Source: Candidatus Iainarchaeum sp.
GTDB taxonomy: Archaea > Micrarchaeota > Micrarchaeia > Anstonellales > Bilamarchaeaceae
Reading direction: 5' to 3'
Assembly: GCA_028714535.1 (NCBI GenBank)
Contig: JAQTME010000004.1
Location: 7,319 to 71,318, forward strand
Length of the DNA: 64,000 bases
Under the pieces are notes generated by a model that saw nothing but the letters and a program-made list of their open reading frames with translations, had not been told where the DNA came from and did not search any database. Numbering within the stretch: position 1 is the stretch's first letter; each line of letters begins with the position of its first letter. The translations under genes were made by a program, and so were the position numbers. Shown here piece after piece: positions 1 through 64,000 of this stretch.

Positions 1-489
1 AACGACGACATCAAGAAGCGCATACTCATGAGCGAGGACGACCCGTTCAAGAGCCCGAACTTCCACCACCCGAGGTCCAAGTCGCGCGAGGACGTGCTCA
101 AGGAGCCCTCCATAATAGTGACCACGTCAGGCATGCTGACCGGCGGCCCTGTGATGTTCTACCTGGAGAAGCTCGGCAGCAACCCCAGGAACACAATGAT
201 ATTCGTCGGCTACCAGGCGGAAGGCACCCCGGGCAGCCGCGTCCTGCTGGGGGAGAAGGTCCTGCAGCCGAAAGACCCGCGCAGCAGGCCGATAAAGCTG
301 GGGTTGCGCGTGGAGAGCGTGCGCCTGTCAGGCCACGCCGACTTCAACGAACTGATACAGTTCGCCCACTCGGTGAAGGGATTGAAGAAGATATTCCTGA
401 TGCACGGCGAGAAGACCGACCTGCAGGCTGCGCTGGAGAAGAAATACGAGGTAATCGTGCCCAGGATGCTCGACACCTATTCCATCTGA
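1..489 (+). CDS. C-terminal fragment (5' end outside window) of a beta-CASP metallo-beta-lactamase-fold ribonuclease; reading frame open to position 1
   Basis: Tail ...SGMLTGGP...VGYQAEG...SGHADFNELIQFAHSVKGLKKIFLMHGE aligns to the C-terminus of the full aCPSF1-like protein at 32740-34644 (SGMLSGGP...VGYQSAL...SGHSDRAQLMAYI...VTMHGD). No in-frame stop upstream of 28. Confidence 0.7.
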   Translation, partial: NDDIKKRILMSEDDPFKSPNFHHPRSKSREDVLKEPSIIVTTSGMLTGGPVMFYLEKLGSNPRNTMIFVGYQAEGTPGSRVLLGEKVLQPKDPRSRPIKLGLRVESVRLSGHADFNELIQFAHSVKGLKKIFLMHGEKTDLQAALEKKYEVIVPRMLDTYSI

Positions 490-532
490 GTCCGCTGCCG
501 CTGGTTCCGGATTTAAAACAAGGGTAAAAAGC

Positions 533-3238
533 CTAAGAGAGGTCTGCGCAGTCCCTGGCGCCGGACGTGAACGGAAGGGAGCAGCTGTGCTTCGGGTCGC
601 CGCCCACATAGACGTCTATTTCGCCCTTGGTGCCGTTCGCCGTGGTCACGAGTATGTAAGTGCCCATGTTGGTGCCGTTGAACGTCTGCACGCCGATTCC
701 CTGGCCCCACACGACGCCGGTGCAGGTCTGGTTCGCCTTCGGGCCGCACCAGATGGAGACCCAGCCGACGTATCCCGGATAGAGGTCGGTGCTGCCGAAT
801 ATGGTGCACCATTCGGTGCTGCCGCCGTCATTGTTGCCGCCTCCGGTGCCTCCCACGGCTATCGGGGCAAGGCACACCGGAATCATCGGTGGCGGCCCCA
901 TGTCGACCACCGCGGCGCCCTGCAGCTGCCCGCTCGTGTTGTAGTCGGGCGCGTTGTACTGGGTGCCAGCCACGCTGTCGTTGGTGTGGCTTCCGCCCAG
1001 GCCGCCTATGAGGTCGTATATCACGTTTGTGGCGTTTATCCGAGTTGGAGTGCTGCCACGGAGGTCATATACAAGCGTTTGGAAGTACTGCGTCTTGTTC
1101 ACGCTCATCTTCGCGCTGGCCGGGTTGAACTGGCATGAGTAGTTGGGCTGGACCACTGTCACGGTGGAGTTGCACAATGCCTGGCCGCTGGTGTAGGTGA
1201 GCAGGCCCACAGAGCCGACTGGAGACGTCGGGTATGCCCAGGCGTGCGTGTTGTCGGTTTCCGCTGCTATGAACCCGCCGGATATGCCTGACCATGCCCA
1301 TGCATTGCCGGTGCAGCTTACCGTGACATTGACGCGGTTCCTGCATGTGACCGTGAACACGCCAGCCATGTTCTGGCCGACCGACGTGCTGTTGGGCTGT
1401 ATGTCGCAGTAGTATGCGTCGCCGCCCTGGTTGCTGACGTTTATGGGCGCCAGCGCGACCGCGCCGAGTATGTACGGCGGGTGGTCTCCGAAGTATGCAG
1501 CGCCCTGCAGGTCTCCCCTGCTCGGGGCCGAGGGCGCGGTGTAGGTGACGCCGTTGACGCTGTCGTTGCTTGTGTTGCCTATGAGGCCGTTGACTGTGTC
1601 GTAAGCAAAATCGTTCGGCACTATCGTTATGGTGCGGTTCGCCGCGCAATGGAGCTCGAAGTACCTCTCCTCGTCATAGGTCATGTCCGCGCGCGGCGGC
1701 ATGAAGCTGCAGTTGTATACCGTCCTGTTGACTATGTCCTCGGGATGCACCACGTTCAGCGTGGAGTTGCACGAGGCTATGGCGTTGGACGAAGTGTATA
1801 TGACGTTGCCTGTCACGTGCGGCGTGGCGTCGGAATACAGGCGCGAGTGGGTCTCGTCTGCCTCCAGGAACGTGCCTGCGAGGACTGTATCAGCAGCCCA
1901 GTTGCTGCCCACGCACGAAACCGATGCGCCTGCCAGGTCCTGGCATGCGACGTTGAACTCTGCTATCTCGCGCGGCGCCACGGTGAGCCCGGGCGGGACT
2001 ATGGTGCACGTGGCCGGTGTATCATTGATGGGCGCGGTTGCAGTGCATCTTGAGGATGCGCCGCACGCGCCTGATATGGTCTCTGCGTTGAATGTGAGCA
2101 TCGTGCCTCCTGACGCCGCGCTGGTCGTGACCAGCGTGTAGAGGTCGTCGTTCGCCCCGCTGTTGACGGTCTGGTTGAAGCCGTTGGACGGCGGGCAGAG
2201 CGAGCCGAAGCCGAGCACGCTGCACAAGGATATCGGGAACGGTATCGCGCTGAACTGCGGGTCGGAGCTCGACACGTTGAGCACGCGTATGGCGTCGGCG
2301 TTGTTGTGTATCCTTGTCCTGACCATGGTCGTGCCGGTGACGTTAGCCGTAGAGCGGCTGACGCTTATGGCCGTGGTGCTCATGCTGCAGTTGCCGCCGC
2401 TGCTGACCACGTTGATTGTGACGGTGTCAGTGGCCAGCGAGGCCGGCATGGCCGGCAGGTTCCTGCCGAAGTAATATAAGCGGTAGTAGTTGTTCGTGAG
2501 GTCGAGCGGGTGCTTTTCCAGCGCGGCGAAGCACGACACGTTGGAAAGGCTCGTCTCTATGCTGTGCGTGGTTGTCGCAGTGGCGTTTATCGTGAAGTCG
2601 ACCGGAGCCATGCTCGGGAGCGCAGAGGTGCCGCGCACTGTCGTTCCGTCGCGTACCTGGAAGGTCCCCTTGCAGAATATGTTGGCTCCGCCCTCCTTGT
2701 TGTACCAGTAGCGCGGCGTCTCGACCGTGCCGTTGTTGTAGGTCACGGGCTCGTTGTAGAACACTCCCCCGAGCGCGGTGCGGTGTGACGGGTCCTGGGT
2801 GAAGCCGTTGTTGTAGGCGAATGCCGCCTCTGTGTTATAGACAGCCGGGTCGATCCAGGCGATGTCCCTGTTGTTGGTGAGGGTTCCGGCGTTTATCATT
2901 GCCGGGCAGTAGTCGCCCGCGAGCCCGCTGCATGCCGGATAGAGCGATGCTATGTTGAGGGTTGATACTGCCCATCTCGCCGTGGTGGCCCCCGATACCC
3001 TTATGGTCGCGCCCCCGCAGACGGTGTCGCCGCTCTGCAGGTTGGCCGGGTCGCCGCTCACCACGTCGCCTGAAGCTATCGACATGTTGAAGTCCGTGAG
3101 CAGCCTCATCGTGGTGTTGAAGTTCTTGGTTGCGTCCTTCCCCTGGAAGTTGCCGCCGACGTCGGTGGCACATGCCGCCGATGCCAGCAGAATCAAAACG
3201 GAAAAGATTATGCTGAGGCTGTTTTTCATAGGTTGCAC
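533..3238 (-). CDS. Secreted Cys-rich surface (glyco)protein, 901 aa, with internal tandem repeat domains and very many N-x-S/T sequons; S-layer/adhesin-like
   Basis: N-terminal signal peptide MKNSLSIIFSVLILLASAACA. About 40 NxS/T sequons. Internal repeat ...LIGNTSNDSVNGVTYTAPS..LQGAAYFGDHPP vs ...LIGGLGGSHTNDSVAGTQYNAP..LQGAAVVDMGPPP. Start codon abuts the stop of the upstream gene (3239). Confidence 0.6.
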   Translation of the reverse strand: MQPMKNSLSIIFSVLILLASAACATDVGGNFQGKDATKNFNTTMRLLTDFNMSIASGDVVSGDPANLQSGDTVCGGATIRVSGATTARWAVSTLNIASLYPACSGLAGDYCPAMINAGTLTNNRDIAWIDPAVYNTEAAFAYNNGFTQDPSHRTALGGVFYNEPVTYNNGTVETPRYWYNKEGGANIFCKGTFQVRDGTTVRGTSALPSMAPVDFTINATATTTHSIETSLSNVSCFAALEKHPLDLTNNYYRLYYFGRNLPAMPASLATDTVTINVVSSGGNCSMSTTAISVSRSTANVTGTTMVRTRIHNNADAIRVLNVSSSDPQFSAIPFPISLCSVLGFGSLCPPSNGFNQTVNSGANDDLYTLVTTSAASGGTMLTFNAETISGACGASSRCTATAPINDTPATCTIVPPGLTVAPREIAEFNVACQDLAGASVSCVGSNWAADTVLAGTFLEADETHSRLYSDATPHVTGNVIYTSSNAIASCNSTLNVVHPEDIVNRTVYNCSFMPPRADMTYDEERYFELHCAANRTITIVPNDFAYDTVNGLIGNTSNDSVNGVTYTAPSAPSRGDLQGAAYFGDHPPYILGAVALAPINVSNQGGDAYYCDIQPNSTSVGQNMAGVFTVTCRNRVNVTVSCTGNAWAWSGISGGFIAAETDNTHAWAYPTSPVGSVGLLTYTSGQALCNSTVTVVQPNYSCQFNPASAKMSVNKTQYFQTLVYDLRGSTPTRINATNVIYDLIGGLGGSHTNDSVAGTQYNAPDYNTSGQLQGAAVVDMGPPPMIPVCLAPIAVGGTGGGNNDGGSTEWCTIFGSTDLYPGYVGWVSIWCGPKANQTCTGVVWGQGIGVQTFNGTNMGTYILVTTANGTKGEIDVYVGGDPKHSCSLPFTSGARDCADLS

Positions 3239-5191
3239 CTACTTCTTCTTCGGCTTCAGGCCGCTCAGCGGAGACTTCCCTATCTGGAAGGTGTTCTCCA
3301 CGTTCACGAACAGGCCTCCGGGCACGCGGTCTGCTTTGGCGCCGCCGATTTCCTGCGTGTAGCCCGCGCGGACGAGGAGGTCGAGCGGGAAGTCGACTAC
3401 CCTGCCGACATACCTCGTGTTGGCCGATGCCTCCAGCGTGCTCACCGCGGTCTTGAGGTTCTTCGTGGCGCTGACCGTGGCGTCGAGCTGGAGCATGAAC
3501 TTCTCGGTGGTGCGCGCGAACTGCGCAGGCGTCAGCTGGCCGCCCACCCTCAGCTCGTTCATGAGCGAGGATATCTCCGGCGTGAGCAGGGTCGTGACCC
3601 TCCAGCTGTTCTTCTCCCTAGTCGAGGCAGAGAATGTGATGTAGCCGAGCCAGTCTATGCCGCTGACCACGAGCCTGTCCTGCTCGAAGCTCATGGCAGG
3701 CCGTATCTGCCCGCCTACCTTCGCAGGCGGCAGCAGCATGAACCTGGTGCGGTCGCCTTCCGTGCCCCAGAAATTTATCTCAAGGCCGGCGAGGCTGAGG
3801 TACCACTGGTTGTAGCTCTGCGCAGGTATGTGCAGGGTGGTGCCGTCGCTGAGCAGCCTGTCTATGCCGTTGAGGCCCCAGGTCTTGTAGCCGCCGGTGA
3901 GGTTGAATTTTATCTCCATCGGCTGCCCGAAGAATCCGATTCCCTCTCCCCAGGTGCCTGTCGCCTCCACCGCGTGCCCCCTGCCGGTCAGCACCCCCCT
4001 GTCGCCGGTCGCCGTTAGCGGCGATCCCGTCGCGGTCGGGTCGTACTGCATGCGGGCGTACTGCCCGCTCATGCCGAGCATGGAATAGTGGAGCGCAAGG
4101 CCTGCGTAAAGCCCCACGGGCTGGAAGGTCATGAACCCCTTCGGCTTCTTGGTCCTGGTTATCTCGTCCTTGAACATCTGCTGGTTCTCGTCGAAGTTCC
4201 ACTGGCACTTCAGCCCGTACCTCATCGTGGTGAACGCCTTGGGGTTGGTCATCACGGTGAACAGGTTGTTTATCGCGTTGCGGAACTCCGGGTTGTTGAA
4301 CACGGTCTCGTTGCCGAGCAGCGCAAGGCCCGCGGCGAGGTTGCCGCTCTGCAATTGCTGCATGGCCGTCCTGAAGCTGCCGCTCTGCCACAGGTCGTCA
4401 GTGGACGGTATCCTGCTCAGGGCGGTGTAGAGGTCGCGGGCTGCGACCGGGGCTGCAGACGAGGACATGAAGTTCTCGTCGTTGGCCCACTGCTGCTGTA
4501 CGTTGGTGAACGACCGCATTATGTTCCGCGCGTTGTCGACGCCTGCCTTGTCCGCCAGTTCGCCTGGCGTCTGCGGGTCGCCGAACTGCCACACGGTGGA
4601 GTTCGTCCTTGCGCTGTTGACGAACAGCGCGCCCTCGTAGCGCTGCGGGGGCGGTATCAGGAGCAGCCCTTCGCTGGTTGACGACTTCGTTTTTTCGCTT
4701 ACCTGTATCTTCGTCGCTGCGCCGCGGAGCGTCAGGTTGATTTTCGCCATCTGGCCCAGGTACGCATCGTATGCATCGTATCTCGCATCGCCTGCCTTGA
4801 GGCCCTTGTCTATCTCTGAAAGCATTGTCAGGAGCGCCGTTGAATCAGCGCCTGCGTCTGCCTTGCCCGTGAGCTTGTTGGAAAGCTCTATCATCATCCT
4901 TATGTGGGCATCCTGGAGCTTTAGTATGGCCGCGTTCTTGTCCACCTTGGTGCCGGTGGTGCCCAGCGCCAGCGCTGAGTTGTAGAGTGACGTGCCTGCG
5001 ATGTCTGTTTTCGCCGGCGTGCCAGCCCACAGGAGCTTAAGCGTTTCCCATGCCTGGACCGTGTTGCGGGCGAGCTGCTGAGCGCTGTCGCTCGCGGGCT
5101 TGTAGCCCTCGCGTATCTGTGTGATCAGCTGCTGCTTCTGCGTTCCCACGTCCGTTTCCGTTTTCGGTGCGGTTTTCATCTCAGTCACCAT
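3239..5191 (-). CDS. Hypothetical 650-aa protein. N-terminal half alpha-rich; C-terminal ~330 aa with alternating hydrophobic/aromatic beta-strand pattern (beta-barrel/porin-like); no signal peptide found
   Basis: Long ORF with good protein-like composition. Stop is immediately adjacent to the start of 533-3238. C-terminal region rich in Y/W/F/G alternations (YAGLALHYSMLGM, QWYLSLAGLEINFWGT, GGLFVNVENTFQIG). Confidence 0.6.
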   Translation of the reverse strand: MVTEMKTAPKTETDVGTQKQQLITQIREGYKPASDSAQQLARNTVQAWETLKLLWAGTPAKTDIAGTSLYNSALALGTTGTKVDKNAAILKLQDAHIRMMIELSNKLTGKADAGADSTALLTMLSEIDKGLKAGDARYDAYDAYLGQMAKINLTLRGAATKIQVSEKTKSSTSEGLLLIPPPQRYEGALFVNSARTNSTVWQFGDPQTPGELADKAGVDNARNIMRSFTNVQQQWANDENFMSSSAAPVAARDLYTALSRIPSTDDLWQSGSFRTAMQQLQSGNLAAGLALLGNETVFNNPEFRNAINNLFTVMTNPKAFTTMRYGLKCQWNFDENQQMFKDEITRTKKPKGFMTFQPVGLYAGLALHYSMLGMSGQYARMQYDPTATGSPLTATGDRGVLTGRGHAVEATGTWGEGIGFFGQPMEIKFNLTGGYKTWGLNGIDRLLSDGTTLHIPAQSYNQWYLSLAGLEINFWGTEGDRTRFMLLPPAKVGGQIRPAMSFEQDRLVVSGIDWLGYITFSASTREKNSWRVTTLLTPEISSLMNELRVGGQLTPAQFARTTEKFMLQLDATVSATKNLKTAVSTLEASANTRYVGRVVDFPLDLLVRAGYTQEIGGAKADRVPGGLFVNVENTFQIGKSPLSGLKPKKK

Positions 5192-5211
5192 CTTTAGTCA
5201 CCTCATGAAGA

Positions 5212-5373
5212 TCATGCTGTGAATCCTACTGGTGATTGAGCAAAACTCTTATTAATACCCGCCGCTCCGGCTCCGAGAACAAGTGCGCTCGCCGCTGCCG
5301 CTGTGAATGCCGCGGCGGCATTGTGCGCTCCAGTTTTCTTCCCGGCTGGGTTAACCATGCTCAAACATTTCAT
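5212..5373 (-). CDS. Small Ala/Gly-rich hydrophobic peptide, 53 aa, translationally coupled inside the large-protein operon
   Basis: Strong Shine-Dalgarno GGAGGTGGGAG 3 nt before ATG (MKCLSMVNPAGKKTGAHNAAAAFTAAAASALVLGAGAAGINKSFAQSPVGFTA). Stop lies 21 nt before the ATG of the 650-aa gene. Confidence 0.45.
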   Translation of the reverse strand: MKCLSMVNPAGKKTGAHNAAAAFTAAAASALVLGAGAAGINKSFAQSPVGFTA

Positions 5374-5410
5374 TACTCCCACCTCCTTCTGATATCCACC
5401 CATGTTAGCG

Positions 5411-8400
5411 TCATTTCACTTCCTGCTGCGGCGTGACTACCACCACAGCGCGGCTCTCCGAGAACTTCACGACCCTGTCCGAGGCCGGGCTCGCCTTCTC
5501 CACCTGCTCGATATTGCCGCTCGCCTTGCCGCTGCCTATGTCGGCAATGAGGGTCAGCGTCGCCGAGACGTCCTTCAGGCTCGCTGATTTCGGCCTCGAA
5601 ACCATGGACATGTTCGCGTTAAGCGTCGCGTCCATCTCCGGCTCGTAGTCGGTCCCCTTCTTTATGCGGTAAAGCACGTCTTCAGGAGCCACCCTCCCCT
5701 TGGAGAGCTTACCGGCGTACGCCGGGCCCCTGGTCTCCACCGGCGGGGTCGGCTCTGCGCGAACCACCGCCCTGCCGATTTTCGTGCCGTCTGTCAGCAC
5801 CACGTTGTCCATCACGACGCCTATGTAGGCGTGCTCAGGGTCGCTCCTGTACGCAGGGTTGAGCAGGAACTCCTGCCCTGCCTGTTCCTGGTACCAGAAG
5901 TAATTGAACACCACCATCGCGTCCGGGTGCATCTTCGCGGCCTGGGCGTGTGTGTACGCCTTGCCCCCCTCCACCCATGTCATGTTGGTCGGGGAAGCGT
6001 ACACGAAGTGGCCCCTCGTGCGCGTGTCCTTTATTATGGCAATCGCGTCTGCCGGGACCGATGTCGTTACCGGCGTCTCAGGCAGCACCATGCCCTCGAG
6101 GTTCTTGTCGTCGAGGCTCGCCAGGGCCTGCTCTGCTGTCATTATGGACTGCACGGGCGTCATGGGCACCGAGCCGTTGAAGAGGCTGGTCCCGATTCTC
6201 ATGCCATACCTGGTGCGGAGCGCCTTGAGCTCGTCAAGCGATTCCACCGCCCTGACCACGAAATACCTCTTCGCGTCCCCTGACGTCACGAGCGTGCGGA
6301 TGGGCACCGTCGCCTTCCTGCCCGCAATCTCGACCTCTATGGACGCGGCCAGCCTCTTCTCCAGCTGCTGCAGCTTGAGATCGAGGATCTGCATGAACCC
6401 GTTGTTGATGGCGGTTATCTGCGCCTCCGGGGTCGTCGCTGCCTTGCCGTAGTTGAGGGAAATGTTGCGCATGCCTGCGGTGAACACCGATGCATCGAAA
6501 TTCCTCAGGAGCTCAGGGACGTTCTTGTCGCCGTTGAGTATCTCCTGCCTGTAGACCTCTGCAAAGAGGGCGCCCTGCGGGTATACCGGGGCGTCCAGGT
6601 GGCCCCTCTCCTGGTGGTCCACGTGCCTGTCTGCTATGGCCACGGTCGGGCTGGGCCTTGAAGCCTCGATCAGGAGCGGCTTCCTGACGACATCCGGGCT
6701 GAGCAGCCCGTAGGCGGTCATGAATGCCTGGCTCGGCGCGGGCAGCACCGGGCGCTCGAAGTCCCCTGCCCTCTTGCTGGCCAGCATCCTTATGTGGCCT
6801 GCCTCTGCGTTGCGGGCAGCCTCGACCGCCACATCACGGTCCGTCAGCTGCGCCTCTCTCATCTTGTCGAGGTCCACCTGTGCGCCCTTGGCTCCTACGC
6901 GGAGCTCAAGGACATGGCTCTTGGCGGCTTCGCTCTTGAAAAGCACTTCGTATCCTGCATGGACCTCGGTGGTGCCGAATATGGCCGGTGCGAGGAGGTG
7001 GATTGCATTCGAGGCCACGTCCCTCGCGAGGTCCGGATATGAATAGAACTGCGTGGGCCCTGCTTCAGGCACCTTGTAGCAGTGCTCGAACCTTCTCAGC
7101 GATGCGTTTATTATCTCCCTGGCCTGGCCGAACTGCTCTTTCGTCAGGTCTGCGCGGCCGATTGTGCCGGTGTTGAGTATCCATGTCTCAGCCGCCCTTG
7201 TGGCCACCATGTCCAGGGCCATGCTCCAGAGCGCGTCCGCGTATGCTATCTTGCCCTCCTTCTCCGTGGGCTGCTCCATCCCCAGCCACTTGTTCGCGGC
7301 TATGATGCGCTGGTCTGTCTGCTGGACGCCGGACGCCGACAGGAGCGAGGCTGCGGTCTGCACATAATAGCGCGCATCCTGCAGCTGCATGTCCACGTTG
7401 GCGTGGCCGGCATACTGGGCGTAGTCCTGGGCCCAGAGGGTCCAGGCGGAGTTCAGCGAAGCGAGCGTCTGCACCACTGGCTCTGTCGCCGCGTTGACCG
7501 GGGCGAACTGGTATGCTATGCGGTAGACGCCGTAGAGCGCGTCCTCCGTCATCCACCGCGGGTTGCTCATGAGCGCTGCCCTGACCTTCTTTTCCGGCTC
7601 AAGGTAGTTGCCCGTGGCGTTCCTGTACTGCGCGATGAGGAAAGTGCGGAGTTCAGGCGGGTAAAACTCATACGGGCTGATGCTCGGGTTCACCATGATC
7701 GCGGCCGCGGTGGAATATGCCTTCCACGCGTCCTGCCTTGCCGTTGCGTCCTTGCCCGCCAGGCCGTTCTGGAACGCGTAGCTCCACATGCCGACGAGGT
7801 CGCTTATGGCGCGGCTGTCCTTCATCAGTGCCTGCTCCATGTCCGCGACCTGCGTATATGAATACCTGCCCTTGGCAGTGGCGATCTGCCTGCCTACCTG
7901 TTCCAGGCGGTTGCTTGCGGCCGCCACCAGGCTGCCGCTGCCGTTGTCTACGCCTGTGCCGAGGGCGTGGTAGTACCTGTTATACTCTATTATCTTCTGG
8001 CTGTTCTTGAGCGCTTCCCCCCTGCCAGTTGCCACGGTGTTGATTCCGTCGAGTTTCTCCTGGGTGCGGAGCTGGCTGCTGTCAGGGAGCTTTTTCACTG
8101 CCTCGACGTTCCACGCCGCTATCGTCTGCAGGTTGCCCATCCTCTGCCCGAGCAGGGCCTGTTCCCTGTCGAAGATGGCGATTGCGTAGGTATACTGGCG
8201 CTTGGCCAGGTCGACATCCCCTGTGTTGAGCGTGTTCGCTGCTGTCCTGAGCGCGAAGTACATCTCCCACCTGGGCGATACCTTCATCGTCAGGCTCGAG
8301 GCGTCCGGCCTCACGCTCGCCTCGTCCTCGCTGAGCAGCCAGACGTCCGGAAGCGTCTTTATCATGCGTTCCGCGCTTGCCTTGACATCCTGCGTCCTCT

Positions 8401-9565
8401 TGGAGTCTGCAAGGATGGCGCTGAGCGTCTTGTTGAGGTCGGAAAGCTCCCGCATGAGCGGGTTGGTGCCCTCCTTGGACGCCACGCTGGCGTTGGTCAC
8501 GTCCCTGGCCGCCTTGAGGGCCAGCTGTATCGCCCTGTCTGAGTTGTATGAAGAGACGTATGTCTTGAGGTTGTCAATTGACCTGGCTGCCTGCTTCGCA
8601 TCAAGCGGCGTCGCCTGGGGCGAATTTGAAAGGTCGTAGGTCTGAAGCTCGTTGCTGATGTTGCTCTGGAGCTCGTATGCGTGGTCTCTTGCGGCTGCGG
8701 TCGGCCCGGGCGTCCTGGCGTTTCCCTCTGCCGCGCTTATTATGCGCGAGAGGTCCTGGATTATCGTTTCGATGCGTTCGCGTTCAGCCGGTGCTATCTG
8801 CGGTACTGTGACCTTGACCGGAACTGCGGTGGTGGAACTAGTCGCCTTCTTTTCTGGCGCCCGCTTCAATTCCACATATGAGCTCTCAGGGACTGCAGTG
8901 GTTGCCCTCTTTTCTGCCGGCTGCGGTATGACCGTTTTCGTTGTATCTGTCCTCGTGGGGACCTGGGTTGCCGGCGCGCTGATCGTTTTCGTCGGCGTGG
9001 ATGCGGTCATCGCAGCGCTCAGCTCCTCTCCGAACGTCGCGTTGTCGATGGCATTGTTGAGCGCCCTGTCCGTCTGCACCTTTATCCTTGCGAGCGTGAG
9101 GGTGTCGAGCCTGGCGGTTCCCGCAGGAATCGTGATGTAGTCGCTGCCCCTGCCCGTGGCGTCCTTGGCCGGGTTGTAGGGCCTCAGCGCGTCGTTGATC
9201 TGTGTGAGCGTCTTTACGAACGGGTCTCTGTATTTCGCCTTGGCTTCTGCCTCGTTTCCGGCAGGCATGCCCCGGACTTCCCTCGTCCTTGCGTACCTGT
9301 AGATAAGATTGTACTGGGTCTCGTATGTGGCCTTCAGCGAGGCCAATTCCTTCGCAGTCGTCTCCTTTTTTTCCGTCGTAACTGTTTGAGCCATGGCAAC
9401 ACCACCTGTAACGTCAAGGGCTATCGGAGCCCCAACAACTATCGCACCTACGGCGAACGCCCTGAAGGCGCGCCCGCCCGGTGTATCTCTGCCTGAATGA
9501 GAATTTAAAACTGCGTTGGTCGGATGTTTGAGTATCATTTTTCTCCCTCCTCTCTTGACAAACAT
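5411..9565 (-). CDS. Giant secreted/envelope protein, 1384 aa: N-terminal signal/TM, Thr/Pro-rich linker, long alpha-rich body
   Basis: N-terminal hydrophobic segment FRAFAVGAIVVGAPIALDVTGGVAMA. T/P/A-rich linker (TASTPTKTISAPATQVPTRTDTTKTVIPQPAEK...). TATA-like TTTATAAA about 25-30 nt upstream of ATG (leaderless). Confidence 0.65.
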   Translation of the reverse strand: MFVKRGGRKMILKHPTNAVLNSHSGRDTPGGRAFRAFAVGAIVVGAPIALDVTGGVAMAQTVTTEKKETTAKELASLKATYETQYNLIYRYARTREVRGMPAGNEAEAKAKYRDPFVKTLTQINDALRPYNPAKDATGRGSDYITIPAGTARLDTLTLARIKVQTDRALNNAIDNATFGEELSAAMTASTPTKTISAPATQVPTRTDTTKTVIPQPAEKRATTAVPESSYVELKRAPEKKATSSTTAVPVKVTVPQIAPAERERIETIIQDLSRIISAAEGNARTPGPTAAARDHAYELQSNISNELQTYDLSNSPQATPLDAKQAARSIDNLKTYVSSYNSDRAIQLALKAARDVTNASVASKEGTNPLMRELSDLNKTLSAILADSKRTQDVKASAERMIKTLPDVWLLSEDEASVRPDASSLTMKVSPRWEMYFALRTAANTLNTGDVDLAKRQYTYAIAIFDREQALLGQRMGNLQTIAAWNVEAVKKLPDSSQLRTQEKLDGINTVATGRGEALKNSQKIIEYNRYYHALGTGVDNGSGSLVAAASNRLEQVGRQIATAKGRYSYTQVADMEQALMKDSRAISDLVGMWSYAFQNGLAGKDATARQDAWKAYSTAAAIMVNPSISPYEFYPPELRTFLIAQYRNATGNYLEPEKKVRAALMSNPRWMTEDALYGVYRIAYQFAPVNAATEPVVQTLASLNSAWTLWAQDYAQYAGHANVDMQLQDARYYVQTAASLLSASGVQQTDQRIIAANKWLGMEQPTEKEGKIAYADALWSMALDMVATRAAETWILNTGTIGRADLTKEQFGQAREIINASLRRFEHCYKVPEAGPTQFYSYPDLARDVASNAIHLLAPAIFGTTEVHAGYEVLFKSEAAKSHVLELRVGAKGAQVDLDKMREAQLTDRDVAVEAARNAEAGHIRMLASKRAGDFERPVLPAPSQAFMTAYGLLSPDVVRKPLLIEASRPSPTVAIADRHVDHQERGHLDAPVYPQGALFAEVYRQEILNGDKNVPELLRNFDASVFTAGMRNISLNYGKAATTPEAQITAINNGFMQILDLKLQQLEKRLAASIEVEIAGRKATVPIRTLVTSGDAKRYFVVRAVESLDELKALRTRYGMRIGTSLFNGSVPMTPVQSIMTAEQALASLDDKNLEGMVLPETPVTTSVPADAIAIIKDTRTRGHFVYASPTNMTWVEGGKAYTHAQAAKMHPDAMVVFNYFWYQEQAGQEFLLNPAYRSDPEHAYIGVVMDNVVLTDGTKIGRAVVRAEPTPPVETRGPAYAGKLSKGRVAPEDVLYRIKKGTDYEPEMDATLNANMSMVSRPKSASLKDVSATLTLIADIGSGKASGNIEQVEKASPASDRVVKFSESRAVVVVTPQQEVK

Positions 9566-9586
9566 TACCTTATATCATTTAAAACA

Positions 9587-9600
9587 GAATAATTTATAAA
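9587..9600 (-). promoter_or_regulatory. TATA box (TTTATAAA) for leaderless transcript of the 1384-aa gene
   Basis: About 25-30 nt upstream of ATG at 9565, in an AT-rich divergent intergenic region. Confidence 0.5.
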
Positions 9601-9950
9601 GCGATGGGTATTTATCGTCGTTGCCGCCTCCCCTTTCCATACACGCATTCCCAACGCGGTTTTACGAGGTAGATAACGTAAAATCATGGTAAGATATTGC
9701 AGCAGGGGCTTATAAATATTGCAGTTTTTAGCAAAACGTGGTTTGCCAGGCCATTGCAATCCGGGCCTGCAGGATTTTGGAAAAGGCGCCCCGTTTCACT
9801 GAACCTGAGCATTTACCACAAAAAGCATAGCATTATGAACTCCTGCCAGCCAATTACCGGTTCAGGCAGAAAAAAATTCAGGTTTTCTTTATCCTCCGCA
9901 GCGAGAAAGCAAAGAAGATAATCAAAATCGAATTTTTCAAAAAGGTGAAT

Positions 9951-11186
9951 ATGAGGATGAAATTCAAGGACTTGAGCATCAGCGCCAGGACAATCGCTGC
10001 GCTTGAAGAGATGGGCTATTCTGACGCCACAGAGGTCCAGGAGAAGACGATCCCCCTGATATTGCAGGGCGAGGACCTCATGGTCCGCAGCCAGACCGGC
10101 ACAGGCAAGACGGCCGCCTTCGGGGTCGGCCTGATAGACGTCATATCCAGGGACAGGGGCAGGAAGGCCCTCATACTCGCCCCCACGCGGGAGCTGGCCG
10201 CCCAGATAACCAGCGAGCTGCGTTCCATAGCGAAGCACCACCGCCTGGAGATATTCGCGGTATACGGTGGCACGGGCATGGGCAGGCAGACCGTGCTCCT
10301 CAGGCGCGGATTCGACATCCTCGTCGCGACGCCTGGCCGCCTGCTCGACCACCTGCAGCAGGGCAATGCGCGGCTGGAATCAGTGAACTGCGTCGTCCTT
10401 GACGAGGCAGACCGCATGCTCGACATGGGCTTCAAGCCGGACATAGACCGGATACTGGGGAGGATAGGCCGGGACAGGCAGGTGCTGCTTTTTTCCGCCA
10501 CGTTCGACCCGCCCATAGTCGCCATCGCCAACAGCTACCTTTCCTCGCCGCAGTCCATAGAGGTCGGCCCTGTGGGCAAGGTTGAGAAGATAGACGAGGA
10601 GTTCATACGGCTGAGCAGGGCGCAGAAGCTCGACAAGCTCAAGGAGATACTCAAGCGCGAGCCGATGTCACGGACGCTCGTCTTCGTCGGCTCCAAAAGG
10701 GCCGTGGAGGGCGTCTGCAAGAAGCTGAACGCGGACGGCATCGACGCCCAGTTCATCCACGGGGGCAGGAGCCAGAACCAAAGGGAGCGCGCGGTGCGCG
10801 GCTTCCAGGAGGGCTCATTCAGGATACTAGTCGCCACCGACGTCGCGGCGCGCGGCCTCCACATAGACGACATCTCCCACGTCATCAACTACGACCAGGC
10901 GGATTCCACAGACATGCACACGCACCGCATCGGCAGGACCGGCCGCATGGGCAAGGGCGGGAAGGCCATCACGTTCGTGGAGACCGACCCGCTGCCGAAA
11001 GTCCAGAGGGGCAGGTTCAACCGCGGCGGCTTCGGCCATCAGCAGGGCGGATACGGGCGGCCTTCGCATGAGGGCCACGCCCAGCACGGGCGCGATCACG
11101 AATCTTCCGGGCAGCACGGCGCGCATTCATCCTCGGGCTACAGGAACCGGCCGAGGGACCGCAGGCACCGCGAGCAGCGCCGTTAG
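9951..11186 (+). CDS. DEAD-box ATP-dependent RNA helicase with Gly/Arg/His-rich C-terminal tail
   Basis: Motifs GTGKT (Walker A), DEAD (VLDEADRML), SAT (FSAT), HRIGRTGR. ORF frame opens with GTG at 9945; first ATG at 9951 (alternatively 9957). Tail RGGFGHQQGGYGRPSHEGH...RDRRHREQRR. Confidence 0.85.
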   Translation: MRMKFKDLSISARTIAALEEMGYSDATEVQEKTIPLILQGEDLMVRSQTGTGKTAAFGVGLIDVISRDRGRKALILAPTRELAAQITSELRSIAKHHRLEIFAVYGGTGMGRQTVLLRRGFDILVATPGRLLDHLQQGNARLESVNCVVLDEADRMLDMGFKPDIDRILGRIGRDRQVLLFSATFDPPIVAIANSYLSSPQSIEVGPVGKVEKIDEEFIRLSRAQKLDKLKEILKREPMSRTLVFVGSKRAVEGVCKKLNADGIDAQFIHGGRSQNQRERAVRGFQEGSFRILVATDVAARGLHIDDISHVINYDQADSTDMHTHRIGRTGRMGKGGKAITFVETDPLPKVQRGRFNRGGFGHQQGGYGRPSHEGHAQHGRDHESSGQHGAHSSSGYRNRPRDRRHREQRR

Positions 11187-12232
11187 GCCGCCCACAGGAA
11201 TCTTCCGGCCAACAGGCCGGCTATGACTGTAAATGCGAATATCAGCAGGACGTACACGAGCGTTTCCCTGTTGCCCATTATCTTCCTGACGACGAGGATG
11301 CTCGGAAGGGAGATGACCGGGTCGGCAAGCATGTATGCAAGGAGCGGGCCCTTCGCCATGCCCAAATCCAGGAACATCCTCGCCATGGGGACCTCCACGA
11401 GCGTTGGGAAGTATACGAATATGCCGAACAGGACCGGAATCACCACGGCCAGCAGGGAGTTGTCCCCGACATACGCAGGAATCAGGTCCGGCGGCATGAC
11501 CGCGCGTATCATCCCTGATGCAAAAACGCCGATGATGAGCAGCGGGGCGATGGTCCTGGCAAATCCCCATGTCTCATACATCCAGCTGCTTACTTCTTCC
11601 TTTGTGAACTGGCGGGACGAAATCCACCAGGTAAGAACTATCAGTCCTATCACTAGGGGATATTTTACCGAATCCTCGCTGATTCTCGTGCCGACCAGCA
11701 GGATGCCGATGAGGGCGCCGAAGAGGTAGATTAATCTCCTGGTATCAGCGCCATCAGCGTGTTTCATGAACGCATCCGTCTCTGCCTTCTTCTCATCATG
11801 GTCGGTCATTTTCGAGATTATGAAGCCTATGATGACAGCGAAAGCTATGGAGAAGATTATCCTCGCAAGGGCGAAATCCCATCCTATGAGGCTGCCCGTG
11901 TAGAGGATGGCCATGATGTTCGTGGCCGGGGCCGTGTAAAGGAAGGCGATGGCAGGGCCGATGCCCGCCCCGCCTTTCCGTATGCCGGCGAAAAGGGGCA
12001 GGACGGTGCAGGAACAGACGGCCAGGAGGAGCCCGGCAACGACCGCGATGGGATAGGCGACGTGCTTCGGCGACTCCTTCCCGAGGTAGGGGAGGAGCAT
12101 GGCCTTTGGAATCAGGGCTGACATGGCGCCAGCGATGAAAAAAGCAGGCACAAGGCAGAACAGCGTATGCGCCAATACGTAGTCGTATATGGCCGCAAGG
12201 CCGGCCAGAAGCAAAACCGAAACGTCCATCAT
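11183..12232 (-). CDS. Multi-pass membrane permease of the DUF318/COG0701 type, commonly paired with ArsR and a thioredoxin-like protein
   Basis: About 10 predicted TM helices. Operonic with the two genes below on the same strand with 1-4 nt overlaps/gaps. Confidence 0.6.
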   Translation of the reverse strand: MMDVSVLLLAGLAAIYDYVLAHTLFCLVPAFFIAGAMSALIPKAMLLPYLGKESPKHVAYPIAVVAGLLLAVCSCTVLPLFAGIRKGGAGIGPAIAFLYTAPATNIMAILYTGSLIGWDFALARIIFSIAFAVIIGFIISKMTDHDEKKAETDAFMKHADGADTRRLIYLFGALIGILLVGTRISEDSVKYPLVIGLIVLTWWISSRQFTKEEVSSWMYETWGFARTIAPLLIIGVFASGMIRAVMPPDLIPAYVGDNSLLAVVIPVLFGIFVYFPTLVEVPMARMFLDLGMAKGPLLAYMLADPVISLPSILVVRKIMGNRETLVYVLLIFAFTVIAGLLAGRFLWAA

Positions 12233-12471
12233 ACCGCCTTGCTTCTGATGAGGCTGACGAGGTACTCCATGGTCGGGAGCATCCCGCTTAGGATCACTTT
12301 CCCGTCAAGTATGAGCGCAGGCGTGGAAACGATGCCCATCTCTATCAGGCGGCTGACGTCGTATGTGTGCTCCACTTCCGCCTTGAGGCCAAGCATCGAT
12401 ATGGCCTCCCTGACCCGTTTTTCCAGTTCGTTGCATTTGCGGCATCCGTTGCCTACGACTTCGAATTTCAT
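12229..12471 (-). CDS. Thioredoxin-fold redox-active disulfide protein (CxxC), 80 aa
   Basis: MKFEVVGNGCRKCNELEKRV... with GCRKC active-site-like motif. The ORF track extends further upstream, but the MKFEV start gives the canonical small thioredoxin-like size. Confidence 0.6.
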   Translation of the reverse strand: MKFEVVGNGCRKCNELEKRVREAISMLGLKAEVEHTYDVSRLIEMGIVSTPALILDGKVILSGMLPTMEYLVSLIRSKAV

Positions 12472-12472
12472 G

Positions 12473-12721
12473 TTACCACGTGCTTGCCTGGGCGAACGCC
12501 TTTTTTCCCAACGGCGAGAGCGAGTACAGGCGTTTCGCCCCGTCCTTGCGCATGCCCACAAGGCCTGCCCGGTGGAGGATTTTGAGATGCGACGAAACGG
12601 TCGGCTGCGTCTTCCTCACCAAACCGGGCAGGACACAGGCGCACAGCTCGCGCCTGCCGAGGGCCCTCATGAGGGAAACCCTCGTCCGGTCAGCAAGCGC
12701 CTTCAAAATATCGACGTTCAT
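12473..12721 (-). CDS. ArsR/SmtB-family HTH transcriptional regulator
   Basis: LADRTRVSLMRAL...ELCACVL...QPTVSSHLKILHRAGLV: wHTH with metal-sensing Cys pair. Confidence 0.75.
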   Translation of the reverse strand: MNVDILKALADRTRVSLMRALGRRELCACVLPGLVRKTQPTVSSHLKILHRAGLVGMRKDGAKRLYSLSPLGKKAFAQASTW

Positions 12722-12819
12722 AAATATTTATCTGCATCTATATATTTAATCCTTGCCATCTCCTGCGACAATTCCAAAAAGACAAGGAGCTTGCATTTTT
12801 TCGCGCAGCGAAAAAATTA

Positions 12820-12913
12820 GCAAGAAAATGCAGAGGAAGAGATTCGAACTCTCGAACGGACTAACCGACCAGGCCCTGAACCTGGCGCCTTTGACCACTC
12901 GGCAACCTCTGCG
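12820..12913 (-). tRNA. tRNA-Leu(CAG), class II with long variable arm
   Basis: Minus strand GCAGAGG-TT-GCC..GGC-G-CCAGG-TTCAGGG-CCTGG-variable arm-GAGAG-TTCGAAT-CTCTT-CCTCTGC-A. Acceptor halves perfectly complementary. Followed by T-run plus hairpin (TTTTTTCGC-GCA-GCGAAAAAA) as terminator. Confidence 0.85.
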
Positions 12914-13035
12914 AACGAACGTGAGCTGAGGTTTGACGGTCGGAATGCCGACCGGCTACACCTCTGCATGAAAATTTCCTGCAGTTTGACTAGGATAAAT
13001 TTTCAATCAAACTTCATGAGGTAGTTCTTAAATTA

Positions 13036-14325
13036 CTATTCCTCGAGTTTCCCGAATTCTATCGGCTGCCTGGTGAAGACGCTGGTGCCCGAGGGCACGT
13101 TGCGGTTCACGACGACGCCTGAATGGACCTGGCAGTCCGCGCCGATGCTCTTGCCGGGCATGGTGCAGGACAGCACGCCGAATTTCGTGTTGTCTCCGAC
13201 GAACACACCGAGCTTCTTCCTGCCGGAGTTCACCCAGCCCTTCTCGGTCATCACGAGCACGTTGTTGCCGTCGAACCTGTAGTTAGCGACCTGGGTCCCA
13301 GCGCCGAAATTCACCCCTTCCCCGATCACGCTGTCGCCGATGTACGAAAGGTGCTTCGCGTTGACATGGCCGAGCAGTATGCTGCTTTTTACCGTCGTCC
13401 CGCTCCCTATGGAGCAGTTCCTGCCTATGGAGTTGAAGCCGCGGAGGTAGGCGTTCGGGCCGATGACCGTGCCTGCGCCGATGTACGCGCACCCCTCCAC
13501 GTAGCTGTTGATTATCTTCGCGCCGTCCTCCATGATGACCTTGCCGTTTATCGTGGAGTTCTCTATGTCGCCTTCGGCGGTCCGAAGGCGAGCATGCTCG
13601 CGGTCCGCGGACCGCGACATCACTCCTGTGCGCGCCTCCATGGTGGAGAGCACGTGCTCGTTGGCCTCGAGCAGGTCCCAGGGGTATGCGATGTCGCGCC
13701 AATACCCGTCGACAACGACGCCCTTGGCGCCAGTGAAAAGGCTGACCAGCTCGTACTCGCCCCGTTCCGATTTGCCGAGCGACTTCAGTTCGCCGAAAAT
13801 GGTCGGCTCCATGCAATAGACCGAGAGGTTGGCCAGGTCGCTCTTCGGGTGCTTGGGCTTCTCCTCGAAAAGGCTCACTTTCCCGCCCGACAGCTCCACC
13901 ACCCCGTATTCGTGCGGGTTGGCGACCTTCTTCAATGCGAGCGTGATGCCGCCGCCGTGCGCGGCGATGACCTTCTTTATGACGGACGAGTCGGTCACGA
14001 TGTCGCCTGCGAGAGCCACGAACGTGTCGCCTATCTCGTCCCTGGCCGCGAGCAGCGCCGCGCCGGTGCCGTTCTCGGCCCCCTGTTCCACGAACTTCAG
14101 CTTCACGCCCACGTAGTTTTTTGAGAAATATTCTATCATCTTCTCCTTCATGTGGCGGACCACTATCACAGCGTCGGTGATGCCCGCCTTCCTGGCCTCG
14201 TCGAGCAGGTGGTGCAGTATGGGCCGGCCTGCCACCGGGAGCATCGCCTTCGGCCTCGTCTCGGTCAGCGGCCTGAGCCGCTTGCCCTCGCCGGCCGCCA
14301 ATATCACCGCTTTCATGACCATCAT
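13036..14325 (-). CDS. Bifunctional sugar-1-phosphate nucleotidyltransferase / left-handed beta-helix acetyltransferase (GlmU-like)
   Basis: N-terminal nucleotidyltransferase motif AVILAAGEGKRLRPLT. C-terminal hexapeptide-repeat region (IGxxxxIG repeats). Confidence 0.8.
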   Translation of the reverse strand: MMVMKAVILAAGEGKRLRPLTETRPKAMLPVAGRPILHHLLDEARKAGITDAVIVVRHMKEKMIEYFSKNYVGVKLKFVEQGAENGTGAALLAARDEIGDTFVALAGDIVTDSSVIKKVIAAHGGGITLALKKVANPHEYGVVELSGGKVSLFEEKPKHPKSDLANLSVYCMEPTIFGELKSLGKSERGEYELVSLFTGAKGVVVDGYWRDIAYPWDLLEANEHVLSTMEARTGVMSRSADREHARLRTAEGDIENSTINGKVIMEDGAKIINSYVEGCAYIGAGTVIGPNAYLRGFNSIGRNCSIGSGTTVKSSILLGHVNAKHLSYIGDSVIGEGVNFGAGTQVANYRFDGNNVLVMTEKGWVNSGRKKLGVFVGDNTKFGVLSCTMPGKSIGADCQVHSGVVVNRNVPSGTSVFTRQPIEFGKLEE

Positions 14326-14566
14326 TCCCAGCCGACGTTTTTAAAATAATGCCAGTTCAACCGGTTAAAGAGCATAATGTTTTATAAATTATAACATACA
14401 TATATTACCACTATGCTCTACACGAAAACATTGGCGCACCGGAATGGCGCCGCCGAAAGGCCGCAAATCAGGAAGAAACTCTGCTATCTGAACGCCGCCG
14501 CGCCCGCTTCGCCTGAGCGTAAGCCCCGAGGCTAAGATTTTTTAACAAGCCCGTCTACTATATTAT

Positions 14567-15607
14567 ATGCTTGACAAGAAAAAGATAGACGGCTTATTAT
14601 CTGATTACAAAGGATTCAGGATAGCGACCATCTGCTCCCACTCCTCGCTCCAGATATTCAGGGGCGCGCGCGAGGAGGGCATAAAGACCATCGGCATCGT
14701 CCAGAAGGACAAGCGCAAGCTGTACGAGTCGTTCCCCCGCGGCTGCCCGGACGAATTCCTGGAAGTCGACAGCTATGCAGACGTCCCGTGGAAGGAGCTC
14801 GCCGCGAGGAACGCGATAATAATCCCGCACGGCTCGTTCGTGGAATACGTCGGAGAGGAGTTCGACGACCTGCCCCTCCCGGTCTATGGCAACCGCAGGA
14901 GCATAAGCTGGGAACGGGAAAGGGACAAGATGCTCTCCTGGATAAGGAAGGCAGGCATAAAGACCCCGAAGATATACACTCCGGACAAGATAGACAGCCC
15001 GGTGATGGTGAAATTCCCAGGGGCCAAGGGCGGTCGCGGCTACCTCATCGTCCGCTCAGAGGAGGAGTTCAGGCAGAAGGTCAAGAATCAGGAATGCGTC
15101 ATACAGGAGTTCATCATAGGCGTGCGCGCCTACCCGCACTATTTCTTCAGCCCCTTCAGGGACAAGGGATATGCGACGAAGCACGGCGAGCTGCAGCTCC
15201 TGGGCGTGGACCGGCGCGTGGAGAGCAGCGCCGACGAGATAGCCCGCGCGGTGTCCATAGGCATGAAGCCGCGCATGGCGTTCACCGTCATAGGCAACGA
15301 GCCCATGGTGCTCCGCGAGTCGCTCCTCTACGAGTACATGGAGATCGGCAGGAAGATAAGCGAGACCTCGTTCGACCTTTTCGGCGGCCTGACCGGGCCG
15401 TTCTGCGTGGAGACCATAATCACAGAGGAGCTCGAGATATACGCCTTCGAGGTCAGCGCGCGCATAGTCGCGGGCACCAACCTGTACCCGGACGGCTCGC
15501 CCTATTCCGTATATTACTATAACGAGCCAATGAGCACGGGCCGCAGGATAGCGCGCGAGCTCAAGCACGCCGCCAAGCTGGGCAAGCTCAAGGAGATCGT
15601 GTATTGA
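14567..15607 (+). CDS. purP: 5-formaminoimidazole-4-carboxamide ribonucleotide synthetase (archaeal PurP)
   Basis: N-terminal IATICSHSSLQI signature and ATP-grasp-like body. TATA-like TTTTTTAAC about 25 nt upstream of ATG (leaderless). Confidence 0.75.
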   Translation: MLDKKKIDGLLSDYKGFRIATICSHSSLQIFRGAREEGIKTIGIVQKDKRKLYESFPRGCPDEFLEVDSYADVPWKELAARNAIIIPHGSFVEYVGEEFDDLPLPVYGNRRSISWERERDKMLSWIRKAGIKTPKIYTPDKIDSPVMVKFPGAKGGRGYLIVRSEEEFRQKVKNQECVIQEFIIGVRAYPHYFFSPFRDKGYATKHGELQLLGVDRRVESSADEIARAVSIGMKPRMAFTVIGNEPMVLRESLLYEYMEIGRKISETSFDLFGGLTGPFCVETIITEELEIYAFEVSARIVAGTNLYPDGSPYSVYYYNEPMSTGRRIARELKHAAKLGKLKEIVY

Positions 15608-15608
15608 C

Positions 15609-16301
15609 ATGGAAAAGGACCATGTGCCGAAGCATATCGCAATAATACCTGACGGCAACCGCCGTTGGGCGAGGAAGAAGGGCATCAGCAGGCAGGAGGG
15701 CTACGCCATAGGCATCCGGAAGATAGGCGACGTGCTGAAATGGTGCAAGGCTAACGGCGTCCACATGCTCACCATGTGGGGCTTCTCCATGGACAACTTC
15801 AAGCGCGACCCAAAGGAGATAGAAGGGCTGTTCGGGCTCTTCAAGGAGAACCTGAAGAAGGCGATAGAGAGCGACGACCGTAACAAGGACGAGCTGCGCG
15901 TGCGCTTCTTCGGCAGGCTGCACATGTTCCCGAGGGAAATACAGCAGATGATACGCAAGGCCGAGGAGGTCAGCGGGAAGAACCAGAAATACCAGCTCAA
16001 CCTCCTGCTCTCCTACGGCGGCAGGGAAGAAATCGTGGACGCGGTCAACCACCTGATAGCCGAGGGCAGGACCGAGGTGGACGAGGACGCCATAAGCCGC
16101 CACCTCTATACGCACGGTCTCCCCGACCCGGACCTGATAATACGGACGTCGGGCGAGCAGAGGCTCTCGGGCATGATGCCGTGGCAGTCATGCTACAGCG
16201 AGTTCTATTTCTGCAAAAAGCTCTGGCCAGACTTCTCGAAAAATGATTTCGACGCCGCGCTGAAGGAATACGCAAGGCGCAGGAGGCGCTTCGGGAAATG
16301 A
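15609..16301 (+). CDS. uppS: cis-prenyltransferase (undecaprenyl/dolichyl diphosphate synthase, UppS family)
   Basis: HIAIIPDGNRRWA motif. Start 1 nt after the purP stop. Confidence 0.85.
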   Translation: MEKDHVPKHIAIIPDGNRRWARKKGISRQEGYAIGIRKIGDVLKWCKANGVHMLTMWGFSMDNFKRDPKEIEGLFGLFKENLKKAIESDDRNKDELRVRFFGRLHMFPREIQQMIRKAEEVSGKNQKYQLNLLLSYGGREEIVDAVNHLIAEGRTEVDEDAISRHLYTHGLPDPDLIIRTSGEQRLSGMMPWQSCYSEFYFCKKLWPDFSKNDFDAALKEYARRRRRFGK

Positions 16302-16894
16302 AAAAGGCGGTTTCGGCAGCAATCCTCGCAGGCGCGCTGCTGCTTGTGCTGCTGCTCGTGGCATTCTTCTGGCCGAAGGCGGGCAGCCGGTGGGATGACG
16401 GCTTCACCGCGTCAATGGCAGGCAAGTCCTATTACGAAAATTTCGACTGCACCTGCATCGGCTTCGCCGCGCCGCAGATGAACTGCCTGTCCTGCACGCA
16501 ATACACGGATTGCTACGGAATCCCGGTGTCGTGCACGTCGGCATGCAGAAAAGAGATAAACGGGACATGGGAGGACGTCTCCTGCAGCGCCGGCACCGCT
16601 TACCCGAGGGGCAAGGAATCGTGCGAGGCGCAGGGAGGGCGCTGGGGGCCCATAGGGCTCTCCCCGGAGCCCGTGTGCGTCATGCCGACGAAGGACGCAG
16701 GCAAACTATGCTGGGACTCCAGCCAGTGCGAGGGCGCCTGCGTGGCTGACCTGGCGCAATGGCAGTATGACCTGCTGGTGAAGGCCCACACGCCCATACT
16801 GACGGCCGGCACCTGCACGGCGTCCAACGCCGGCGTGGGCTGCAACGCCTACGTGGAAAACGGAGTGGTCAACGGCATCCTCTGCGTCGACTGA
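16298..16894 (+). CDS. Membrane-anchored, extracellular Cys-rich protein (about 20 Cys), hypothetical
   Basis: N-terminal TM anchor AAILAGALLLVLLLVAFFW. Start overlaps the uppS stop (ATGA). Confidence 0.55.
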   Translation: MKKAVSAAILAGALLLVLLLVAFFWPKAGSRWDDGFTASMAGKSYYENFDCTCIGFAAPQMNCLSCTQYTDCYGIPVSCTSACRKEINGTWEDVSCSAGTAYPRGKESCEAQGGRWGPIGLSPEPVCVMPTKDAGKLCWDSSQCEGACVADLAQWQYDLLVKAHTPILTAGTCTASNAGVGCNAYVENGVVNGILCVD

Positions 16895-17034
16895 TGGCGA
16901 AGGCGCCGGGCGCAGAAGGCGCTTCGGCAAATGATTGCGGCGAAGGGCGCAACGCCTGCCTAACCTTTTAAACCTCGTCGCGTAAAAAGAATATCCCTTC
17001 GTCCGAGTGGTCGAAGTTTGTTACGGGGTTATCA

Positions 17035-17121
17035 ATTTGGCCTTCGGCCAAATCTAACCCCTGTGTTCATGGGGTTATGCGCTTGGCCTTTTCGGTCAAG
17101 TTCAACCCCATTCGCTACGCT
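17035..17121 (+). repeat. Two tandem hairpins, each beginning with GGGGTTAT (copy of the tRNA-Trp 5' octamer), directly upstream of tRNA-Trp
   Basis: GGGGTTA..ATTTGGCC-TTC-GGCCAAAT..TAACCCC and ATGGGGTT...AACCCCAT. Units about 45 nt apart. Confidence 0.7.
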
Positions 17122-17124
17122 CAT

Positions 17125-17255
17125 GGGGTTATGGCGTAATGTTGCAATGTCAACGCGCAGCCTGGTAGCGCGGCAGTCTCCAGATCTCTCCCGGCACGCG
17201 CCGGGAATTGTAGCCGCGAAAACTGCATGTCGGAGTTCAAATCTCCGTGACCCCA
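17125..17255 (+). tRNA. tRNA-Trp(CCA) with canonical anticodon-loop intron (~37 nt) and an apparent additional 21-nt insert between positions 9 and 10
   Basis: GGGGTTA-TG-[gcgtaatgttgcaatgtcaac]-GCGC-AGCCTGGTA-GCGC-G-GCAGT-CTCCAG[intron]A-ACTGC-ATGT-CGGAG-TTCAAAT-CTCCG-TGACCCC-A. All stems pair. Exon total is 73 nt. Confidence 0.7.
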
Positions 17256-17322
17256 ATTTGTTTTGCTAATTTTCGCTTGCGCGAAAATCGCAAAACCACT
17301 ATAAATAGGCAAAAGAAAAAAC

Positions 17323-18183
17323 GTGATTGACATGAAAAACTGGATTGTGCTCATACTGGCGACATTGCTGCTGTTCGGATGCGTAAACCCGCCGCAGCCG
17401 CCTGCGAACGTGACGGGCCCGCCGCCGGTCATGAATAACGCCACCCCCGCAGCCAATGCCACGCTTAAGCCGATCCCCGCAGACTCCAGCGTGGACGTCG
17501 GCGACACGGTCTGGGCCGACTACACGCTGCGCGTGGACGGCAAGGTCACAGACACGAGCAACGCCACGCTGGCGAACGAGTCGGGCATATACAGCAGGAT
17601 GCGCGCCTACGAGCCGTTCGAGTTCGAGGTCCAGTTCAACAAGGGCCTCATAGACGGCTTCATCATCGGCGTCATAGGTATGAGGGTGAACGAGACGCAG
17701 ACCTTCTACGTCGACCCTGCAAGGGGCTACGGCCCGTACGACCCGGCAAAGGTCATCAAGGTGCAGCGCTACTATAATACGAGCCTCTACGAAACGATTC
17801 CGGCCTCCTACTTCATCCAGCAGGGAATCACCAACCTCACCACCGGGACGACATTCTCCACCTCCAGCGGCATCATGACCTCGGTGTTCAACATCAGCGG
17901 GGACAACGTCACGCTTTTCTACATCCTGCAGAAGGGGCAGAAGGTGAGCTATGCCGGCGTGCCGGCGACGGTGCTGTCGGTACACAACTATACCGCGGTG
18001 CTTGAATACGACCTCCAGGAAAACATGACCTACTCGCTCCCGAACCCAAGCACCGGCGTGCCGACCCGCTACACGGTCATCGGCAAGGACAACGACTCCA
18101 TAACCCTGGACGGCAACCACCAGCTGGCCAACAAGACGCTCGAATTCACGGTTACGGTCGTGAGGGCCGAGCGCCCATCGTGA
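17323..18183 (+). CDS. Secreted lipoprotein with FKBP-type peptidyl-prolyl cis-trans isomerase domain
   Basis: Signal plus lipobox-like LLFGC. FKBP core GDTVWADYTLRVDGKV...FEFEVQFNKGLIDGFIIGVIGMRVNETQTFYVDPARGYG. Confidence 0.7.
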   Translation: MIDMKNWIVLILATLLLFGCVNPPQPPANVTGPPPVMNNATPAANATLKPIPADSSVDVGDTVWADYTLRVDGKVTDTSNATLANESGIYSRMRAYEPFEFEVQFNKGLIDGFIIGVIGMRVNETQTFYVDPARGYGPYDPAKVIKVQRYYNTSLYETIPASYFIQQGITNLTTGTTFSTSSGIMTSVFNISGDNVTLFYILQKGQKVSYAGVPATVLSVHNYTAVLEYDLQENMTYSLPNPSTGVPTRYTVIGKDNDSITLDGNHQLANKTLEFTVTVVRAERPS

Positions 18184-18201
18184 CCTGGAACGGTTTTTGA
18201 C

Positions 18202-20853
18202 ATGGAATGGCATGCGGTCCCGCAGGAAAGCGCCATGAAGCGCCTGGGCGCCGCAGAGGGCGGGCTTAGCGCCGAAGAGGCGGCGAAGCGGCTGGGGGAG
18301 CACGGCCCGAACAGCATAGCGATAGAGCGGAAAATCTCCGCGCTGCACATCTTCGTCAGCCAGTTCAAGAACCTCCTCATAGTGCTCCTGCTGCTCGCCG
18401 CGCTCGTCTCGCTCGGGCTCAGCTTCATCAACCCGGAGGAGGCCGAGCTGCTGGACGCGCTGCTGATTTTCGCCATAGTCATCGCCAACGCGGTGCTTGG
18501 CTTCGCGCAGGAATACAAGGCCGAGAAGTCCATAGAGGCGCTCACCAGGATGGCGGCGCCGCTGGCATCGGTCATGCGCGGCGGCAGGGAAGTCGAAATC
18601 CGTTCCGAGGATGTCGTGCCAGGCGACATCCTGCTCCTGCTCGAGGGCGACAAGGTCGCCGCCGACGCAAGGCTCATCGAATGCTTCTCCATATACGCGG
18701 ACGAGTCCATGCTCACCGGCGAGAGCGTGCCGGCGCACAAGTCCCCGGGAGTGCTTCCGAAGGAAACGCCGCTGGCAGAAAGGGACAACATGGTGTACAT
18801 GAACTCGGTGATAACCCGCGGCAAGGGCACGGCCGTCGTTGTCCACACCGGGCTGAAGACCGAGATGGGGAAGATAGCCAAGGAGATATCCGAGGCGCCC
18901 GAGAAGGTCACGCAGTTCCAGCTGGAGATAGGGGACATAAGCAAGAAGGTGTCGATACTGGTCGTCGTCATGCTGGTGATAATCTCCGTCACAGAATTCC
19001 TCATGCGCACCGGCGACCTGCTCTTCATATTCATGGCCGCAGTGGCCCTTGGCGTCGCCGCAATCCCGGAAGGCCTTCCGGCGGTCGTCACCCTCGCGCT
19101 CTCCATAGCGACCAACCGCATGCTCAGGCAGAACGCGCTCATGAGGCGGCTCTCCACCATACAGGACCTGGGCTCGGTCAACGTCATCTGCACTGACAAG
19201 ACAGGCACCCTGACCGAGAACGTGATGACCGTCACGAAGATGTGCTTCGACGGCAGGCACGTGGAGGTCGGCGGCCGGGGCCTGGACCTGCACGGCAGCT
19301 TCGTCCCGCAGCCCGAGCGCAACGAGTTCGAGATGCTCCTGCTCTGCGGCGTGCTCTGCAACGACGCGCGGCAGGTGGAAACGGACGGGGCCATGAAATT
19401 CAAGGGCGACCCGACCGAGATCGCGGTCCTCATCCCGGCATACAAGGCAGGCCTTGACGTGGACGGCCTGCGCAGGCGATGGAAGCGCGTGGGCGAGGTT
19501 CCGTTCTCATCGGAGCGCAAGCTCATGTCCACTGCGAACAGCGACGGCAGGCGCACATACACATTCGTGAAGGGCGCGCCGGAGGTGCTCCTCTCGCGCT
19601 GCACCCACATCAACGAGCGCGGCACGCCCAGGGAGATGACCGGGAAGGACAGGAAGGAGGTGCTGGAGCACAACCGCGCGCTCGCATCGCACGCCCTGCG
19701 CGTCCTCGGCTTCGCGTACAAGGAAAGCCCCGCGTCCATGGACGAAACGGAAATGGAGAACGGGCTGGTCTTCCTCGGCCTGATGGGCATGAAGGACCCG
19801 CCCAGGGCTGGCGTGAAAGAAGCCGTAGAAGACTGCAGGAAGGCCGGCATACGCGTGATTATGATAACCGGCGACAACCGCTACACCGCCGAGGCCGTGG
19901 GCCGCGAGCTGGGCTTCTCCGGCGCCGCGGTGACCGGCGACGAACTGGACAAACTGTCGGAGGCGCAGTTCGCCAAGGCCGTGGAAAAAACGGACATCTA
20001 CGCGCGCACGTCCCCGAAGCACAAGGTCCAGCTGCTCAGGGCCCTGCAGGCCAACGGCCACATAGTGTGCATGACAGGCGACGGCGTCAACGACGCCGCG
20101 GCCATAAAGAACTCCGACGTCGGAATCGCCATGGGCATACGCGGAACCGAGGTCACCAAGCAGGCCAGCGACATAATCGTGCTGGACGACAACTTCATCA
20201 CCATCCGCAACGCCATAGCAGAGGGCCGGGGCACGTTCGACAACATCCGCAAGTTCGTGGCATACATGCTCGGCGCGAACATATCAGAGGTGCTCATAGT
20301 GTTCATCGCGACAGTGGCCGCGCTCGGCATATCGCCGAAAATCGCCATACAGCTGTTGTGGATAAACCTCGTGACCGACGGCGTCCCAGCGGTCGCCATG
20401 GGCGTGGACCCGCCGGCGAAGGGCATCATGCAGCGGCCGCCCAGGAAAAAGGGCGAGCGCATGGCTGACACGGACACGATGTACTTCCTGGGCTCCATCG
20501 GATTTGCGGCCACGGTTGCGCTCCTGCTGCTCTACGCCTTCTACATGGGCGCCGAGGGCGCGATGAAGGCCTATTCCATACTGTTCACGTCGTTCGTGGT
20601 CCTGGAGATGCTCACTGTATACGCGGTCCGCTGGAGGTACGGCACGGACATCCTCTCCAACATCTGGCTCCACGCCGCGGTCGCCTCGTCGCTCATCCTC
20701 CAGCTCGCGCTGCTCTATACCCCGCTCAACTCGCTTTTCGGCATAGTGCCGCTCTCGCTGCAGGACTGGGCCGGCATAACAGCCGCCATGGCGGGCTACC
20801 TCGCGCTCGTGGCTGCCGCGCTCAGGCTGGAGCCGCTGGTAATAAGGAAATAA
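18202..20853 (+). CDS. P-type ATPase, type IIA (Ca2+-transporting-like)
   Basis: DKTGTLT phosphorylation motif, TGDN, MTGDGVNDAAAIK, about 10 TM segments. Confidence 0.85.
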   Translation: MEWHAVPQESAMKRLGAAEGGLSAEEAAKRLGEHGPNSIAIERKISALHIFVSQFKNLLIVLLLLAALVSLGLSFINPEEAELLDALLIFAIVIANAVLGFAQEYKAEKSIEALTRMAAPLASVMRGGREVEIRSEDVVPGDILLLLEGDKVAADARLIECFSIYADESMLTGESVPAHKSPGVLPKETPLAERDNMVYMNSVITRGKGTAVVVHTGLKTEMGKIAKEISEAPEKVTQFQLEIGDISKKVSILVVVMLVIISVTEFLMRTGDLLFIFMAAVALGVAAIPEGLPAVVTLALSIATNRMLRQNALMRRLSTIQDLGSVNVICTDKTGTLTENVMTVTKMCFDGRHVEVGGRGLDLHGSFVPQPERNEFEMLLLCGVLCNDARQVETDGAMKFKGDPTEIAVLIPAYKAGLDVDGLRRRWKRVGEVPFSSERKLMSTANSDGRRTYTFVKGAPEVLLSRCTHINERGTPREMTGKDRKEVLEHNRALASHALRVLGFAYKESPASMDETEMENGLVFLGLMGMKDPPRAGVKEAVEDCRKAGIRVIMITGDNRYTAEAVGRELGFSGAAVTGDELDKLSEAQFAKAVEKTDIYARTSPKHKVQLLRALQANGHIVCMTGDGVNDAAAIKNSDVGIAMGIRGTEVTKQASDIIVLDDNFITIRNAIAEGRGTFDNIRKFVAYMLGANISEVLIVFIATVAALGISPKIAIQLLWINLVTDGVPAVAMGVDPPAKGIMQRPPRKKGERMADTDTMYFLGSIGFAATVALLLLYAFYMGAEGAMKAYSILFTSFVVLEMLTVYAVRWRYGTDILSNIWLHAAVASSLILQLALLYTPLNSLFGIVPLSLQDWAGITAAMAGYLALVAAALRLEPLVIRK

Positions 20854-20894
20854 CGCGCCGGAATCGCAGCAAGGCTTAAAAAACTCAGGGGCGT

Positions 20895-21674
20895 ATGGTT
20901 GCCATGCGCCGACAACCTCCAAAACGCAAAGCCAAGCAGCCGCGCCGGAAGCCGCCGAAGCCCGAAGCGAACCGGCAAACCGAGCGGGTGTCGACCGGCA
21001 TCCCGGGCCTCGACGCGCTCATAGAGGGCGGGTTCGTGAGGAACAGCACGGTCCTGGTGCGCGGCGACACGGGGACCGCGAAGACGCTTTTCTGCATCCA
21101 GTACCTCTACGAGGGCGCCCTGGCAGGCGAGCCGGGCGTGTTCATAAGCTTCGCGGAATCCCGCGAGGCCATATACGAGCATGGCAGGAAATTCGGCTGG
21201 GACCTGGACGCCCTGGCGAGGAAGGGCCTGTTCGAGGTCATACGCTACGACCCGCACGAAGTCGTCAAGATAATGCAGGAGGGCGGCGGCCTCATTAGGG
21301 ACACCATCGAGTCGAAGGCGGCTAAGCGGCTGGCCATAGACTCGCTGAGCGCCTACGAGCTGTTTTTCGAGAACAAGTACAAGTCCAACCAGTCCGTCCT
21401 GAGCCTTTTCGAGCTGCTGAAGAAATGGAATGTCACGGCCATGGTGACGTCGGAGATGCCAGTGAGCCTGACAAACGAGACAAGGGACCGGCTCGGCTTC
21501 CTGACCGAGGGCATACTGAACCTCTACCACCTGAGGAGCCACGCAGAACGCCTCCGCGCCCTGGAGATACTCAAGATGAGGGACACCAACCACAATGAGG
21601 GGCTGTACCATTTCACGATTGAAAAAACAGGCCTGAGGGTGCGCGGGAGGCTGAGCGGCTTTGGCAGGGAGTAG
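20895..21674 (+). CDS. KaiC/RecA-superfamily ATPase, ArlH(FlaH)-like, with Lys/Arg/Pro-rich N-terminal tail
   Basis: GIPGLDALIEGGFVRNSTVLVRGDTGTAKT Walker A. Overlaps the start of the downstream vWA prepilin by 14 nt. Confidence 0.7.
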   Translation: MVAMRRQPPKRKAKQPRRKPPKPEANRQTERVSTGIPGLDALIEGGFVRNSTVLVRGDTGTAKTLFCIQYLYEGALAGEPGVFISFAESREAIYEHGRKFGWDLDALARKGLFEVIRYDPHEVVKIMQEGGGLIRDTIESKAAKRLAIDSLSAYELFFENKYKSNQSVLSLFELLKKWNVTAMVTSEMPVSLTNETRDRLGFLTEGILNLYHLRSHAERLRALEILKMRDTNHNEGLYHFTIEKTGLRVRGRLSGFGRE

Positions 21675-23904
21675 GGCGGCCCAGGCGAGCACAGAGTTCA
21701 TCTTCATCCTAGCGATATCGATGGTCGTCATAACCATAATCATGGTCCTGGCGCAGCAGCAGATAACCACAGTGCAGAAGCAGAAGGACTCAGCAGACGC
21801 GCAGAACGCGGTCCTGGACCTGAGCGCGGCGGCCAAGGAGGTCTATGCCCAGGGCGAGGGGTCAAGGAAGCAGGTGTTCATACGGCTGCCGGGCAGCTAC
21901 GAGCCGGGCGGCTCGTCCATAGGCGCCCGGTCCATACAGATACGGGCGGCCGGCACGGATTACGTGGCAGTGGAGAACTTCAACCTGCGCGGCTACCTGC
22001 CCGCCACCTCCGGAGGCCACTGGGTGTGGGTCACGTCCGAGGGCAGCAGGGTGCGCATAGGGCTCGCGATGATGGAACTCGACAGGAACCGCATATACCT
22101 GGTCATGAACAGGAACACCACTGCGACGGCGCCGTTCTCAGTGACCAACGCGTGGATACGCAGCATAAACGTTACGACCGCGGTGCGGTGGGATGCAACC
22201 GACGTCACAATGGACGGCGTGCCGTCCGGGTTCCAGCTCAACGTCGACAGCAGCAATATGATAACCGCGCATTTCACCGCAGGCGCAGATGCCGGCGGCA
22301 TCTACATGGGCGAGATAGAGCTGAATGCGAGCGACGGCCAGGGGGCAACCGAAAGCGCCGAAGTGCCGGTGACCGTCTACGTCGTCGGCTACACTGCGCC
22401 TGAAAAGGACCTCCTGGGCCCGGTGATAACGGCCATCTACCAGGACCCCGCTCCAGCCATAGTATACGAGCCTCTGGCGATAATACTGACCGCGACAGAC
22501 GAGCAGGCCGGCAACAACAGCATCAGGGACTGCGAGATGGACGCAGACCAGGCCGGAAACTGGCAGGTGATACTGCCCGTGGACGGCGCCTACGATCAGC
22601 CCACCGAAACCGCCATGCACAATTACACGGCCGGGTTCTCCTGGGGCGTGCACAGCATCCGGGCGCGGTGCACCGACGTCATGAACAACACCGGGCCGAC
22701 GGCATTCTATTACTTCAACGTGACCCAGTCAGACATGCTCGGGCCTATCGTGACGAACCTGACGCACACCGAATATCCGACGACCCTGTCTAACATCACC
22801 GCGAGCGCCATAGCGACGGACGTATACACGGGCGGCAGCAACATCGCGAGCTGCCAGGTGAAGGTCGATACCGGCGCATGGCACAACGCCACCCCTATGG
22901 ACGGGCTGTACGACTCCCCTTCGGAGAACGTCAGCTATAACGCAGGCCAGCTGGCGCCCGGCTACCATACCATATACTGGCAGTGCGTGGACGTCCTGGG
23001 CAACGCCGGCGGCACCTACAACGACAGCTTCGGCGTCGTGGACGTGGACCTCATGCTCGTCCTGGACCAGTCCTACTCCATGGACGCGTTCGTGACCAGC
23101 TCGTCGAGCTCCACGGTCGTCGAGACGACCAACACCGGGTTCACGCGCCTGAAGAACATAACGATACCGGCCAAGAACGGCAACCTGGCCAACCTCTCCA
23201 CCGAGATAAAGGCAGACGTCAGCGGGTGCACGGCCTACTACGAGGCGAGGATAAACGGCGTGGTGGTGGCAAGCGGCAACCGCACGTCCACCAGCTACGG
23301 CACCATCGCCGCCAGCATAAACGTATCGCAGTTCACTGCGCCGTTCGACGTCGCGCTCTACATGAAGCGCAGCCCGACCGCGAACTGCAAGGTCAGCAAC
23401 CAGCTGCTCTCGCTCCAGCAGGCGCCCAAGAAGATAACCGCCTCGCAGGATGCGGCAAAGACGTTCCTCAACGCCATAGACTCGTCCAACCAGGCCGGGC
23501 TGGTCACCTTCAGCGCCTCTGCGACCCTGAGCAAGCAGCTCGCCGCGATGACCGAGGCGAACAAGACGGCGCTCAAGGCCGCGATAGACGTGGTAAGCTA
23601 CGGCTTCAGCACCTGCCTGGAGTGCGGGCTGAAGACAGGCGCGGACGAGCTGACGTCCGCCAGGGGCAGGCCCGCAGCCACCAGGGTCATCGTGATGCTC
23701 ACGGACGGAATGAGCAACTCCGGCGACCCGGTCGCCGGCGCGGTCTACTGCAGGGACCGCGACGTGACCGTCTACACGATCGGGTTCGGCAACGACGTGA
23801 ACGACACCGAGCTGACCAACATCGCCCTGCTCACCCACGGCGAATACTACTTCGCGCCGAATGCGGAGACGCTCATGGACATATTCATGAACATAGGCAA
23901 GTGA
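21661..23904 (+). CDS. Giant prepilin-like protein, 747 aa: class III signal peptide-like N-terminus plus C-terminal von Willebrand factor A domain (TadG/PilY1-like tip adhesin candidate)
   Basis: N-terminus ...RAAQASTEFIFILAISMVVITIIMVLA. vWA with MIDAS DxSxS (LVLDQSYSMD), ...LVTFSASA..., VMLTDGMSNSGD, VYTIGFGND. Confidence 0.65.
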   Translation: MAGSRAAQASTEFIFILAISMVVITIIMVLAQQQITTVQKQKDSADAQNAVLDLSAAAKEVYAQGEGSRKQVFIRLPGSYEPGGSSIGARSIQIRAAGTDYVAVENFNLRGYLPATSGGHWVWVTSEGSRVRIGLAMMELDRNRIYLVMNRNTTATAPFSVTNAWIRSINVTTAVRWDATDVTMDGVPSGFQLNVDSSNMITAHFTAGADAGGIYMGEIELNASDGQGATESAEVPVTVYVVGYTAPEKDLLGPVITAIYQDPAPAIVYEPLAIILTATDEQAGNNSIRDCEMDADQAGNWQVILPVDGAYDQPTETAMHNYTAGFSWGVHSIRARCTDVMNNTGPTAFYYFNVTQSDMLGPIVTNLTHTEYPTTLSNITASAIATDVYTGGSNIASCQVKVDTGAWHNATPMDGLYDSPSENVSYNAGQLAPGYHTIYWQCVDVLGNAGGTYNDSFGVVDVDLMLVLDQSYSMDAFVTSSSSSTVVETTNTGFTRLKNITIPAKNGNLANLSTEIKADVSGCTAYYEARINGVVVASGNRTSTSYGTIAASINVSQFTAPFDVALYMKRSPTANCKVSNQLLSLQQAPKKITASQDAAKTFLNAIDSSNQAGLVTFSASATLSKQLAAMTEANKTALKAAIDVVSYGFSTCLECGLKTGADELTSARGRPAATRVIVMLTDGMSNSGDPVAGAVYCRDRDVTVYTIGFGNDVNDTELTNIALLTHGEYYFAPNAETLMDIFMNIGK

Positions 23905-23909
23905 GCGCC

Positions 23910-24293
23910 ATGAAAGCCCAGATCTCATCCGAATTCATGGTCGTATTCTCGGCCCTGGTCCTGATATTCGTGGTCGTGTTCACCCTGTACTCGGGCGGCA
24001 GCCTCAACCTCTTCCAGGCAGAGGGCTCTGTCGCGGCCATGCGCAACGCGAACGCGGTCGCGGCCGCGCTGAACTACGCCTACCTGGCAGGCGACGGCGC
24101 CAGCTACTCGTTCACGCCCGCGAGGGTGGCGAGCGACGAGAACATAACCATATCCGACTACGCCGTCTCGTCGGAGCGGCCGCACGCCTATGCCGCGGCG
24201 CCGCTGCTCGACGGCAGCATAAACGCCAGCTCGATAGGCCGTGGGCCTGTGCTCATAACCAACAACGGAGGGGAACTCGATATCAGCGGCTGA
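23910..24293 (+). CDS. Minor prepilin-like protein (class III signal peptide), 127 aa
   Basis: MKAQISSEFMVVFSALVLIFVVVF: KxQ-xSxEF plus hydrophobic stretch, same architecture as the major pilins. Confidence 0.6.
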   Translation: MKAQISSEFMVVFSALVLIFVVVFTLYSGGSLNLFQAEGSVAAMRNANAVAAALNYAYLAGDGASYSFTPARVASDENITISDYAVSSERPHAYAAAPLLDGSINASSIGRGPVLITNNGGELDISG

Positions 24294-24312
24294 CCCAGGC
24301 AGAAGAGGAGCC

Positions 24313-24867
24313 TTGGCGACTGATGCGGGATGCCGCACAAAGCGGCAGGGCCCCGCATCCCGATTCCACAAGGGCCAGGTCTGGTCGCTGGATTTCACCA
24401 TGGGCCTGCTGGCGCTGCTGTTCGTGCTGGCGCTCTTCATGCTCCTGTGGAACAGCATCGCGATGAGGTGGAACTCCGCGGGGAGCCAGGCCTCGATGGA
24501 GGCGAGCGCGTTCTTCGCCTCGGAATCCCTGCTGGCCACGCCCGGCGAGCCAGAGGGCTGGGAGATGCTCCCGCACATAGACGCCAACGTGAGCGCGCTC
24601 GGCCTCGTCAACGGCCGCAACGAGCTGAACAGGATGAAGCTCGACAAGCTCGTGGCAGAGAATGCGACCGCCTATTCCACGATAAAGGCGCGGCTCGGGC
24701 TGCAGCGCTACGAGCTCGGCATGCGCATCACGGACCTTTCCGACAACGTGATATACTACGAGTTCGGCAAGTTCAGCGGCACGCTGAACAACTCGCTGAA
24801 GTTCGAGCGCTTCGGCATACTGGACGGCGCGCCGGTGCTGGTGCACATGGAGGTGTGGGGCGGATGA
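24313..24867 (+). CDS. Minor prepilin-like protein (class III signal peptide-like KGQVWSLDF + TM); true start may be internal
   Basis: ...RFHKGQVWSLDFTMGLLALLFVLALFMLLW. Stop overlaps the next start (ATGA). Confidence 0.5.
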   Translation: MATDAGCRTKRQGPASRFHKGQVWSLDFTMGLLALLFVLALFMLLWNSIAMRWNSAGSQASMEASAFFASESLLATPGEPEGWEMLPHIDANVSALGLVNGRNELNRMKLDKLVAENATAYSTIKARLGLQRYELGMRITDLSDNVIYYEFGKFSGTLNNSLKFERFGILDGAPVLVHMEVWGG

Positions 24868-25271
24868 GGGGGTTCGCAATCACGCTGGACGCGGTCATAG
24901 CGCTGTCGTTCTTCCTGTTCGCGATGCTGCTGATGTCGGGCCAGACATACCAGCCCATGGCCCCGGGCAGCATCTACCTGAAGCAGCTGACCCTGGACAC
25001 GCTGGCCGTGCTGGAGAAGACCGGCAGGCTCGGCCGGGCGCTTGACGGCAACAACAGCGGGGTGGAGGAGGTGCTCGAGGCGACGCCGAAGCTGGCGTGC
25101 ATCCAGCTCTCCATACTGGACAGCGAAGGGAACCCCGCCGCCGTGCTCGCCAAAAACGACTGCAACGAGACAGGCGGCCTGGACATGCAGGTCGTATCGA
25201 GGCCGGTGCTGCACAACGGCATCATGTACGTCGTGAGGTCAGAGTCCTGGCTCAGGAAGGAGCCGGAGTGA
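24864..25271 (+). CDS. Minor prepilin-like protein, 135 aa
   Basis: MRGFAITLDAVIALSFFLFAMLLM. Start ATG at 24864 overlaps the previous stop. Confidence 0.6.
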   Translation: MRGFAITLDAVIALSFFLFAMLLMSGQTYQPMAPGSIYLKQLTLDTLAVLEKTGRLGRALDGNNSGVEEVLEATPKLACIQLSILDSEGNPAAVLAKNDCNETGGLDMQVVSRPVLHNGIMYVVRSESWLRKEPE

Positions 25272-25428
25272 AAATCATGCACAGGAGGAAAATTTCAGCC
25301 GCTGGTTTGTCTAGGTTCAGCCTAATGAAGTTTTATGATGGCAAGGAGCGCAGCGCGCTCCTTGACTGTCGTGGAATGCATGGCATTCCACTCCAAATTT
25401 TATCAGAAGTAACCAGGAGGAAAATTTC

Positions 25429-26259
25429 ATGCGTGGATTCGTGATAACCCTGCTGTCGGTGAGCCTCATACTGGTGCTCGTGGTGCTCACCATGTCGCTG
25501 CGCAGCGCGCACCTGGGCACCGAAAGGGCGCTGCTGGAGCCGCTGCCGCTGCTATACGCGGCGTTCCTGCTGGACGACGCGGCCTACGAGTTCAACTCCA
25601 TCGTCGGCCCTTCCATGTCGTTCAGCCAGGGGAACGGCAGCATGAACGTCACCGTCGCGGACACGCTGCACGCGGCCAACCATTCCGCCGCGGTCCTGGC
25701 CTACGGCACGTTCCTCGAAAGCGAGGTCGCCGGCAGGACCTCCAGCAACATAACCACGAACCTGAGCAACATAAGCGGCGGGGCCATGAGGGTCTTCATA
25801 AACGAGGATTACGTGTATCTGAACAACCACAGCAGCGGCGAGGTGCTATTCACCCGGGCCGGCGGCACCAACGCCACGTCGTACGAAATCAACTTCACCG
25901 TATACAGCATCAGGCAGAACATCACGCATATGGATTTCAACTCCAGCGGCACGCTCAACGTCACCATACGCTACACGGACCTGAACGGCACCGGCACAGA
26001 GCAGGGCAGCGTGTTCCCGGGCCAGGCCAACCAGTTCGTCGTCGGATACCCCAACGGGACCAGCATGGCCGTGACCGTCGGGCTGGCCGGGGGCGAGCCG
26101 GGCTCGCTCAGGATGGAGGGGGGCGGCGCATACGCTGATTTCGCATGGACGGCCGCCCTGCCGCGGCTCGACCCGTCGAAAAGGCGCGGCTACGCGTACG
26201 ACGCCACCATCGAATACGTGCAGGGGGCCGTGGCGAAGCGCACGCGGTTCGGCAAATAG
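25429..26259 (+). CDS. Prepilin-like protein, 276 aa
   Basis: MRGFVITLLSVSLILVLVVLTMSL. AGGAGG RBS 8 nt upstream. N-x-S/T-rich extracellular part. Confidence 0.6.
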   Translation: MRGFVITLLSVSLILVLVVLTMSLRSAHLGTERALLEPLPLLYAAFLLDDAAYEFNSIVGPSMSFSQGNGSMNVTVADTLHAANHSAAVLAYGTFLESEVAGRTSSNITTNLSNISGGAMRVFINEDYVYLNNHSSGEVLFTRAGGTNATSYEINFTVYSIRQNITHMDFNSSGTLNVTIRYTDLNGTGTEQGSVFPGQANQFVVGYPNGTSMAVTVGLAGGEPGSLRMEGGGAYADFAWTAALPRLDPSKRRGYAYDATIEYVQGAVAKRTRFGK

Positions 26260-26274
26260 GCGGCTGCCGCGCGC

Positions 26275-26784
26275 CTAGGATTCGCCTGCCTTTTTCAGGA
26301 CATTGGCCAGCGTGTTCAGCCGCGCATCCTTTATCCCAACATACAACGGGTGCAGCAGGTAGAGGGTCGCGGCCGCTACGATTCCCCAGCCATAGCTCTC
26401 TGGTATGGCAGGGGCAACGTTCAATCCCATGATGGACGCATCGTACAATGCCATGGTGAGCAATACGCCAGCCCCCGCCAGGACGGACGCGAACGCATGT
26501 GCAATCATGGCCTTGTGCATCTTATTTACTGTGGAAATGGCTTTTTGCAGCAGGCCCTGCTCTTGACCGAACTGCTCCTTCACGTGCTCCATCTTTTTGC
26601 GCATGATGTTTTCCAGGATGCCGCTGCCAAGGGTCCCGAAGGGCTTCTTCCCGCTGCGCCTGAGCGCGATGGCGATATCCATTGCATCCACGAGCGGCTG
26701 CCCCGCCTTCGTGCTCCAATCTTTTCTGCCCGTATCGACTTTGCCTAGAACCTGCCCGACTACGCGCCTCGTCATGAATCCCAT
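26275..26784 (-). CDS. Hypothetical membrane protein (2 C-terminal TM helices), encoded antisense between the two pilus operons
   Basis: Protein-like composition. TATA-like TTTATAAGTATAT about 30-45 nt upstream. Confidence 0.45.
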   Translation of the reverse strand: MGFMTRRVVGQVLGKVDTGRKDWSTKAGQPLVDAMDIAIALRRSGKKPFGTLGSGILENIMRKKMEHVKEQFGQEQGLLQKAISTVNKMHKAMIAHAFASVLAGAGVLLTMALYDASIMGLNVAPAIPESYGWGIVAAATLYLLHPLYVGIKDARLNTLANVLKKAGES

Positions 26785-26933
26785 GTTATCATCCCCTGGC
26801 AGTTCTGTGTGTGATAATGTTTATAAGTATATGCAACTGTGACTGCTGCGCGGGCGCCCCAGCCGCATAATCCCTGCGTTTGCGCACCAGCGGCTACAAT
26901 TAATTTTTAAACAACGCAGGAGATGGGTTTGAC

Positions 26934-28664
26934 ATGGCCATAGAAACGAAGATAGACGACATGGTCCGGTTCATCCAGCAGAAGGGGAAGGCGAACTTCA
27001 GGGACATCGCCAGGAACCTCTCATGGAGCGAGCAGGCAGTGGAGAAGGTCGCGCTCATACTGGAGAAGGCGGGCATGGCGAAGACGCACTATCCCCTGAA
27101 CATGGTGGAGCGCCCGTGGATGTCCATCATCGCGGTGCAGCCGGCCAAGGAGCGCGTGCAGGCGCCAGGGAAGCAGCTTGACGCCTACGGCATCGCGGTC
27201 AAGGGCCACGTGCTCGGCTCGGTCACCATAGTGGATTCCGAAGCCGAGAAGAGGCCGGTATATAATATACTGCTGCCCGAGGCCACCCCCTACACCCGCG
27301 CATACCTGGAGCACCTCAAGGAGGACGTCTCCAGGAAGCTGGCTGTGGCAGAAGAGGAGAAGGGGACCGAGGACGTGGATAAGAACTTCCTCATCAGGCA
27401 CGAGGCCATATCCGGGGCTATCGCCAAGGACCTGGGCCCGGACGACAAGACGCTGGACACGCTCACGGACATAACCCTGCACGAGATGTACGGCCTCGGC
27501 GAGCTGGAGGCTCTCATAGGCGACACGAACCTGGAGGAGATAGTCATAAACTCGGCCGCGGTGCCGGTCGCGGTCTACAGCAGGAAGCGCGGCTGGCTCA
27601 AGACCAACGTCACCATGGCCAGCGAGTCGGACATCGAGAACTACGCCCAGCAGATAGCGCGCAAGGTTGGCAGGCAGATAAGCACGCTCAACCCGGTGCT
27701 GGACGCGCACCTGGGGACCGGCGACCGCGTCAACGCGACGCTCTACCCGATATCGTCGCACGGCAACACCATCACGCTGCGCCTTTTCGCGCGCAACCCC
27801 TGGACCATAGTGAGCTTCATAAAGCCCGAGGTCAACGCGATGACGCCGGACATGGCCGCGCTGCTCTGGCAGGCCATGCAGTACGAGATGAACGTGCTGG
27901 TGGCCGGGGGCACGGCGAGCGGGAAGACGAGCGCGCTCAACGGCCTCGTCGCGCTGGTCCAGCCGTTCCAGAGGATACTCACCATAGAGGACACCCGCGA
28001 GCTCATGCTGCCGACCTACCAGTGGAACTGGATACCGATGATAACGAGGCTGCCCAACCCCGAGGGCCTGGGCGAGGTGACAATGCTCGACCTGCTCGTG
28101 AACGCGCTGAGGATGAGGCCGGACCGCATAGTCATGGGCGAGATACGGCGGAAGCGCGAGGCGGAGGTCCTGTTCGAGGCCATGCACACGGGCCACAGCG
28201 TATACTCCACCATGCACGCGGACACCGGCGCGCAGGTGCTCAAGCGGCTCGTCGAGCCGCCCATAGAGGTCCCGGCCGCCGAGGTCGAGGACCTCCACCT
28301 GGTCCTGGTGCAGTTCAGGGACAGGCGCAAGAACGTGCGGCGCACGCTCGAATTGTCCGAGGTCGTCTCCGGCGCGTCAGGGCCGGAGCTCAACCACCTC
28401 TACAGCTGGAAGGCGAGGAGCGACACGTTCCAGCTCCTCAGGCCGCCGCACCGCTACCTTGAGGAGCTCAACCTCCACACCGGGCTCACCGAGAGCGAGG
28501 CGCTGGAGGACCAGAAGGGCAAGGCAGCCATACTCACATGGATGGAAAAGAACAGGCTGGAGAACATAGAGGACGTGGGCAGGGTCATGAAGATATACTA
28601 CTCGGACCCGGACTCGATAACGCAGGCGGCGGAGAAGGGCACCGCGCCGTCAAAGGTGCTTTGA
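26934..28664 (+). CDS. Type II/IV secretion-system ATPase (TadA/FlaI/PilB-like pilus assembly ATPase) with ~130-aa N-terminal extension
   Basis: Walker A VLVAGGTASGKTSALNGL, Asp/His boxes, Walker B. TATA-like AATTTTTAAA about 25 nt upstream. Confidence 0.85.
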   Translation: MAIETKIDDMVRFIQQKGKANFRDIARNLSWSEQAVEKVALILEKAGMAKTHYPLNMVERPWMSIIAVQPAKERVQAPGKQLDAYGIAVKGHVLGSVTIVDSEAEKRPVYNILLPEATPYTRAYLEHLKEDVSRKLAVAEEEKGTEDVDKNFLIRHEAISGAIAKDLGPDDKTLDTLTDITLHEMYGLGELEALIGDTNLEEIVINSAAVPVAVYSRKRGWLKTNVTMASESDIENYAQQIARKVGRQISTLNPVLDAHLGTGDRVNATLYPISSHGNTITLRLFARNPWTIVSFIKPEVNAMTPDMAALLWQAMQYEMNVLVAGGTASGKTSALNGLVALVQPFQRILTIEDTRELMLPTYQWNWIPMITRLPNPEGLGEVTMLDLLVNALRMRPDRIVMGEIRRKREAEVLFEAMHTGHSVYSTMHADTGAQVLKRLVEPPIEVPAAEVEDLHLVLVQFRDRRKNVRRTLELSEVVSGASGPELNHLYSWKARSDTFQLLRPPHRYLEELNLHTGLTESEALEDQKGKAAILTWMEKNRLENIEDVGRVMKIYYSDPDSITQAAEKGTAPSKVL

Positions 28665-28673
28665 GGTTTCGAA

Positions 28674-29570
28674 ATGGCCGAGGACAAGATACTGCTCATG
28701 CTCGTCTCGCAGCGCCGGATGTTCCAGCTCGGGCGGAGGTTCCGCGGGCTGGGGCGGCTGCTGGGCGCGGCCAACCCGCGCATGGGCTCCATACTCGCCA
28801 AGCTGAAGCTCGACCTGGAGCCCGAGGGCTATGCCATGGGCGCGTTCGCCTCCGGCCTGGCGTACGGCCTGATGTTCTTCCTCCTCGCGGCCGCGGTGCT
28901 GTGGGTGCGCTACCACGACACGGCCAAGATGTGGCCGGAGTCGCTCGCCATCGGCCTGCTGGTCTGGCTCATCACGTTCATGTTCCTCATGATGTACCCG
29001 GGCATCATGATGAGGAAGATCGCGGCCAAGGAGAGCAACGACCTGCTCTTCGCCCTGCGCGAGATGATGGTGGACATAGACGGCGGCGTGCCGCTTTTCG
29101 ACTCCATGAAGAACGTCGCGTCCGGCGACTACGGCTACGTCTCCAGGGACCTGGGGACCGTGGTCAAGCAGATAGAGCGCGGCATCCCGGACCGCATGGC
29201 GCTCAGGGAGCTTGCCGTGCGCACCGAAAGCGAGCTGATGAAGCGCTCGCTCTGGCAGATGGTCAACGCGCTGGAAAGCGGCGCCAGCCTGGGCACTGCG
29301 CTCAGCGCCATAGTCCAGTCCATAGAGAGCTACATGTACCGGGACATAAAGAACTACTCGTCCAACCTCAATTTCCTCATGCTGATATACATGCTGGCGG
29401 CCACGGTGGTGCCGTCGCTGGGCATAACGTTCCTCGTGCTGCTCTCGGCCTTCAGCGGGCTGGGGGTCAGCTTCACCACGCTCCTGCTGCTGCTCGGCAT
29501 CTCGGTGCTGGCGCAGGCGATAATGATAGGGTACATGCATTCGACGAGGCCCGAGACGTTCGGGGGATGA
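28674..29570 (+). CDS. TadC/FlaJ-like (GspF-family) polytopic membrane platform protein 1
   Basis: Several TM helices flanking cytoplasmic helical domain. Immediately follows the ATPase. Confidence 0.7.
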   Translation: MAEDKILLMLVSQRRMFQLGRRFRGLGRLLGAANPRMGSILAKLKLDLEPEGYAMGAFASGLAYGLMFFLLAAAVLWVRYHDTAKMWPESLAIGLLVWLITFMFLMMYPGIMMRKIAAKESNDLLFALREMMVDIDGGVPLFDSMKNVASGDYGYVSRDLGTVVKQIERGIPDRMALRELAVRTESELMKRSLWQMVNALESGASLGTALSAIVQSIESYMYRDIKNYSSNLNFLMLIYMLAATVVPSLGITFLVLLSAFSGLGVSFTTLLLLLGISVLAQAIMIGYMHSTRPETFGG

Positions 29571-29573
29571 CCG

Positions 29574-30884
29574 ATGAAGAAGGGTACAAGGCCGCGGAAG
29601 GGCGTTGCGCCGGAGCCGGCAGCCCGGCCCAGGGCGCGGCCCGCCCCCTATGCCCCGCCGCCGGCCGCCGAGCTGGAGCTGACTGACTGGCCCGCCCCTT
29701 CGCCCAAGTCCATGGCGCCCAAGCCGCCTGTGCCCGCTGCCAATGCCCCTGCGCGCCCGCTCTCCGGCGGCCTGCTCCATTCCCTGTTCTCAAGGCAGAA
29801 GCCGGTCCCCCCTCCGGCCGCCCAGAAGCCCGCAGCCCCGAAGCCCGCACCGCAGAAGAAGGCGCCAGGCGAGCCTGGCATGTGGCGCATCTACCGCAGG
29901 TTCAGCAGCGTGCTGCCGGCCTCGATGACGACCGGCCTGGAGCGGAAGATGCGCTTCGCTGGCATAGACCCGGGCATGAACACCATCCTGCTTGGCCGGA
30001 CGCTGATGGTGTGCTTCCTCTCGGGCATGCTGCCCCTGATGCTCTACCTCGCGGTGCTCAACCCGCTCGCCACGCCTACCACGACGCTCACCGCAATCGC
30101 GCTCTTCCTGGGCGGCTCTGTCGCCTCGCTCATACTGTCATATCTCTGGCTGTACTTCACGGTGGTCGACCGCGCGGCCATGGTGGAGCGGCTCCTGCCC
30201 GACTTCCTCTCGCTCGCGGTCTCCAACCTCAGGGCCGGCATGACGCCCTACGTGGCGTTCGTCCATGCGGCGCGGCCGGAGTTCGGCGCCTTCCACGACT
30301 CGGTCATGCTGTCCATGGCGAGGATGGGCGGCAAGGTGTCCATCGCGGACGCGCTCGTATATGTCTCAGGCGACTTCGACTCCGGCATCCTGCGCAGGAC
30401 CGTGACCCTGTTCGCCAAGGGCGTGCGCTCGGGCGGCCAGCTCGTGAGGCTCCTCAACTCCAGCGCCGAGGAGGTCCGCCGCATCCACGACCTGCGGGCG
30501 GAGCTCATCTCGTCCACGCGCACCTACTCGATATTCCTGGCGTTCATAGTCGTCGCCATCATGCCGTTCCTGCTGTCCGTGTCGCTGAATTTCGTCACGG
30601 TGTTCGTGAGCCTCCAGGTCGATACCAGCGGCATGGACGTGGGGGCGGCCGCGCTGCCCAGCTTCACGGGCAAGATACTCATCACCGCGGACGACATGTA
30701 CAACATCTCGCTGATAACCCTGGTGGTCATAGACCTGCTGGTCTCGATACTCATGGGCATCGTGGACAGGGGCAAGGCCATATACGGCATAAAGAACTTC
30801 CCGGCGCTCCTCGCCCTTTCCCTGCTCTCGTTCTTCATCGCCAAGGCCATAATCGGCTCCTTCCTGGCCGGCTTCATGGTATGA
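29574..30884 (+). CDS. TadB/TadC/FlaJ-like membrane platform protein 2 with ~100-aa Pro/Ala-rich N-terminal low-complexity extension
   Basis: N-terminus PEPAARPRARPAPYAPPPAAE...KPAAPKPAPQKKAP, then TadC-like TM/cytoplasmic-domain architecture. Two platform genes, as in EpdJ/EpdK or TadB/TadC. Confidence 0.65.
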   Translation: MKKGTRPRKGVAPEPAARPRARPAPYAPPPAAELELTDWPAPSPKSMAPKPPVPAANAPARPLSGGLLHSLFSRQKPVPPPAAQKPAAPKPAPQKKAPGEPGMWRIYRRFSSVLPASMTTGLERKMRFAGIDPGMNTILLGRTLMVCFLSGMLPLMLYLAVLNPLATPTTTLTAIALFLGGSVASLILSYLWLYFTVVDRAAMVERLLPDFLSLAVSNLRAGMTPYVAFVHAARPEFGAFHDSVMLSMARMGGKVSIADALVYVSGDFDSGILRRTVTLFAKGVRSGGQLVRLLNSSAEEVRRIHDLRAELISSTRTYSIFLAFIVVAIMPFLLSVSLNFVTVFVSLQVDTSGMDVGAAALPSFTGKILITADDMYNISLITLVVIDLLVSILMGIVDRGKAIYGIKNFPALLALSLLSFFIAKAIIGSFLAGFMV

Positions 30885-30910
30885 TGCCGCCGGCCCGGCG
30901 GCATGGCAAA

Positions 30911-30923
30911 TCTTTTTAAACTA
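30911..30923 (+). promoter_or_regulatory. Pilin promoter box ATCTTTTTAAACT (copy 1); same motif at 31461-31473 for copy 2
   Basis: Conserved 10-13-mer at an equivalent distance upstream of both pilin ATGs. Confidence 0.55.
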
Positions 30924-30950
30924 GCCGGAGATTGCACTACGGTGAAATTA

Positions 30951-31406
30951 ATGATTAAGAAAGGACAAGTTTCGACAGAATATCTGGTCATATTGGCCAT
31001 AGTCCTCGTCGTTGCCCTCGTGGTCGTCTACCTGGTAGGCGGCTTCGCCGGCATGGGCGTAGGAACCATGGAAACCCAGAGCATGCAGGCATGGGGCACC
31101 GCGGCACCGCTCGCAATGACGAGCTGGAAGCAGAGCGGCACCTCGTTGCAGCTCGAGATTCAGAACAACGACGTAGACACGCTGGTCCTCACGGCTGTAT
31201 CCATGGACGGCGCATCGGTCGGCTTAGCGGCCAATACGACGTTCACGAGCGGCGAGAAGAAGGTAATCACTGTGACGACCGCGACAACCTGCGGCGCTGC
31301 AGGCACTGCGTTCACACACGAGAACGTGGTGCTCACCTACAACAAGGGCCAGATAACCGGCAAGACGCAGACCGGCGTGAGGCCCATTGTAGGCAAGTGC
31401 TCCTGA
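30951..31406 (+). CDS. Major pilin (class III signal peptide; Epd/Flp-like), copy 1
   Basis: MIKKGQVSTEYLVILAIVLVVALVVVYL. Conserved promoter box ATCTTTTTAAACT about 30 nt upstream. Followed by T-rich terminator. Confidence 0.75.
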   Translation: MIKKGQVSTEYLVILAIVLVVALVVVYLVGGFAGMGVGTMETQSMQAWGTAAPLAMTSWKQSGTSLQLEIQNNDVDTLVLTAVSMDGASVGLAANTTFTSGEKKVITVTTATTCGAAGTAFTHENVVLTYNKGQITGKTQTGVRPIVGKCS

Positions 31407-31450
31407 ATCCGGTTTTTTTTATTTTATATTCTTTTTTCCCTTTTCCAGCC
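31407..31450 (+). terminator. T-rich archaeal terminator after pilin copy 1
   Basis: TTTTTTTTATTTTATATTCTTTTTTCCCTTTTCC. Confidence 0.55.
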
Positions 31451-31504
31451 CTGGCTGCATATCTTTTTAACCTGCGGCTAGCTTATCTTCATTGAGGGAG
31501 TCAT

Positions 31505-31954
31505 ATGTCAAAAGGACAGGTTTCAACGGAATATCTGGTCATACTGGCCATCGTCCTCGTCGTTGCCCTTGTGGTCGTCTACCTGGTAGGCGGCTTCGCC
31601 GGCATGGGCGCAGGGACCATGGAGACCCAGAGCATGCAGGCCTGGGGCACGGCGGCGCCGTTCGCCATCACCATCCTGAAGCAGAGCGGCACGACGCTGG
31701 AGCTGGAGATGAGGAATAACGACGTCAGCACCCTGGTCCTCACTGACATATCCATGGACGGCGCGTCCGTGTTCTCCTCGAACACCACGTTCACCAGCGG
31801 CGAGAAGAAGGTCGTGACCGCGACCGTGGTCACCGCATGCGGCGCTGCCGGCAGCGACTTCAGCCATCAGAACGTGATAATGACCTACAACAAGGGCCAG
31901 ATAACCGGCAAGACCCAGGTCGGCGCAAGGCCGCTCATGGGCAAGTGCTCCTGA
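31505..31954 (+). CDS. Major pilin (class III signal peptide), copy 2, tandem paralog of copy 1
   Basis: MSKGQVSTEYLVILAIVLVVALVVVYL. First ~110 nt nearly identical to copy 1 at the DNA level. Own promoter ATCTTTTTAACCT and SD GAGGGAG. Followed by hairpin GGGAGAA..TTCTCCC plus T-run. Confidence 0.75.
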   Translation: MSKGQVSTEYLVILAIVLVVALVVVYLVGGFAGMGAGTMETQSMQAWGTAAPFAITILKQSGTTLELEMRNNDVSTLVLTDISMDGASVFSSNTTFTSGEKKVVTATVVTACGAAGSDFSHQNVIMTYNKGQITGKTQVGARPLMGKCS

Positions 31955-32019
31955 CCTCCACATTCATTTAAAAAGATTATGAGGGAGAATAGGATATCAG
32001 CTCGTTCTCCCGTGATTTT

Positions 32020-32661
32020 ATGCATGACGAAGACAGTCCAAAGCAGAAGGGGGTTCAGACAGGGACCACTACGGTGGGCCTCGTCTGCAAGGACGGCATC
32101 GTCCTGGCCAGCGACAGGAGGGCCACCATGGGCTACCTCATCGCCAGCAAGGACATAGACAAGATATATCCCATAAGCGACAACCTCGCGATGACCATAG
32201 CCGGCGGCGTGGGCGACGCCCAGACGCTCATCCGGTGGATGAACTCCGAGGTGAAGCTCTACGAGCTCAAGCACGAGAAGGCCATGAGCGTGGAGGCCGC
32301 GGCCGTCCTGCTTTCCAACATACTCGTACAATACAAGTACTACCCCTTCTACGTCCAGCTGCTGCTGGGCGGGGTGGACGAGAGGCCGAGGCTGTTCTCC
32401 ATCGACATGCTCGGCGGCATAACCGAGGAGAAGGTGACCTCGACCGGCAGCGGCTCCCCGGTCGCCTACGGCGTCCTCGAGGAGCTTTACGCGGAGGAGC
32501 GCGACATAGAGGCGAACCTGCCGGTGGCCGCCAAGGCAATCAGCGCGGCCATGAGGCGCGACGCGGCGACGGGCGAGAGGGTCGACCTGGTGACCGTCAC
32601 CAGGGCCGCCGGCTTCAAGAGATACGACAAGGAAGAAGTGAAGAAGATACTGCATTCCTGA
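32020..32661 (+). CDS. psmB: Proteasome subunit beta (with propeptide; Thr1 at G|TTTVG)
   Basis: GTTTVGLVCKDGIVLASDRRAT... canonical Ntn-hydrolase N-terminus. Confidence 0.9.
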   Translation: MHDEDSPKQKGVQTGTTTVGLVCKDGIVLASDRRATMGYLIASKDIDKIYPISDNLAMTIAGGVGDAQTLIRWMNSEVKLYELKHEKAMSVEAAAVLLSNILVQYKYYPFYVQLLLGGVDERPRLFSIDMLGGITEEKVTSTGSGSPVAYGVLEELYAEERDIEANLPVAAKAISAAMRRDAATGERVDLVTVTRAAGFKRYDKEEVKKILHS

Positions 32662-32739
32662 ATGTGAGCCAGCGTTTTTGTTTTTACCGGATTTACGGCT
32701 TTCGTTTTTCATCTCCCCATACTTACGCAATCCATCGAG

Positions 32740-34644
32740 GTGTTTTGTTTGCACTATAAGGACATAGTCAAGAAAATCAGCGAGATAATGCCGCACGACT
32801 GCGAGGTGACCAAGGTGGAGCCCGAGGGCCTTTCCACGGTCATCTACATCAGGAACATACGCTCCTTCTATTCGAACGAGCGGCTCATCAAGGAGCTGGC
32901 CAGCGCGCTCAAGAAGAAGGTCACCATCCGCGTGGACCCGTCCGCGCTCATGAAGGTGGAGGAGGCCAAGGCTGCCATAGAGGCGCTTGTGCCCAAGGAG
33001 GCGGACGTGCGCGGCATAGTGTTCGTGCCCGAGATGTGCGAGGTGCACATCGAGGCGATAAAGCCGGGCCTCGTCATAGGCAAGGGCGGCTCGACGCTCA
33101 AGGAGATCATGCTCCGCACGGGCTGGGCGCCGATAACCCTGCGCGCGCCGACGATGCCGTCGTCCACGCTGGACGGCGTCAGGAAAATCACGGTCATGGA
33201 GGCCGCGGAGCGCAAGAAGTTCCTGGTCAACATAGGCAAGAAGATATGCCAGCCCGCGCCTTCGGGCGACTGGATACGCGTGATGGCCCTGGGCGGCTTC
33301 AGGGAGGTCGGCAGGTCCTGCCTGCTGGTCCAGACGCCGCACAGCAAGGTGCTCATCGACGTCGGCGTGAACCCTGCCACCGGCGACCCGACCAAGGCGT
33401 ACCCGTACCTCAACCTCACGGGCTTCTCGCTCTCCGATTTAGATGCGGTCGTCATAAGCCACGGGCACATGGACCACATGGGCTTCCTGCCCTACCTGTT
33501 CGCATACGGCTACGACGGCCCGGTCTACTGCACGCCGCCGACGAGGGATTTCATGGTGCTCCTCCAGCAGGACTACCTGAACCTCTGCAAGAGGGCGTTC
33601 AACATCGACCCGCCATACACGAAAAAGGACATCTACAAGGAGCTGCGCAACGTGATAACCGTGGACTACGAGGAAGTGGTCGATATCACGCCCGAGATAA
33701 AGATGACGCTCTACAACGCGGGCCACATACTCGGCAGCGCCAGCGTCCACCTGCACATCGGCGAGGGCGCGCACAACCTCGTGTATTCCGGCGACATCAA
33801 GTTCGGCTTCACGCGCCTTTTCGACCCCTCGACGACGCGGTTCCCGCGGCTGGAGACCCTGTTCATAGAGAGCACCTACGGCGGCAGGAACGACATCTCC
33901 ATCAACCGCTTCGACAGCGAGAAGCGGCTCACAGACATCATAAGGGAGACCATGGCCAAGCGCGGCAAGGTGCTCATACCCGTGTTCGCCGTGGGCAGGT
34001 CGCAGGAAATCATGCTCGTGCTCGAGGAGATGGCCAGGCGCGACCCGGACTTCAACGTCCCGCTCTACATAGACGGCATGGTGCTGGAGGCGTCCGCGAT
34101 ACACACCGCGTACCCGGAATACCTGCGCGAGCAGCTCCAGAGGCGCATACTGTCCGACCGCAGCCCGTTCGAATCGCCGCTGATAAAGGTGGCGAAGGGC
34201 GCGAGCAAGGAGGAGATAATCAACGGCGAGCCCGCGATAATCCTCGCCCCGTCCGGCATGCTGTCCGGGGGCCCGTCCTACGAATACCTCAAGCTCATGG
34301 CCGACGACCCCAAGAACACGCTGGCGTTCGTCGGCTACCAGAGCGCGCTGTCGCTCGGCTCGAAGATACAGCAGGGCATGAAGGAGGTCCCTGTCCTGGG
34401 CGACGACGGCAAGATGCGCACGCTGAACGTCAACATGCGCGTCGAGACGGCCGAGGGCTTCTCAGGCCACAGCGACCGCGCGCAGCTGATGGCGTACATA
34501 AAGAACCTGCGGCCCATCCCGGAGCGCATCGTGACGATGCACGGCGACTGGGGCAAGACCGAGGAGCTCGCGCGTTCCGCGGGCATGATGATGCACAAGG
34601 ACTCGCGCTCCCTCGCTGATTTGGAAGCCATCCGGCTCCGCTGA
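32740..34644 (+). CDS. aCPSF1/FttA: KH-domain + metallo-beta-lactamase + beta-CASP ribonuclease (archaeal transcription termination factor)
   Basis: N-terminal KH region, HxHxDH (ISHGHMDHMG), beta-CASP motifs, C-terminal HGD. Conserved psmB neighbourhood. Confidence 0.85.
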   Translation: MFCLHYKDIVKKISEIMPHDCEVTKVEPEGLSTVIYIRNIRSFYSNERLIKELASALKKKVTIRVDPSALMKVEEAKAAIEALVPKEADVRGIVFVPEMCEVHIEAIKPGLVIGKGGSTLKEIMLRTGWAPITLRAPTMPSSTLDGVRKITVMEAAERKKFLVNIGKKICQPAPSGDWIRVMALGGFREVGRSCLLVQTPHSKVLIDVGVNPATGDPTKAYPYLNLTGFSLSDLDAVVISHGHMDHMGFLPYLFAYGYDGPVYCTPPTRDFMVLLQQDYLNLCKRAFNIDPPYTKKDIYKELRNVITVDYEEVVDITPEIKMTLYNAGHILGSASVHLHIGEGAHNLVYSGDIKFGFTRLFDPSTTRFPRLETLFIESTYGGRNDISINRFDSEKRLTDIIRETMAKRGKVLIPVFAVGRSQEIMLVLEEMARRDPDFNVPLYIDGMVLEASAIHTAYPEYLREQLQRRILSDRSPFESPLIKVAKGASKEEIINGEPAIILAPSGMLSGGPSYEYLKLMADDPKNTLAFVGYQSALSLGSKIQQGMKEVPVLGDDGKMRTLNVNMRVETAEGFSGHSDRAQLMAYIKNLRPIPERIVTMHGDWGKTEELARSAGMMMHKDSRSLADLEAIRLR

Positions 34645-34658
34645 AGCGCGCGGCGCGG

Positions 34659-35135
34659 CTATTTTTTCTTCTTCTCCAGCTCCCGCTCAACTTCATTGCG
34701 CTCCCACGGGTAGACGACCCACGCCGTCGTGGAGCCGATGAAGTAGTCCGGCTTGAATATGGAATCCGGCTTGTAGTGGATGGTGGCGACCTTGACCTCC
34801 TTCGCGCCCTTGCGCAGCACGTAGTCCTTGGCCACGGCCAGGCTCCTGCCGGTGTCTGCGATGTCGTCGACGATGAGCACCCTCTTCCCCTTGATGTCCA
34901 TTGTCAGGTCCTGGCTTATGACCGGGAAGTCGCTGGGCTTGCCCATGGCCTTGTAGAACGATATGCCCAGGATGCCCATGGCGTTCACGCCCAGCAGGTC
35001 TGACAGCACCCTTGCAGGCACCAGCCCACCCCTGGATATGCCCACTATGAAGTCAGGCCCGTAGCCGCGCGCCTTGGCGGCAAGCTCCTCGCAATACGCT
35101 ATGGTCGCATCCCAATTCAGCCTCAGCAGGTCCAT
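34659..35135 (-). CDS. Phosphoribosyltransferase (hypoxanthine/guanine PRTase-like)
   Basis: PRPP-binding motif VLIVDDIADTGRSL. Start chosen at MDLLRLNWD; the ORF track extends spuriously upstream. Palindromic TATA AACCTTTAAAAGGTT about 35 nt upstream. Confidence 0.7.
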   Translation of the reverse strand: MDLLRLNWDATIAYCEELAAKARGYGPDFIVGISRGGLVPARVLSDLLGVNAMGILGISFYKAMGKPSDFPVISQDLTMDIKGKRVLIVDDIADTGRSLAVAKDYVLRKGAKEVKVATIHYKPDSIFKPDYFIGSTTAWVVYPWERNEVERELEKKKK

Positions 35136-35214
35136 GTCATCTCCCTCGATGGCAACAGGTCGCCAACCTTTAAAAGGTTTTCTGATGTATAGGTTCAAAA
35201 CCCAAGGTGTGCAA

Positions 35215-35304
35215 AATGATCCCAATGAGAATCGATGACGAAGAAGAATGGGAAGACGACGACTTCGACGAGGAGGAGTGGGACGAGGAAGAAGAGGAAG
35301 AGTA
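35215..35304 (+). CDS. Micro-ORF encoding a 29-aa hyper-acidic peptide (MIPMRIDDEEEWEDDDFDEEEWDEEEEEE)
   Basis: ATG..TAG uninterrupted frame; 22 of 29 residues D/E, with two Trp. Lies between the HPRT promoter and a tRNA. No independent support. Confidence 0.25.
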
Positions 35305-35367
35305 GCCCCCGCCCTGTTTTTGCCTTTTAGAACAGTTTTTAATCCGCTTATCCTAATTTTCATCCAC

Positions 35368-35527
35368 GGGCCCGTGGCGCAGCCAGCCCTGCCTGCCGTT
35401 GTGAGCAGCCAGGGCCTGTTATGGATAGCGCAGCAGCCTTCTATTATGGGACGATGAAGCCCCGCCGGGGCGCATTTTCCCAAAAGGAGCAAGCTGACGG
35501 TCGTGGGTTCAAATCCCGCCGGGCCCG
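35368..35527 (+). tRNA. tRNA-Arg(TCT) with two introns: ~37-nt D-loop intron and ~48-nt anticodon-loop (37/38) intron
   Basis: GGGCCCG-TG-GCGC-AGCC[37 nt]TGGATA-GCGC-A-GCAGC-CTTCTA[48 nt]A-GCTGA-CGGTC-GTGGG-TTCAAAT-CCCGC-CGGGCCC-G. Exons sum to exactly 75 nt. Intron 1 forms helix-bulge-helix-like CCCTG.CTGC...GCAG..CAGGG. Confidence 0.65.
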
Positions 35528-36547
35528 TGAATACTTAAGCCGCACAGTAGGGGCTGGGGCGAAGTGAACGGAGTTCACAACGCACCGGGCCCGTTTTTGT
35601 TTCCCTAACTCGCGCCATAGGCGCTCGTGGGAAACGAGGCGATGCTGCCGGTTTTGTTTGGTGCTTTGCATCACATGAGGAGAAGCCCGACCGCCCAGGG
35701 GTAGCCCATGTGGGCCATCTCAAGGGCAACGTTGATGATGAACGTGTCCCTGTCAATCCTGTGGTCATGCTTGTAGCTCCACTCAGCCATGGCGTTGTGG
35801 ACCATCCGCACGCCGTTCCACTTCAGGTAGAATGTCTTGTGCCTGTTATAGAATTCCCGGTATCTCATGTTCACGAGCAGGCTGCGGCTGGCGACAAGCC
35901 TGCCTGCGACTTCCCTAATCTCGCCATATTCAAACAACGCGCTGGCCTCCGGGCTGAACAGGCCGTCGAGGCGCATCCTCATGCCTTTGGCGACCGCGCC
36001 TTCAATGTCGGCCAAGTCCGGCTGCCTGTCCCCGCTGAAACATGAAGTGATTGCCGTTTCGATGTCGTTTCCGATGAAATTGGCAGCCGCGGCCATGAGT
36101 ATGCTTCTCAGCGCCCCCTCCCTCGCCGCAGTGCACCGCTCCAGGTTGCTGGCAGCCCCGAGCGCGGCAGTCCAGAGCCTGCCCGTGCCCTTCGTCTCGT
36201 ATTCCATGGCCCATTTGAGCCGCCTATCCACCTTTTTCGCCACGCTCTTTTCGTATGTGAGCGGCAGGCCCATGTAAGCGGCCGTCTTGTATGCGCCGAA
36301 TGCCACGCATGCCCTTACCTTCATCCTCTGGGCCAGCGTCCCTTCGGGCACGGGCCTGAGCCCTCCCATCGCAAGAGTGATTGCCATGCAATTATGTTAA
36401 GTGCGACTATTTTAAAATCCGTGCCGGACGCAGGAAAGAGCCGGGCCCGATTTCCTTATCCCAGCCTTAAGGCCGTAGCTTGCCCTCAAGAGAATTCGGG
36501 CAAGAAGTGGGCGAGCAGGGCGAGGTCACATCGGGCCCGTTTTTGTT
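35519..36547. repeat. Four direct copies of the tRNA-Arg 3' terminus core CCGGGCCCG (at 35519, 35587, 36441 and 36533; two extended as CGGGCCCGTTTTTGTT), bracketing the 238-aa gene
   Basis: Exact 16-mer CGGGCCCGTTTTTGTT at 35586-35601 and 36532-36547. 9-mer CCGGGCCCG also at 36441-36449 and at the tRNA end. Confidence 0.65.
35671..36387 (-). CDS. Hypothetical alpha-helical protein, 238 aa, in lower-GC islet
   Basis: Long ORF with protein-like composition. Flanked by direct repeats CGGGCCCGTTTTTGTT. Confidence 0.5.
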   Translation of the reverse strand: MAITLAMGGLRPVPEGTLAQRMKVRACVAFGAYKTAAYMGLPLTYEKSVAKKVDRRLKWAMEYETKGTGRLWTAALGAASNLERCTAAREGALRSILMAAAANFIGNDIETAITSCFSGDRQPDLADIEGAVAKGMRMRLDGLFSPEASALFEYGEIREVAGRLVASRSLLVNMRYREFYNRHKTFYLKWNGVRMVHNAMAEWSYKHDHRIDRDTFIINVALEMAHMGYPWAVGLLLM

Positions 36548-36563
36548 CACTGGCCTGATTGTC

Positions 36564-37304
36564 TCAGTGTTTCTGTGCGCGGATGAGATCCTTGACTTTT
36601 CCCACGTCGGCGTCAGGGACTTCCGCCAACACTCCGAGCACATGGCGCGTTGTCAGATATGCAAAAATGCCATGATTGGCGAGAGTGTCACCGTATGCCT
36701 TGATGTTGCGGACCAGAAGGCCCACGTAGGCCCCCTCATCCCTATTCAGGTATCTGGAAGACGGGTGTTCGTACGCAAGTGCCTCATCGCCGCAGGGGAC
36801 GGTGGTTCCCCCATACGGAATGCCCCAGCCGGACTTGCCGGGGAATTCTGTGATCGGGATCAGCTTGTTTTCCAGGATATCCAGATAGATGCTTTTCCCT
36901 CCTTTCACGAAATTGGCAGAACTCAACCCAAAGGCGACAATCGCAATGTCTTTTTCATTCTTGTACGTGCCGGTCGCAAAAACAATATCCTGGCTGCCGG
37001 GGCTCTTAAAAACGATTTCGCTGCCGAATTTTGTGCCTGGTTTTTCGTAAGCGATGAAACCGTCGACCGCAAAAGGAGGCAGCTGCTTCCAAGCCGTGCT
37101 CCTGATATCGAGCAATTCGTTCGCCACTGTGTGTGACATGACAGTCAGCTTCGTTTCGTGCTTTTTGTTGAATCTTTCCACCATGGGGTGCGCGTCGAAA
37201 AGCCTGGTAGTATTGTCACCCCTGAGAACCAGGAAGTTTTTGCACTGGCGGTCTGAGAGCCTGAACGACGCTATCCTATCCCCATAAACCTGCTTTCTGG
37301 CCAA
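36564..37304 (-). CDS. Hypothetical protein, 246 aa, lowest-GC gene in the window (~50%)
   Basis: Preferred over the overlapping +strand ORF 36480-37136, whose product is Arg/Cys-rich and looks antisense. Confidence 0.5.
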   Translation of the reverse strand: MARKQVYGDRIASFRLSDRQCKNFLVLRGDNTTRLFDAHPMVERFNKKHETKLTVMSHTVANELLDIRSTAWKQLPPFAVDGFIAYEKPGTKFGSEIVFKSPGSQDIVFATGTYKNEKDIAIVAFGLSSANFVKGGKSIYLDILENKLIPITEFPGKSGWGIPYGGTTVPCGDEALAYEHPSSRYLNRDEGAYVGLLVRNIKAYGDTLANHGIFAYLTTRHVLGVLAEVPDADVGKVKDLIRAQKH

Positions 37305-37480
37305 AATATCACCTGAGCGCTATTGTTTGTTGAGTATCATGCAGCAATATACTTAAATATGTATCTTTTAACACAAAATGGCGGCGGAATGCCCGGTCAC
37401 GCGCCGCGCCGGTCATGCTTTTTAATATCTTGCCCCCCACATCACATCAGGAAACTGATTTTTCACATACGGTGATTGTC

Positions 37481-37726
37481 ATGGCCATGGAAGTGAAGGA
37501 CATAAGCAATATGGTGGAGACCCTGGTGAACGATAGCACCATCCCGAAGAACATACGCAAGGCGCTCCTGGAGGCGAAGACGCGGCTTGACAGCGGCGAG
37601 GACAAGGGAGTCAAGGTCAGCGCCGCCATCTACCTCATCGAGTCCATCAGCGACGACATCAACATGCCGTCACATGCGCGCACCCAGATATGGGCCATAA
37701 TGAGCGCCCTGGAATCCCTGGCCTGA
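37481..37726 (+). CDS. UPF0147-family small conserved archaeal protein
   Basis: ...PKNIRKALLEAKTRL...NMPSHARTQIWAIMSALESL matches the family hallmark (PRNIRRAA...MPxYARTxIWNI). Confidence 0.6.
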   Translation: MAMEVKDISNMVETLVNDSTIPKNIRKALLEAKTRLDSGEDKGVKVSAAIYLIESISDDINMPSHARTQIWAIMSALESLA

Positions 37727-37730
37727 TTCC

Positions 37731-39161
37731 ATGCTCGGCGAACTCGCGGAAAAGGGCGTGAGGGTGACCGTCGAGGCAGAAGAGCTCCTGAAATCAAGGG
37801 AGGCGGACCTGGAACTCATAGTGAAGCTCATCGGCCTGCAGAAGCCGCTGATTTCAAAGGAGGACGTGGAGTCGCTGCTGAAGCCGCCGGAGCTGCGGCC
37901 CGTGGAAGTGGTGCCGGCAGCGGCGTTCGCGCCGCTGGCGAAGGAATTCTCGTCCGATATAAGGCTCAACCACACCCTGGACGTGACAGGCAAGTCCCGC
38001 ACCAGGGGCGAGGTGGAGAACTTCATAAGCTATTTCCGCAACAGGTACGAGCGCCTGTCGCGCATGCTGCGCAGGAACGGCACCGTCCAGACCGACCTGG
38101 CGGACGTCCGGAAGCGCCTCAACGAGCGCGTCCGCGTGGTGGTGCTCATCTCGGACAAGAAGGAGACCAAGAAGGGCAACCTGCTTTTCGAGGTGGAGGA
38201 CATGACCGGCTCGTTCAAGGTCGTGGTCTCCCAGTCCAGGTACAACGAGAAGATACTCGACAAGGCGCGCGGCGTCATACTGGACGACGTGGTCGCCATA
38301 ACCGGCAAGGTGCTCGAGCCATACATCATAGCGGAGGAGATAGAATGGCCTGACCTGCCGGTGGTGCGCGAGAAGAGCCGCTCGGAGAACGACGTCGCCA
38401 CCGCCTACCTGTCGGACATCCATTTCGGCAGCAGGTATTTCCTCGAGAAGAAGCTCCAGTCCTTCGTCGAGTGGCTGCACGGCAGGGGCGAGGCCAGGGA
38501 ACTCGCCGGCAAGGTGAAATACCTGGTGATAGCCGGCGACGTGGTGGACGGCATAGGGGTCTACCCCAACCAGGAGAAGGAGCTGCTGGTCAAGGACATA
38601 CACCAGCAATACGCCATGTTCGACGATTTCATAGCCAGCCTGCCGGACTACATAGAGGTCATAGCAGCGCCCGGCAACCACGACGCGGTCCGCCGCGGCG
38701 AGCCCCAGCCGGCCCTTGGCAAGGACCTGGTTTCCTCTGACATTACCCTGGTCGGCAACCCGTCGTCCCTGTCGCTGGAGGGCGTGAAGCACCTGGTCTA
38801 CCACGGCACGTCCATCGACTCCATGATATCCAGCATCCCGGGCACGGCCTACGCGCACCCGGAGAAGGTGATGGTGGAATACCTGAAGCGGCGCCACCTC
38901 TCGCCGATATACGGCGGCAACCTGATAATCCCGGAGAACATAGACTACATGGTCATAGACGAGCCGCCGGACGTGTTCCACTGCGGCCACGTGCACAAGA
39001 ACGGGTACGTGCAGTACCGCAACACGCTGGTCATAAATTCGGGCACGTTCCAGGACCGGACGGATTTCCAGGTCAAGCAGGGCCACGTGCCCACCCCCGC
39101 GCTCGTCCCGGTGTATGAGATGAAGCACGGGCGCCTCCGCACCCTGGACTTCAACTACTAA
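37731..39161 (+). CDS. polB1: DNA polymerase II (PolD) small subunit DP1 (calcineurin-like phosphoesterase)
   Basis: VIAGDVVDG, GNHD, HCGHVH metallophosphatase motifs plus N-terminal DP1 domain. Confidence 0.8.
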   Translation: MLGELAEKGVRVTVEAEELLKSREADLELIVKLIGLQKPLISKEDVESLLKPPELRPVEVVPAAAFAPLAKEFSSDIRLNHTLDVTGKSRTRGEVENFISYFRNRYERLSRMLRRNGTVQTDLADVRKRLNERVRVVVLISDKKETKKGNLLFEVEDMTGSFKVVVSQSRYNEKILDKARGVILDDVVAITGKVLEPYIIAEEIEWPDLPVVREKSRSENDVATAYLSDIHFGSRYFLEKKLQSFVEWLHGRGEARELAGKVKYLVIAGDVVDGIGVYPNQEKELLVKDIHQQYAMFDDFIASLPDYIEVIAAPGNHDAVRRGEPQPALGKDLVSSDITLVGNPSSLSLEGVKHLVYHGTSIDSMISSIPGTAYAHPEKVMVEYLKRRHLSPIYGGNLIIPENIDYMVIDEPPDVFHCGHVHKNGYVQYRNTLVINSGTFQDRTDFQVKQGHVPTPALVPVYEMKHGRLRTLDFNY

Positions 39162-39249
39162 AAGCGCAGGTTGCGCCCGTAGGATAACTTTATAAATTTA
39201 AACCGCATATCCCGTGTAACGGTGAACCACGTTCATCAACGGTGATCGA

Positions 39250-39507
39250 ATGGCCAAATATCTTATAGCAAGGCAACTCTCTGGGAAAAAGATCGTGACC
39301 AATGACGGCGAGGACTTCGGAAGGCTTGTGGACCTCAATGTGAACGAGGTGAGCGGCAAGATAGAGACGCTCATAATCGAGCCCAACCCTGACAGCGAGA
39401 CGGCCTCGAAGATGAAAAGGGAAGACGGCATGGTGAATGTCGCCTATGAGAGCGTCCTCGCAGTAGGCGATTTCATAATCGTCGAAAAGAGGAACATGTC
39501 CTACTAA
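39250..39507 (+). CDS. PRC-barrel domain protein
   Basis: ...KIVTNDGEDFGRLVDLNVNEVSGKIETLIIEP... typical archaeal PRC barrel, 85 aa. Confidence 0.65.
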   Translation: MAKYLIARQLSGKKIVTNDGEDFGRLVDLNVNEVSGKIETLIIEPNPDSETASKMKREDGMVNVAYESVLAVGDFIIVEKRNMSY

Positions 39508-39512
39508 TTTTT

Positions 39513-40154
39513 ATGTTTTCCTATATCGCAGGCATCGACGAGGCAGGCCGGGGGCCGGTGATAGGGCCCCTTGTCGTCTGCTGCGCATTTTGCAACCGTG
39601 ACGACGAGAAGCTTCTCAGGAAATTCGCATCCAAGGATTCCAAGCAGCTCACTGCCGCGCAGCGCGAGGAGGCATACGCGAAATTGCGCTCGTTCTGCAC
39701 GTTCCGCTGGGTGGAGATAAGCGCGGCCGACCTGAACAAGCTGATGAAGAAGATGTCGCTGAACGACATAGAGGCCAAGGTCATGGCGGACCTGGCCAAG
39801 AAGCTGGACGAGAACAGCGACCTCATGATAGACATGCCAGACCGCTATTCCTGGACGTTCCGCAGGCGCATGGAGAAATTCGGCATAAAGCGGTTCGAGG
39901 CCGAGCACAAGGCCGACGAGAACTACCCCATAGTCGCCGCAGCGTCAATCTGCGCCAAGATAATCAGGGACCACAAGATAGACGAGATACGGGCTGCCAC
40001 GTGCGACTTCGGCAGCGGGTACCCGTCGGACCAGAAGACAATCGCCGCGCTCAAGGACAAGGCCAGGCTGGAGATGCTCCGCCCGTTCATCCGCGAGCGC
40101 TGGAAGACCCTGGACAACCTGAAACAACGGAAATTGTTCGAGGGCGAAGAGTAG
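39513..40154 (+). CDS. rnhB: Ribonuclease HII
   Basis: IAGIDEAGRGPVIGPLVV... catalytic DEAG motif. Confidence 0.85.
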   Translation: MFSYIAGIDEAGRGPVIGPLVVCCAFCNRDDEKLLRKFASKDSKQLTAAQREEAYAKLRSFCTFRWVEISAADLNKLMKKMSLNDIEAKVMADLAKKLDENSDLMIDMPDRYSWTFRRRMEKFGIKRFEAEHKADENYPIVAAASICAKIIRDHKIDEIRAATCDFGSGYPSDQKTIAALKDKARLEMLRPFIRERWKTLDNLKQRKLFEGEE

Positions 40155-40186
40155 CGGAAAGGGAAAATAAAGAAAAGATTTTTCCT

Positions 40187-40921
40187 TCAGCCCGTGCTGT
40201 TGCTCGTGACCACCACGCGGCCGGTCGCGGAGCGCTGCGTGGTCGAGTAGTACGTGCAGTCCATCTCCTGGCCGAGCGTGACCGTCGCCGCCTGGTTTAT
40301 CGCCAGCACGCGCGTGTCGAACACCTGCTTGCCTTCCAGGAAGCACGTCGCTGACATGGGGAAGGCGCCTGTGTTGGTGAAGGTTATGCTGTCGCCGACC
40401 TTCGCGTTGACCTCGGACGGCGTGTAGACGAAGCTGTTTATGGTCACTTCGTAGCTGGCAGGCACGTAGACCGCCGGCTTCTCGGACTCCACCGTGAACG
40501 AGACCGTCTTCTCGATCGCCGGGATATACTTCGTCCTGTCGTTGTTGAGCAGCTCGACCTTCACCGTGTGCGCGCCCGGCGCGAGGTTAGCCATGGTGTA
40601 GGTCCTGGTGCTCACCGTCGCGGGCTGGCCGTCATCCACGGTCACCCTGAAGTGGCCCTCGCCCTTCTTCGCAGCCCCTCCTGGCGGCTTGAGCGCCAGG
40701 TTCTGGTAGCTGAGCGTCAGCGTGACGTCGCCTGTGCTGCCGGCTATCGTTGCCACCTGCCCCGGCGTCGGGCTTGCGATGGTGAACGTCGGCGTCTTGA
40801 CGACCTCGACTGGCGCAGGCGTCTCGTTGGTGACGTTCTGCGCGGGCTGGCCCCCCAGTGTGCAGCCAAAAAGAAGGATGGATGCCATGACAAGTCCGAA
40901 CATGACGAGCTTCGGTTGCAT
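40187..40921 (-). CDS. Secreted lipoprotein with Ig-/cupredoxin-like beta-sandwich domains, hypothetical
   Basis: Signal plus LLFGC lipobox-like motif. Beta-rich repeats. Confidence 0.5.
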   Translation of the reverse strand: MQPKLVMFGLVMASILLFGCTLGGQPAQNVTNETPAPVEVVKTPTFTIASPTPGQVATIAGSTGDVTLTLSYQNLALKPPGGAAKKGEGHFRVTVDDGQPATVSTRTYTMANLAPGAHTVKVELLNNDRTKYIPAIEKTVSFTVESEKPAVYVPASYEVTINSFVYTPSEVNAKVGDSITFTNTGAFPMSATCFLEGKQVFDTRVLAINQAATVTLGQEMDCTYYSTTQRSATGRVVVTSNSTG

Positions 40922-40961
40922 TATGGTGCTTCTCCGGCTGGCTTAAAATACATATCGCCTC

Positions 40962-41612
40962 GTGATTATCCGCATGATAAAAGGCGTCCTTTTCGACTTC
41001 GACGGCGTGGTGGTCCAGTCCGAAGCCCTCCACAAGGAGACCTTCCTGGAGCTGCTCGCGCCCTACGGCGTTTCCGTGTCAGAGGAACGCTGGTACAGGG
41101 AGTTCGCAGGGACCGGCTCGCGGCACATATTCGAAACGCTCGTCAGGGAGAACGGCATAAAGGCCGACGTGGGCGCGCTGGTCGAGCAGCGCAAGAGTAT
41201 ATACGAGGCGCGGGTGCGCCAGGGCGCGCTGAAAGAAACGCCGGGCGTGCGCGAGTTCCTCTCGCTGCTCAGGAAAAAGGGCATAAAGACCGCAATCGTG
41301 TCAGGGAGCCACAGGAGCAACGTCGCCGCAGCCCTGTCCGTGCTCCATCTGGGCGGCCTTTTCGACGTGATAGTCAGCGGCGACGACCTGGCCGAGAGGA
41401 AGCCGTCGCCAGCGCCGTTCCTGCACGCCGCGAAGCTGCTCGGCCTGAAGCCGCAGGACTGCGTGGCGGTGGAGGACTCTGTGTCCGGCTGCGCCTCCGC
41501 GAAAGCCGCGGGCATGCGCCTCGTCGTCGTCCAATCCCCCGCGAGCAAGGATTTATATGGCTACGATGCGATAATAGATGACTTTTCGGAGTTTCCGCTC
41601 GGGATGTTTTGA
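40962..41612 (+). CDS. HAD-superfamily hydrolase (beta-phosphoglucomutase-like subfamily)
   Basis: Motif I FDFDGVV, motif III K, motif IV GDDLAER...VEDSVSG. Confidence 0.75.
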   Translation: MIIRMIKGVLFDFDGVVVQSEALHKETFLELLAPYGVSVSEERWYREFAGTGSRHIFETLVRENGIKADVGALVEQRKSIYEARVRQGALKETPGVREFLSLLRKKGIKTAIVSGSHRSNVAAALSVLHLGGLFDVIVSGDDLAERKPSPAPFLHAAKLLGLKPQDCVAVEDSVSGCASAKAAGMRLVVVQSPASKDLYGYDAIIDDFSEFPLGMF

Positions 41613-41613
41613 C

Positions 41614-42789
41614 ATGATTAAGCTTGAGCTGGACCGGAAAAAGCGCTCTCTGTCCGTGAAGGAGCCGGCCGACGTCTCCTCGCTGCAGAACGGCTTTTAC
41701 GGCCAGATGAAGAAAGGGATAATATACCTCGCCCCAGAGGAAGCGCTCTACATAATGGACATAAGGAACGGGCGCTGCTTCGACGAGGTGGGCAACGAAT
41801 ACTCCTTCAATTCGGTCGCCGCGCTGTTCCTGAAGATAAAGAAGCTGCTGGCCCGCTACCTCACGTATAAGGACTATCGCGACAAGGGGCTGATACTCCG
41901 CGATGCGAAAGAGGCGGAAGGCGGCTACGGGCGCACGGTGCTCAAGAAATACGCGGGCGGCTCGTTCAAGTTCGACTCGTTCGCCTTCGAAGGGCTTTTC
42001 TTCCCGCAGGACTTATTGACGCTGGTCGACGACGAGAAGGTTGGCAAGGAACTCTACGAGCGGTATTGGATAGGCCAGTTCGGCACCTACAAGGCTGCGC
42101 ACCGCGGCCGCATATCCAAGCTGGACGTGTATGAGACGATTTTCCTGCTCAAGCACGGCGGCCTGCACCTTACGAATGCGAAGCTGCACGACGTCGAGAA
42201 GACGGCGCGCAAGCGCATAAAGTTCTTCGACGACATGTACCTCGTCTACGAGGACTGGAGGCGCAGGGGCTACGTGGTCAAGACCGGCTTCAAGTTCGGC
42301 ACCCATTTCAGGATATACTTCCCGGGCGCGTCGCCCGTCCGCGCAGAGGACGAATGGATGCACTCCAGGCACGTGATACACAACTTCCCCAGGAAGCACA
42401 AGCTGCTCATCTCGGAATGGGCGCGCGCCATCCGCGTGGCGCACAGCGTGAAGAAGACGTTCATACTGGCGATTCCGGGCAAGAAGGCCGCCATAAAGGT
42501 CGACCCGAAGAAGCCGCGGCTTGACTTCCTGCTCTACCACCGCCGCAAGGACGGCATAGAGACGCCGAAGGACGGCACGCCGCGCTACCTGATGTACTCG
42601 CTCACCGAGGACGAATATATCGGCGGCGAGGGGCTGGCCGAGGCGCTCGCGGAGGCCAGGCATTACGGCCTGGAGATGATGATGGCCATAAGCGACAGGG
42701 AGAGCAGCGTCACATACTACATAATCAAGGAGATCGAGCTCCCGGGGAGCGAATACGAGTACTATGAAATTGAGTGGTTGCAACCTTAG
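41614..42789 (+). CDS. endA: tRNA-splicing endonuclease with two tandem EndA-like units (alpha2/epsilon2-type architecture), 391 aa
   Basis: C-terminal catalytic unit GYVVKTGFKFGTHFRIY...HSRHV...K. Upstream degenerate repeat unit. Start chosen at MIKLELD just after the HAD stop. Confidence 0.65.
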   Translation: MIKLELDRKKRSLSVKEPADVSSLQNGFYGQMKKGIIYLAPEEALYIMDIRNGRCFDEVGNEYSFNSVAALFLKIKKLLARYLTYKDYRDKGLILRDAKEAEGGYGRTVLKKYAGGSFKFDSFAFEGLFFPQDLLTLVDDEKVGKELYERYWIGQFGTYKAAHRGRISKLDVYETIFLLKHGGLHLTNAKLHDVEKTARKRIKFFDDMYLVYEDWRRRGYVVKTGFKFGTHFRIYFPGASPVRAEDEWMHSRHVIHNFPRKHKLLISEWARAIRVAHSVKKTFILAIPGKKAAIKVDPKKPRLDFLLYHRRKDGIETPKDGTPRYLMYSLTEDEYIGGEGLAEALAEARHYGLEMMMAISDRESSVTYYIIKEIELPGSEYEYYEIEWLQP

Positions 42790-42852
42790 CAACCACTGCC
42801 GGCCAAAAGCAGCGCTTTTGACGGTCGAATGATACAACCATGGGTGAATGAC

Positions 42853-43128
42853 ATGCCGATAAGAGCGAGCCATATACTGGTGAAGGACGAGCAGGCGGCC
42901 AAGAAGCTGCTTTACGAGCTCCAGGCAGGGGCGAACTTCGCGATGCTGGCGAAGAAGCACTCCATGTGCCCGAGCGCCGAGCAGGGCGGGGACCTGGGCT
43001 TCTTCGACAAGGGGCAGATGGTGAAGGAATTCGAGGATGCGGCGTTCTCCGCGTCGGTCGGCGTTCCCGTCGGCCCTGTGAAGACGCAGTTCGGCTACCA
43101 CCTCATCCTGGTGACCGCCAAAAGGTAG
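42853..43128 (+). CDS. Parvulin-type (PpiC) peptidyl-prolyl cis-trans isomerase
   Basis: IRASHILVKDE...GGDLGFF..GQMVKEFEDAAF...GYHLILV. Confidence 0.75.
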   Translation: MPIRASHILVKDEQAAKKLLYELQAGANFAMLAKKHSMCPSAEQGGDLGFFDKGQMVKEFEDAAFSASVGVPVGPVKTQFGYHLILVTAKR

Positions 43129-43212
43129 GATTTACGCCGTAAAACCTCTTGTTTACCTGCCAAAACACAACCGATAGCCTTTTAATGTATTTGTTTCATA
43201 AATTGTATTGGT

Positions 43213-43806
43213 GTGTATATGGGATGGGTAAAATCCGCTTCAATACTTTTCATGCTGCTCTGCTCCAGCTTCGCCGCCATACTCGAATCAGGCGATTCTG
43301 GCGTGCAGTTCGCTGCTGACGTCTCGGCCGCCAAGTGCGCCGAGGCAGGCGTGCAGGCGGTTTACCTGTGCTCAGGCAACGTCGTGCGCGTGGTTTCCGC
43401 CGACGGCAGCGCGTTCTACAAGCCGGAAGGCAAGATAGTGCGCTGCGCCAACGTGGCCCCGTCGCAGATGGGCGCCGAGTGCATGCAGATGATGACCCCG
43501 AACTACTGCCCTGTCAAGGCCGACTGCGGCGTGTCCAACGCCACCGCGACCTTCCCCGGCAACACCACCAACGCTTCCACGGCGCAGGTAAGGGACCTCA
43601 GTTCGCCTTCTGTGCCGGCAGTCACGCCTGTGAAGGCGTCCGCCAAGCCCCTTGCAGAATCAAAGAAAACCGACATCGTCATACCTGCTGCGGCTCCGAG
43701 CTCGTTCGAGTTCTCCATGGACTCGCTCGCCATAGTCGTGCTCCTGCTGGGCGCGGTTTCGGTCGGCGTGCTGTTCACGATGTTCAAGAACAGCATATCG
43801 GAGTAA
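43213..43806 (+). CDS. Secreted protein with C-terminal TM anchor, hypothetical
   Basis: Signal ASILFMLLCSSFAAILE. C-terminal LAIVVLLLGAVSVGVLFTMF plus short tail. Confidence 0.5.
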   Translation: MYMGWVKSASILFMLLCSSFAAILESGDSGVQFAADVSAAKCAEAGVQAVYLCSGNVVRVVSADGSAFYKPEGKIVRCANVAPSQMGAECMQMMTPNYCPVKADCGVSNATATFPGNTTNASTAQVRDLSSPSVPAVTPVKASAKPLAESKKTDIVIPAAAPSSFEFSMDSLAIVVLLLGAVSVGVLFTMFKNSISE

Positions 43807-43875
43807 ATCCCCTTTTTCCGCTTTATTTTCCAGCGCCAGCGATGCCTATTTATACCTCATTCCAGAACTCCCCCC

Positions 43876-46434
43876 ATGAACGGCAAGAGCCCCCCCGTCC
43901 TGAGCAGCCAGGAGCTGGTATGCCTGCCGATGAAGGAACTGCTGTCCAGGCTGGGCGCCTCGGTTGACGGCCTGAGTGCCAAGGACGCCCACAAGCACCT
44001 CCACCTGTACGGACATAACGAGCTGGCCAAAAAGGAGAGGAAATCGCCCATACTGGCGTTTTTGGCGTATTTCAACAACCCGCTCATCCTCATCCTGCTC
44101 GCCGCAGGCGCAGTGGCAGGGTTCCTCGGCGAGATTGTCGAGGCAATCACCATATTCATCATGGTCCTGCTCAGCGTGGTCCTGAGCTTCGTGCAGGAGC
44201 ACCGCGCGGAACGGGCCGCAGAGGACCTCAGGAAGCGCGTGGCGACCACCGCCACCGTCCTCAGGGACGGCGTGAAGCACGAGATCCACCTCAACACCAT
44301 CGTCCCAGGCGACGTCGTCTTCCTCTCCGCAGGCGACATCGTGCCTGCGGACGCGCGCATAATCGAGGCAAAGGACCTGTTCGTGGACCAGGCGGCGCTC
44401 ACGGGCGAATCCTTTCCCGCGGAGAAGCAGCCTGAGCCGCTGAAGAGCGACTGCGTGGCAGAGGTCACGGAATGGAGGAACTACCTGTTCATGGGCACGT
44501 CCGTCGTGAGCGGGACCGCGACCGCGCTCATAGTGCGCACTGGCGGCCGGACCCAATACGGCGAGACAGTGAAGCTGGCCATGGAGAAGCGGCCTGAGAC
44601 CGAGTTCGACCGCGGGCTGAGGCAGTTCGGCTACCTCATCATGCAGGTGACCATCATCCTGGTGGTGTTCGTCTTCATAGTCCTCGCGCTGCTCAAGCAC
44701 GACGTGCTGGAATCGGTGCTGTTCGCGCTGGCGCTTGCAGTCGGGCTGACGCCAGAACTGCTGCCCATGATAGTGTCCATAAACCTGTCCATGGGCGCGG
44801 TCGCCATGTCAGGGAAGAAGGTCATCGTGAAGCGGCTCTCCTCAATCCACAACTTCGGCGCCATGGACGTGCTCTGCTCTGACAAGACAGGCACGCTCAC
44901 CGAGAACCGCGTGACGCTCATCATGCACGTGGACCTGAAAGGCAAGGACAATGCCAGGGTGCTTGAATACTCCTTCGTCAACAGCGCCTTCCAGACCGCG
45001 GTGAAAAGCCCGCTGGACCTGGCGGTCATGGCCCATGACAAGAAGGTTGATGCGTCGGGCTACAGGAAGATAGACGAAATCCCTTTCGACTTCAACCGCA
45101 GGCGCAGTTCCGTCGTCGCCTGGAAGGGGAAGCAGAAGCTGCTCATAACCAAGGGCGCGCCAGAGGACATAGCGAAGGTGTGCGACCGTTACGAGCTGGA
45201 GGGGAAGGTTTCCACCCTGACCGGCAAGGTGAGGGCTGCCATGGACGGCAAATACAGGCAGATGAGCATGGACGGCTACCGCGTGCTGGGCATCTGCTGC
45301 AAGGAAGTGGACGGCGGCAGGCTCACCGCCAGGGACGAGCAGAGCATGACCTTCCTGGGCTTCATAGCGTTCATAGACCCGCCCAAAGCGAGCGCGCGCG
45401 AGGCCGTCGACGAGCTGGAGCGGGACGGCATAATGTTCAAGATACTGACCGGCGACAGCGACCTGGTCACCAGGAAGACGTGCGAGCAGCTCGGCATAAG
45501 GATAACCGGCCTCGTGACCGGCGCCGATGTCTCCGCCCTGAACGACGACGCGCTCGCCCGCGTGGTGGAGAAGGCCAACATATTCGCGCGCGTGACGCCC
45601 GCGCAGAAGAACCGCATACTCCACGCGCTGAAAGGCAACAACCACGTGGTCGGGTTTTTGGGCGACGGAATAAACGACGCGCCGTCCATGCGCGTCGCGG
45701 ACGTGAGCATGTCGGTTGAGAACGCAGTGGACGTTGCTAAGGAATCCGCCGACATCATATTATTGCAGAAGGACCTGCGCGTGCTCGAGCAGGGCGTGCT
45801 CGAGGGCAGGAAGACGTTTGGCAACACGATGAAATACATCATGATGGGCGTCAGCTCCAACTTCGGCAACATGCTCTCCGTGGCCGTCGGCTCGCTGTTC
45901 CTGCCGTTCCTGCCCATGCTTCCCATACAGATTTTGCTGAACAACCTGCTCTACGACTTCTCCGAGACCACGATTCCCACCGACAACGTGGACAAGGAGT
46001 ACATCCAGAAGCCCCGCCGCATGAAGGTGGAATACATACGCAGGTTCATGCTGTTCTTCGGCCCGATAAGCTCCATCTTCGACATCCTGACCTACCTGGT
46101 CATGCTTTTCGTGTTCAATGCCACGGCGCCCGTGTTCCAGACCGCCTGGTTCGTCGAGTCGCTCTGCACGCAGACGCTTATCATATTCGCCATAAGGACG
46201 AGGAGGATACCGTTCCTGTCCAGCCTGCCCAGCGTGCCCCTGGCGCTGAGCAGCATCGGCGTGGTCGCGCTTACGCTGATACTGCCGTTCACGCCGCTCG
46301 CTGCGGTCTTCGAGTTCGCAGTCCTGCCGGTGCAGTTCTTCGCCATCCTCGCAGGGTTCGTGGTCGCCTACCTCATCCTGGTGGAAATGATGAAATGGTG
46401 GTTCTACAGGAAATACGCAGAGCTCGCGGAATGA
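43876..46434 (+). CDS. mgtA: Mg2+-importing P-type ATPase (MgtA family)
   Basis: DKTGTLT, TGDS, GDGINDAPSM, N-terminal HLHLYGHNEL. About 10 TM helices. Confidence 0.8.
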   Translation: MNGKSPPVLSSQELVCLPMKELLSRLGASVDGLSAKDAHKHLHLYGHNELAKKERKSPILAFLAYFNNPLILILLAAGAVAGFLGEIVEAITIFIMVLLSVVLSFVQEHRAERAAEDLRKRVATTATVLRDGVKHEIHLNTIVPGDVVFLSAGDIVPADARIIEAKDLFVDQAALTGESFPAEKQPEPLKSDCVAEVTEWRNYLFMGTSVVSGTATALIVRTGGRTQYGETVKLAMEKRPETEFDRGLRQFGYLIMQVTIILVVFVFIVLALLKHDVLESVLFALALAVGLTPELLPMIVSINLSMGAVAMSGKKVIVKRLSSIHNFGAMDVLCSDKTGTLTENRVTLIMHVDLKGKDNARVLEYSFVNSAFQTAVKSPLDLAVMAHDKKVDASGYRKIDEIPFDFNRRRSSVVAWKGKQKLLITKGAPEDIAKVCDRYELEGKVSTLTGKVRAAMDGKYRQMSMDGYRVLGICCKEVDGGRLTARDEQSMTFLGFIAFIDPPKASAREAVDELERDGIMFKILTGDSDLVTRKTCEQLGIRITGLVTGADVSALNDDALARVVEKANIFARVTPAQKNRILHALKGNNHVVGFLGDGINDAPSMRVADVSMSVENAVDVAKESADIILLQKDLRVLEQGVLEGRKTFGNTMKYIMMGVSSNFGNMLSVAVGSLFLPFLPMLPIQILLNNLLYDFSETTIPTDNVDKEYIQKPRRMKVEYIRRFMLFFGPISSIFDILTYLVMLFVFNATAPVFQTAWFVESLCTQTLIIFAIRTRRIPFLSSLPSVPLALSSIGVVALTLILPFTPLAAVFEFAVLPVQFFAILAGFVVAYLILVEMMKWWFYRKYAELAE

Positions 46435-46486
46435 GTTAGAAAAAAAGAAAGGGCCGATGGTGGCCGGCCCGGGAAAACATGAAAAA

Positions 46487-46720
46487 TCAGACGACGATGA
46501 TTCCGTGCACCAGGCAACGCGGTTTCCCGCTGTTGCCTGCAGCGAATGTCTGCTGCGGCGTCTTTCCGCCGTATTCAAGTTCCGTCCAGGGCCTGTTCTG
46601 GCTCCTGTCAAATGCGCCCGGCAATCTTGCATGGCCGTTGTGCCTTGCCCTTATCGTTTCCTCACGCCTTTGGATCGCTATCTGCTGCTTTGTTAATGGT
46701 CTCAAGTCGTAGCATACCAT
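46487..46720 (-). CDS. Small hypothetical protein (77 aa) with own TATA box
   Basis: ORF preceded about 40 nt upstream by TTTATATATA and a 14-bp palindrome ATTCCTATAGGAAT. No recognisable family. Confidence 0.3.
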   Translation of the reverse strand: MVCYDLRPLTKQQIAIQRREETIRARHNGHARLPGAFDRSQNRPWTELEYGGKTPQQTFAAGNSGKPRCLVHGIIVV

Positions 46721-46998
46721 CTGTAATCACCTGTTAATCCATTCTGGAAATTCCGCTATTTATATATTTCTGACAAAAATATTCCTATAGGAATATCAAG
46801 AAGGCGGCTTACGGCACTGGATGTCGTGCTCATGGAAAACGGGCCAGTTGTGAAATCCGCGGATTTCACTTCCGTCCCGATTCTCGTGAGGGCTGGCGCC
46901 AAGGCTGAAGCTAATGATGAGGAGAATCGGGCCCGGTGCGTTCATGGACGGCGATCCGTCCATGTGCACCCGGCCCTAACGTGCTGCTTATGTCTTCA

Positions 46999-47073
46999 CG
47001 GGCCCGGTGAGATTTGAACTCACGACCTTCGTCTTAGGAGGACGTCGCTCTATCCAAGCTGAGCTACGAGCCC
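46999..47073 (-). tRNA. tRNA-Arg(CCT), intron-less
   Basis: GGGCTCG-TA-GCTC-AGCTTGGATA-GAGC-G-ACGTC-CTCCTAA-GACGA-AGGTC-GTGAG-TTCAAAT-CTCAC-CGGGCCC-G. TATA GTTTATAAATTC about 30 nt upstream. Confidence 0.8.
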
Positions 47074-47138
47074 GCAATACGTCGTAACGGCATTTATGCC
47101 TGCATGAATTTATAAACTGTTTTCAGCTTCTTTACCCC

Positions 47139-47918
47139 ATGAGCCTACGCCTCGCCGAGCTTATCTCATCCTCCGTTGAAAAGGCCCTTGAGGACCGGGT
47201 AGCCGTGGCCTTCTCGGGCGGCGTGGACTCGACTACCATCGCGGCCATAGCCAGGAAGCATGCCACTGTGGAATTGTTTTCCGCGGGCACCCCCGGCAGC
47301 GAGGACCTGGAATACGCCGTAAAGGTCGCCGCGTCGCTCTGCCTGCCCCTGCACCGTGTCATACTCGACCAGCAGTGCATCCTTGACGCGTACGCGCAAT
47401 GCCATGCCATGCTCCCCATGGACCTGCTGAAGCTCGAGATACTCGTGCCTGTCTACCGCGTCGCCGAGGCCGCGGCCAAGAAGGGCCACAAGGTGCTTCT
47501 TTTCGGCTCAGGCGCCGAAGAGCTGTTCGTCGGCTATGAACGCTACTACGCGTACAGGGAAGAGGGCAAGGACCTCGACGCGCTGCTCAGGGACGAGTTC
47601 AGGACCCTGCCCCAGCGCGACATCGGCTGGGTGAAGAAGGTCTGCCGGAAGTTCGGCATCGAGGCGCGCTTCCCGTTCTACGTGCCTGAGCTGGCCAGGT
47701 TCATGTTCTCCATACCGCTCGACGAGCGCATGGACTGCAGGGAGCTGAAGAAGGGCATCCTGCGCGAGGCGGCAAAGATGCTCGGCGCGCCGGAGCTTGC
47801 CGTCGGCAGGAAGAAGAAGGCCATGCAGTACGGCTCGGGCGTGCACAAGATAATCATGGGCAACTCGGAAGCAATCAACCGGGATTTTGCTGTTTTGCAG
47901 CCTCAATCACGTTGCTGA
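47139..47918 (+). CDS. PP-loop ATP pyrophosphatase family protein (asparagine synthase C-domain-like)
   Basis: SGGxDS motif (AFSGGVDSTT) and AsnB-like LFGSGAEELFVGYERY. Confidence 0.6.
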   Translation: MSLRLAELISSSVEKALEDRVAVAFSGGVDSTTIAAIARKHATVELFSAGTPGSEDLEYAVKVAASLCLPLHRVILDQQCILDAYAQCHAMLPMDLLKLEILVPVYRVAEAAAKKGHKVLLFGSGAEELFVGYERYYAYREEGKDLDALLRDEFRTLPQRDIGWVKKVCRKFGIEARFPFYVPELARFMFSIPLDERMDCRELKKGILREAAKMLGAPELAVGRKKKAMQYGSGVHKIIMGNSEAINRDFAVLQPQSRC

Positions 47919-48711
47919 TGAGCATCGCCACGGTCATCGGGCCGACGCCGCCCGGGACGGGCGTGCAGTTCGCCTTCTTTATCACGCCGTCGAAATCGAC
48001 GTCCCCGACGGTCTTTTCGCCCACCTTGTTCGTGCCCACGTCCACCACGTAAGCGCCTTCCTTCACCATGTCCGCCTTTATCAGGCCTGCGGAACCTGCC
48101 GCGGCGATTAGTATGTCCGCTTTTTTCGTATGCTCCGCGAGGTTCTTCGTCTTGGAATGGCAGATGGTGACCGTCGCGTCCTTCTGGAGGAGCATGAAGG
48201 CCAGCGGCTTGCCGACTACGTTGCCCCTGCCGACCACCACCGCTTCCGCCCCAGCCAGCTTCACGCCGTAGTGCTCAAGCAGGCGTATGATGCCCGCGGG
48301 AGTCGCAGGGAGGAAGCCAGGGGAGCCCAGGAACATCCTGCCCATGCTCGTGGGCGTCCATCCGTCCACGTCCTTCCTGGGGTCTATCGCATCTACGATT
48401 TTGGAATAGTCCATGTGCTTCGGGATTGGTGCCTGGACGATGAAGCCGTCCACGTTCTTGTCCTTGTTGAGCTTCTTGACGAGTGCGAGCAGCTCCTCCT
48501 CGGTCGCACTTTCGGGGAGCTTCTCAAGCCTGGCGAGCACGCCGGTGGACATCGCCTTCTCCATCTTCTTCCTGACGTAGATCTCTGACGCGGGGTCGTT
48601 CCCGACCAGGACGATGGCGAGGGACGGCTTGCGCTTCATGCCGGCGACGGCGGCCTTGGCCGTCTCGAGCAGCGCGGCTGCCGGTTCCCTTCCCGAGAGA
48701 ACTTTATACAT
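47875..48711 (-). CDS. folD: Bifunctional methylene-THF dehydrogenase / methenyl-THF cyclohydrolase (FolD)
   Basis: ...VGRGNVVGKPLAFMLLQKDATVTICHSKT... Rossmann and catalytic motifs. Start chosen at MYKVLSG; the ORF track extends 41 aa further. Confidence 0.8.
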   Translation of the reverse strand: MYKVLSGREPAAALLETAKAAVAGMKRKPSLAIVLVGNDPASEIYVRKKMEKAMSTGVLARLEKLPESATEEELLALVKKLNKDKNVDGFIVQAPIPKHMDYSKIVDAIDPRKDVDGWTPTSMGRMFLGSPGFLPATPAGIIRLLEHYGVKLAGAEAVVVGRGNVVGKPLAFMLLQKDATVTICHSKTKNLAEHTKKADILIAAAGSAGLIKADMVKEGAYVVDVGTNKVGEKTVGDVDFDGVIKKANCTPVPGGVGPMTVAMLISNVIEAAKQQNPG

Positions 48712-48773
48712 AAGGAACCTCTGGTGGATTGCTAATATATTCCTATCTCCGTTTCGTCTAAACGAGAATAAAA

Positions 48774-48945
48774 TGGGCCTGCGGAGATTAGTTCGAACCT
48801 TTTGAGATTCAGTTTTTGGTGCAGCTTTTCCCAAAAAGGTGCATTGAACTCCGGACCTACGGCTTTCCTAGGTCGCCAGTCGTACAGACTGTATTAGAAC
48901 GTGTCATATAAGACCGTCGCTCTAACCGAGCTGAGCTACAGGCCC
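48774..48945 (-). tRNA. tRNA with anticodon TAT (Ile-UAU-like) carrying two introns: 42-nt anticodon-loop (37/38) and 55-nt T-loop (58/59) intron
   Basis: GGGCCTG-TA-GCTC-AGCTCGGTTA-GAGC-G-ACGGT-CTTATA[42]A-GCCGT-AGGTC-CGGAG-TTCAA[55]AT-CTCCG-CAGGCCC-A. Exon lengths sum to exactly 75 nt and all stems pair. Confidence 0.6.
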
Positions 48946-49009
48946 ATCATCTCTGAATAAGCCGATAAACGTTTTTAAAAGGAATGCCGAAGGCCGTTTC
49001 AGCGGGCCC

Positions 49010-50059
49010 TCACGTCTTTATTTTGTGGCGGTATTTGATGTACGTCGCGTAATCTATGTACTTCTTCTTGCCGACGTAGTCCAGGGTCCTCGGCGCCTTC
49101 TTCCGCGCCGCGTCTATCCTGTCCGTTACGCTGATGGCGAACGAGTCGCTGCCAGCCCCGGAGCCGAATGAAGTGACCAGTATCTTCTGCCCTGCCTTCG
49201 CCTCGTCAAGGACCGCTGTAAGCCCAAGCGGCGAAGCGCCTGAATAGGTGTTGCCCACCATCGGAGTCAATAGCCCGACCTTCAATTTCTCCAACGGCAC
49301 GCCCAGCTGCTTCCCTGCCTCAAGCGGGAACTTGCCGTTCGGCTGGTGGAACACCACGTAATCATAATCAGCTATCTTCGTGCCGGTCTTCTCCAGCAGC
49401 CCCTTCGTGGCGCTCAGGACGTGCTTGAAATACGCCGGCTTTCCTGTGAACCTGCCGCCGTGCGTCGGGTAGTCAGCCAGCTGCCGCCTCCAGAAGTCAG
49501 GCGTATCAGTAGTGAAGGAAAATGTCGCCTCGACGATGGCGAGCGACTCCTTCTCAGGGCCTGCGATGAACGCGGCGCCGCCTGACGCTGCCGAGTATTC
49601 AAGCGCATCGCCCGGCCTGCCCTGCGCGGTATCAGCGCCGATGGCCATGCCGTAGGGAATCATCTTCGCGTCGACCATGGCAAGGACTATCTGCAGCCCT
49701 GCGGTCCCTGCCTTGCAGGCGAACTCCAAATCAGCCGCAGTAAGATTGGGCGTGGCGCCGAGCGCCTCTGCGACCATGGTCGCGGTCGGCTTCACCGCGT
49801 AGGGGTGCGATTCGCTCCCCACGTAGAGCGCGCCGAGCTTCTGCGGGTCCAATCCCGCGCGCGCGAGCGCGTTCCTGCCTGCCTCCACCGCGATGGTTGT
49901 GGTGTCCTCGTCTATGCCGCCCACCGCCTTCTCTATGATGCCCAGGCCGCTTTCTATGCGGTCCGTGTCCTCGCCCCATACCTTGGCGATGTCCTCGGTC
50001 TTGATCCTGTAAATCGGAACGTAAGCTCCATAACCGACTATTCCTGCCATAGTAATCAC
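49010..50059 (-). CDS. Hydroxymethylglutaryl-CoA synthase (archaeal mevalonate pathway)
   Basis: Thiolase-fold. Catalytic Cys in [11 protein letters not shown]-terminal GSGAGS. Confidence 0.8.
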
Positions 50060-50158
50060 AAACCAACGTTTCTGACAGAGCCACAGGACCCACCGCTTCG
50101 CGGTTCCCCCGTGGCAGCCTGCAAGGTTCCTCTTAGGCAGAGGCCTTTCTCCTGCCCT

Positions 50159-50884
50159 CTACTTCTTCTTTTTTCTTTTTAAAGGTGGCGCAGTTTCCTC
50201 GCTTTTACGGCTACTGACGAAGAACGAGTAGGCAAGCCATGCCAGGACCGCAACCCCTATTATCGCCACGATGGCCCCTGCGTTCAGCTCGCTGCTCTTT
50301 ATCACGATGGGCTGCCTTGCGGCAAGCACGTCCACCAGGTTGAACTTCACCACGTTTCCGTTAATCACGCCGGTGACGTTGCCTGCGGACGCCGCAGTCG
50401 GAGTCATCTGCATGTTCACGGTATAGTCAAGGTTCACCTTGAGCAGCCTGAGCGCTGCCACGCTCTCGCTGTTGTCAGCCGAGAGGTCCAGCGGCGGCGA
50501 CGGAGCGCCTCCGGACGACACATTGGCCCCGGCGAGCACCCTGTCCAGGTCGGCTGCGAAAACGTCGTTGGGGACCTGGCTTATCACGAGCGTGTAGGTT
50601 ATGAACGGAAAGCCGTCCTCCTTCACGAACGTGTAATATCCTGAGTTGGGCGTGAAACGCTCGGTAATCGTCATCTTCTGGCCGTCGAGCGAGCACTGCA
50701 CGCTGGACATCATTTCGCACGCCTGGGCTACGGCGGGCATGGATACAACGCCCGAAAAGACCGAGAGGTCCTGCGTCTTGACTATCACTGAGCTGCCGTC
50801 GGACGCAACCGTCTGCACGTAGCTCTGGTCGAACGCCCCGCTCGCCAGGGCGGCGAGCACCAGGAAGACGATGATGTTTCTCAT
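50159..50884 (-). CDS. Secreted surface protein with C-terminal TM anchor and poly-Lys tail, hypothetical
   Basis: Signal MRNIIVFLVLAALASGA. C-terminal AIVAIIGVAVLAWLAYSFFV...KRKKKK. Confidence 0.5.
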   Translation of the reverse strand: MRNIIVFLVLAALASGAFDQSYVQTVASDGSSVIVKTQDLSVFSGVVSMPAVAQACEMMSSVQCSLDGQKMTITERFTPNSGYYTFVKEDGFPFITYTLVISQVPNDVFAADLDRVLAGANVSSGGAPSPPLDLSADNSESVAALRLLKVNLDYTVNMQMTPTAASAGNVTGVINGNVVKFNLVDVLAARQPIVIKSSELNAGAIVAIIGVAVLAWLAYSFFVSSRKSEETAPPLKRKKKK

Positions 50885-50926
50885 GGCAATGCCTACTCAG
50901 AAAGGGAATAAAAACCCGCTTTTTCA

Positions 50927-52423
50927 TCAGACGCCGGAAAAAATGAGATGCATCGTGGCCTTGGCTTCCCGTATCTGCCTGGCGCTCAGCTGCATGGTCT
51001 TCTTGCCGTCAGGCGCGTCCACGATGTCCGGTCCATTCTCTATGTCGTAAATCCTTTCAGGGAGCTTCGCCTGCTTCTGCATGCCCAGGGGTATCGGAGG
51101 CATGACGCCAGTGGCTTTCTTCACGATTTTAGGGAACTTGCCCGGGTCCGCGGTCTCGTATATGACCGACAGTATCCTTGAGTTCTCCAGCGTCGCTCCG
51201 GTGATGGCGAGCGACCTCTCAAGGGCCATGTAGCCGACTGCGCCGTGCGGGTCGAGCAGCACCTTGTATTTTTGATATGCCTCTGCCATGGCAGGGTAAT
51301 GCTCCGGCTTGGTCACGGATACGGCAGTGATGTCCATGTTCATCAGCTCTAGGTCCGGCGCGACATCAATCACGCCCTTCTGCACCTTGCCGCCCTCCAC
51401 CCTGTCGAACATGTGCCCGCCGTAGAAGTGCACGAGCCGGGCGAGATTGTTGGGGTGGCCGACGTCCATGGCCGACGACGGGTTTTCCACTCCGTCGCGC
51501 GCCTCGTACGTGCCGGTCTGGAGGTAGTCCAGGAATCCCCGGTTCCCGTTCAGCGCGCAGATGATGTCAAGCACCGGCAGCCCCATCTCCTTCGCAAGGA
51601 TGGTGCCCATCATGTCGCCGAAGTTGCCTGACGGTATGGACGCGACGAACGGCTCCGTGCCGTTCGCAATCCTTGAATAGGCGTAGAACGGGTAGACCGC
51701 CTGCGGGAGCAGCCTGCCAAGGCTTATGGAGTTCGCCGAGCCGAAACGCTCGGGGTCGTCCGAAAGCAACTGTGCGAATCTCCTGTCGTTGAGCAGGCAT
51801 TTCACGATGTCCTGGCAGTTGTCGAAGTTGCCGTTGACCGCCACAGCATGGACGTTGCGCCAGAGCGTGGTCATCTGCCTCCTCTGGCCCTCCCTTATTT
51901 TGCCTTTGGGGTAGAAAATCACCACATCTACGTTCTCAAGCCCTTGGAGCGAGTGTCCCAGCGCGCCGCCGGTGTCGCCGCTGGTCGCTATCAGTATTGT
52001 CTTTCTCCTGCCACTGATGCCCAGGAAATGGTCGAGCACCACGCCGTAGAACCTGCCTGCGTAGTCCTTGAAGGAGTAGGTCGGGCCCTTTGTCAGCCAC
52101 AGTATGTGCGCCCTGCCTGCCAGATGCTGCATCTCCACGCTTATTATCCCGGGGTCGTAGGCCTTTTCCATGAGCTTCGCGAGCGTGGCCGGCTCTATCT
52201 CGTCCTTCAGGTACGGGGTGAGCACTGCGGTGGCGATTTGCGCATAGTTCATGCTCTTCATTTCCCCTATCTGGCTGGGCGACAGCTTCGGGACGTCCTG
52301 CCTGTCTATCATGTAGAGGCCGTAATTCGGCGCCTGGCCGTCCATGAGCGCCTTCTGGAAAGTGACCTTCAGGTTCCTGTCGTTCGTGCTGTGGAAAAGC
52401 ATCTGCTTCTGGAGAGTCTTCAT
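50927..52423 (-). CDS. thrC: Threonine synthase (long form, PLP-dependent)
   Basis: N-terminal domain signature plus PLP-lysine region. Confidence 0.75.
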   Translation of the reverse strand: MKTLQKQMLFHSTNDRNLKVTFQKALMDGQAPNYGLYMIDRQDVPKLSPSQIGEMKSMNYAQIATAVLTPYLKDEIEPATLAKLMEKAYDPGIISVEMQHLAGRAHILWLTKGPTYSFKDYAGRFYGVVLDHFLGISGRRKTILIATSGDTGGALGHSLQGLENVDVVIFYPKGKIREGQRRQMTTLWRNVHAVAVNGNFDNCQDIVKCLLNDRRFAQLLSDDPERFGSANSISLGRLLPQAVYPFYAYSRIANGTEPFVASIPSGNFGDMMGTILAKEMGLPVLDIICALNGNRGFLDYLQTGTYEARDGVENPSSAMDVGHPNNLARLVHFYGGHMFDRVEGGKVQKGVIDVAPDLELMNMDITAVSVTKPEHYPAMAEAYQKYKVLLDPHGAVGYMALERSLAITGATLENSRILSVIYETADPGKFPKIVKKATGVMPPIPLGMQKQAKLPERIYDIENGPDIVDAPDGKKTMQLSARQIREAKATMHLIFSGV

Positions 52424-52468
52424 GCAGACTGATATCCTGCGAAGTGTTTAAAAATGCGATTTTGAGTT

Positions 52469-53386
52469 TTACCTTCGCGCAAGATAGTCTGCGGCCATGG
52501 CCCTGATGCCGTCCTCAAGGCGCCTGGGCGAGAACCCGAGCTCTTTCCTCGCCTTCGAGCAGTCGAAAGCGCGGTCAAAGGCGAGCACGCTGATGTGCTC
52601 GCCGGTGAAGGATGGCTTTTTCCCGCCCAGATGATAGGCGAATTCGCGGAATGATGCGAGCATGAGCGCCATGAACGTGGGAATGGTCCCTGCCGGCGCA
52701 GGGACGCGGAGCTCCCTTGCGGCGATGGCGTATATCTCCTTTTGCGTCAGCGGCTCGCCTGCGATGACATAGGTCCCCCTGCCGTGCGTCATCGCCGATG
52801 CCACCGCATCGGCAGCGTCTACGACGTGCACGAACGGTATGCGGTTGCTGCCATTTCCTATGATGCGCATGCCGCCCTTCTCAATCATGCCGAGCACGCG
52901 GTAGTAGTCCTGGAACTGCGGGCCGTAGAGCGTGCCTATGCGCAGTATCACGTGGTTCTGGTGCGCGGCAACTATTTTTTCAGCGTCGTATTTGGAGCGT
53001 GCATATGCAGAGTCAGGGCGTGTCTCTGTCCTCTCGCTTGCGGGGATTTCAGCCAGTTTTTTCCCATAGACCGAGACCGAGCTGGAGAACACGATGCGGC
53101 ACGCCTTGGGCAGTGCATCCACGATGCGCCTGGTCAGCTCGACGTTGGCTTCCTGCATCCTGCCCGCTTCCGTCGTGTCTACGGAGCCTGCGATGTGGAT
53201 GACGCACGCAGCGTCACGGAATATGCGCTTCAGCTGTTCGGAAGAGAAGTCGGTTATTATCTCGTTCTTCAGGCCTGACGGCTTCCTGACCAGCGGTATC
53301 GCCCCGGTTTCGGCAAGGACCGTGCCCCCGAGCCTGCCGGTCGCGCCGGTGATATAAGCCCTAGTGAGCGGCATATTTCCTACCAA
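52469..53386 (-). CDS. NAD-dependent epimerase/dehydratase family (SDR) protein
   Basis: TGATGRLG Rossmann motif. YxxxK present. Confidence 0.7.
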   Translation of the reverse strand: MVGNMPLTRAYITGATGRLGGTVLAETGAIPLVRKPSGLKNEIITDFSSEQLKRIFRDAACVIHIAGSVDTTEAGRMQEANVELTRRIVDALPKACRIVFSSSVSVYGKKLAEIPASERTETRPDSAYARSKYDAEKIVAAHQNHVILRIGTLYGPQFQDYYRVLGMIEKGGMRIIGNGSNRIPFVHVVDAADAVASAMTHGRGTYVIAGEPLTQKEIYAIAARELRVPAPAGTIPTFMALMLASFREFAYHLGGKKPSFTGEHISVLAFDRAFDCSKARKELGFSPRRLEDGIRAMAADYLARR

Positions 53387-54971
53387 TCTCCTCCAGTTTC
53401 CTGTCGATGCGCTTCTCTGCCTCCAGCCGCCCGAGCGAGTATTCCTTCATGTCCATGAATTTCATGCCTGAGGCGAGCAGCGGATGGACATTCCCAATCT
53501 GGCTGAACATCTCCTGGGCCATGCGCCTGTAGTCTATGTGGCCCTGCATCGCGCTGCGCAATTCGAGCAGGTGGTACGCCTCGCGCAGGTTGAACGTCAT
53601 GTGCCACCTGATATTATAGGCAAGAGGCACCACGTATTGCGCCTCCTTCGGATGTTCGGATGCGATCTCGTCGTAGGCGTCCGCAGCGAACGCCATGGCA
53701 TCGCGGAACTCCCTTTCGCATCCCGCCTCTGCCACCTCCGGCGGCATCTTGTAGCCCAGGTATGGCGTCAGCAATTGCCGCTGCTGCGTGAGCACCCTGT
53801 GCCTGTGCATGTCCCTGTACGCGCCGTAGTTGCCGCATATCTCGAACGTGTAGTATGCCTGCTCGAACGCGCGGCCTGGCTTCTGCCTGCGGTTCTCGCG
53901 CTCGTTGATATATGCCTTGATGACCGTTTCCTTCTCCTCGCGGCTCATCTTTCCCACAATCGCCTCAATCTCCTTCATGGGCTTGAGCAGGTACGGGTAG
54001 AGCGCTGCCGTGATTATCTTCTTTTCCGCATCCCTGTCATAATCGACTAAAACCACTGATTCGGTGCCGCTGGCCCCTGCGTATTTCGCGGCCAGCTTCT
54101 CCATCTGCCCGCGCACGCGCCTGTAGAATCCCTGCATCGCCACGCCGTTCTTGTCATTAGCGCGCTTCACGAACGAGGGGATGTGCGTCGCGAGCTCTGC
54201 CTGCATCATGCCTGCGAGCTCGCGCATCTCCACCAAATCGTCAGCGTACATTTTCGTGAGAAGGTACTCGTATGCGCGCCCGTCGCCGAAGAACCCCATG
54301 TTCGTGAGCGTTGCCGCGGGCAATAATCCGCGCAGCAGGTCGCAGGTCTTCGCGCGCACGCTTGCGGCATAGGCGCGGTCCGAAGCCTGTGCGTCCTTCG
54401 GCTGCTTTTCCATTACGAATTTTGATACCCGCGGTATCAGGTCGGCGTAGGTCTGGAAGCACTTGTCGCACGCCTTCGTGTATAGCGGCGCGAATTCCGA
54501 CGCCATCAGCGTCTTCTCGCGCAGGTACGGCCATGTGCCGTCCGGGCGCTTCACGTCGAAATAGACGTAGCGCGTGGATTTCTCGAGCGGGGAGAGCCCG
54601 ATGCGCGCGTCCTCGAGCGCCTTGGTCGCGATTATCGATATTTCCTCGATGGCGATGTGCGCGCCCGCGAGCTCCGCGACGCTGTCGTCGCCATAGCCCA
54701 CCAGGACGCGGTCGTAGAACTCCTCTGCCTTCCTGGTCTGGACGACGCTGCCTGCGGGCGTCGCGTCGCCGAGCATCTCCTTCATGCCCAGCTCCGGGGA
54801 CAGCATGAACTCGTCGAGCAGCACGCGCCGCAGGCTCTTCGGGCTGCGGCTGTAGCGCGAGAAAAGCGCGCCCTTCACGACCTCGGGCAGGTTGGTCAGC
54901 ACGAACACCGGCCTGTCAAGGTTGCTCACGTAGGGCTGGAGCAGCTTCCGCTCCTCTTCTGTGAATTCCAT
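53361..54971 (-). CDS. ThyX-family (flavin-dependent thymidylate synthase-like) protein, unusually long (536 aa) with ~300-aa insertion
   Basis: N-terminal ...ALFSRYSRS (ThyX RVS region), then YTFEICGNYGAYRDMHRHR (cf. FTFHVKAPIFVARQWFRHR), then NIRWHMTFNLREAYHLLELRSAMQGH (cf. [25 protein letters not shown]). Confidence 0.55.
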   Translation of the reverse strand: MEFTEEERKLLQPYVSNLDRPVFVLTNLPEVVKGALFSRYSRSPKSLRRVLLDEFMLSPELGMKEMLGDATPAGSVVQTRKAEEFYDRVLVGYGDDSVAELAGAHIAIEEISIIATKALEDARIGLSPLEKSTRYVYFDVKRPDGTWPYLREKTLMASEFAPLYTKACDKCFQTYADLIPRVSKFVMEKQPKDAQASDRAYAASVRAKTCDLLRGLLPAATLTNMGFFGDGRAYEYLLTKMYADDLVEMRELAGMMQAELATHIPSFVKRANDKNGVAMQGFYRRVRGQMEKLAAKYAGASGTESVVLVDYDRDAEKKIITAALYPYLLKPMKEIEAIVGKMSREEKETVIKAYINERENRRQKPGRAFEQAYYTFEICGNYGAYRDMHRHRVLTQQRQLLTPYLGYKMPPEVAEAGCEREFRDAMAFAADAYDEIASEHPKEAQYVVPLAYNIRWHMTFNLREAYHLLELRSAMQGHIDYRRMAQEMFSQIGNVHPLLASGMKFMDMKEYSLGRLEAEKRIDRKLEEIGRKYAAH

Positions 54972-54975
54972 CCGA

Positions 54976-56199
54976 TTACCCGAGAAGCGCCTTGAGCGCG
55001 CCGACGAGCTGCGGCCTGCCCGCGACGATCTTCGCGACCACGGCCGCGAACCTGCCGTCCATGACGTCCTTCAGGTCGTTGTCGTTCAGCACGCCGAATA
55101 TGTGGTTCATGTCGTCGTCGCCGAGGTTCTCCATGACCTTGCGCAGGGCCAGCTTCTTCTCAAGGTCCTTGCCCAGGCCCGCGCGCCACGGAACCTCGTA
55201 GCTCTTGTACAGGAAGTCGCGCGAGAGGTCCTTCTTCTTCAGCGCCTCGACCGCTGCGTTGCCCGCGAGGATGCCTGTTTCCATCGCTATCGCGATGCCG
55301 CCGCCGTGTATCGGGTCCACCTGCTTCGCGGCGGTGCCGATGACCATGCAGTTGTCCTTCACGAACTCGCTTATCGGCGCGCCCACTGATATCACGCCGC
55401 CGAAATCCAGCAGCGTGCTCGCATCCCTCAGCTGGCTGTTCCCTTCTATGTAGCTCTCAAGCAGCGCCTTCGGGTCCGCGCCCTTCATGCCGTTCTTCTC
55501 GCCGTTGGTCACGTTGCCGCCTATGCCGATGCCCACGTTCGCCTTCCTGTCGGCCTTGGGGAATATCCAGACGTAGCCGCGCGGCGCTATCTTGTTGCCG
55601 AAATACAGTTCAATCAGGTTCTCGTGGTCGTACGGCTTCATCTCGTACTGGTAGCATGTGTCGACGTCGTAGAGCTGGTGCACGGTCTTGAAGCCCATCT
55701 GGCGGGCCATCATGGACTCCATGCCCTCGGCCGATACTATGAGCGGCGCGCGCACCTCGTACGGCTCGCGCCCGCCATGGGCTATCTTAAGCCCGTTCGG
55801 CTTTCCCTTCGCGTCCTTCAATACCTCGGTGGCGCGGGTGTAAGTGTGGACCTTCGCGCCCTTGGCGACAGCCAGCTCCGCGAGCCACTTGTCGAAGCAT
55901 TTGCGCTCGAGCACCCAGCCGCGGGTGTCCTTGTTCTTCCAGGTTATGGACTTGCCGTTCGGCGCAATCACCTTTGCGCCGAGCACGGGCGTGGAATAGC
56001 ACTGGCGGGGCAGGTCCAATCCCTTCTTTATCACTTCCCCCTCGCCCAGGCCCTCGCCGCAGCGCACAGGGACGCCGATTTCCCTGCGCTTGTCTATGAC
56101 GAGCACGTCGAGGCCCGCCCCCGCGGCGATGCGCGCGAACGTGGAGCCCGCCGGCCCGCCCCCTATGACTATGGCGTCGTGGTCGTATTCCATAAACAT
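54976..56199 (-). CDS. Geranylgeranyl reductase family FAD-dependent oxidoreductase (digeranylgeranylglycerophospholipid reductase-like)
   Basis: DAIVIGGGPAGS FAD-binding motif. Start chosen at MFMEYDHD; the ORF track extends 62 aa upstream. Confidence 0.75.
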   Translation of the reverse strand: MFMEYDHDAIVIGGGPAGSTFARIAAGAGLDVLVIDKRREIGVPVRCGEGLGEGEVIKKGLDLPRQCYSTPVLGAKVIAPNGKSITWKNKDTRGWVLERKCFDKWLAELAVAKGAKVHTYTRATEVLKDAKGKPNGLKIAHGGREPYEVRAPLIVSAEGMESMMARQMGFKTVHQLYDVDTCYQYEMKPYDHENLIELYFGNKIAPRGYVWIFPKADRKANVGIGIGGNVTNGEKNGMKGADPKALLESYIEGNSQLRDASTLLDFGGVISVGAPISEFVKDNCMVIGTAAKQVDPIHGGGIAIAMETGILAGNAAVEALKKKDLSRDFLYKSYEVPWRAGLGKDLEKKLALRKVMENLGDDDMNHIFGVLNDNDLKDVMDGRFAAVVAKIVAGRPQLVGALKALLG

Positions 56200-56408
56200 T
56201 ACCTCTTTGCCGGAAGGTCCTTGGGGTCCTTCACGCCCTTGTAGAGCCGTATCACGTTGGCCGGGCACGCCCTCACGCATATGCCGCAGTCTATGCACTT
56301 CTCCGGGAAGTGCTGCATCCGCGTCCCGATTACCTCTATGGCGTTCACCGGGCACACCGAAGAGCACCCGACGCACAGTATGCATCCTTCGTGCTTTATC
56401 GTTATCAT
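56199..56408 (-). CDS. 2x[4Fe-4S] ferredoxin
   Basis: Two CxxCxxCxxxCP motifs. Stop overlaps the GGR start. Confidence 0.75.
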   Translation of the reverse strand: MITIKHEGCILCVGCSSVCPVNAIEVIGTRMQHFPEKCIDCGICVRACPANVIRLYKGVKDPKDLPAKR

Positions 56409-56448
56409 AGTCTCTCCCTTCCGAAATATCAAGGCGAAACGTTTTTGT

Positions 56449-56976
56449 CTATGCCTGTTTCCTCTCTTTAAGCATTTCCACGAGCGCCTCCCCGAATTCG
56501 CCGGCGCTGTGCGGCCCGTCGGCCGTGAGTATGTGGCCGTCCTGCACCACGGGCTTCTTCCAGTATGCGGCCCCGGCGTTCCTCAGCGCCTGTATGGCAG
56601 GCATGTCCGGGAAGACCGTGGCGTTCCTCTCCCTGAGCACGCCGGCCTTGGCGAGCGTTAGCGGCCCGAGGCATATGGCCGCGACAATCCGCTCCATCTC
56701 GCTGGCCCTGGAGACCAGCTCGCGGACGTCCTTGTTTTCCGCAAGCGCAGCCGCGCCTGGCCCGCCGACTATCACTATGCAGTCGAAGAACCCGGGATTC
56801 GCCTCGTAAGCCGCCATGTGCGGCTGTATGGTAAGCCCCTTCATCCCGGTGGCCTTGGCCCTGGTGATGCTTGCTATCTTGACGTTGTGGCCCGCCTTCT
56901 CCAGTATCTCCTTCGGCACGAGGAACTCCTCGTCCCGGAAGCCGTTCTGGGCGACGACCATGAGCACGTTTGCCAT
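56449..56976 (-). CDS. DJ-1/PfpI-family protein
   Basis: ...AAICLGPLTLAKAGVL... nucleophile-elbow Cys. Confidence 0.7.
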   Translation of the reverse strand: MANVLMVVAQNGFRDEEFLVPKEILEKAGHNVKIASITRAKATGMKGLTIQPHMAAYEANPGFFDCIVIVGGPGAAALAENKDVRELVSRASEMERIVAAICLGPLTLAKAGVLRERNATVFPDMPAIQALRNAGAAYWKKPVVQDGHILTADGPHSAGEFGEALVEMLKERKQA

Positions 56977-57080
56977 GCCAGGGCTTCGTATCGAACATTT
57001 TTTTACCTATCGTCTCCTGCCGAAGGGGGGCTACGTCGCCTTTATTTACCTTGCCTTTTCAGTATCCTCGGTGATGGTTA

Positions 57081-57512
57081 ATGGCTTTGGACATAAAGAA
57101 GTGTTTTGACGCGTCGCTGATGCCCGCGGCAGTTGTGATTGCCATCGGCATACTCGCAACGCTCGTCGGGCGGTTCGTGCCCACGCTGGCGTGCGTGCTG
57201 GGCCTGCCGGTCATGCTGGCCGGGCTCATCGTGCTCGCATGGGCGGGCTACCGCGCAGTCAAGGAAATGCGCATGGACATAATAGGCGCTGCCGTGACAG
57301 GCCTCCTTGCCGGGCTGATAGCCGCCCTTGTCGGCGGAATCATAAGCCTCCTGCTGATGATAGTGCTCGGCGCTGCAGGGACAGGCGCTGCCGGCGTCGC
57401 CCTGTTCGATGTCGTGGCCATACTCGGCCTCGTCATAGGCACGGTGGTCGGGGCAGTCGAAGGCGCCGTCTGCGGCGCAGTCGGCGGCTTCGTGGCCAAC
57501 ATGAAGAAGTAG
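57081..57512 (+). CDS. Small Gly-zipper-rich integral membrane protein, hypothetical
   Basis: Four hydrophobic segments rich in GxxxG/AxxxG. Confidence 0.5.
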   Translation: MALDIKKCFDASLMPAAVVIAIGILATLVGRFVPTLACVLGLPVMLAGLIVLAWAGYRAVKEMRMDIIGAAVTGLLAGLIAALVGGIISLLLMIVLGAAGTGAAGVALFDVVAILGLVIGTVVGAVEGAVCGAVGGFVANMKK

Positions 57513-57573
57513 CGCGGTTCGGGCTTGCGGGCGACCGCAAGCCTTTTTATTCTCTTTATTCCTACAATCATCC

Positions 57574-58434
57574 ATGTTTCTCGTGAGCCCTAATTTCCCA
57601 GAGATAGCACAGCCTAGCATCGAGTTCAAGACGTTCCCGGACGGCGACTCCTACGCGCGCATAAACGACATAGAGAAATGCCAGGGCGAGGACGTAATCC
57701 TCTTCCACAGGCTGTACCCAAAGCAGAACACGGCCATATTCAACGCGTCCCAGATACTGCACACGCTCAAGCGCGTGGGCGCCCGCGTGACGCTGGTGTC
57801 GCCCTACCTGCCCTACGCCAGGCAGGACAAGACGTTCCTGATGGGCGAGGCGCTCTCGGCCCAGGTCCTGTGCAAGCTGCTGGCCGACTTCGGCGTGGTC
57901 AAGCTCGTCACCGTGGACTGCCATTTCCTCAAGAAGGAGGGCGAGTCCGAATACGTCCACCTGAAAATCCACAACACCAGCGCCAACAAGCTGCTGGTGG
58001 AGCACGCCAGGAAGAAGGTCGGGCTTGAGCAATTGGAGGTCATATCGCCTGACCAGGGCGCCAACTACCTCGTCTCCGAGTTCGGCGGGAAGAGCATGAG
58101 CAAGGTGCGCGGCGACTACGACAAGGGCAAGGGCGAGGAGGCGTACCGTTCCGTGCAGAAGATAGAGCGCGGGTTCGACGTCAAGGGCAAGAACGTGCTC
58201 ATACTCGACGACATGATAGCCACCGGCAGCACCATGATAAAGGCGGTGGAGAACGTGAAGAAGGGCGGGGCCCGGAAAGTTTTATGCGCTGCCACCCACG
58301 GCTTCTTCCTCAACGACTCGCTCGCGAAGCTGAAAAGCATCTCAGACGGCGTCTTCACCGCGAATTCCATACCCAACGAGGTCGCGGAAGTCGACATCGT
58401 CCCGCTGTTGAAGAAAGAGGCAGGCGTCCAGTAG
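57574..58434 (+). CDS. prs: Ribose-phosphate pyrophosphokinase (PRPP synthetase)
   Basis: PRPP-binding VLILDDMIATGSTM. Confidence 0.85.
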   Translation: MFLVSPNFPEIAQPSIEFKTFPDGDSYARINDIEKCQGEDVILFHRLYPKQNTAIFNASQILHTLKRVGARVTLVSPYLPYARQDKTFLMGEALSAQVLCKLLADFGVVKLVTVDCHFLKKEGESEYVHLKIHNTSANKLLVEHARKKVGLEQLEVISPDQGANYLVSEFGGKSMSKVRGDYDKGKGEEAYRSVQKIERGFDVKGKNVLILDDMIATGSTMIKAVENVKKGGARKVLCAATHGFFLNDSLAKLKSISDGVFTANSIPNEVAEVDIVPLLKKEAGVQ

Positions 58435-59781
58435 CTAGCCCTTCGCTATCTTCTCGTATTCCTTCGCCAGCTTCTGCGCCTTCGCTTCCGTCGTCGCCTC
58501 TGCGAACACGCGCACGTACGGTTCCGTTCCGGAGGCGCGCACGATGACCCAGGAATCCCTGAAGTTCACGCGCACCCCGTCCACATTGACATGGGCGAGC
58601 CTGTTCTTTTCGGCGTATGCGCGCACGCGCGCGACGAGCTCCTTTTTCCCTTTCGCATCAGCACCAATCTTCAGCTTCACGTTGCAATACGCCGGCACGT
58701 CCTTCAGCCAGGCGCTGAGCGGCTTTTCGCACAATGCCTCCGCCAGCTTCGCGGCAGTCATGAACCCGTCCTTTGCCATGCCCAGTTCCGGCCAGATGAC
58801 GCCTCCGACCTCCTCGCCGCCCATGGCAGCGCCTTCCATCCCCTCGCACAGCGCAGGCGCGCCTATGGCTGTGTAGCGCACCTTCGCGCCGCATTTTTTG
58901 GCAACGTCCTCCACTGCCCTGCTGGTGGCGACGGTAGTGACGACATCGCCCTTCAATTTCCCGCCGGCCGCCTTCCACAGTATCGAGAGCGCATAGACCC
59001 TGTCGCCTATCACGTAATTGCCCTTCTCGTCCACGAAGATGACGCGGTCGCCGTCCCCGTCCCAGGCGATTCCTGCGTCCGCGCCGCTGCTTTTCACCGC
59101 CGCAATCAGCTCCTTCACGTTCGCCTCCGTGGGCTCTGACGGCCGCCCCGGGAACCTGCCGTCAGGCTGCCCGTTCAGCGGCACCACGTCGCAGCCCAGG
59201 TCCCTGAGGAGCGGCAGTGCGATGAACACAGCAGTCCCGTTGCCGCAATCCGCGATGATTTTCGGCCTGCGCTTCCTTATCTTTCCTGCGTCAACGAGCG
59301 CTTTTATCGCGGCAGCGTGGTCTGCGGCCGCATTATCATATCTCGTGGCCCTGCCCGTTCCGTTCCCGGCCCTGCCCATGAGCTTCTCTATCTCAAGGCC
59401 GCGCGCGGCCGATATCGCGATCCCGTTCCCGTCCACTGCCTTCAGGCCGTTATACTGCGGCGGGTTGTGGGACGCGCTTATTATGATGCAGCCCGCAGCG
59501 CCAAGCCTCTTCACCATGTATTCGGCTGTCGGCGAGCTCGCGATGCCTATGTCTATGGCGTCGCAGCCAGCTTTTGAGAGCCCTGCCAGCACCGCGGCGA
59601 GGTACGTTTCGCCGGTCAGCCTGCAGTCGCGGGCTACGATTATTTTGGCAGTGCCCTTCTTGCCCTGGCGTGCGGCCCCCTCTGCCAGGTAGAGGCCCGT
59701 CGCCTGGGCGATGCGCTGCGCCAGCCCTGGAGGGAGCTCCTCAAACGTGCCGCGCACGCCGTTCGTCCCGAAATAAGCCAT
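58435..59781 (-). CDS. Phosphohexomutase (phosphoglucosamine/phosphomannomutase family)
   Basis: Active-site SASHNP motif, Mg-binding DGDGDR. Confidence 0.85.
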   Translation of the reverse strand: MAYFGTNGVRGTFEELPPGLAQRIAQATGLYLAEGAARQGKKGTAKIIVARDCRLTGETYLAAVLAGLSKAGCDAIDIGIASSPTAEYMVKRLGAAGCIIISASHNPPQYNGLKAVDGNGIAISAARGLEIEKLMGRAGNGTGRATRYDNAAADHAAAIKALVDAGKIRKRRPKIIADCGNGTAVFIALPLLRDLGCDVVPLNGQPDGRFPGRPSEPTEANVKELIAAVKSSGADAGIAWDGDGDRVIFVDEKGNYVIGDRVYALSILWKAAGGKLKGDVVTTVATSRAVEDVAKKCGAKVRYTAIGAPALCEGMEGAAMGGEEVGGVIWPELGMAKDGFMTAAKLAEALCEKPLSAWLKDVPAYCNVKLKIGADAKGKKELVARVRAYAEKNRLAHVNVDGVRVNFRDSWVIVRASGTEPYVRVFAEATTEAKAQKLAKEYEKIAKG

Positions 59782-59832
59782 ATGATGTGAGTTCGTTCAT
59801 GGATTTTAAATTGGTTGCGATAAACTCCCCTC

Positions 59833-60396
59833 ATGGAAATAGAGGTCCTGCGCCTCGGCCACAGGCTCCCGAGGGACGAGCGCATATCCACGCACGTCGC
59901 CCTGGTCGCCCGTGCGTTCGGCGCGCGCTCCATCACATACAGCGGCCAGCACGACTCAAGCCTTGAAACCAGCGTGGCGCGCATCTGCGACGCATGGGGC
60001 GGCAGCGCATCCGGCGCGCCATTCACCATAGCATACGAAAAAGCATTCGGGCAGTTCATAAAAAGGAAGAAGCGCGACGGCTTCGCCATCCTGCACCTGA
60101 CGATGTACGGGCTGCCGCTTCCGCAGGTGCTGCCAGAGGCGAAAAAGGCGCAGAAACTCCTGATTATCGTGGGCGCAGAGCAGGTGCCGCGCGAGGTGTA
60201 TGAGCTCGCCGACTTCAACGTCTCGGTCACGGGCCAGCCGCACAGCGAGGTCGCCGCCCTTGCGATTACGCTTGACCGCCTCATGGACGGGAAGGAGCTG
60301 CTCGCCACTGGCCCGGGCGCGCCGGATTTCAGGGGGAAGCTGCGCATAGAGCCTTCGGCAAAAGGCAAGAAAGTCGCCAGGATACAATCTATATAA
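59833..60396 (+). CDS. tRNA (cytidine56-2'-O)-methyltransferase aTrm56 (SPOUT)
   Basis: N-terminus VLRLGHRLPRDERISTHVALVARAFGA matches the Trm56 hallmark. Confidence 0.75.
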   Translation: MEIEVLRLGHRLPRDERISTHVALVARAFGARSITYSGQHDSSLETSVARICDAWGGSASGAPFTIAYEKAFGQFIKRKKRDGFAILHLTMYGLPLPQVLPEAKKAQKLLIIVGAEQVPREVYELADFNVSVTGQPHSEVAALAITLDRLMDGKELLATGPGAPDFRGKLRIEPSAKGKKVARIQSI

Positions 60397-60429
60397 ATCC
60401 TAACGGTGTGATGTAGCCACGGTGTTCAT

Positions 60430-60822
60430 ATGGACTGGAAAGGCATACGGTTCTACAAGGTAGAGGCGGAAAGCAGCAGGGACGAGAACTTCACTTCGGT
60501 GGCCGTCAACCTGGACGTCACTGGCATGAAGCCGAGCGGCGGCGACCTGCGCATCGATTTCTCATACTCCGTGAACTACCAGCCCGGCGTGGCCAGGCTG
60601 AGATTCGACGGCTATACTATAATCGGCGCCAGCAAGGCAGAACTCGACAGGATAGAGAAGGACTGGAAGAAGGACAAGACGCTGCCCAAGTCGCTGGCCG
60701 AGCCGCTCATCAACGTCATCTCGTTCAATGCTGAGACTAACGGCGTGCTGATAGCGAAGGCGATAAACATCGTCCCCCCGTTGCTCGCGCCGAAGATAGA
60801 GATAGGGGCCCCCAAGAAATAG
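60430..60822 (+). CDS. Hypothetical protein, 130 aa
   Basis: ORF with protein-like composition. No family recognised. Confidence 0.4.
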   Translation: MDWKGIRFYKVEAESSRDENFTSVAVNLDVTGMKPSGGDLRIDFSYSVNYQPGVARLRFDGYTIIGASKAELDRIEKDWKKDKTLPKSLAEPLINVISFNAETNGVLIAKAINIVPPLLAPKIEIGAPKK

Positions 60823-60863
60823 CCTGTGGCGTCCCTTCCTGTTCAAAAATCTCCCGCGCGCCC

Positions 60864-63800
60864 TCAGAATTCCGCGCCTATCTTGAAGTTGGCGCGCCAG
60901 TTCACCCTGACGTCCTTGCCCTCTGCGGTTTCAGTCGTCAGGGTGCCTATCGAAAAGTCAGCTGATGCGGCCGGGTTCATGAGCATGGACCTGTTCGAGA
61001 GCATCCACGCCTTCATGGTGTATTCCACGCCTGCGGTGAGCGAATAGTCCGCCCTGAACATGCCCTCCTTCGCGGACTCCCAGTACTGGGTGCCGAGCTG
61101 CCCGGTCAGGCTGCTGTTTGACGTGAGCCAGTTGAGGCCCGCGTTCGCATCCCACTGGAGCGCCTCGCCGTAGGCCGCGCGGAGCAGCTCCTGGTTCTGG
61201 TGTATGAACGAGCCCGAAGCGAACACGTTGGCCAGCCTGAAGCCCGCCTTGTCCGAGTATGGCATGGTGAATATGACGCCGGCTATGCCCTCCTGCTGGT
61301 CCAGCCGCTTGGCCTCGTCCTTCAGGTAATCGGTGCTGAAGCTCGTCGCAGCGCCGAGCGTCCACCTGCTGCCGAGCGGCACGCTGACGCCCGCATGCCA
61401 TCCTTCGGCCAGCTCCTTTATCCGCCCGCCGCCTATGGACAGCTCCAGGACCGGGCTCCTGAGCCTGAATTCCCCTATGCCCGGGAAGTGCGCCTCGCCG
61501 CTGAACTTCGTCCTCGGCAGCGGCGTGAGCTCTGCTATGCCGCCTATTATCGGTATGGTCCTCTTGTCCCGCGACATGACGTACGCCCTGAGCCCAACAT
61601 CCGCCACGTCGTAGCTCAGCGGGGTCCAGTCGAAGTTCATGAATGCCGCGCCCTTGTCGTTCAGGACGTCCCATCCGGTGCCTGCCTCAAGGCCGAGCTG
61701 GTTCGTTATCGACCTGCGCACGCCTGCCGAAACCAGCGCCTCGCGCACCGACCTCTGCCCTGCCTGCGTGCCGGCCTGGCCTGCCTGCGCGGCATAGGTC
61801 CGCAGCCACTGCGCCGAGTCCGTGCCGAGCGTGACGTTGTTGTTCGCGTCGATCGTGATGCCTGACCCTGCGGGCGCGCCGCTGGTCGTGAGCAGCTCGA
61901 AGAGCCTCTGCCTCGCCTGGACGTTGGCGCCGACCGACCTGAGCGTGCCGCTGAGCCCGAGGTTCTGGTCATAGAACGCCTGGGCCTCCTGGCTCAGCAC
62001 CGTGACCTGGGACTGCGACTGCGTCGTCTCCGTGAATGTCTTGATGAGCGTTGATGCGACCATGCCGTTGAGCATGTCCCTGCTCACGCCGTAGATCTTC
62101 CCGCCCTCCAGGGCCTCCCTGCCTGTTTCGGCCTCCCTCAGGAGCCTGCCGAGGCCGAAGCCGCCGTAGCGCACGCCCATGTAGTCGCGGCCGAACATGT
62201 GGTTCACTATCGCCGCGCCCTGCAGGTCGTCAGCCGTCATGTTCTTCGCAAGGCCGATGAAGCTGCGCACTTCGGTGTCGTTGTTCTTCAGGTATGAGAA
62301 TTCGCCGTAGAACCTGCTCTTGCCGTCCGCCTCCACGCGGACATTCTCGGCAGTGAGCCTCCCCACCCAGAACGACCGCTTGTCAGGCATGAAGCGCCCG
62401 AACGCGCCCGCGGCCCTTCCGCCGCGCGTCTGCTCGTAATCGGCGTAGCCGCCCCACTTTCCGACCTGCGCCGCGGCGCCGGCCCCCTGGAACTGGTCCC
62501 AGGCGGTGTAGTCGCTGGTCCACGGCCCCGAGAAAAGCACCGCGCCGTCCATCTGCGCGAGCGCATCGCCTGTGCGCACCCCTGCGCCGCCATAGAGCCT
62601 CTGCATCGGCCTTTCGAACGCCTCTGCGTACAGGATGGCGGCCTGTTCCTCTGAAAGCGTCGCCGCGTCTGAAAGTATGAAGCTGCCGTTGGCCATGCGC
62701 TGGTAGGCGTGCGCGGTGAGGCTGACCTCGCCCTTGGCGTTCTCGTTGCGCCTGAAAAGCATGAACGTCTCGGCGCCCTTGGGCGCGATGGCAGAGAATA
62801 CGCTGCCTATGGTCTCCAGCCGCGTGCCGGCCTGCTCGAAGTCGAAGCTGCCTGTGTTGACGTTGTAGTTCTGCGACGTGCGCAGGTTCTGCAGTTCCAT
62901 GCTGCCCACCTGCCTGGTCTGGACGCCCATGCCCTCGCTTATGCTGTAGCTCGCCCTGGCGTTGGTTGTCGCCCCTTCCCTGGCCAGGTTTGAGGCGACG
63001 TTTATCGTCGTGGTCGTGTTGTCGCTGGTCCTTGCCCCGGTCGTCTTGTTGAGCGCGTATTCGTGGTCAGTCGTCGTGTTGCCGTAGACGTTGGCGGCTA
63101 TCCACCTGCCCACCGGCGGCAGGTCTGGCGCCAGGTCCCCTATGTTCCTGAGCAGGATGGGCATGTTGAGGTACGGCAGCGGCAGGTTCACGCTGCCCTC
63201 CACCATGGGCTTGCCCATGAAGATGCCCATCACGCGCAGGAAAGCCGGCGCGCCCGTGGCGGCCTCGACGAGCGCAGGCCCCCTTGCGACCTGCAGTATG
63301 CCAGTGCTGGCCCATTCCTCATAGACCCTTTTCGGCACGCGCACGCGTATGTTCGCGGACAGCAGGAATATTTCGGCGAATTTCGGGTCCTCGGCCGGAG
63401 TCCTCACCCTGACGTCGTAGCCCTGCTCCCTCCCGGCCGCCTGGATGGCGGTTATGTCGGTGAACAGCTTCGCGAGCCTGTCCGGCAGGGTGCTGTAATA
63501 CTCGATGAGCAGATTCTGGTAGTCCCCGTTCACGAACATCTGGCTGGAGCCCGCGATGAAGCTCGCGATTGCCGCTATCGACGCGTCGTCGTAGTTCCCC
63601 AGCAGCTTGTCGCCGATTGTCGCGAGCAGCATGGACGCGTAGGGCGCGGGAAGCGCGGACAGCTCGTTGATGAGCGCGCACACCTTGGCCATCTCCGCCT
63701 CGTTGCCCACCAGCATCCCGGACCAGTTCCTGCCATAGTGCTGCCTGAGCAGGCCGTATATGCCGTAGGCGTACTCGAGCTGGATGTTCCCGAACGCCTG

Positions 63801-64000
63801 CCTCGCCTTTGTCGCGAGTTCCTGCCTGGACTCCTTCAGGAGCCTCTCGCCCGAGAGCGTCGGCGCGGTTGCCGACAGCGCCGAGATGTGCCTGTCTATG
63901 TCGGATGTGAACCCGTTCCTGAACGCGATGAATTCCCTGTCCTTGCCCATGGCCTCGTATCTCGCCCTGAGCGCATCTACGTGGTCCACGCCGGTCGCGG
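60864..64000 (-). CDS. Giant envelope protein (more than 1041 aa; N-terminus outside window) with C-terminal beta-barrel-like region ending in ...VRVNWRANFKIGAEF
   Basis: Continuous ORF to the window edge. C-terminal ~250 aa with alternating hydrophobic/aromatic strands. Terminal Phe with hydrophobic residues at -3, -5, -7, -9. Confidence 0.6.
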   Translation of the reverse strand, partial: ATGVDHVDALRARYEAMGKDREFIAFRNGFTSDIDRHISALSATAPTLSGERLLKESRQELATKARQAFGNIQLEYAYGIYGLLRQHYGRNWSGMLVGNEAEMAKVCALINELSALPAPYASMLLATIGDKLLGNYDDASIAAIASFIAGSSQMFVNGDYQNLLIEYYSTLPDRLAKLFTDITAIQAAGREQGYDVRVRTPAEDPKFAEIFLLSANIRVRVPKRVYEEWASTGILQVARGPALVEAATGAPAFLRVMGIFMGKPMVEGSVNLPLPYLNMPILLRNIGDLAPDLPPVGRWIAANVYGNTTTDHEYALNKTTGARTSDNTTTTINVASNLAREGATTNARASYSISEGMGVQTRQVGSMELQNLRTSQNYNVNTGSFDFEQAGTRLETIGSVFSAIAPKGAETFMLFRRNENAKGEVSLTAHAYQRMANGSFILSDAATLSEEQAAILYAEAFERPMQRLYGGAGVRTGDALAQMDGAVLFSGPWTSDYTAWDQFQGAGAAAQVGKWGGYADYEQTRGGRAAGAFGRFMPDKRSFWVGRLTAENVRVEADGKSRFYGEFSYLKNNDTEVRSFIGLAKNMTADDLQGAAIVNHMFGRDYMGVRYGGFGLGRLLREAETGREALEGGKIYGVSRDMLNGMVASTLIKTFTETTQSQSQVTVLSQEAQAFYDQNLGLSGTLRSVGANVQARQRLFELLTTSGAPAGSGITIDANNNVTLGTDSAQWLRTYAAQAGQAGTQAGQRSVREALVSAGVRRSITNQLGLEAGTGWDVLNDKGAAFMNFDWTPLSYDVADVGLRAYVMSRDKRTIPIIGGIAELTPLPRTKFSGEAHFPGIGEFRLRSPVLELSIGGGRIKELAEGWHAGVSVPLGSRWTLGAATSFSTDYLKDEAKRLDQQEGIAGVIFTMPYSDKAGFRLANVFASGSFIHQNQELLRAAYGEALQWDANAGLNWLTSNSSLTGQLGTQYWESAKEGMFRADYSLTAGVEYTMKAWMLSNRSMLMNPAASADFSIGTLTTETAEGKDVRVNWRANFKIGAEF

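Follow-up and report, generated by a model that had tools for sequence, protein, structure and literature searches.

A predicted OMP-type β-barrel protein in a conserved four-gene operon of Micrarchaeota

In textbooks, OMP-type membrane β-barrels mark bacteria and the organelles descended from them, and none from archaea is described in the literature searched. Among bacterial proteins, Omp-α/Omp-β of the Thermotoga toga and SlpA of Deinococcus combine a long helical tether with a β-barrel unit, a design that the system considered here resembles in concept only. To our knowledge a single pore protein has been characterised from the outer membrane of an archaeon, Ihomp1/Imp1227 of Ignicoccus hospitalis, a small α-helical oligomer that forms no barrel and is unrelated to the one described below, and we know neither of a BAM in archaea nor of any other archaeal machinery for barrel insertion. 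A list of possibly diderm archaea includes the ARMAN/Micrarchaeota (PMC8871954). An operon on the minus strand of a 64,000-nucleotide stretch of Candidatus Iainarchaeum sp. DNA (the window) encodes, as its third gene, a member of a new protein family whose predicted fold is a β-barrel, unexpected for archaea. The features of this operon, in the direction of transcription, are as follows.

9593 to 9600, minus strand: TATA-box-like TTTATAAA, some 30 nt ahead of ATG 9565, as read from the sequence
5411 to 9565, minus strand: gene 1, 1384 aa (ORF and translation)
5212 to 5373, minus strand: gene 2, 53 aa; the whole ORF spans 5212-5403, with ATG 5373 as the likely start
5198 to 5204, minus strand: Shine-Dalgarno (SD) site of gene 3, GAGGTGA (sequence)
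3239 to 5191, minus strand: gene 3, 650 aa, predicted helical domains followed by a β-barrel (translation, AF2)
4727 to 5158, minus strand: gene 3 product, aa 12-155, predicted helical bundle (AF2 pLDDT 82-98 in both runs)
4274 to 4564, minus strand: gene 3 product, aa 210-306, predicted second helical domain with family motif ..L..G(D/N)L..(G/A)L..L (AF2)
3281 to 4264, minus strand: gene 3 product, aa 310-637, predicted OMP-type closed β-barrel of 13-14 long antiparallel strands (AF2)
3242 to 3280, minus strand: gene 3 product, aa 638-650, predicted disordered basic tail with family motif A-V-P-[KR]-[KR] (alignment, AF2)
533 to 3229, minus strand (533-3238 if read from GTG): gene 4, about 898 aa, putatively secreted and Cys-rich (translation, homologue starts)
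514 to 530, minus strand: oligo-T runs directly past the gene 4 stop, a candidate archaeal terminator, likewise read from the sequence

An earlier sequence-only reading had correctly placed these four tightly linked genes, with products of 1384, 53, 650 and about 900 residues. It had also credited the 53-aa peptide with a very strong SD, and a perfect GGAGGTG is indeed present at 5380-5386, 6 nt before ATG 5373. Its assertion that the last two genes abut holds for a gene 4 start at GTG 3238 only, and fails for ATG 3229, which leaves a 9-nt spacer and is the likelier start, given the MKN(G/S)L N-termini of homologues and an AGGTG 6 nt before it. Each internal gene of the operon has its own SD site, spacing is tight throughout, and gene 3 has an alternative start at 5179, NCBI using the second ATG to give a 646-aa product. 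TTTATAAA is a candidate archaeal promoter from which the operon mRNA would be leaderless or nearly so, and at the other end a convergent β-CASP gene ends at 489. That none of the four proteins belongs to a nameable family is borne out by the lack of matches in Pfam, NCBIfam, PHROGs and PDB sequences, and the archaeal identity of the window by genes for FttA/aCPSF1, a tRNA-splicing endonuclease, the PolD small subunit, PurP and a geranylgeranyl reductase. A viral or mobile origin was discarded, as PHROGs gave no matches, BFVD no significant fold match, and chromosomal synteny is strict.

The C-terminal half of the gene 3 product had been suspected to be porin-like, and structure prediction agrees, returning a closed OMP-type barrel rather than a sandwich or a β-helix. 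With 52 homologues in the alignment the AF2 model of the 650-aa protein reached a mean pLDDT of 90.2 (86.5-90.2 over five agreeing models), with pLDDT of at least 90 at 483 of 650 residues and a pTM of 0.69, while two sequences only gave a pLDDT below 35 in the barrel region, so that confidence in the fold depends on alignment depth. On this prediction the barrel agrees with the bacterial OMP type, a closed antiparallel meander of an even number of strands, eight or more. OMPs dominate the Foldseek match list, where every E-value exceeds 0.01 and none is significant. Profiles of curated OMP families in Pfam and NCBIfam gave no match to the window's protein, and one of the 52 family members showed a weak similarity, below the cut-off, to the COG4313 channel family PF13557 (E=0.005). 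Family-wide features of the alignment are consistent with the model: hydropathy at alternate positions differs on average by 1.52 in strands vs 0.52 in helices, aromatic residues are placed at strand ends, and the strands share a belt in which 4-5 hydrophobic positions alternate with others. This alternation spans about 9-10 residues per strand even where strands are 29-30 residues long, and is belt-like rather than the lining of a whole cavity. The last strand carries a conserved P-[FY]-G-[SG]-L-[NG]-L-T-L, followed by a linker and the A-V-P-[KR]-[KR] tail, and the family C-terminus lacks a terminal-aromatic β-signal of the bacterial type, having the basic tail instead. Gene 3 represents a new family, in which two N-terminal helical domains are predicted to precede a 12-14-stranded antiparallel barrel with the geometry of bacterial OMPs.

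How such a barrel would leave the cytoplasm is less easily read. No signal peptide was found in the window's barrel protein, nor in one barrel protein of each operon seen; this protein and many family members begin MAQ.. or MVTEM.. and lack a hydrophobic leader. About ten barrel paralogues do possess a hydrophobic leader, ending A-x-A|Q, and it is from these leader-bearing members only that we infer an extracytoplasmic site for the window's protein. The gene 2 microprotein has a basic N-terminus, a single hydrophobic segment and a conserved tail, ..IN..xAxSPVGFTA, and is kept in five related loci (L001, L003, L004, L007 and L008; consensus ASPEHI.N..AP.PLAFT). In two family members (P0019 and P0049) a microprotein and the barrel protein form a single in-frame fusion, and the microprotein appears to be homologous to the leader of such fused proteins. 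The notion that the small ORF is a split-off signal peptide rejoined to the barrel by frameshift or readthrough was rejected, since junction spacing and frame vary by locus, both frames contain stops, and a conserved SD lies within the junction. Tat hitch-hiking by way of the microprotein is likewise unsupported, the microproteins having no twin arginine.

The proteins encoded at either end of the operon both have a hydrophobic stretch near the N-terminus. Gene 1 opens with a long basic leader, MFVKRGGRKMILKH..LNSHSG, and a hydrophobic segment (aa 33-52, nt 9410-9469) followed by VAMA|Q, and continues with a long Ala/Leu/Glu/Arg-rich region and, at the C-terminus, a conserved domain of about 215 aa (nt 5414-6058); its description as alpha-rich derives from composition only. 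Homologues of 1150-1391 aa occupy the equivalent operon slot in L001, L003, L004 and L006-L009, and searches of Pfam, NCBIfam and PDB with the gene 1 protein gave no match. Homology of this protein to the N-terminal domain of the gene 3 product was considered and found unsupported (hhalign probability just 6.6%). Gene 4 matches its description as a Cys-rich, sequon-rich repeat protein, with 28 Cys, 28 N-x-S/T sequons (13.3 +/- 3.1 in shuffles) and two copies of a repeat of about 170 aa (nt 1490-2008 and 905-1408; 35% identity, E=2e-28). Its signal peptide, MKNSLSIIFSVLILLASAACA, is a hydrophobic leader ending A-x-A|Q, and its sequence contains no C-terminal membrane anchor. An S_layer_N/MSTP-like domain was sought in gene 4, with no Pfam match and an empty profile search of PDB sequences. 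Identity with the known Micrarchaeota S-layer protein was dismissed given the missing PF05123 match and the 28 Cys, compared with an almost sulfur-free SLP_Mh.

The open reading frame at 60864-64000, earlier taken for a distant paralog, was not confirmed as one: BLASTP gave E-values of at least 0.7 against all three large proteins, and hhalign a probability of 0.8% against the family profile. A scan of metagenomes for relatives of this ORF (60864-63989) came back empty. The C-terminal 340 aa have a crude β-moment score similar to that of the barrel, a score that is not discriminating. The C-terminus of the ORF ending at 60864, ..NWRANFKIGAEF, has an OMP-like look.

The gene set recurs in all nine other contigs examined, where the equivalent operon lies at the equivalent chromosomal position, with constant gene order, convergent with β-CASP and FeS_assembly_P. 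This synteny persists at only 20-28% identity between the barrel homologues of these loci and the window's 650-aa protein. The barrel family comprises 53 clusters at 50% identity, and all its named members come from Ca. Micrarchaeota, Micrarchaeia or 'ainarchaeum' MAGs. The window's protein fits the family by a full-length match to its profile (A5) and by its slot between the genes for the large protein and microprotein and that for the Cys-rich protein. A word-indexed protein search, also with a profile, recovered only the NCBI entry of the query itself and a single relative, and a related-locus search using close alignment found the contig of L001 only. Judged by comparison of these loci, the operon is core and lineage-restricted in the Micrarchaeota/Iainarchaeota (DPANN).

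The interpretation that we favour, and to which we give an even chance, is of a vertically inherited cell-envelope operon of Micrarchaeota/Iainarchaeota whose barrel resides in a hydrophobic layer beyond the cytoplasmic membrane. This layer would be either an outer membrane or an outer sheath that contains lipid, and the helical domains of the barrel protein would lie underneath it. The barrel may be tied to the cytoplasmic membrane by the 1384-aa helical protein, which its N-terminal hydrophobic segment would anchor or export, together with the single-pass microprotein, and the anchorless Cys-rich glycoprotein could be displayed on the barrel or exported through it, in the manner of a two-partner or autotransporter passenger. 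The bolder version, that these lineages have a genuine second membrane with BAM-independent β-barrels of their own and that the operon is its core trans-envelope scaffold, is doubtful, if with an appreciable chance. For the envelope interpretation speak the leaders of gene 4 and of about ten barrel paralogues, the 28 Cys of gene 4 and its sequons at twice the expected number, and the in-frame fusions of microprotein and barrel. Against it stand the missing signal peptide of the window's protein, the missing β-signal of the bacterial type and the lack of any known insertion machinery in archaea. A further point against it is that in a cultured Micrarchaeon freeze-etch electron microscopy revealed a cover of S-layer and not a second membrane (10.1101/2021.04.28.441871).

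Several other explanations would place the barrel elsewhere. It may be put into the membrane of the host archaeon, for attachment or as a conduit, with the Cys-rich glycoprotein as adhesin and the 1384-aa protein as intercellular spacer. We consider this host-directed role unlikely: known secreted pore formers are oligomeric barrels assembled from hairpins, not monomeric 12-14-strand barrels, and the missing signal peptide is as problematic here as for the envelope interpretation. In its favour, most DPANN archaea live as obligate ectosymbionts and form tight contacts between cells (PMC11329633), the operon is a core feature confined to its lineage, and an outward hydrophobic belt requires a membrane, a second membrane of the organism's own being disputed (10.1101/2021.04.28.441871). 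There is a smaller chance that the protein is soluble or peripheral and that its barrel, with a hydrophobic lumen, ferries host-derived isoprenoid lipids to the symbiont membrane. Many DPANN archaea cannot make their own lipids, which speaks for this proposal, the absent signal fits a cytoplasmic or peripheral role, and sequence by itself does not reveal which face of a barrel is hydrophobic. However, we know of closed meander barrels of at least 12 strands from membranes only, OMPs outscore the lipid-handling Osh6p about twofold among the structural matches, the alternation over about 9-10 residues per strand is belt-like, and paralogues with cleavable-type leaders are exported. The very limited and host-dependent metabolism of DPANN archaea (PMC11329633) would again be in keeping with lipid supply from a host.

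A purely proteinaceous wall, in which the barrel serves as pore or anchor in an S-layer-like lattice built with the Cys-rich glycoprotein and surrounded by no lipid bilayer, we regard as quite improbable. Gene 4 does resemble a surface glycoprotein and Micrarchaeota are reported to be S-layered (10.1101/2021.04.28.441871), but their S-layer family is a different one (PF05123/MSTP-like β-sandwich, almost without sulfur-containing residues, against 28 Cys in gene 4), and a hydrophobic belt exposed to a lattice would be unusual. Finally, the barrel may be an artefact of prediction, the C-terminal half being for example a β-sandwich or solenoid and the operon a set of unrelated hypothetical proteins. 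The fold does rest on prediction, with a pTM of only 0.69 and Foldseek E-values all above 0.01, but the agreement of five models, the pLDDT of at least 90 over most of the chain and the strict synteny of homologues this divergent make such an artefact very improbable.

With an OMP-like barrel and its partner genes conserved across the phylum, the dispute over diderm ARMAN becomes experimentally approachable, and the question arises of how a barrel is exported and assembled with neither signal peptide nor BAM. The four uncharacterised core genes are candidates for components of the DPANN symbiont envelope or host interface. If the second-membrane reading is true, Archaea would possess OMP-type barrels, either invented independently or acquired by a very old transfer, and the answer to the ARMAN question would be two membranes, for the lineages carrying the operon at least.

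Of the described systems, the closest match to the barrel is with bacterial barrels of 12-14 strands (CymA, OmpG, the COG4313 channel PF13557, and the autotransporter β-domains of Hbp, AIDA-I, BrkA and NalP), which share the alternation of hydrophobic and polar residues in strands, the strand-end aromatics and a last strand of the G-x-L-x-L-x-L type. In contrast to these, the archaeal protein has identities of only 4-11%, no profile match, about 300 aa of N-terminal helical domains, a basic A-V-P-K-K tail in place of the terminal aromatic, and in many members no signal peptide. The domain order, with a helical part of periplasmic type first and the barrel second, recalls the exopolysaccharide and two-partner secretion porins BcsC, PgaA, PelB, FhaC and CdiB, all of which are among the structural matches; Pfam detects no TPR, POTRA or TPS domains, and what lies ahead of the barrel in the protein is helical. 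As in two-partner systems, the gene of a large secreted protein directly follows that of the barrel, but the candidate passenger is, by sequence, a Cys-rich repeat protein and not a β-helix. The operon proteins differ from those of Thermotoga and Deinococcus in having neither an SLH domain nor detectable sequence similarity. Gene 4 resembles the Micrarchaeota SLP_Mh (PF05123/MSTP-like) of its own phylum, an N-glycosylated surface protein of about 100 kDa that is likewise secreted (10.1101/2021.04.28.441871), yet SLP_Mh is almost devoid of sulfur-containing residues (10.1101/2021.04.28.441871), whereas gene 4, with its many cysteines and no PF05123 match, belongs to a separate family.

The operon comprises four minus-strand ORFs, and ORF calls and translations upheld the sequence-only reading on each of them.

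Genes of the operon
5411–9565, minus strand: gene 1, large protein (1384 aa), starting ~30 nt downstream of a TTTATAAA element
start at ATG 5373 (best reading), minus strand: gene 2, microprotein (53 aa), with a perfect GGAGGTG 6 nt before the start
3239–5191, minus strand: gene 3, barrel protein (650 aa), 20 nt past gene 2, with GAGGTGA ahead of its start
likeliest start ATG 3229, end 533, minus strand: gene 4, Cys-rich protein, followed by oligo-T runs and then a convergent beta-CASP gene

The Shine-Dalgarno (SD) site of gene 2 is indeed as strong as had been claimed, while the claim that genes 3 and 4 adjoin with no intergenic space fails for the likeliest gene 4 start, 9 nt past the gene 3 stop. 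None of the four proteins had a match in Pfam, NCBIfam, PHROGs or PDB sequences. The gene 1 protein has a long basic leader and a hydrophobic segment (aa 33–52) followed by VAMA|Q, and its NCBI record (P0003, 1327 aa) is annotated only from the Met of this motif; the longer form is supported because an upstream GGRK..LNSHSG motif aligns with homologues. For gene 3, duplication of a GGTGACT..ATG unit yields two candidate starts, 5191 and 5179, and NCBI uses the second ATG (646 aa). The gene 4 protein contains 28 Cys, 28 sequons (13.3 ± 3.1 expected) and two ~170-aa repeats (35% identity, E = 2e-28).

Given two sequences, AF2 modelled no more than the N-terminal helical bundle of gene 3, and given 52 family members it reached a mean pLDDT of 90.2 (86.5–90.2 over five models; pTM 0.69).

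Segments of the gene 3 model
aa 12–155: helical bundle, then a disordered linker
aa 210–306: second helical domain
aa 310–637: 13 long antiparallel strands and one short strand
C-terminal end, after the strands: disordered basic tail

The structural matches listed for this model, all at 4–11% identity, are Hbp (14.9), AIDA-I (14.3), BrkA (14.2), the COG4313 channel (14.0), NalP (13.7), OmpG (13.5) and FapF (12.8). Foldseek returned no significant match, its list being similar in character (OMP barrels), and a BFVD fold search returned none; one family member weakly matched the Pfam family of the COG4313 channel. Across the 52 sequences the hydropathy gap between alternate positions averages 1.52 in strands vs 0.52 in helices, each strand carrying a run of 4–5 alternating hydrophobic positions with aromatic residues at its ends, and the barrel domain abounds in Gly (11%), Thr (10.7%) and aromatics. 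To our knowledge, closed meander barrels of such size are found only in membranes. The porin-like character first proposed is supported by the predicted OMP-type antiparallel barrel, which we infer to be closed, with its hydrophobic face outward.

A word-indexed protein search recovered a single relative of gene 3, and HMMER run exhaustively over 1.84 billion cluster representatives gave a family of 53 clusters (12 at E ≤ 1e-30; mostly 550–865 aa), in which every member with an organism name belongs to Ca. Micrarchaeota, Micrarchaeia or ‘ainarchaeum’. Synteny was sampled in nine contigs, whose barrel members are 20–43% identical to that of the window.

Operon order in the nine contigs
slot 1: large protein, 1150–1391 aa (truncated at the contig edge in L001, outside the contig in L005)
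slot 2: microprotein of 45–63 aa, or a second, leader-bearing barrel paralogue
slot 3: barrel protein
slot 4: Cys-rich protein, 700–900 aa
flank: convergent beta-CASP nuclease and FeS_assembly_P, then usually ACT, PIN_9, DUF4349 and M24 peptidase

Conservation of the gene set, a check put forward with the original proposal, was found in all nine; the operon is a vertically inherited core locus and neither an island nor an assembly chimera. Large proteins align along their lengths between loci, as do the Cys-rich proteins, which share 17 invariant Cys. The adjoining block from beta-CASP nuclease through M24 peptidase (window 28–489, plus strand; flanks of L001 and L003–L009) is itself deeply conserved Micrarchaeota synteny, and a GlmU-like nucleotidyltransferase, PurP and cis-prenyltransferase lie upstream in several loci. 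A leader-bearing barrel paralogue replaces the microprotein gene in L005 (96–4288), L006 (10001–14190) and L009 (10001–14195), and this tandem of leader-bearing and leaderless barrels hints at a heterodimer.

The microprotein gene is real. Homologous peptides lie ahead of the barrel gene in L001, L003, L004, L007 and L008 (GTG starts being assumed for three in the alignment); they start with basic residues, contain a single hydrophobic stretch and share the tail ASPEHI.N..AP.PLAFT. In P0019 and P0049 the microprotein forms an in-frame fusion with the barrel protein. About ten barrel-family members bear a long leader (M[RK]L[RK]H.., a basic region, ..AGALGLAVL.G.. and A-x-A|Q), and the large proteins carry the same type. 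This unusually long leader, common to large protein, microprotein and leader-bearing paralogues (window 9410–9565 and 5212–5373; L003–L009; P0014, P0023, P0026, P0032, P0034), places 15–35 mostly basic or polar residues between the initial motif and the hydrophobic core, with an RR pair in about half; its appearance suggests a targeting sequence particular to this lineage and is reminiscent of the extended signal peptides on autotransporters. Every operon also has one leaderless barrel protein, whose typical start, MAQAQ, coincides exactly with the beginning of the mature part of the fused forms. The peptide–barrel junction is kept at the DNA level as GGTGACTAAA-N-ATGG (SD plus start), and the wider pattern ..GCATTCAC..GGTGACTAAA-N-ATGGC.. 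recurs across distant loci (window 5177–5204; L003, L007 and L008 around 9970–10006). Recoding across the junction is excluded because peptide and barrel frames differ from locus to locus.

The archaeal identity first assigned to the window was corroborated by FttA/aCPSF1, tRNA-splicing endonuclease, the PolD small subunit, PurP and geranylgeranyl reductase, together with an archaeal type IV pilus or archaellum-like locus (20895–31406, plus strand) encoding a KaiC-like ATPase, a 747-aa protein carrying a VWA domain at its C-terminus, two matchless ORFs, a T2SSE-type ATPase and two T2SSF/TadC-like membrane proteins. Identical NCBI proteins are named ‘MAG: Candidatus ainarchaeum sp.’, presumably the DPANN genus Ca. 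Iainarchaeum, and the closest species-representative genome is named Ca. Micrarchaeota archaeon. Two P-type cation ATPases, of 883 aa (18202–20853, plus strand) and 852 aa (43876–46434, plus strand), occur together within these 64 kb, although the DPANN genome is a reduced one. A 536-aa ORF (53361–54971, minus strand) has a ThyX (Thy1) domain confined to aa 308–497 and no Pfam match in its N-terminal ~300 aa, and may be a fusion or mis-extended ORF.

One further ORF was found near the window end.

60864–63989, minus strand: matchless ORF of >1041 aa, running off the window end

It had been taken for a distant paralog of the operon (60864–64000), a relationship contradicted by its lack of sequence homology to the barrel family; it has no family match, and a metagenome scan gave no relatives. 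Its C-terminal ~340 aa are rich in Gly and aromatics and end in ..VNWRANFKIGAEF, resembling a bacterial OMP C-terminus with its terminal Phe, so the genome may encode a further protein of the barrel type here.

The analysis shows the predicted fold, an amphipathic pattern throughout the family, the leaders and the linkage of the genes. We prefer to read the operon as a trans-envelope module, a proposal with about an even chance of being right in which localisation and partner roles are inferred. The barrel would sit in a hydrophobic layer beyond the cytoplasmic membrane and have its helical domains underneath; the microprotein, along with the large helical protein, would tether it to the cytoplasmic membrane, and the anchorless Cys-rich glycoprotein would be displayed on the barrel or exported through it. 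What speaks most against an extracytoplasmic location is that the way in which the leaderless barrel would cross the cytoplasmic membrane is unexplained. Delivery of the barrel into the membrane of a host is rather unlikely; a barrel that carries lipids in a hydrophobic lumen is improbable, and a lipid-free wall lattice a shade more so. That the barrel is a prediction artefact is very improbable.

Micrarchaeota (ARMAN) were earlier proposed to possess two membranes (PMC8871954), and a later study of one cultured Micrarchaeota species reported an S-layer instead of a second membrane (10.1101/2021.04.28.441871). A double-membrane cell, as first suggested, may be the setting of this operon. Gene 4 is distinct from the S-layer protein published for Micrarchaeota, a PF05123/MSTP-like protein with almost no sulfur-containing residues, whereas gene 4 is Cys-rich. 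Full-text literature searches returned no paper tying Micrarchaeota or DPANN archaea to beta-barrel membrane proteins. In its predicted form the gene 3 protein resembles a 12–14-strand bacterial OMP in shape and working, but it differs in lacking a profile match, a terminal aromatic signal and, in the window's member, a signal peptide, and because of these several differences it is assigned to no bacterial OMP family. Both the protein family and the operon are new, and the known fold on which they centre is unexpected in Archaea.

Follow-up and report, generated by a model that had tools for sequence, protein, structure and literature searches.

The window that we analysed, a 64,000-nt stretch of a Micrarchaeota MAG, carries a tRNA-Trp(CCA) gene at 17125-17255 (+) that contains two inserts and is preceded by two hairpins, each starting with a copy of the tRNA's own 5' end. 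When 21 nt and 37 nt are taken out, a clean 73-nt tRNA-Trp(CCA) remains, and ARAGORN calls the spliced sequence tRNA-Trp(cca). With Rfam RF00005 and sensitive filters, 17125-17255 scored 40.7 bits (gathering score, 29) over model positions 1-71, the additional bases falling in the D-loop. Standard tRNA finders miss or mis-call such genes: the tRNA-Trp was detected neither by a default ARAGORN run nor by an Rfam gathering-threshold scan with default filters, and ARAGORN with its intron option called tRNA-Trp as Tyr, Cys, Pro, Gly or Arg, depending on the locus. The features of the locus are as follows.

16966..16972, + strand: TATA-like element TTTTAAA of the tRNA-Trp transcription unit, its promoter role suggested by position
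16997..17016, + strand: ancestral leader hairpin, CTTCGTCC-GAGT-GGTCGAAG, then TTTGTTAC; recognised from the hairpins of relatives
17025..17061, + strand: hairpin unit 1, with 5' arm GGGGTTAT, core ATTTGGCC/GGCCAAAT and 3' arm TAACCCC
17062..17070, + strand: spacer 1, TGTGTTCAT
17071..17109, + strand: hairpin unit 2, with 5' arm GGGGTTATG, core CTTGGCC/GGTCAAG and 3' arm CAACCCC
17110..17124, + strand: spacer 2, ATTCGCTACGCTCAT, directly 5' of tRNA-Trp +1
17125..17139, + strand: tRNA-Trp exon 1 (nt 1-15), GGGGTTATGGCGTAA
17140..17160, + strand: predicted intron 1, 21 nt, in the D-loop at position 15/16; identified by BHB geometry and intron-less relatives
17161..17183, + strand: exon 2 (nt 16-37), with the anticodon CCA
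17184..17220, + strand: predicted intron 2, 37 nt, at position 37/38 of the anticodon loop, with hairpin TCCCGGC/GCCGGGA
17221..17255, + strand: exon 3 (nt 38-73), with discriminator A; CCA is not encoded
17260..17296, + strand: AT-rich trailer hairpin, GTTTTGC..TTTTCGC/GCGAAAA..GCAAAAC

The initial annotation had noticed an extra 21-nt insert and placed it at position 9/10. The insert exists and has the form of a BHB intron; however, its position is 15/16, in the D-loop. From the window sequence alone the boundary is ambiguous (a GCG repeat), and it is the relatives without the insert that settle it. One of these (L028) reads GGGGTCATGGCGTAA joined directly to CCAGGCAGCGC, and three others (L015, L016 and L023) read GGGGTYATAGTATAA followed by CCWGGTAGTAC. 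Therefore, the exon ends in ...GGCGTAA and the intron spans 17140-17160, at 15/16. The motif comprises a 4-bp central helix, G10-T13 (G10CGT13) with GCGC, and two 3-nt bulges on opposite strands, AA/T and AG/C, with the cuts (slashes) after the second bulge base. The flanking intron helix (GTTG/CAAC) is present, and the exon-side helix is just 1 bp. Since this outer helix is essentially missing, intron 1 is, by its predicted geometry, a BHB of the relaxed type. The same geometry was found in all 13 distinct intron-bearing relatives that were parsed, while their intron helices differ (among them GTTGG/CCAAC, GCCA/TGGC, TGGGC/GCCCA, GGCCTC/GAGGCC and TGTGTTT/AAACACA). Across the 15/16 introns the central helix partner is GCGC, ACGC or GCGT, and intron lengths among relatives range from 19 to 82 nt. 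To judge from these comparisons, the 21-nt insert is an ordinary non-canonical BHB intron whose structure is kept through compensatory change in relatives. An in-silico BHB search had been proposed at the outset; a generic scan returned 17140-17160 as intron 1, whereas the other motifs in a permissive regional scan are attributable to chance.

The anticodon-loop intron had been described as canonical. A 37-nt intron is indeed present at 17184-17220, but no canonical BHB, formed by nt 32-35 and the 3' part of the intron, could be drawn in any of three possible splice registers, and a 4-bp partner for CTCC is absent at the required place. The insert is called an intron because of its position and because a normal anticodon arm results from its removal. 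Its 3' element, GCCGCG, could pair with nt 23-28 of the tRNA, a complementarity that 18 of 19 sequences show for the corresponding GCCGYG. A candidate enzyme for splicing is encoded in the same window:

41614..42786, + strand: three-unit (epsilon2-type) tRNA splicing endonuclease, 391 aa; identified by PDB 4FZ2 and Pfam tRNA_int_endo

Its product matches PDB 4FZ2, the broad-specificity EndA of ARMAN-2 (PMC3488258), over the full length (E = 3.8e-127) and also carries the Pfam tRNA_int_endo domain. The nearest known system for intron 1 alone, and not for the upstream hairpins, is that of the non-canonical BHB introns of ARMAN-2 (Candidatus Micrarchaeum acidiphilum) and the Thermoproteales, which are cut by epsilon2 or (alpha-beta)2 endonucleases (PMC3239211, PMC3488258). 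Intron 1 shares with them the 4-bp central helix, the two 3-nt bulges, an intron hairpin and a location outside the anticodon loop and, as in ARMAN-2, the host encodes a full-length epsilon2 homologue, EndA activity on relaxed motifs at non-canonical positions being known for the ARMAN-2 protein only. Unlike those introns, intron 1 essentially lacks an outer exon helix, and no mention of position 15/16 of tRNA-Trp was found in PMC3239211 or PMC3488258.

Upstream of the tRNA, the repetition of its 5' octamer that the initial annotation reported was confirmed: copies of GGGGTTAT start at 17025, 17071 and 17125 (three copies in all), the one that opens unit 1 being identical to tRNA-Trp nt 1-8, and copies 2 and 3 have 13 nt in common, TCATGGGGTTATG. 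A uniform spacing of about 45 nt did not hold up, as the copies lie 46 and then 54 nt apart. The copies are not rare in themselves, a 10-mer with one mismatch matching 4 times in the whole window against 1.5 expected; what is non-random at this locus is the clustering of copies and their hairpin partners. Both units fold as had been proposed, unit 1 at -20.2 kcal/mol (z = -5.8) and unit 2 at -19.8 kcal/mol (z = -4.2), and in neither case did any shuffled sequence equal them. The two are mutually homologous (~80% across both arms). Spacer 1 ends in TTCAT, resembling the natural short tRNA leaders of the clade.

Further upstream, TTTTAAA occurs at the same place in three relatives (L001, L009 and L010), and a fourth (L029) has ATATAAA in the alignment. 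By the usual archaeal spacing from this element, transcription would start near 16995, i.e., before the leader hairpin at 16997-17016, rather than at the first octamer copy as had been suggested. The leader hairpin itself (-7.6 kcal/mol, z = -2.8) has counterparts of other sequence at the same position in relatives, CTCGGGCC/GGCCCGAG in L001 and CTCTGA/TCAGAG in L009 and L029. The idea that the units are acceptor-strand mimics within a presumably transcribed leader is supported.

The sample of relatives compared was small, with ~20 lineages for tRNA-Trp, 3 for tRNA-Leu, 2 for tRNA-Arg(TCT) and none for tRNA-Arg(CCT). Relative to four of them (L001, L029, L009 and L004), units 1 and 2 with their spacers constitute an insertion of ~100 nt; in these four lineages a conserved TTTGTTA(C/A/T) directly abuts tRNA-Trp. 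Two of the four, L029 and L001, are the nearest to the window by tRNA-Trp and intron sequence. Since the upstream copies are absent from four related lineages, they are not required for tRNA-Trp. They are nevertheless not private to the window, as one other lineage (L010-12) has a homologous unit pair at tRNA-Trp, with its units separated by ATTCGCTATCGCTCAT, nearly identical to spacer 2 of the window. The check named in the initial annotation, whether close relatives lack the upstream copies, therefore has a mixed outcome. In L010, the tRNA carries a T6-to-C change that is present in both unit 5' arms, even though it mismatches the hairpin, and one 3' arm still reads TAACCCC, as expected if the 5' arm is derived from the target. 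Window unit 1 and L010 unit 2 are ~87% identical, including an identical run of 20 nt, whereas the surrounding leaders cannot be aligned; this conservation could reflect selection, that is function, rather than recent insertion. In two further relatives (L003 and L007) synteny is lost and another tRNA follows UppS.

The other three tRNA genes in the window all have similar hairpins, one upstream of tRNA-Leu and the others downstream of both tRNA-Arg genes:

12913..12967, - strand: upstream unit of tRNA-Leu(CAG), GCAGAGGT..ACCTCAGC (12967-12925), with spacer TCACGTTCGTTC (12924-12913); the tRNA lies at 12912-12829
35368..35527, + strand: hidden tRNA-Arg(TCT) with two introns, identified by its T-loop motif and by ARAGORN, which calls the spliced form tRNA-Arg(tct)
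35528..35593, + strand: downstream spacer of tRNA-Arg(TCT) and hairpin A (35550-35593), then a T-run
35528..36449, + strand: 922-bp block with flanking direct repeats (G)CCGGGCCCG, absent from L037
35671-36387, - strand: orphan ORF in the 922-bp block, 238 aa
46928..46998, - strand: downstream spacer of tRNA-Arg(CCT) and hairpin unit 1 (46976-46928)
46840..46878, - strand: downstream hairpin unit 2 of tRNA-Arg(CCT), GGGACGGAAGTGAAATCC..GGATTTCACAACTGGCCCG

All units fold far better than shuffled sequence, and in the Leu and Arg units the arm distal to the tRNA reproduces 8-13 nt of the tRNA terminus exactly. The 5' arm of the Leu unit equals tRNA-Leu nt 1-8 at 8 of 8 positions (fold z = -4.6), and the 54-nt insertion is absent from the orthologous loci of L001, L004 and L013, in which the upstream sequence is otherwise nearly identical. 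The tRNA-Arg(TCT) gene escaped all three tRNA scans. The 3' arm of its hairpin A, CCGGGCCCG, is an exact copy of the 3' end of that tRNA, discriminator included (z = -4.9); spacer and hairpin are absent at the orthologous loci in L036 and L037. Hairpin A occupies the tRNA-proximal end of the 922-bp block, in which the repeats of the tRNA-Arg(TCT) 3' end measure 9-10 nt. The orphan ORF in this block had no match in Pfam, NCBIfam, PHROG or PDB, has two homologues only, and is not paralogous to the neighbouring orphan ORF. At tRNA-Arg(CCT), the 3' arm of unit 1, CACCGGGCCCG, repeats the 3' end of the tRNA exactly over 11 nt (fold z = -7.3), and the 71-nt block with its flanking 11-nt repeats aligns as a homologue of the block at tRNA-Arg(TCT). 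Unit 2 of tRNA-Arg(CCT) is homologous to the unit 3' of tRNA-Arg(TCT) in L037. Three of the units at window tRNA genes are insertions relative to relatives.

Direct repeats of a tRNA terminus, 8-13 nt long, flank inserted sequence at the Trp, Leu and both Arg genes. The length duplicated is 8 nt at the window Leu and the L010 Trp, 9-11 nt at the Arg genes and 13 nt at window Trp unit 2. In the Arg units, pairing of the proximal arm continues past the acceptor stem (GTGC with GCAC of the T-stem), and in the Leu unit an A of the proximal arm pairs with T8; therefore, the proximal arm is the complement of the distal copy and not a copy of the other strand of the tRNA. The inverted repeat of a unit consists of the duplicated target and its complement rather than of element-specific ends. 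Since the arms vary from tRNA to tRNA (GGGGTTAT, GCAGAGGT, CCGGGCCCG), they are not explained by any ordinary mobile element.

When 32 distinct tRNA loci were scanned strictly (≤1 mismatch), copies of a tRNA's own terminus were found at 4 of 4 window loci and, outside the window, at L010/L011 and L007, plus one upstream near-match at L018; no others were found. As a control, arms matched non-cognate tRNAs in 5 of 178 tests. A MITE or insertion-sequence derivative would be expected in several dispersed copies of one consensus; no copy of any unit was found away from tRNA flanks with blastn-short in 263 kb of sequence, only 64 kb of it from this genome, and searches for the spacer and trailer motifs revealed no further cassettes within the window. 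Metagenome contigs scanned for the unit core TTTGGCC..GGCCAAATCTNNCCCC gave two chance matches with no tRNA near; the collection evidently lacks the JGI samples that carry L010/L011. Neither integrase, transposase, reverse transcriptase nor IntI was found by Pfam on the 41 window ORFs scanned or by PHROGs and NCBIfam on the unknown ones. A tail, TCACRTTCGTTC, common to the window Leu unit and the L010 Trp unit, was considered as proof of a common element and downgraded, as the natural Arg(TCT) leaders in L037 and L036 (TTTTCGTTCA, TTTTCGCTTAA) are similar. Because tRNA-adjacent spacers resemble the natural short leaders of the clade, similarity between loci is weak evidence for such an element. 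We found no earlier description in the literature of a pattern of acceptor-mimic hairpins at tRNA ends.

Our best reading is that the tRNA-flanking units would be lineage-specific palindromic insertions at tRNA gene ends, co-transcribed with the tRNA and removed during end processing. At tRNA-Trp, each insertion would have copied the first eight nucleotides of the tRNA (for the last unit, up to 13 nt) and added a small stem-loop, with the complement of the copied octamer behind it. Insertions of the same palindromic kind would account for the termini of the other three tRNA genes of the window, with, on either side of the tRNA, a far arm that is an exact copy of the tRNA end and a near arm that is its complement. 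The ancestral promoter would transcribe the units within the pre-tRNA, and each unit would fold upon itself as it is made, so that its decoy acceptor strand is neutralised and does not compete for the real acceptor stem. RNase P would then cut off the whole leader at 17124/17125, and tRNase Z would cut off the trailer that holds the downstream units. On this view some process acts on the ends of tRNA genes, perhaps integration or transposition of a small element, perhaps repair at a hotspot of integration, and the units that it leaves may be tolerated rather than needed as processing signals. The joint explanation that fits best, namely a functional tRNA-Trp(CCA) gene at 17125-17255 from which the host's broad-specificity epsilon2 splicing endonuclease would remove both introns, with the hairpins as insertions at tRNA gene ends, is one to which we assign an even chance. 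Several of the results above count against it, namely the lack of mobile-element genes among the 41 ORFs scanned and of unit copies away from tRNA flanks in 263 kb, the change of the arms with the tRNA, the similarity of window unit 1 to L010 unit 2 and the small sample of relatives.

Three other accounts of the units deserve consideration. The initial annotation had mentioned relics of repeated partial duplication, and in a developed form each unit would be an internally deleted extra copy of the neighbouring tRNA gene, in which both acceptor strands survive since a lone decoy would disturb tRNA folding. Both arms are indeed specific for the adjoining tRNA, which may have units on its 5' or its 3' side. 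The downstream unit of L007 has CTTGGTTCAAA beside its 3' arm, similar to the T-arm CTTGTTCAAA of its tRNA (p ~0.07), and CAAATCT, which precedes the 3' arm of the Trp units, recurs in the T-arm of tRNA-Trp. However, duplication is evident for 8-13 nt only, and the 38-46 nt between the Trp copies were not copied from neighbouring DNA; local alignments of unit interiors with the interior of the cognate tRNA were not significant (p = 0.07 to 0.84). The duplicated part stops exactly at nt 8 in two tRNA genes (the window Leu and the L010 Trp), and pairing of the proximal arms past the acceptor stem is unexpected for a deleted tRNA copy. Considering that at least four separate duplicate-and-delete histories would be needed in one lineage, with none in its nearest relatives, this account is unparsimonious, and we consider it unlikely. 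The 178-bp repeats 3' of E. coli tyrT each include the last ~19 nt of tRNA-Tyr; they lie on the 3' side only and form no acceptor-mimic hairpin. They resemble the window units in being tandem units beside a tRNA gene, each with a copy of its terminus, and differ from them in that the window units are hairpins closed by an acceptor mimic.

The units might instead be functional minihelices, i.e., acceptor-stem mimics under selection that would serve as additional substrates of RNase P, tRNase Z or the CCA enzyme, as processing or stability signals, or as decoys for factors that recognise the acceptor stem. Acceptor-TpsiC minihelices are minimal substrates of RNase P, tRNase Z and CCA-adding enzymes. 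Like them, the units consist of a 7-bp cognate acceptor-stem sequence stacked on a second stem-loop; unlike them, the units, known here from sequence alone, have an internal loop between the stems, have no T-loop sequence and are encoded in the genome beside the tRNA. Their presence at 4 of 4 window tRNA genes would be in keeping with a function, as would the conservation between the window and L010, which is higher in the units than in the surrounding leader, the way in which the 5' arms track the T6/C6 state of the tRNA despite the hairpin mismatch, and the homology of window Arg(CCT) unit 2 with the L037 Arg(TCT) unit, which extends across genomes and paralogous loci. However, the Trp units are missing in L001, L029, L009 and L004, the Leu unit in 3 of 3 comparators and the hairpin-A type in 2 of 2 Arg(TCT) comparators; unit number, order and side are variable, no T-loop-like loop is present and no compensatory changes were seen. 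This account seems unlikely to us.

A third account takes the units to be remnants of site-specific integration, the stem being a folded mimic of the target duplex, and the short units being left by recombination of an internal target copy with the outer repeat. Integron attC sites and the single-stranded attP of CTX phage are recombination sites made of folded hairpins; they have one conserved core in all copies and depend on IntI or XerCD. The units are likewise imperfect palindromes whose stem reproduces the target duplex at the boundary of inserted DNA, but their arms differ from one tRNA to the next, and the scans of window ORFs revealed no recombinase. The hairpin at tRNA-Arg(TCT) does lie at the proximal end of a repeat-flanked 922-bp block with an orphan gene, and at tRNA-Arg(CCT) only the homologous first 71 nt are present, both of which favour this account; that orphan gene, with only two homologues and no recognisable domain, and the lack of any larger element beside the 5' units speak against it. 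tRNA ends are classical integration sites, and partial tRNA copies that arise from mobile-element integration likewise leave tRNA-terminus direct repeats flanking the inserted DNA, as at the Arg(TCT) block (PMC9897764). In contrast to the documented example, with its 44-bp repeats (PMC9897764), the window repeats are 8-13 nt long and the inserts mostly only 38-66 nt; the inserts include the repeat's complement and hence fold into hairpins. No integrase was seen, and some units lie at the 5' end. We give this account little probability.

Least credible is the proposal, also made initially, that the splicing endonuclease acts on alternative helices or BHB-like motifs formed by the units together with the 5' end of the tRNA; the units would then be introns or a leader processed by that enzyme. 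In its favour, unit 2 has a 3' arm able to pair with the tRNA 5' strand (AACCCCAT with ATGGGGTT), this alternative helix appears in the centroid fold and the host endonuclease presumably has relaxed specificity. However, when every splice register that the direct repeats allow was tried for all units, none united a 4-bp central helix with a helix beside it (where central pairing was 4/4, the outer helices measured 0-2 bp), the first copy in L010 begins with A and would mispair with C72 as tRNA nt 1, and tRNA-Leu and tRNA-Arg(CCT) have units and no introns. We regard the proposal as very improbable.

If the units are palindromic insertions, as we prefer, one small genome has four tRNA genes whose ends carry recent insertions that can be dated, with empty sites in sister genomes, and thereby bears on the open question of how archaeal tRNA genes gain introns, split and fill with extra sequence. 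Even if merely tolerated, the hairpins would show a constraint, namely that a decoy acceptor strand is kept only with its own complement. We also propose, tentatively and as a rather doubtful extension, that tRNA gene termini in DPANN archaea are the target of a so far undescribed class of miniature palindromic insertions, each carrying or creating a stem that resembles the target duplex, and that the same pool of hairpins seeds the unusually numerous tRNA introns of Micrarchaeota. If true, this would provide a concrete mechanism for intron gain and for archaeal tRNA gene fragmentation. The seeding of introns is supported by an AT-rich hairpin family that occurs both in tRNA flanks and inside a tRNA; with the empty sites of sister genomes, this opens the process to tests by comparative genomics and RNA-seq. 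Members of this family, represented in the window by the trailer hairpin of tRNA-Trp, also lie 3' of the window tRNA-Leu, of tRNA-Trp in L009 and of tRNA-Arg(TCT) in L036, and in the alignment the family also makes up the body of an intron in the D-loop of a tRNA in L036.

The tRNA-Trp(CCA) gene (17125-17255) is preceded by two hairpin units, unit 1 at 17025-17061 and unit 2 at 17071-17109, and GGGGTTAT occurs in three copies, starting at 17025, 17071 and 17125, of which the last two have TCATGGGGTTATG in common. The units are ~80% alike and fold at about -20 kcal/mol each (z = -5.8 for unit 1 and -4.2 for unit 2). Loci and contigs of related lineages (L001-L038) were compared with the window. 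In L001, L029, L009 and L004, a conserved TATA element (TTTTAAA) is followed by a leader hairpin, by TTTGTTA(C/A/T) and then directly by tRNA-Trp; in the window, ~100 extra nt lie between the TTTGTTA(C/A/T) site and the tRNA (alignment A2), and the first octamer copy keeps the ancestral flank GTTAC. L029 and L001, the nearest to the window by tRNA and intron sequence, are both without units. The leader hairpin of the window itself (16997-17016), at the predicted start of the pre-tRNA-Trp transcript, has equivalents in L001, L009, L029, L022 and L017 that are conserved in position and structure and not in sequence, the conserved TTTGTTA coming next.

Two units also stand at tRNA-Trp in a more distant lineage represented by three independent assemblies (L010-L012). 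Unit 2 of this lineage has a 20-nt identical run in common with unit 1 of the window, and one spacer is common to both, with the unit types in a different order. The "shared tail" argument, our first favourite, is weakened because the spacers resemble natural short leaders. The tRNA-Trp of the L010 lineage starts with GGGGTCAT, and GGTCAT is found in the 5' arms of both of its units; one 3' arm still reads TAACCCC, leaving a C-A mismatch, and therefore the 5' arm follows the tRNA and not its hairpin partner. Looser GGGG...CCCC hairpins lie beside tRNA-Trp upstream in L019 and downstream in L015 and L016.

Hairpin units are also found at three other tRNA genes of the window, where the following features were located:

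12912-12829, minus strand: tRNA-Leu(CAG).
12913-12967, minus strand: 43-nt hairpin and 12-nt spacer upstream of tRNA-Leu(CAG).
35368-35527, plus strand: tRNA-Arg(TCT) with two introns, revealed by a T-loop motif search.
35528-36449: 922-bp block absent from L037 and L038, lying between 9-10-nt repeats of the tRNA 3' end and containing a 238-aa orphan ORF on the minus strand.
36541-37410: second block absent from L037 and L038, near tRNA-Arg(TCT), with an orphan ORF (minus strand, 246 aa).
46840-46998, minus strand: two tandem hairpins downstream of tRNA-Arg(CCT), each ending with a copy of the tRNA 3' end.

The tRNA-Leu hairpin reads GCAGAGGT-GTAGCC-GGTCGG-CATT-CCGACC-GTCAA-ACCTCAGC, followed by the spacer TCACGTTCGTTC. 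Its 5' arm matches tRNA-Leu nt 1-8 at 8/8 positions, and the 54 nt upstream of tRNA-Leu are missing in three orthologous loci (L001, L004, L013) whose upstream sequence is otherwise almost identical. At both tRNA-Arg genes the hairpins lie downstream, and their 3' arms reproduce the tRNA 3' end exactly, discriminator included, over 9 and 11 nt. Hairpin A (35550-35593), downstream of tRNA-Arg(TCT), is missing from the orthologous loci in L036 and L037. In the window, the ancestral trailer of tRNA-Arg(TCT), which has an older hairpin, is found 0.9 kb downstream, behind a third copy of CCGGGCCCG; the 922-bp block was therefore inserted between tRNA-end repeats, and this neighbourhood looks like an insertion hotspot. 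At tRNA-Arg(CCT), just the homologous first 71 nt of that block are present (alignment A3). The tandem hairpins there mirror the tRNA-Trp leader, and the second is homologous to the L037 unit downstream of tRNA-Arg(TCT).

At all unit sites in the window, the far arm copies the tRNA end exactly, and the near arm is complementary to that copy; this arm-copy architecture, together with strong folding, is firmly established for the units. Near-arm complementarity reaches T-stem positions in the Arg units and includes T8 in the Leu unit. Since it thus extends past the acceptor stem, the near arm derives from the copy and not from the other strand of the tRNA. A strict scan covered 32 distinct tRNA loci: copies of the tRNA's own terminus were found at 4/4 window loci and, outside the window, nowhere but in L010/L011 and L007, apart from a single upstream near-match in L018.

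Judged by alignment with relatives, the unit sites at Trp, Leu and Arg(TCT) are insertions, and the Arg(CCT) site is probably another, given its flanking repeats and the homologous block at Arg(TCT). A targeted insertion process behind the units fits with insertions that are clean, distal copies that are exact, the mismatch seen in L010, units that cluster in one lineage, and the 922-bp block. However, no enzyme gene was found among the 41 window ORFs scanned, no dispersed unit copies were found away from tRNA flanks in the 263 kb searched, and we know of no mechanism that yields tRNA-specific arms, which counts against such a process. The units may be functional, being more conserved than their surroundings, although the nearest relatives lack them. 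Decayed tandem duplication of the tRNA is disfavoured by unit interiors without similarity to the tRNA interior, a junction fixed at nt 8 and the extended complementarity of the near arms. Whatever their origin, the units would be transcribed from the ancestral promoter, with a start near 16995 by the usual TATA spacing; each would fold on itself, hence not competing for the real acceptor strands, and would depart with the leader or trailer via RNase P or tRNase Z.

Integrating elements also leave partial tRNA copies (PMC9897764), and the window hairpins are alike in carrying them. They differ, however, in repeat length and insert size, in pairing with their own complement to form a hairpin, and in lying also at 5' ends, with integrase absent. 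The literature searched contained no account of acceptor-mimic hairpins beside tRNA genes, which is not proof of novelty. In L007 (4186-4245), a hairpin downstream of a multi-intron tRNA ends with 12 nt (TGCGGCATTTTT) that exactly repeat the tRNA 3' end plus trailer, and it retains the T-arm-like CTTGGTTCAAA beside its copy arm; this is the strongest hint of an origin of some units from 3' portions of tRNAs.

The initial annotation had suggested that the units might form bulge-helix-bulge (BHB) splicing substrates or alternative helices. We examined each repeat pair in all registers that would restore the tRNA on excision. Where the 4-bp central helix was complete, outer helices measured just 0-2 bp; the remaining registers were without a central helix, and the first copy in L010 starts with an A that would mispair with C72. 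With no register joining a 4-bp central helix to an adequate outer helix, BHB geometry is absent from the units and the substrate idea is unsupported. An alternative helix, AACCCCAT/ATGGGGTT, does exist, again without BHB geometry.

The tRNA-Trp gene went undetected by a default ARAGORN run and by an Rfam gathering scan; tRNA-Arg(TCT) escaped both of these and ARAGORN with the intron option. Once 21 nt were removed, ARAGORN reported tRNA-Trp(CCA) with a 37-nt anticodon-loop intron. On the uncut gene, the Rfam tRNA model with sensitive filters scored 40.7 bits, placing the extra bases in the D-loop. With both introns removed from the sequence, a normal tRNA-Trp of 73 nt results, which ARAGORN recognises; we regard the gene model as shown. 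Because the ARAGORN intron option labels multi-intron tRNA-Trp genes Tyr, Cys, Pro, Gly or Arg, varying by locus, automated annotation of these MAGs likely mislabels or misses tRNA-Trp.

Since a GCG repeat leaves the boundary of the 21-nt insert ambiguous in the window sequence alone, we gathered orthologues via UppS synteny (L001-L013) and via the tRNA 3' end (L014-L029). At this site, insert-free relatives read GGGGTCATGGCGTAA joined to CCAGGCAGCGC, or GGGGTYATAGTATAA joined to CCWGGTAGTAC. The exon therefore ends in GGCGTAA and the insert is an intron at 17140-17160, position 15/16, an assignment that the comparison of relatives demonstrates at the sequence level; it is not at 9/10, as initially annotated, and ARAGORN's alternative D-arm likewise misplaces it. 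It forms a textbook BHB, in which G10CGT13 pairs with GCGC as the central helix, the bulges are AA-T and AG-C, and the intron helix is GTTG/CAAC. All 13 distinct relatives parsed that bear the intron repeat this geometry; the 15/16 introns of relatives range from 19 to 82 nt, with intron helices unrelated in sequence. The BHB is of the relaxed type because the exon-side outer helix, its sole missing part, is lacking, and the insert falls among the non-canonical BHB introns described for ARMAN-2 (Candidatus Micrarchaeum acidiphilum), as an unremarkable example of that kind. D-loop introns of tRNA-Trp measure 77 nt in L020 and 82 nt in L027. Further splicing-related features were:

L004 3722-3892, L009 2506-2676 and L015 7291-7440: tRNA-Trp loci with a further intron of 39-41 nt at 30/31, a good BHB by our reading.
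17214-17219: anticodon-loop intron, 3'-end GCCGCG complementary to 17169-17174, with double compensatory changes in relatives.
41614-42786, plus strand: three-unit (epsilon2-type) tRNA splicing endonuclease, 391 aa, full-length match to PDB 4FZ2 (ARMAN-2 enzyme; E = 3.8e-127).

As we read the 30/31 intron, C25GGC28 pairs with GCCG and the bulges are AG-A and AG-T or AA-T, giving three tRNA-Trp introns in L004, three in L009 and two in L015, which is without the D-loop intron. The 37-nt intron at 37/38 could not be fitted to a canonical BHB. Its 3' part carries GCCGYG, complementary to tRNA nt 23-28 in 18/19 sequences, and the pairs co-vary (CGCGGC/GCCGCG, TACGGC/GCCGTA, CACGGC/GCCGTG); the GCCGCG pairing competes with the D-stem and anticodon stem.

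The endonuclease shares 90% identity with its L036 counterpart. The window (G+C ~60%) includes core genes for archaeal PurP (DUF1246/DUF1297), a UppS-type prenyltransferase and aCPSF1. Its UppS matches, at 100% identity, an NCBI protein of a MAG carrying the label "Candidatus ainarchaeum sp.", close UppS homologues are all from Micrarchaeota and Bilamarchaeaceae MAGs, and an exact-match scan with the tRNA-Trp 3' end returned 16 loci, all Micrarchaeota. Between UppS and the tRNA-Trp promoter lies a 198-aa ORF (16298-16894, plus strand) without a family match, found in L001, L002 and apparently L032 and L033, and missing from L004, L009 and L010.

An AT-rich hairpin located after tRNA-Trp recurs at four other places (alignment A1):

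17260-17296: after tRNA-Trp, TTGCTAATTTTTCGC..GCGAAAAATGCAA family.
~12790-12823, minus strand: after tRNA-Leu.
L009 2678-2716: after tRNA-Trp.
L036 ~8220-8270 and ~8395-8440: two copies at tRNA-Arg(TCT), one in its trailer and one as the body of its D-loop intron, in no implied order.

In this clade, small hairpins thus occupy tRNA flanks as well as tRNA interiors, which suggests movement between flank and intron sites. In the tRNA-Arg(TCT) of the window, a D-loop intron of 37 nt follows nt 17 (a good BHB by our reading), and a 48-nt anticodon-loop intron holds GATGA, with CTGA in the exon just after, resembling C/D boxes.

Follow-up and report, generated by a model that had tools for sequence, protein, structure and literature searches.

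Gene content of the locus

The gene cluster described here is found at positions 20895-31954 of a 64 kb stretch of DNA (the window) from a Micrarchaeota (DPANN) MAG. All genes of the original prediction are present at their predicted coordinates, with the cluster on the + strand:

20895..21674, + strand: KaiC-family (PH0186-like) RecA-type ATPase, single-domain, N-terminal tail basic; leads the minor-pilin block (Pfam, PDB profile, AF2)
21661..23904, + strand: modular minor prepilin (tip candidate), class III signal peptide, C-terminal vWA/MIDAS (VWA PF00092, AF2)
23910..24293, + strand: minor prepilin m1, 127 aa, signal KA/QISSEF (orthologues in 49 loci)
24313..24867, + strand: minor prepilin m2, 184 aa from a TTG start, signal KG/QVWSLDF (orthologues in 55 loci)
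24864..25271, + strand: minor prepilin m3, 135 aa, signal RG/FAITLDAV (orthologues in 50 loci)
25429..26259, + strand: minor prepilin m4, 276 aa, signal RG/FVITLLS (orthologues in 41 loci)
26275..26784, - strand: orphan ORF, 169 aa, inserted between the two operons (absent from related loci)
26934..28664, + strand: assembly ATPase of the PilB/ArlI/CpaF superfamily, 576 aa (T2SSE 1e-32)
28674..29570, + strand: platform protein 1, half-size, TadB/TadC/ArlJ-like (T2SSF 2e-13, weak ArlJ matches)
29574..30884, + strand: platform protein 2, half-size, TadC-like, with a Pro/Ala-rich N-terminal extension (T2SSF 1e-7)
30951..31406, + strand: major pilin PilA1, KG/QVSTEYLVILA... (PF04021, 27.7 bits)
31505..31954, + strand: major pilin PilA2 (PF04021, 25.9 bits)

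The third-position GC of the cluster genes described is 0.83-0.93, and because it is so high the ORFs are taken as real coding frames. The genes form two adjacent operons. The first consists of the kaiC-like gene, the 747-aa prepilin gene, and m1 to m4 (five minor pilins); the second encodes the ATPase, two half-size TadC-like platform proteins, and two major pilins. All seven pilin-like genes have class III signal peptides that are conserved across their orthologues. The orthologues of m1, for which no Pfam match is found, keep the N-terminus (K/R)(A/G)Q-x-S-x-EF. Those of m2 keep (K/R)GQ-x-W-x-x-D followed by a TM helix, and those of m3, whose start overlaps the m2 stop by 4 nt, keep (K/R)G-F-x-IT-L-D. 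m4 lacks an acidic residue at +5 or +6, and its N-terminus (RGFVIT-x-LS) is invariant among orthologues.

PilA1 and PilA2 are 78% identical, and both pass the gathering score of PF04021 (Class_IIIsignal, 23.7). The pilins are thus assigned by sequence family to the Methanococcus Epd type. The most likely start of pilA1 is 30951, not 30903; the N-terminus of PilA1 is invariant across loci. Two Cys of PilA2 (mature positions 108 and 144) are conserved in 37 of 39 orthologues. For the 576-aa ATPase, the best NCBIfam match is FlaI (2e-73), which is under the cut-off (248 vs 550), and the PDB matches are 2oap (2e-64), FlaI (4e-49), and CpaF (8e-43). It has an extra N-terminal domain of ~95 aa, which is winged-helix-like (weak LysM, LrpA, and Sul12a wHTH matches). 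Platform protein 1 is found in 82 of 87 loci and platform protein 2, with weak matches to ArlJ and UpsF, in 78.

An A24 prepilin peptidase gene is found neither in the 64 kb window nor in the flanks of 80 related loci, and for this reason prepilin processing is assumed.

The minus-strand ORF at 26275-26784 had been described as a divergent membrane protein and a component of the locus. It is absent from all 80 related loci; in L001 and L002, only 29-30 bp lie where it sits. Its product has no Pfam match and a single homologue (66% identity) among 5.8 billion proteins, and its GC3 is 0.70 vs ~0.87 in its neighbours. We regard it as a genuine but orphan gene, judging from these comparisons a lineage-specific insertion and probably not a component of the pilus system.

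The KaiC-family ATPase and its linkage to the pilus genes

The product of 20895-21674 matches the Pfam family KaiC (PF06745) with 4e-53. The start of the gene is possibly the second ATG (20904), where a 91% orthologue, beginning MRRQ, also starts. In a profile search of the PDB, the family profile scores 338 bits with KaiC, 180 with PH0186, and 34.7 with FlaH/ArlH (4yds), the last being about the score of RadA. The NCBIfam ArlH model gives 18 bits, while its cut-off is 215. In the AF2 model (pLDDT 91.6), the top fold match is PH0186 (TM 0.93, 34% identity). An ArlH-like ATPase had been proposed here, with an HHpred-type search against ArlH and KaiC as the check; profile searches side with KaiC, and the protein is classified from its sequence as a single-domain KaiC/PH0186-type ATPase, not an orthologue of ArlH.

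Four residues do not vary: the Lys and Thr of Walker A (K63, T64), the Asp of Walker B (D149), and one catalytic Glu (E88). In the window, however, the Walker A sequence is GDTGTAKT, where Ala replaces the Gly of the GK[ST] motif, and Ala also replaces the first of the two catalytic Glu of KaiC. ATPase activity may therefore be weak. The N-terminal tail is basic and variable, and Pfam and NCBIfam profile searches detect no DNA-binding domain.

The kaiC gene lies beside pilus genes in 35 of 53 loci overall and in 19 of the 20 close loci. Sorted by identity of the assembly ATPase, it is present in 19/20 loci at >=59%, in 5/5 at 53-58%, and in 11/28 at 43-52%. An adjacent KaiC gene is missing from about a third of related loci, chiefly the distant ones, so KaiC may be dispensable or supplied in trans. 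In L040, L041, L065, L066, and L085 the minor-pilin block has another orientation or position with respect to the ATPase block, and kaiC still lies directly 5' of the big prepilin gene. The two genes overlap by 11-17 nt. In the window the big prepilin starts from a TTG placed 14 nt within kaiC, and GGGAGG precedes this codon by 11-16 nt; on this arrangement, the KaiC-family gene is considered translationally coupled to the tip-candidate prepilin. The order kaiC, big prepilin, m1, m2, m3, m4, assembly ATPase, two platform proteins, and pilA is found in ~30 independent Micrarchaeota genomes with different flanking genes, and kaiC leads the minor-pilin operon in them. The combination of genes had been called unusual, but this gene order is standard in Micrarchaeota, and a strong association of KaiC-family ATPases with type IV pilus loci of archaea was reported already in 2016 (Makarova, Koonin and Albers 2016, PMC4858521).

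A modular prepilin with a vWA domain

The 747-aa protein (21661-23904) is 100% identical to a deposited NCBI 'VWA domain-containing protein' (P0121) and matches VWA PF00092 in Pfam with 1e-19; the Pfam scan gives no match to the TadE/TadG family. The AF2 model (pLDDT 88) shows an N-terminal helix of 54 residues and, after it, beta domains, a pair of Ig-like domains, and the vWA domain, in line with the original prediction of a prepilin carrying a vWA/MIDAS adhesin module. The pilin module (1-244) consists of the long alpha-1 helix and two beta domains. It is followed by the Ig-like domains (255-460) and the vWA domain (462-747), in which the model places a beta-sandwich (477-590) straight after the DxSxS loop. 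Of 36 homologues, 35-36 keep the MIDAS residues D469, S471, S473, T651, and D682. The protein contains 18 N-glycosylation sequons. Module boundaries are sharp, at about 244 and 460-470, and in relatives the conserved pilin module is joined to vWA, RTX, or other/unknown C-terminal modules. A Foldseek search with the model recovers the modular pilin PilB of S. sanguinis (7ba2).

Possible function of the system

Taken together, the two operons are reasonably likely to specify an adhesion pilus of the archaeal Epd-like kind that is the standard type IV pilus in Micrarchaeota. The pilin class (PF04021, with Gln at +1 and Glu at +5) and the two TadC-like genes agree with the Epd-like character proposed originally. 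Rather than a new kind of machine, the cluster represents a variant of pilus systems that have been described in archaea. The system is known here from its genes, and its mechanism may be pictured as follows. An unlinked A24 prepilin peptidase would cleave the Methanococcus-type class III signal (KG/QVSTEY). An ATPase hexamer on the split platform would then pull pilins out of the membrane and polymerise the filament. By analogy with PilVWX/FimU-PilY1, GspHIJK, and TadE/F/G, the five minor pilins would prime assembly and end at the pilus tip, where the 747-aa prepilin could display a glycosylated Ig-like stalk and a metal-dependent (MIDAS) vWA adhesin. Between lineages the C-terminal module of this prepilin is swapped (vWA, RTX, and others), a pattern one would expect if it determines which host or surface an obligate episymbiont recognises. 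The pilus probably serves host contact.

The KaiC-family protein, as a RecA-type ring ATPase, most likely acts on the machine itself. A KaiC hexamer that depends on ATP or phosphorylation may dock on the assembly ATPase or platform and license or modulate initiation, working as ArlH does on ArlI although it is no ArlH orthologue. According to the background given in PMC10983859, ArlH hexamerises and binds ArlI in a phosphorylation-dependent manner. The "ATP-gated assembly" suggested originally would take this form.

A possible, though rather unlikely, alternative is that the pilus is as described while the KaiC-like protein is a signal or expression regulator of the CirA/GvpD style, outside the assembly machine. 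KaiC-family ATPases have been proposed as regulators of archaeal T4P (PMC4858521). CirA of H. volcanii, a different KaiC-like protein, lowers arl transcript levels, and motor docking is not its demonstrated role. The variable basic tail could bind nucleic acid or membrane, and the loci without an adjacent KaiC would also fit. However, no DNA-binding domain is detected, the locus encodes no KaiB-like or other output partner, and as first cistron of the minor-pilin operon in ~30 genomes kaiC is coupled to a structural gene.

It is improbable that the cluster encodes, instead of an adhesion pilus, a short pseudopilus or uptake device (type II secretion- or competence-like) that moves proteins or DNA. 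Five minor pilins, one of them without an acidic +5/+6 residue, do recall the minor-pilin sets of competence systems and GspH-K; DPANN cells rely on importing macromolecules; and for Mia14 it has been speculated that DNA is exchanged via T4P (PMC5498576). Yet the two tandem major pilin genes are very strongly conserved, the largest pilin carries adhesin-type modules (vWA with an intact MIDAS, or RTX), and the cluster has no genes for DNA-binding proteins or secreted substrates.

A degenerate or atypical archaellum with the KaiC-like protein as ArlH could be suspected from the FlaI and weak ArlJ matches and from a KaiC-fold protein adjoining the locus as ArlH adjoins arlI, but it is very improbable and already contradicted by family membership tests: the FlaI and ArlH matches are far under their cut-offs, the ArlH structure scores no higher than RadA, no scanned cluster protein matches archaellin or ArlC/D/E/F/G/X, the platform is encoded by two genes, and the pilins belong to PF04021. 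The original reading as a type IV pilus and not an archaellum thus stands. Equally improbable is that kaiC is an unrelated neighbour going with the P-type ATPase gene 41 bp upstream on the same strand; this is ruled out by synteny, since the upstream genes differ in L002, L003, and L004 while the kaiC-prepilin pair persists and kaiC is retained in nearly all close loci. kaiC also runs into the start of the prepilin gene, and the 41-bp spacer holds an A/T-rich TATA-like element (TTAAAAAA) with a putative promoter role. Membership of the kaiC-like gene in the pilus locus, as first proposed, is therefore retained.

Comparison with known systems

The Micrarchaeota locus can be compared with the Epd-type (clade 1) pili of M. 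maripaludis and the euryarchaeal clade 2 pili (PMC4858521). All have a PilB/ArlI-family ATPase, two TadC-like genes, at least five minor pilins with class III signal peptides including a large adhesin-like one, and PF04021 major pilins bearing the QxSxE motif. The same catalogue lists KaiC-family ATPases among frequent T4P neighbours. The clade 1 model has FleN/MinD as its accessory ATPase, whereas the one in the window is of the KaiC type and is the first minor-pilin cistron. Tip adhesins carry DUF2341 in the clade 1 model; the candidate adhesins of the Micrarchaeota loci are vWA or RTX modular pilins. Clade 1 major pilins are ~70 aa and often stand-alone, while those of the window are ~145 aa when mature and encoded in the locus. 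EppA is often found in the clade 1 locus; in the window no peptidase is linked.

'Ca. Mancarchaeum acidiphilum' Mia14 (Golyshina et al. 2017, PMC5498576) belongs to the same phylum. That paper reports two T4P systems as common to many Micrarchaeota and one FlaK-like prepilin peptidase unlinked to them. Two back-to-back T4P systems are also found in the related loci L004 and L036. The Mia14 T4P loci are annotated as gene ranges only, and the KaiC-like gene, vWA modular pilin, and gene order go unmentioned in the main text and the accessible supplementary files of that paper.

Like the KaiC-like protein, ArlH (FlaH) consists of one RecA/KaiC-fold domain (~230 aa), and its gene too accompanies those of a PilB/ArlI-family ATPase and a TadC-like platform; ArlH serves as a mechanistic model for how the KaiC-like protein may work. 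The two are non-orthologous (18 bits vs 215; 34.7 on 4yds vs 338 on KaiC), and kaiC is coupled to the minor pilins, while arlH lies between arlG and arlI. The single-domain archaeal KaiC-like proteins PH0186 and PH0284 of P. horikoshii and SSO2452 have the same size and fold; their PDB entries are titled just KaiC-like, RecA-superfamily, or uncharacterized. Unlike them, the window protein has the basic N-terminal tail and a GxxGxAKT P-loop variant.

The 747-aa prepilin shares with S. sanguinis PilB (PMC8179133, PDB 7ba2), bacterial TadG, and PilY1 a class III signal peptide, a pilin module, and a C-terminal vWA with MIDAS as adhesin. The likeness is one of architecture, within the archaeal Epd-like pilin lineage. 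In contrast to these proteins, it has two Ig-like spacers and a 114-residue beta-sandwich after the DxSxS loop, and in relatives the same pilin module bears RTX or unknown modules instead.

Gene content of the locus

The region 20895-31954 contains eleven genes on the + strand and one ORF on the - strand. The GC content of the window is ~60%, and because GC3 is very high in real genes (0.8-0.93), coding frames can be cleanly told apart from the many spurious antisense ORFs.

Genes of the pilus locus, with family matches (Pfam cut-offs: T2SSE 24.9, T2SSF 25.2, PF04021 23.7, PF06745 26.6 bits)
20895-21674, +, KaiC-family ATPase, 259 aa, single domain (Pfam PF06745, 4e-53)
21661-23904, +, 747-aa big prepilin with C-terminal vWA (PF00092, 1e-19)
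23910-24293, +, minor prepilin m1 (no family match)
24313-24867, +, minor prepilin m2 (no family match)
24864-25271, +, minor prepilin m3 (no family match)
25429-26259, +, minor prepilin m4 (no family match)
26275-26784, -, orphan ORF, 169 aa (no family match)
26934-28664, +, T2SSE-family ATPase, 576 aa (T2SSE, 113 bits)
28674-29570, +, platform protein F1 (T2SSF, 50.9 bits)
29574-30884, +, platform protein F2 (T2SSF, 32.4 bits)
30951-31406, +, major pilin PilA1 (PF04021, 27.7 bits)
31505-31954, +, major pilin PilA2 (PF04021, 25.9 bits)

PilA1 and PilA2 are 78% identical. The domain searches and this inventory confirm the genes and the locus described in the original prediction, whose annotation was essentially right. 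Both the 747-aa protein ('VWA domain-containing protein') and the minus-strand ORF ('hypothetical protein PHV13_02090') are deposited at NCBI with 100% identity under 'Candidatus ainarchaeum sp.', on an 83-kb contig, so the sequence was public, with automatic annotation, before this analysis. An exact look-up of the KaiC-like protein in the contig index gave no match. Almost all homologues of that protein and of the ATPase come from Candidatus Micrarchaeota/Micrarchaeia MAGs; a few are labelled Woesearchaeota, Nanoarchaeota, or 'Methanosarcinales'. The cluster is a phylum-wide pilus of Micrarchaeota.

Downstream of the pilus locus are the genes for the proteasome beta subunit and aCPSF1 (32020-34644); the proteasome gene is also the flanking gene in the related locus L001. 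In another related contig (L005, 5434-10825), proteasome beta and aCPSF1 adjoin two KaiC-family genes and no pilus gene intervenes, while the pilus locus of that genome (L052) is ~100 kb off on the same contig. Two P-type ATPases in the window (18202-20853 and 43876-46434) are paralogues, both with DKTGT and 31% identical over ~880 aa, and one of them is directly upstream of the pilus locus. Farther off, three consecutive large ORFs are found on the - strand at 533-9565 (901, 650, and 1384 aa; 533-3238, 3239-5191, and 5411-9565). They have high GC3 and no Pfam match at E 0.01, the first and the third have one predicted hydrophobic segment each near the N-terminus, and they may encode surface or S-layer-type proteins.

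The KaiC-like gene in the minor-pilin operon

Six KaiC homologues, from 91% to 39% identity, were examined in their contig context. At 91, 65, 59, and 49% identity, the gene is directly followed by the big prepilin, four small genes, the 576-aa ATPase, two T2SSF genes, and pilins. What lies upstream is wholly different in each of these four: a partial gene lacking annotation, genes for UbiA and primase, argininosuccinate lyase, and a further pilus system. Around one homologue of 42% identity, the 10 kb to each side hold no pilus genes. The 39% homologue, from a Nanoarchaeota MAG, directly follows the T2SSF genes in a different pilus locus.

One genome per species was scanned with the ATPase alignment, which gave 80 loci, and KaiC was sought in them by a local HMM search; the counts cover the 53 loci whose upstream sequence spans 7 kb or more. 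Where ATPase identity is at least 59%, KaiC is found 3.9-5.7 kb upstream on the same strand in 19 of 20 loci. It is in the locus in all five cases at 53-58% identity and in 11 of 28 at 43-52%. The canonical order, kaiC-big-m1-m2-m3-m4-atp-F1-F2-pilA(n), exists in ~30 genomes. In five related loci (L040, L041, L065, L066, and L085) the blocks are inverted or separated, and kaiC is still immediately 5' of the big prepilin rather than beside the ATPase. The kaiC stop and the prepilin start overlap by 11-17 nt in the window and at least six relatives, and in the window GGGAGG is found 11-16 nt upstream of the TTG start of the prepilin. Within the 41 bp that precede kaiC is TTAAAAAA, which could plausibly serve as a TATA box.

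KaiC thus belongs to the minor-pilin operon as one of its conserved genes. Since this linkage is kept while the upstream neighbours vary, the idea that the gene belongs with the transporter neighbourhood upstream is refuted, and the predicted membership of the KaiC-like gene in the pilus locus stands.

KaiC-family genes also occur in other arrangements. In some Micrarchaeia (L004/L036 and L033, loci 1-20 kb), two different pilus systems with ATPases of the 502-aa and 576-aa types exist back to back, and the KaiC-like gene sits between them. Four KaiC-family matches (134-274 bits) surround one pilus locus in L083. L066 has three such matches, one strong (293 bits) and the others weak (49 and 23 bits).

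Identity of the KaiC-like protein

The protein has one RecA/KaiC domain (residues ~30-255) behind a variable basic N-terminal tail, and it matches the KaiC family (PF06745) with 180.6 bits. Its family profile scores 338 bits against KaiC, 180 against PH0186, 150 against PH0284, and 123 against SSO2452, but only 34.7 against FlaH/ArlH (4yds), roughly equal to RadA. The NCBIfam models agree (ArlH 18.4 bits vs a cut-off of 215; FlaH PRK06067 35.7 vs 194). Among known structures, PH0186 gives the best superposition with the AF2 model (pLDDT 91.6; TM 0.93), KaiC CI reaches 0.82-0.89, and ArlH is absent from the top 50 fold matches. Because profile, NCBIfam, and fold matches all favour KaiC/PH0186, the protein is of KaiC type and not an ArlH orthologue, and the earlier label 'ArlH-like' has to be dropped.

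The circadian clock KaiC is rejected as well, as the protein has a single domain rather than CI-CII and scores 145 bits with the KaiC equivalog (cut-off 408). The residues aligned to the phosphosites S431/T432 are Gly and Phe, and for the neighbours of kaiC in this cluster, which are pilins and motor components, Pfam and NCBIfam give no match to Kai partners.

K63 and T64 of Walker A, D149 of Walker B, and E88 are invariant or nearly so. Walker A in this clade is GDTGTAKT, in which Ala replaces the canonical Gly before Lys, as it does in 30 of 121 homologues. The first catalytic Glu of KaiC is Ala in the window protein (the column has A 55, E 32, and S 25 of 121). Judging from its sequence, the protein is likely to bind ATP, and its hydrolysis may be weak. 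The N-terminal tail (20895-20990) is rich in Lys, Arg, and Pro, with 12 K+R in 34 residues. In homologues this tail is 12 to 45 residues long and usually basic; it might bind membrane or nucleic acid.

Prepilins and major pilins

By the available sequence criteria, the small genes do encode prepilins. Orthologues were aligned from as many as 55 related loci. Their N-termini are short and charged, end in (K/R)(G/A), and lead straight into a hydrophobic helix of ~20 residues.

Signal motifs of the prepilin families (↓, position of the break in the motif)
Big prepilin: ..(A/G)Q↓(A/T/V)S-x-E(F/Y)
m1: (K/R)(A/G)Q↓xSxEF
m2: (K/R)GQ↓xWxxD
m3: (K/R)G↓FxITLD
m4: (K/R)G↓FVITxLS
PilA: KG↓QVSTEYLVILA, invariant across orthologues

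PilA1 and PilA2 both score above the cut-off of PF04021 (Class_IIIsignal; QxSxE type, Gln +1 and Glu +5), a family built on the EppA substrates of Methanococcus, in which Gln stands at +1. The L001 and L002 pilins and 4 of 30 big prepilins also match it in Pfam. m1-m4 match no Pfam or NCBIfam family even at E up to 5. m4 has no acidic residue at +5 or +6, and neither has GspK, the capping minor pseudopilin of bacteria; the likeness is offered as an analogy. Mature PilA is ~145 aa long, and 37 of 39 orthologues (L007-L086) have Cys at positions 108 and 144 and nowhere else. This C-terminal pair recalls the disulfide-bonded D-region of bacterial type IVa pilins.

A prepilin peptidase of the A24 type (EppA/PibD/FlaK) is found neither in the 64-kb window nor within 10 kb on either side of the 80 loci. 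A GxGDxK motif scan of six-frame ORFs in the window gives no peptidase. A screen by TM count and Pfam returns only an ArsP permease among the multi-TM ORFs of the window, and one MFS transporter and no peptidase in the flanks of the 80 loci. As Mia14, a cultured member of Micrarchaeota, has a single unlinked FlaK-like peptidase, and arCOG02298 is present in most DPANN genomes according to the supplementary table of the same paper (PMC5498576), an unlinked peptidase is expected for this genome.

The minus-strand ORF (26275-26784) exists in none of the other 80 related loci, and the gap between m4 and the ATPase gene is only 29-30 bp in L001 and L002. Its GC3 is lower (0.70), it has no Pfam match, and a 5.8-billion-protein collection holds one homologue (66% identity). 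A repeat search around it gives no target-site duplications and no terminal repeats. From this distribution it is regarded as a lineage-specific orphan insertion at the operon boundary and not as a component.

A modular vWA prepilin

The AlphaFold2 model of the 747-aa protein, built with 46 homologues, is confident (mean pLDDT 88) and has the following parts.

Predicted domains of the 747-aa protein (AF2)
Residues 11-64: N-terminal helix, as in type IV pilins
Residues 69-140 and 145-242: two beta domains
Residues 255-355 and 363-460: two Ig-like domains
Residues 462-747: vWA domain
Residues 477-590: beta-sandwich inserted between the DxSxS loop (D469, S471, S473) and helix alpha-1 of vWA

With a conserved class III signal of the form (K/R)(A/G)Q-x-S-x-EF, a TM helix, a pilin module, and a C-terminal vWA with complete MIDAS, the protein has the make-up of a modular vWA pilin. 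The MIDAS residues D469, S471, S473, T651, and D682 are kept in 35-36 of the 36 vWA-bearing homologues, and there are 18 N-glycosylation sequons. Foldseek against PDB with the whole model returns mostly generic Ig-repeat proteins of low TM; the only matches of use are the modular vWA pilin PilB of S. sanguinis (7ba2) and the vWA protein ITIH1.

Among 30 genes directly after kaiC in related loci, 16 have vWA and three have RTX repeats. The RTX variants have only residues 1-244 in common with the 747-aa protein (~50% identity), and another group of homologues matches residues 1 to ~470 and diverges after. These alignments fit a conserved pilin 'handle' bearing exchangeable adhesin modules.

Assembly ATPase, platform, and class of system

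The T2SSE score of the 576-aa protein places it in the PilB/ArlI/TadA family of secretion ATPases, and the best PDB profiles are 2oap (2e-64), FlaI (4e-49), and CpaF (8e-43). The adjacent F1 and F2 both score above the T2SSF cut-off, as expected of a polytopic platform, and of 87 loci 78-82 retain them. At its N-terminus the ATPase carries an additional domain of ~95 aa (26934-27230; conserved W31, E37, A40, L43, and E44). This domain gives weak, sub-threshold matches to winged-helix regulators (LysM, LrpA, and Sul12a; E 0.005-0.014), and some distant homologues (MAGs labelled Methanosarcinales or Woesearchaeota) align only from residue ~80 on. F2 starts with a low-complexity Pro/Ala-rich extension of ~100 aa (29574-29880), shorter or absent in relatives (436 aa in the window vs 341-404 aa in L001-L003).

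The best-supported reading of the locus is an Epd-like archaeal type IV adhesion pilus. For the cluster proteins scanned, Pfam and NCBIfam give no match to archaellin (ArlA/B) or ArlC/D/E/F/G/X, and there is no ArlH orthologue; the archaellum is therefore rejected, in line with the original prediction of a pilus. No cluster protein matches the TadE, Flp, or secretin families, and the locus is not assigned to the bacterial Tad pili.

Proposed mechanism and significance

A model from established T4P/T2SS biology can be laid over the observed parts list, signal peptides, conservation, and modularity. The five minor pilins would prime assembly and sit at the tip, where the big prepilin would present a MIDAS adhesin together with a glycosylated stalk of Ig-like domains. 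PilA1 and PilA2 would be polymerised by the ATPase acting on the split platform. By analogy with ArlH-ArlI (background summarised in PMC10983859), the KaiC-type protein would form a nucleotide-dependent ring modulating the motor. As its gene is tightly coupled to that of the putative tip pilin, it may act at initiation.

In the main rival reading, the KaiC-type protein regulates expression or signalling, like CirA. Given the operon structure, and as no DNA-binding domain is detected, a machine-associated role is put somewhat ahead as the likelier of the two proposals. A further proposal is tentative, and we consider it rather unlikely as a whole: in a non-rotary archaeal type IV pilus, the KaiC-type protein would be a third cytoplasmic part present in fixed stoichiometry and an independently recruited functional analogue of ArlH. 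Its hexamer would couple ATP or phosphorylation state to the priming step performed by the co-translated complex of minor pilins and tip adhesin, and the host range of Micrarchaeota, as of other DPANN episymbionts, would depend on which module (vWA, RTX, or another) the tip pilin carries.

To our knowledge, DPANN archaea are obligate episymbionts whose host recognition and attachment are largely unknown. A concrete host-binding candidate can now be named, a modular tip pilin with conserved MIDAS and lineage-specific module swaps, together with a candidate control element, the KaiC-type ATPase translationally coupled to it. The cluster does not reveal a new type of machine; it is of use to research on DPANN host attachment and unsurprising to a specialist.

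Comparison with known systems

Two tadC genes and five or more minor pilins have already been described for T4P loci of archaea, and tip adhesins are part of such systems (Makarova, Koonin and Albers 2016, PMC4858521). The same study lists KaiC-family ATPases (arCOG01171, arCOG01174, and arCOG01175) as strongly associated, putatively regulatory neighbours and gives TadG as the bacterial vWA precedent, and two T4P systems are reported as shared among Micrarchaeota (Golyshina et al. 2017, PMC5498576). With the KaiC-T4P link and the Micrarchaeota T4P already published, the combination is not 'unusual', contrary to what was first proposed. In the literature searched, no description was found of the fixed kaiC-tip-prepilin translational coupling, of KaiC replacing FleN/MinD in a locus with PF04021-type pilins, or of an archaeal modular pilin with exchangeable vWA/RTX modules and a MIDAS-adjacent insert.

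In EpdJ/EpdK the TadC/ArlJ-like platform is split into two half-size genes, and the window locus has the same arrangement. Its common ground with the bacterial Tad pilus (TadE/F/G, CpaF, RcpA) is limited to the ATPase and T2SSF superfamilies. Modular vWA pilins are established in bacteria (PMC8179133). The architecture of the 747-aa protein is akin to that of S. sanguinis PilB, a modular vWA type IV pilin, and supplies an archaeal case of the 'modular pilin' principle known from PilB.
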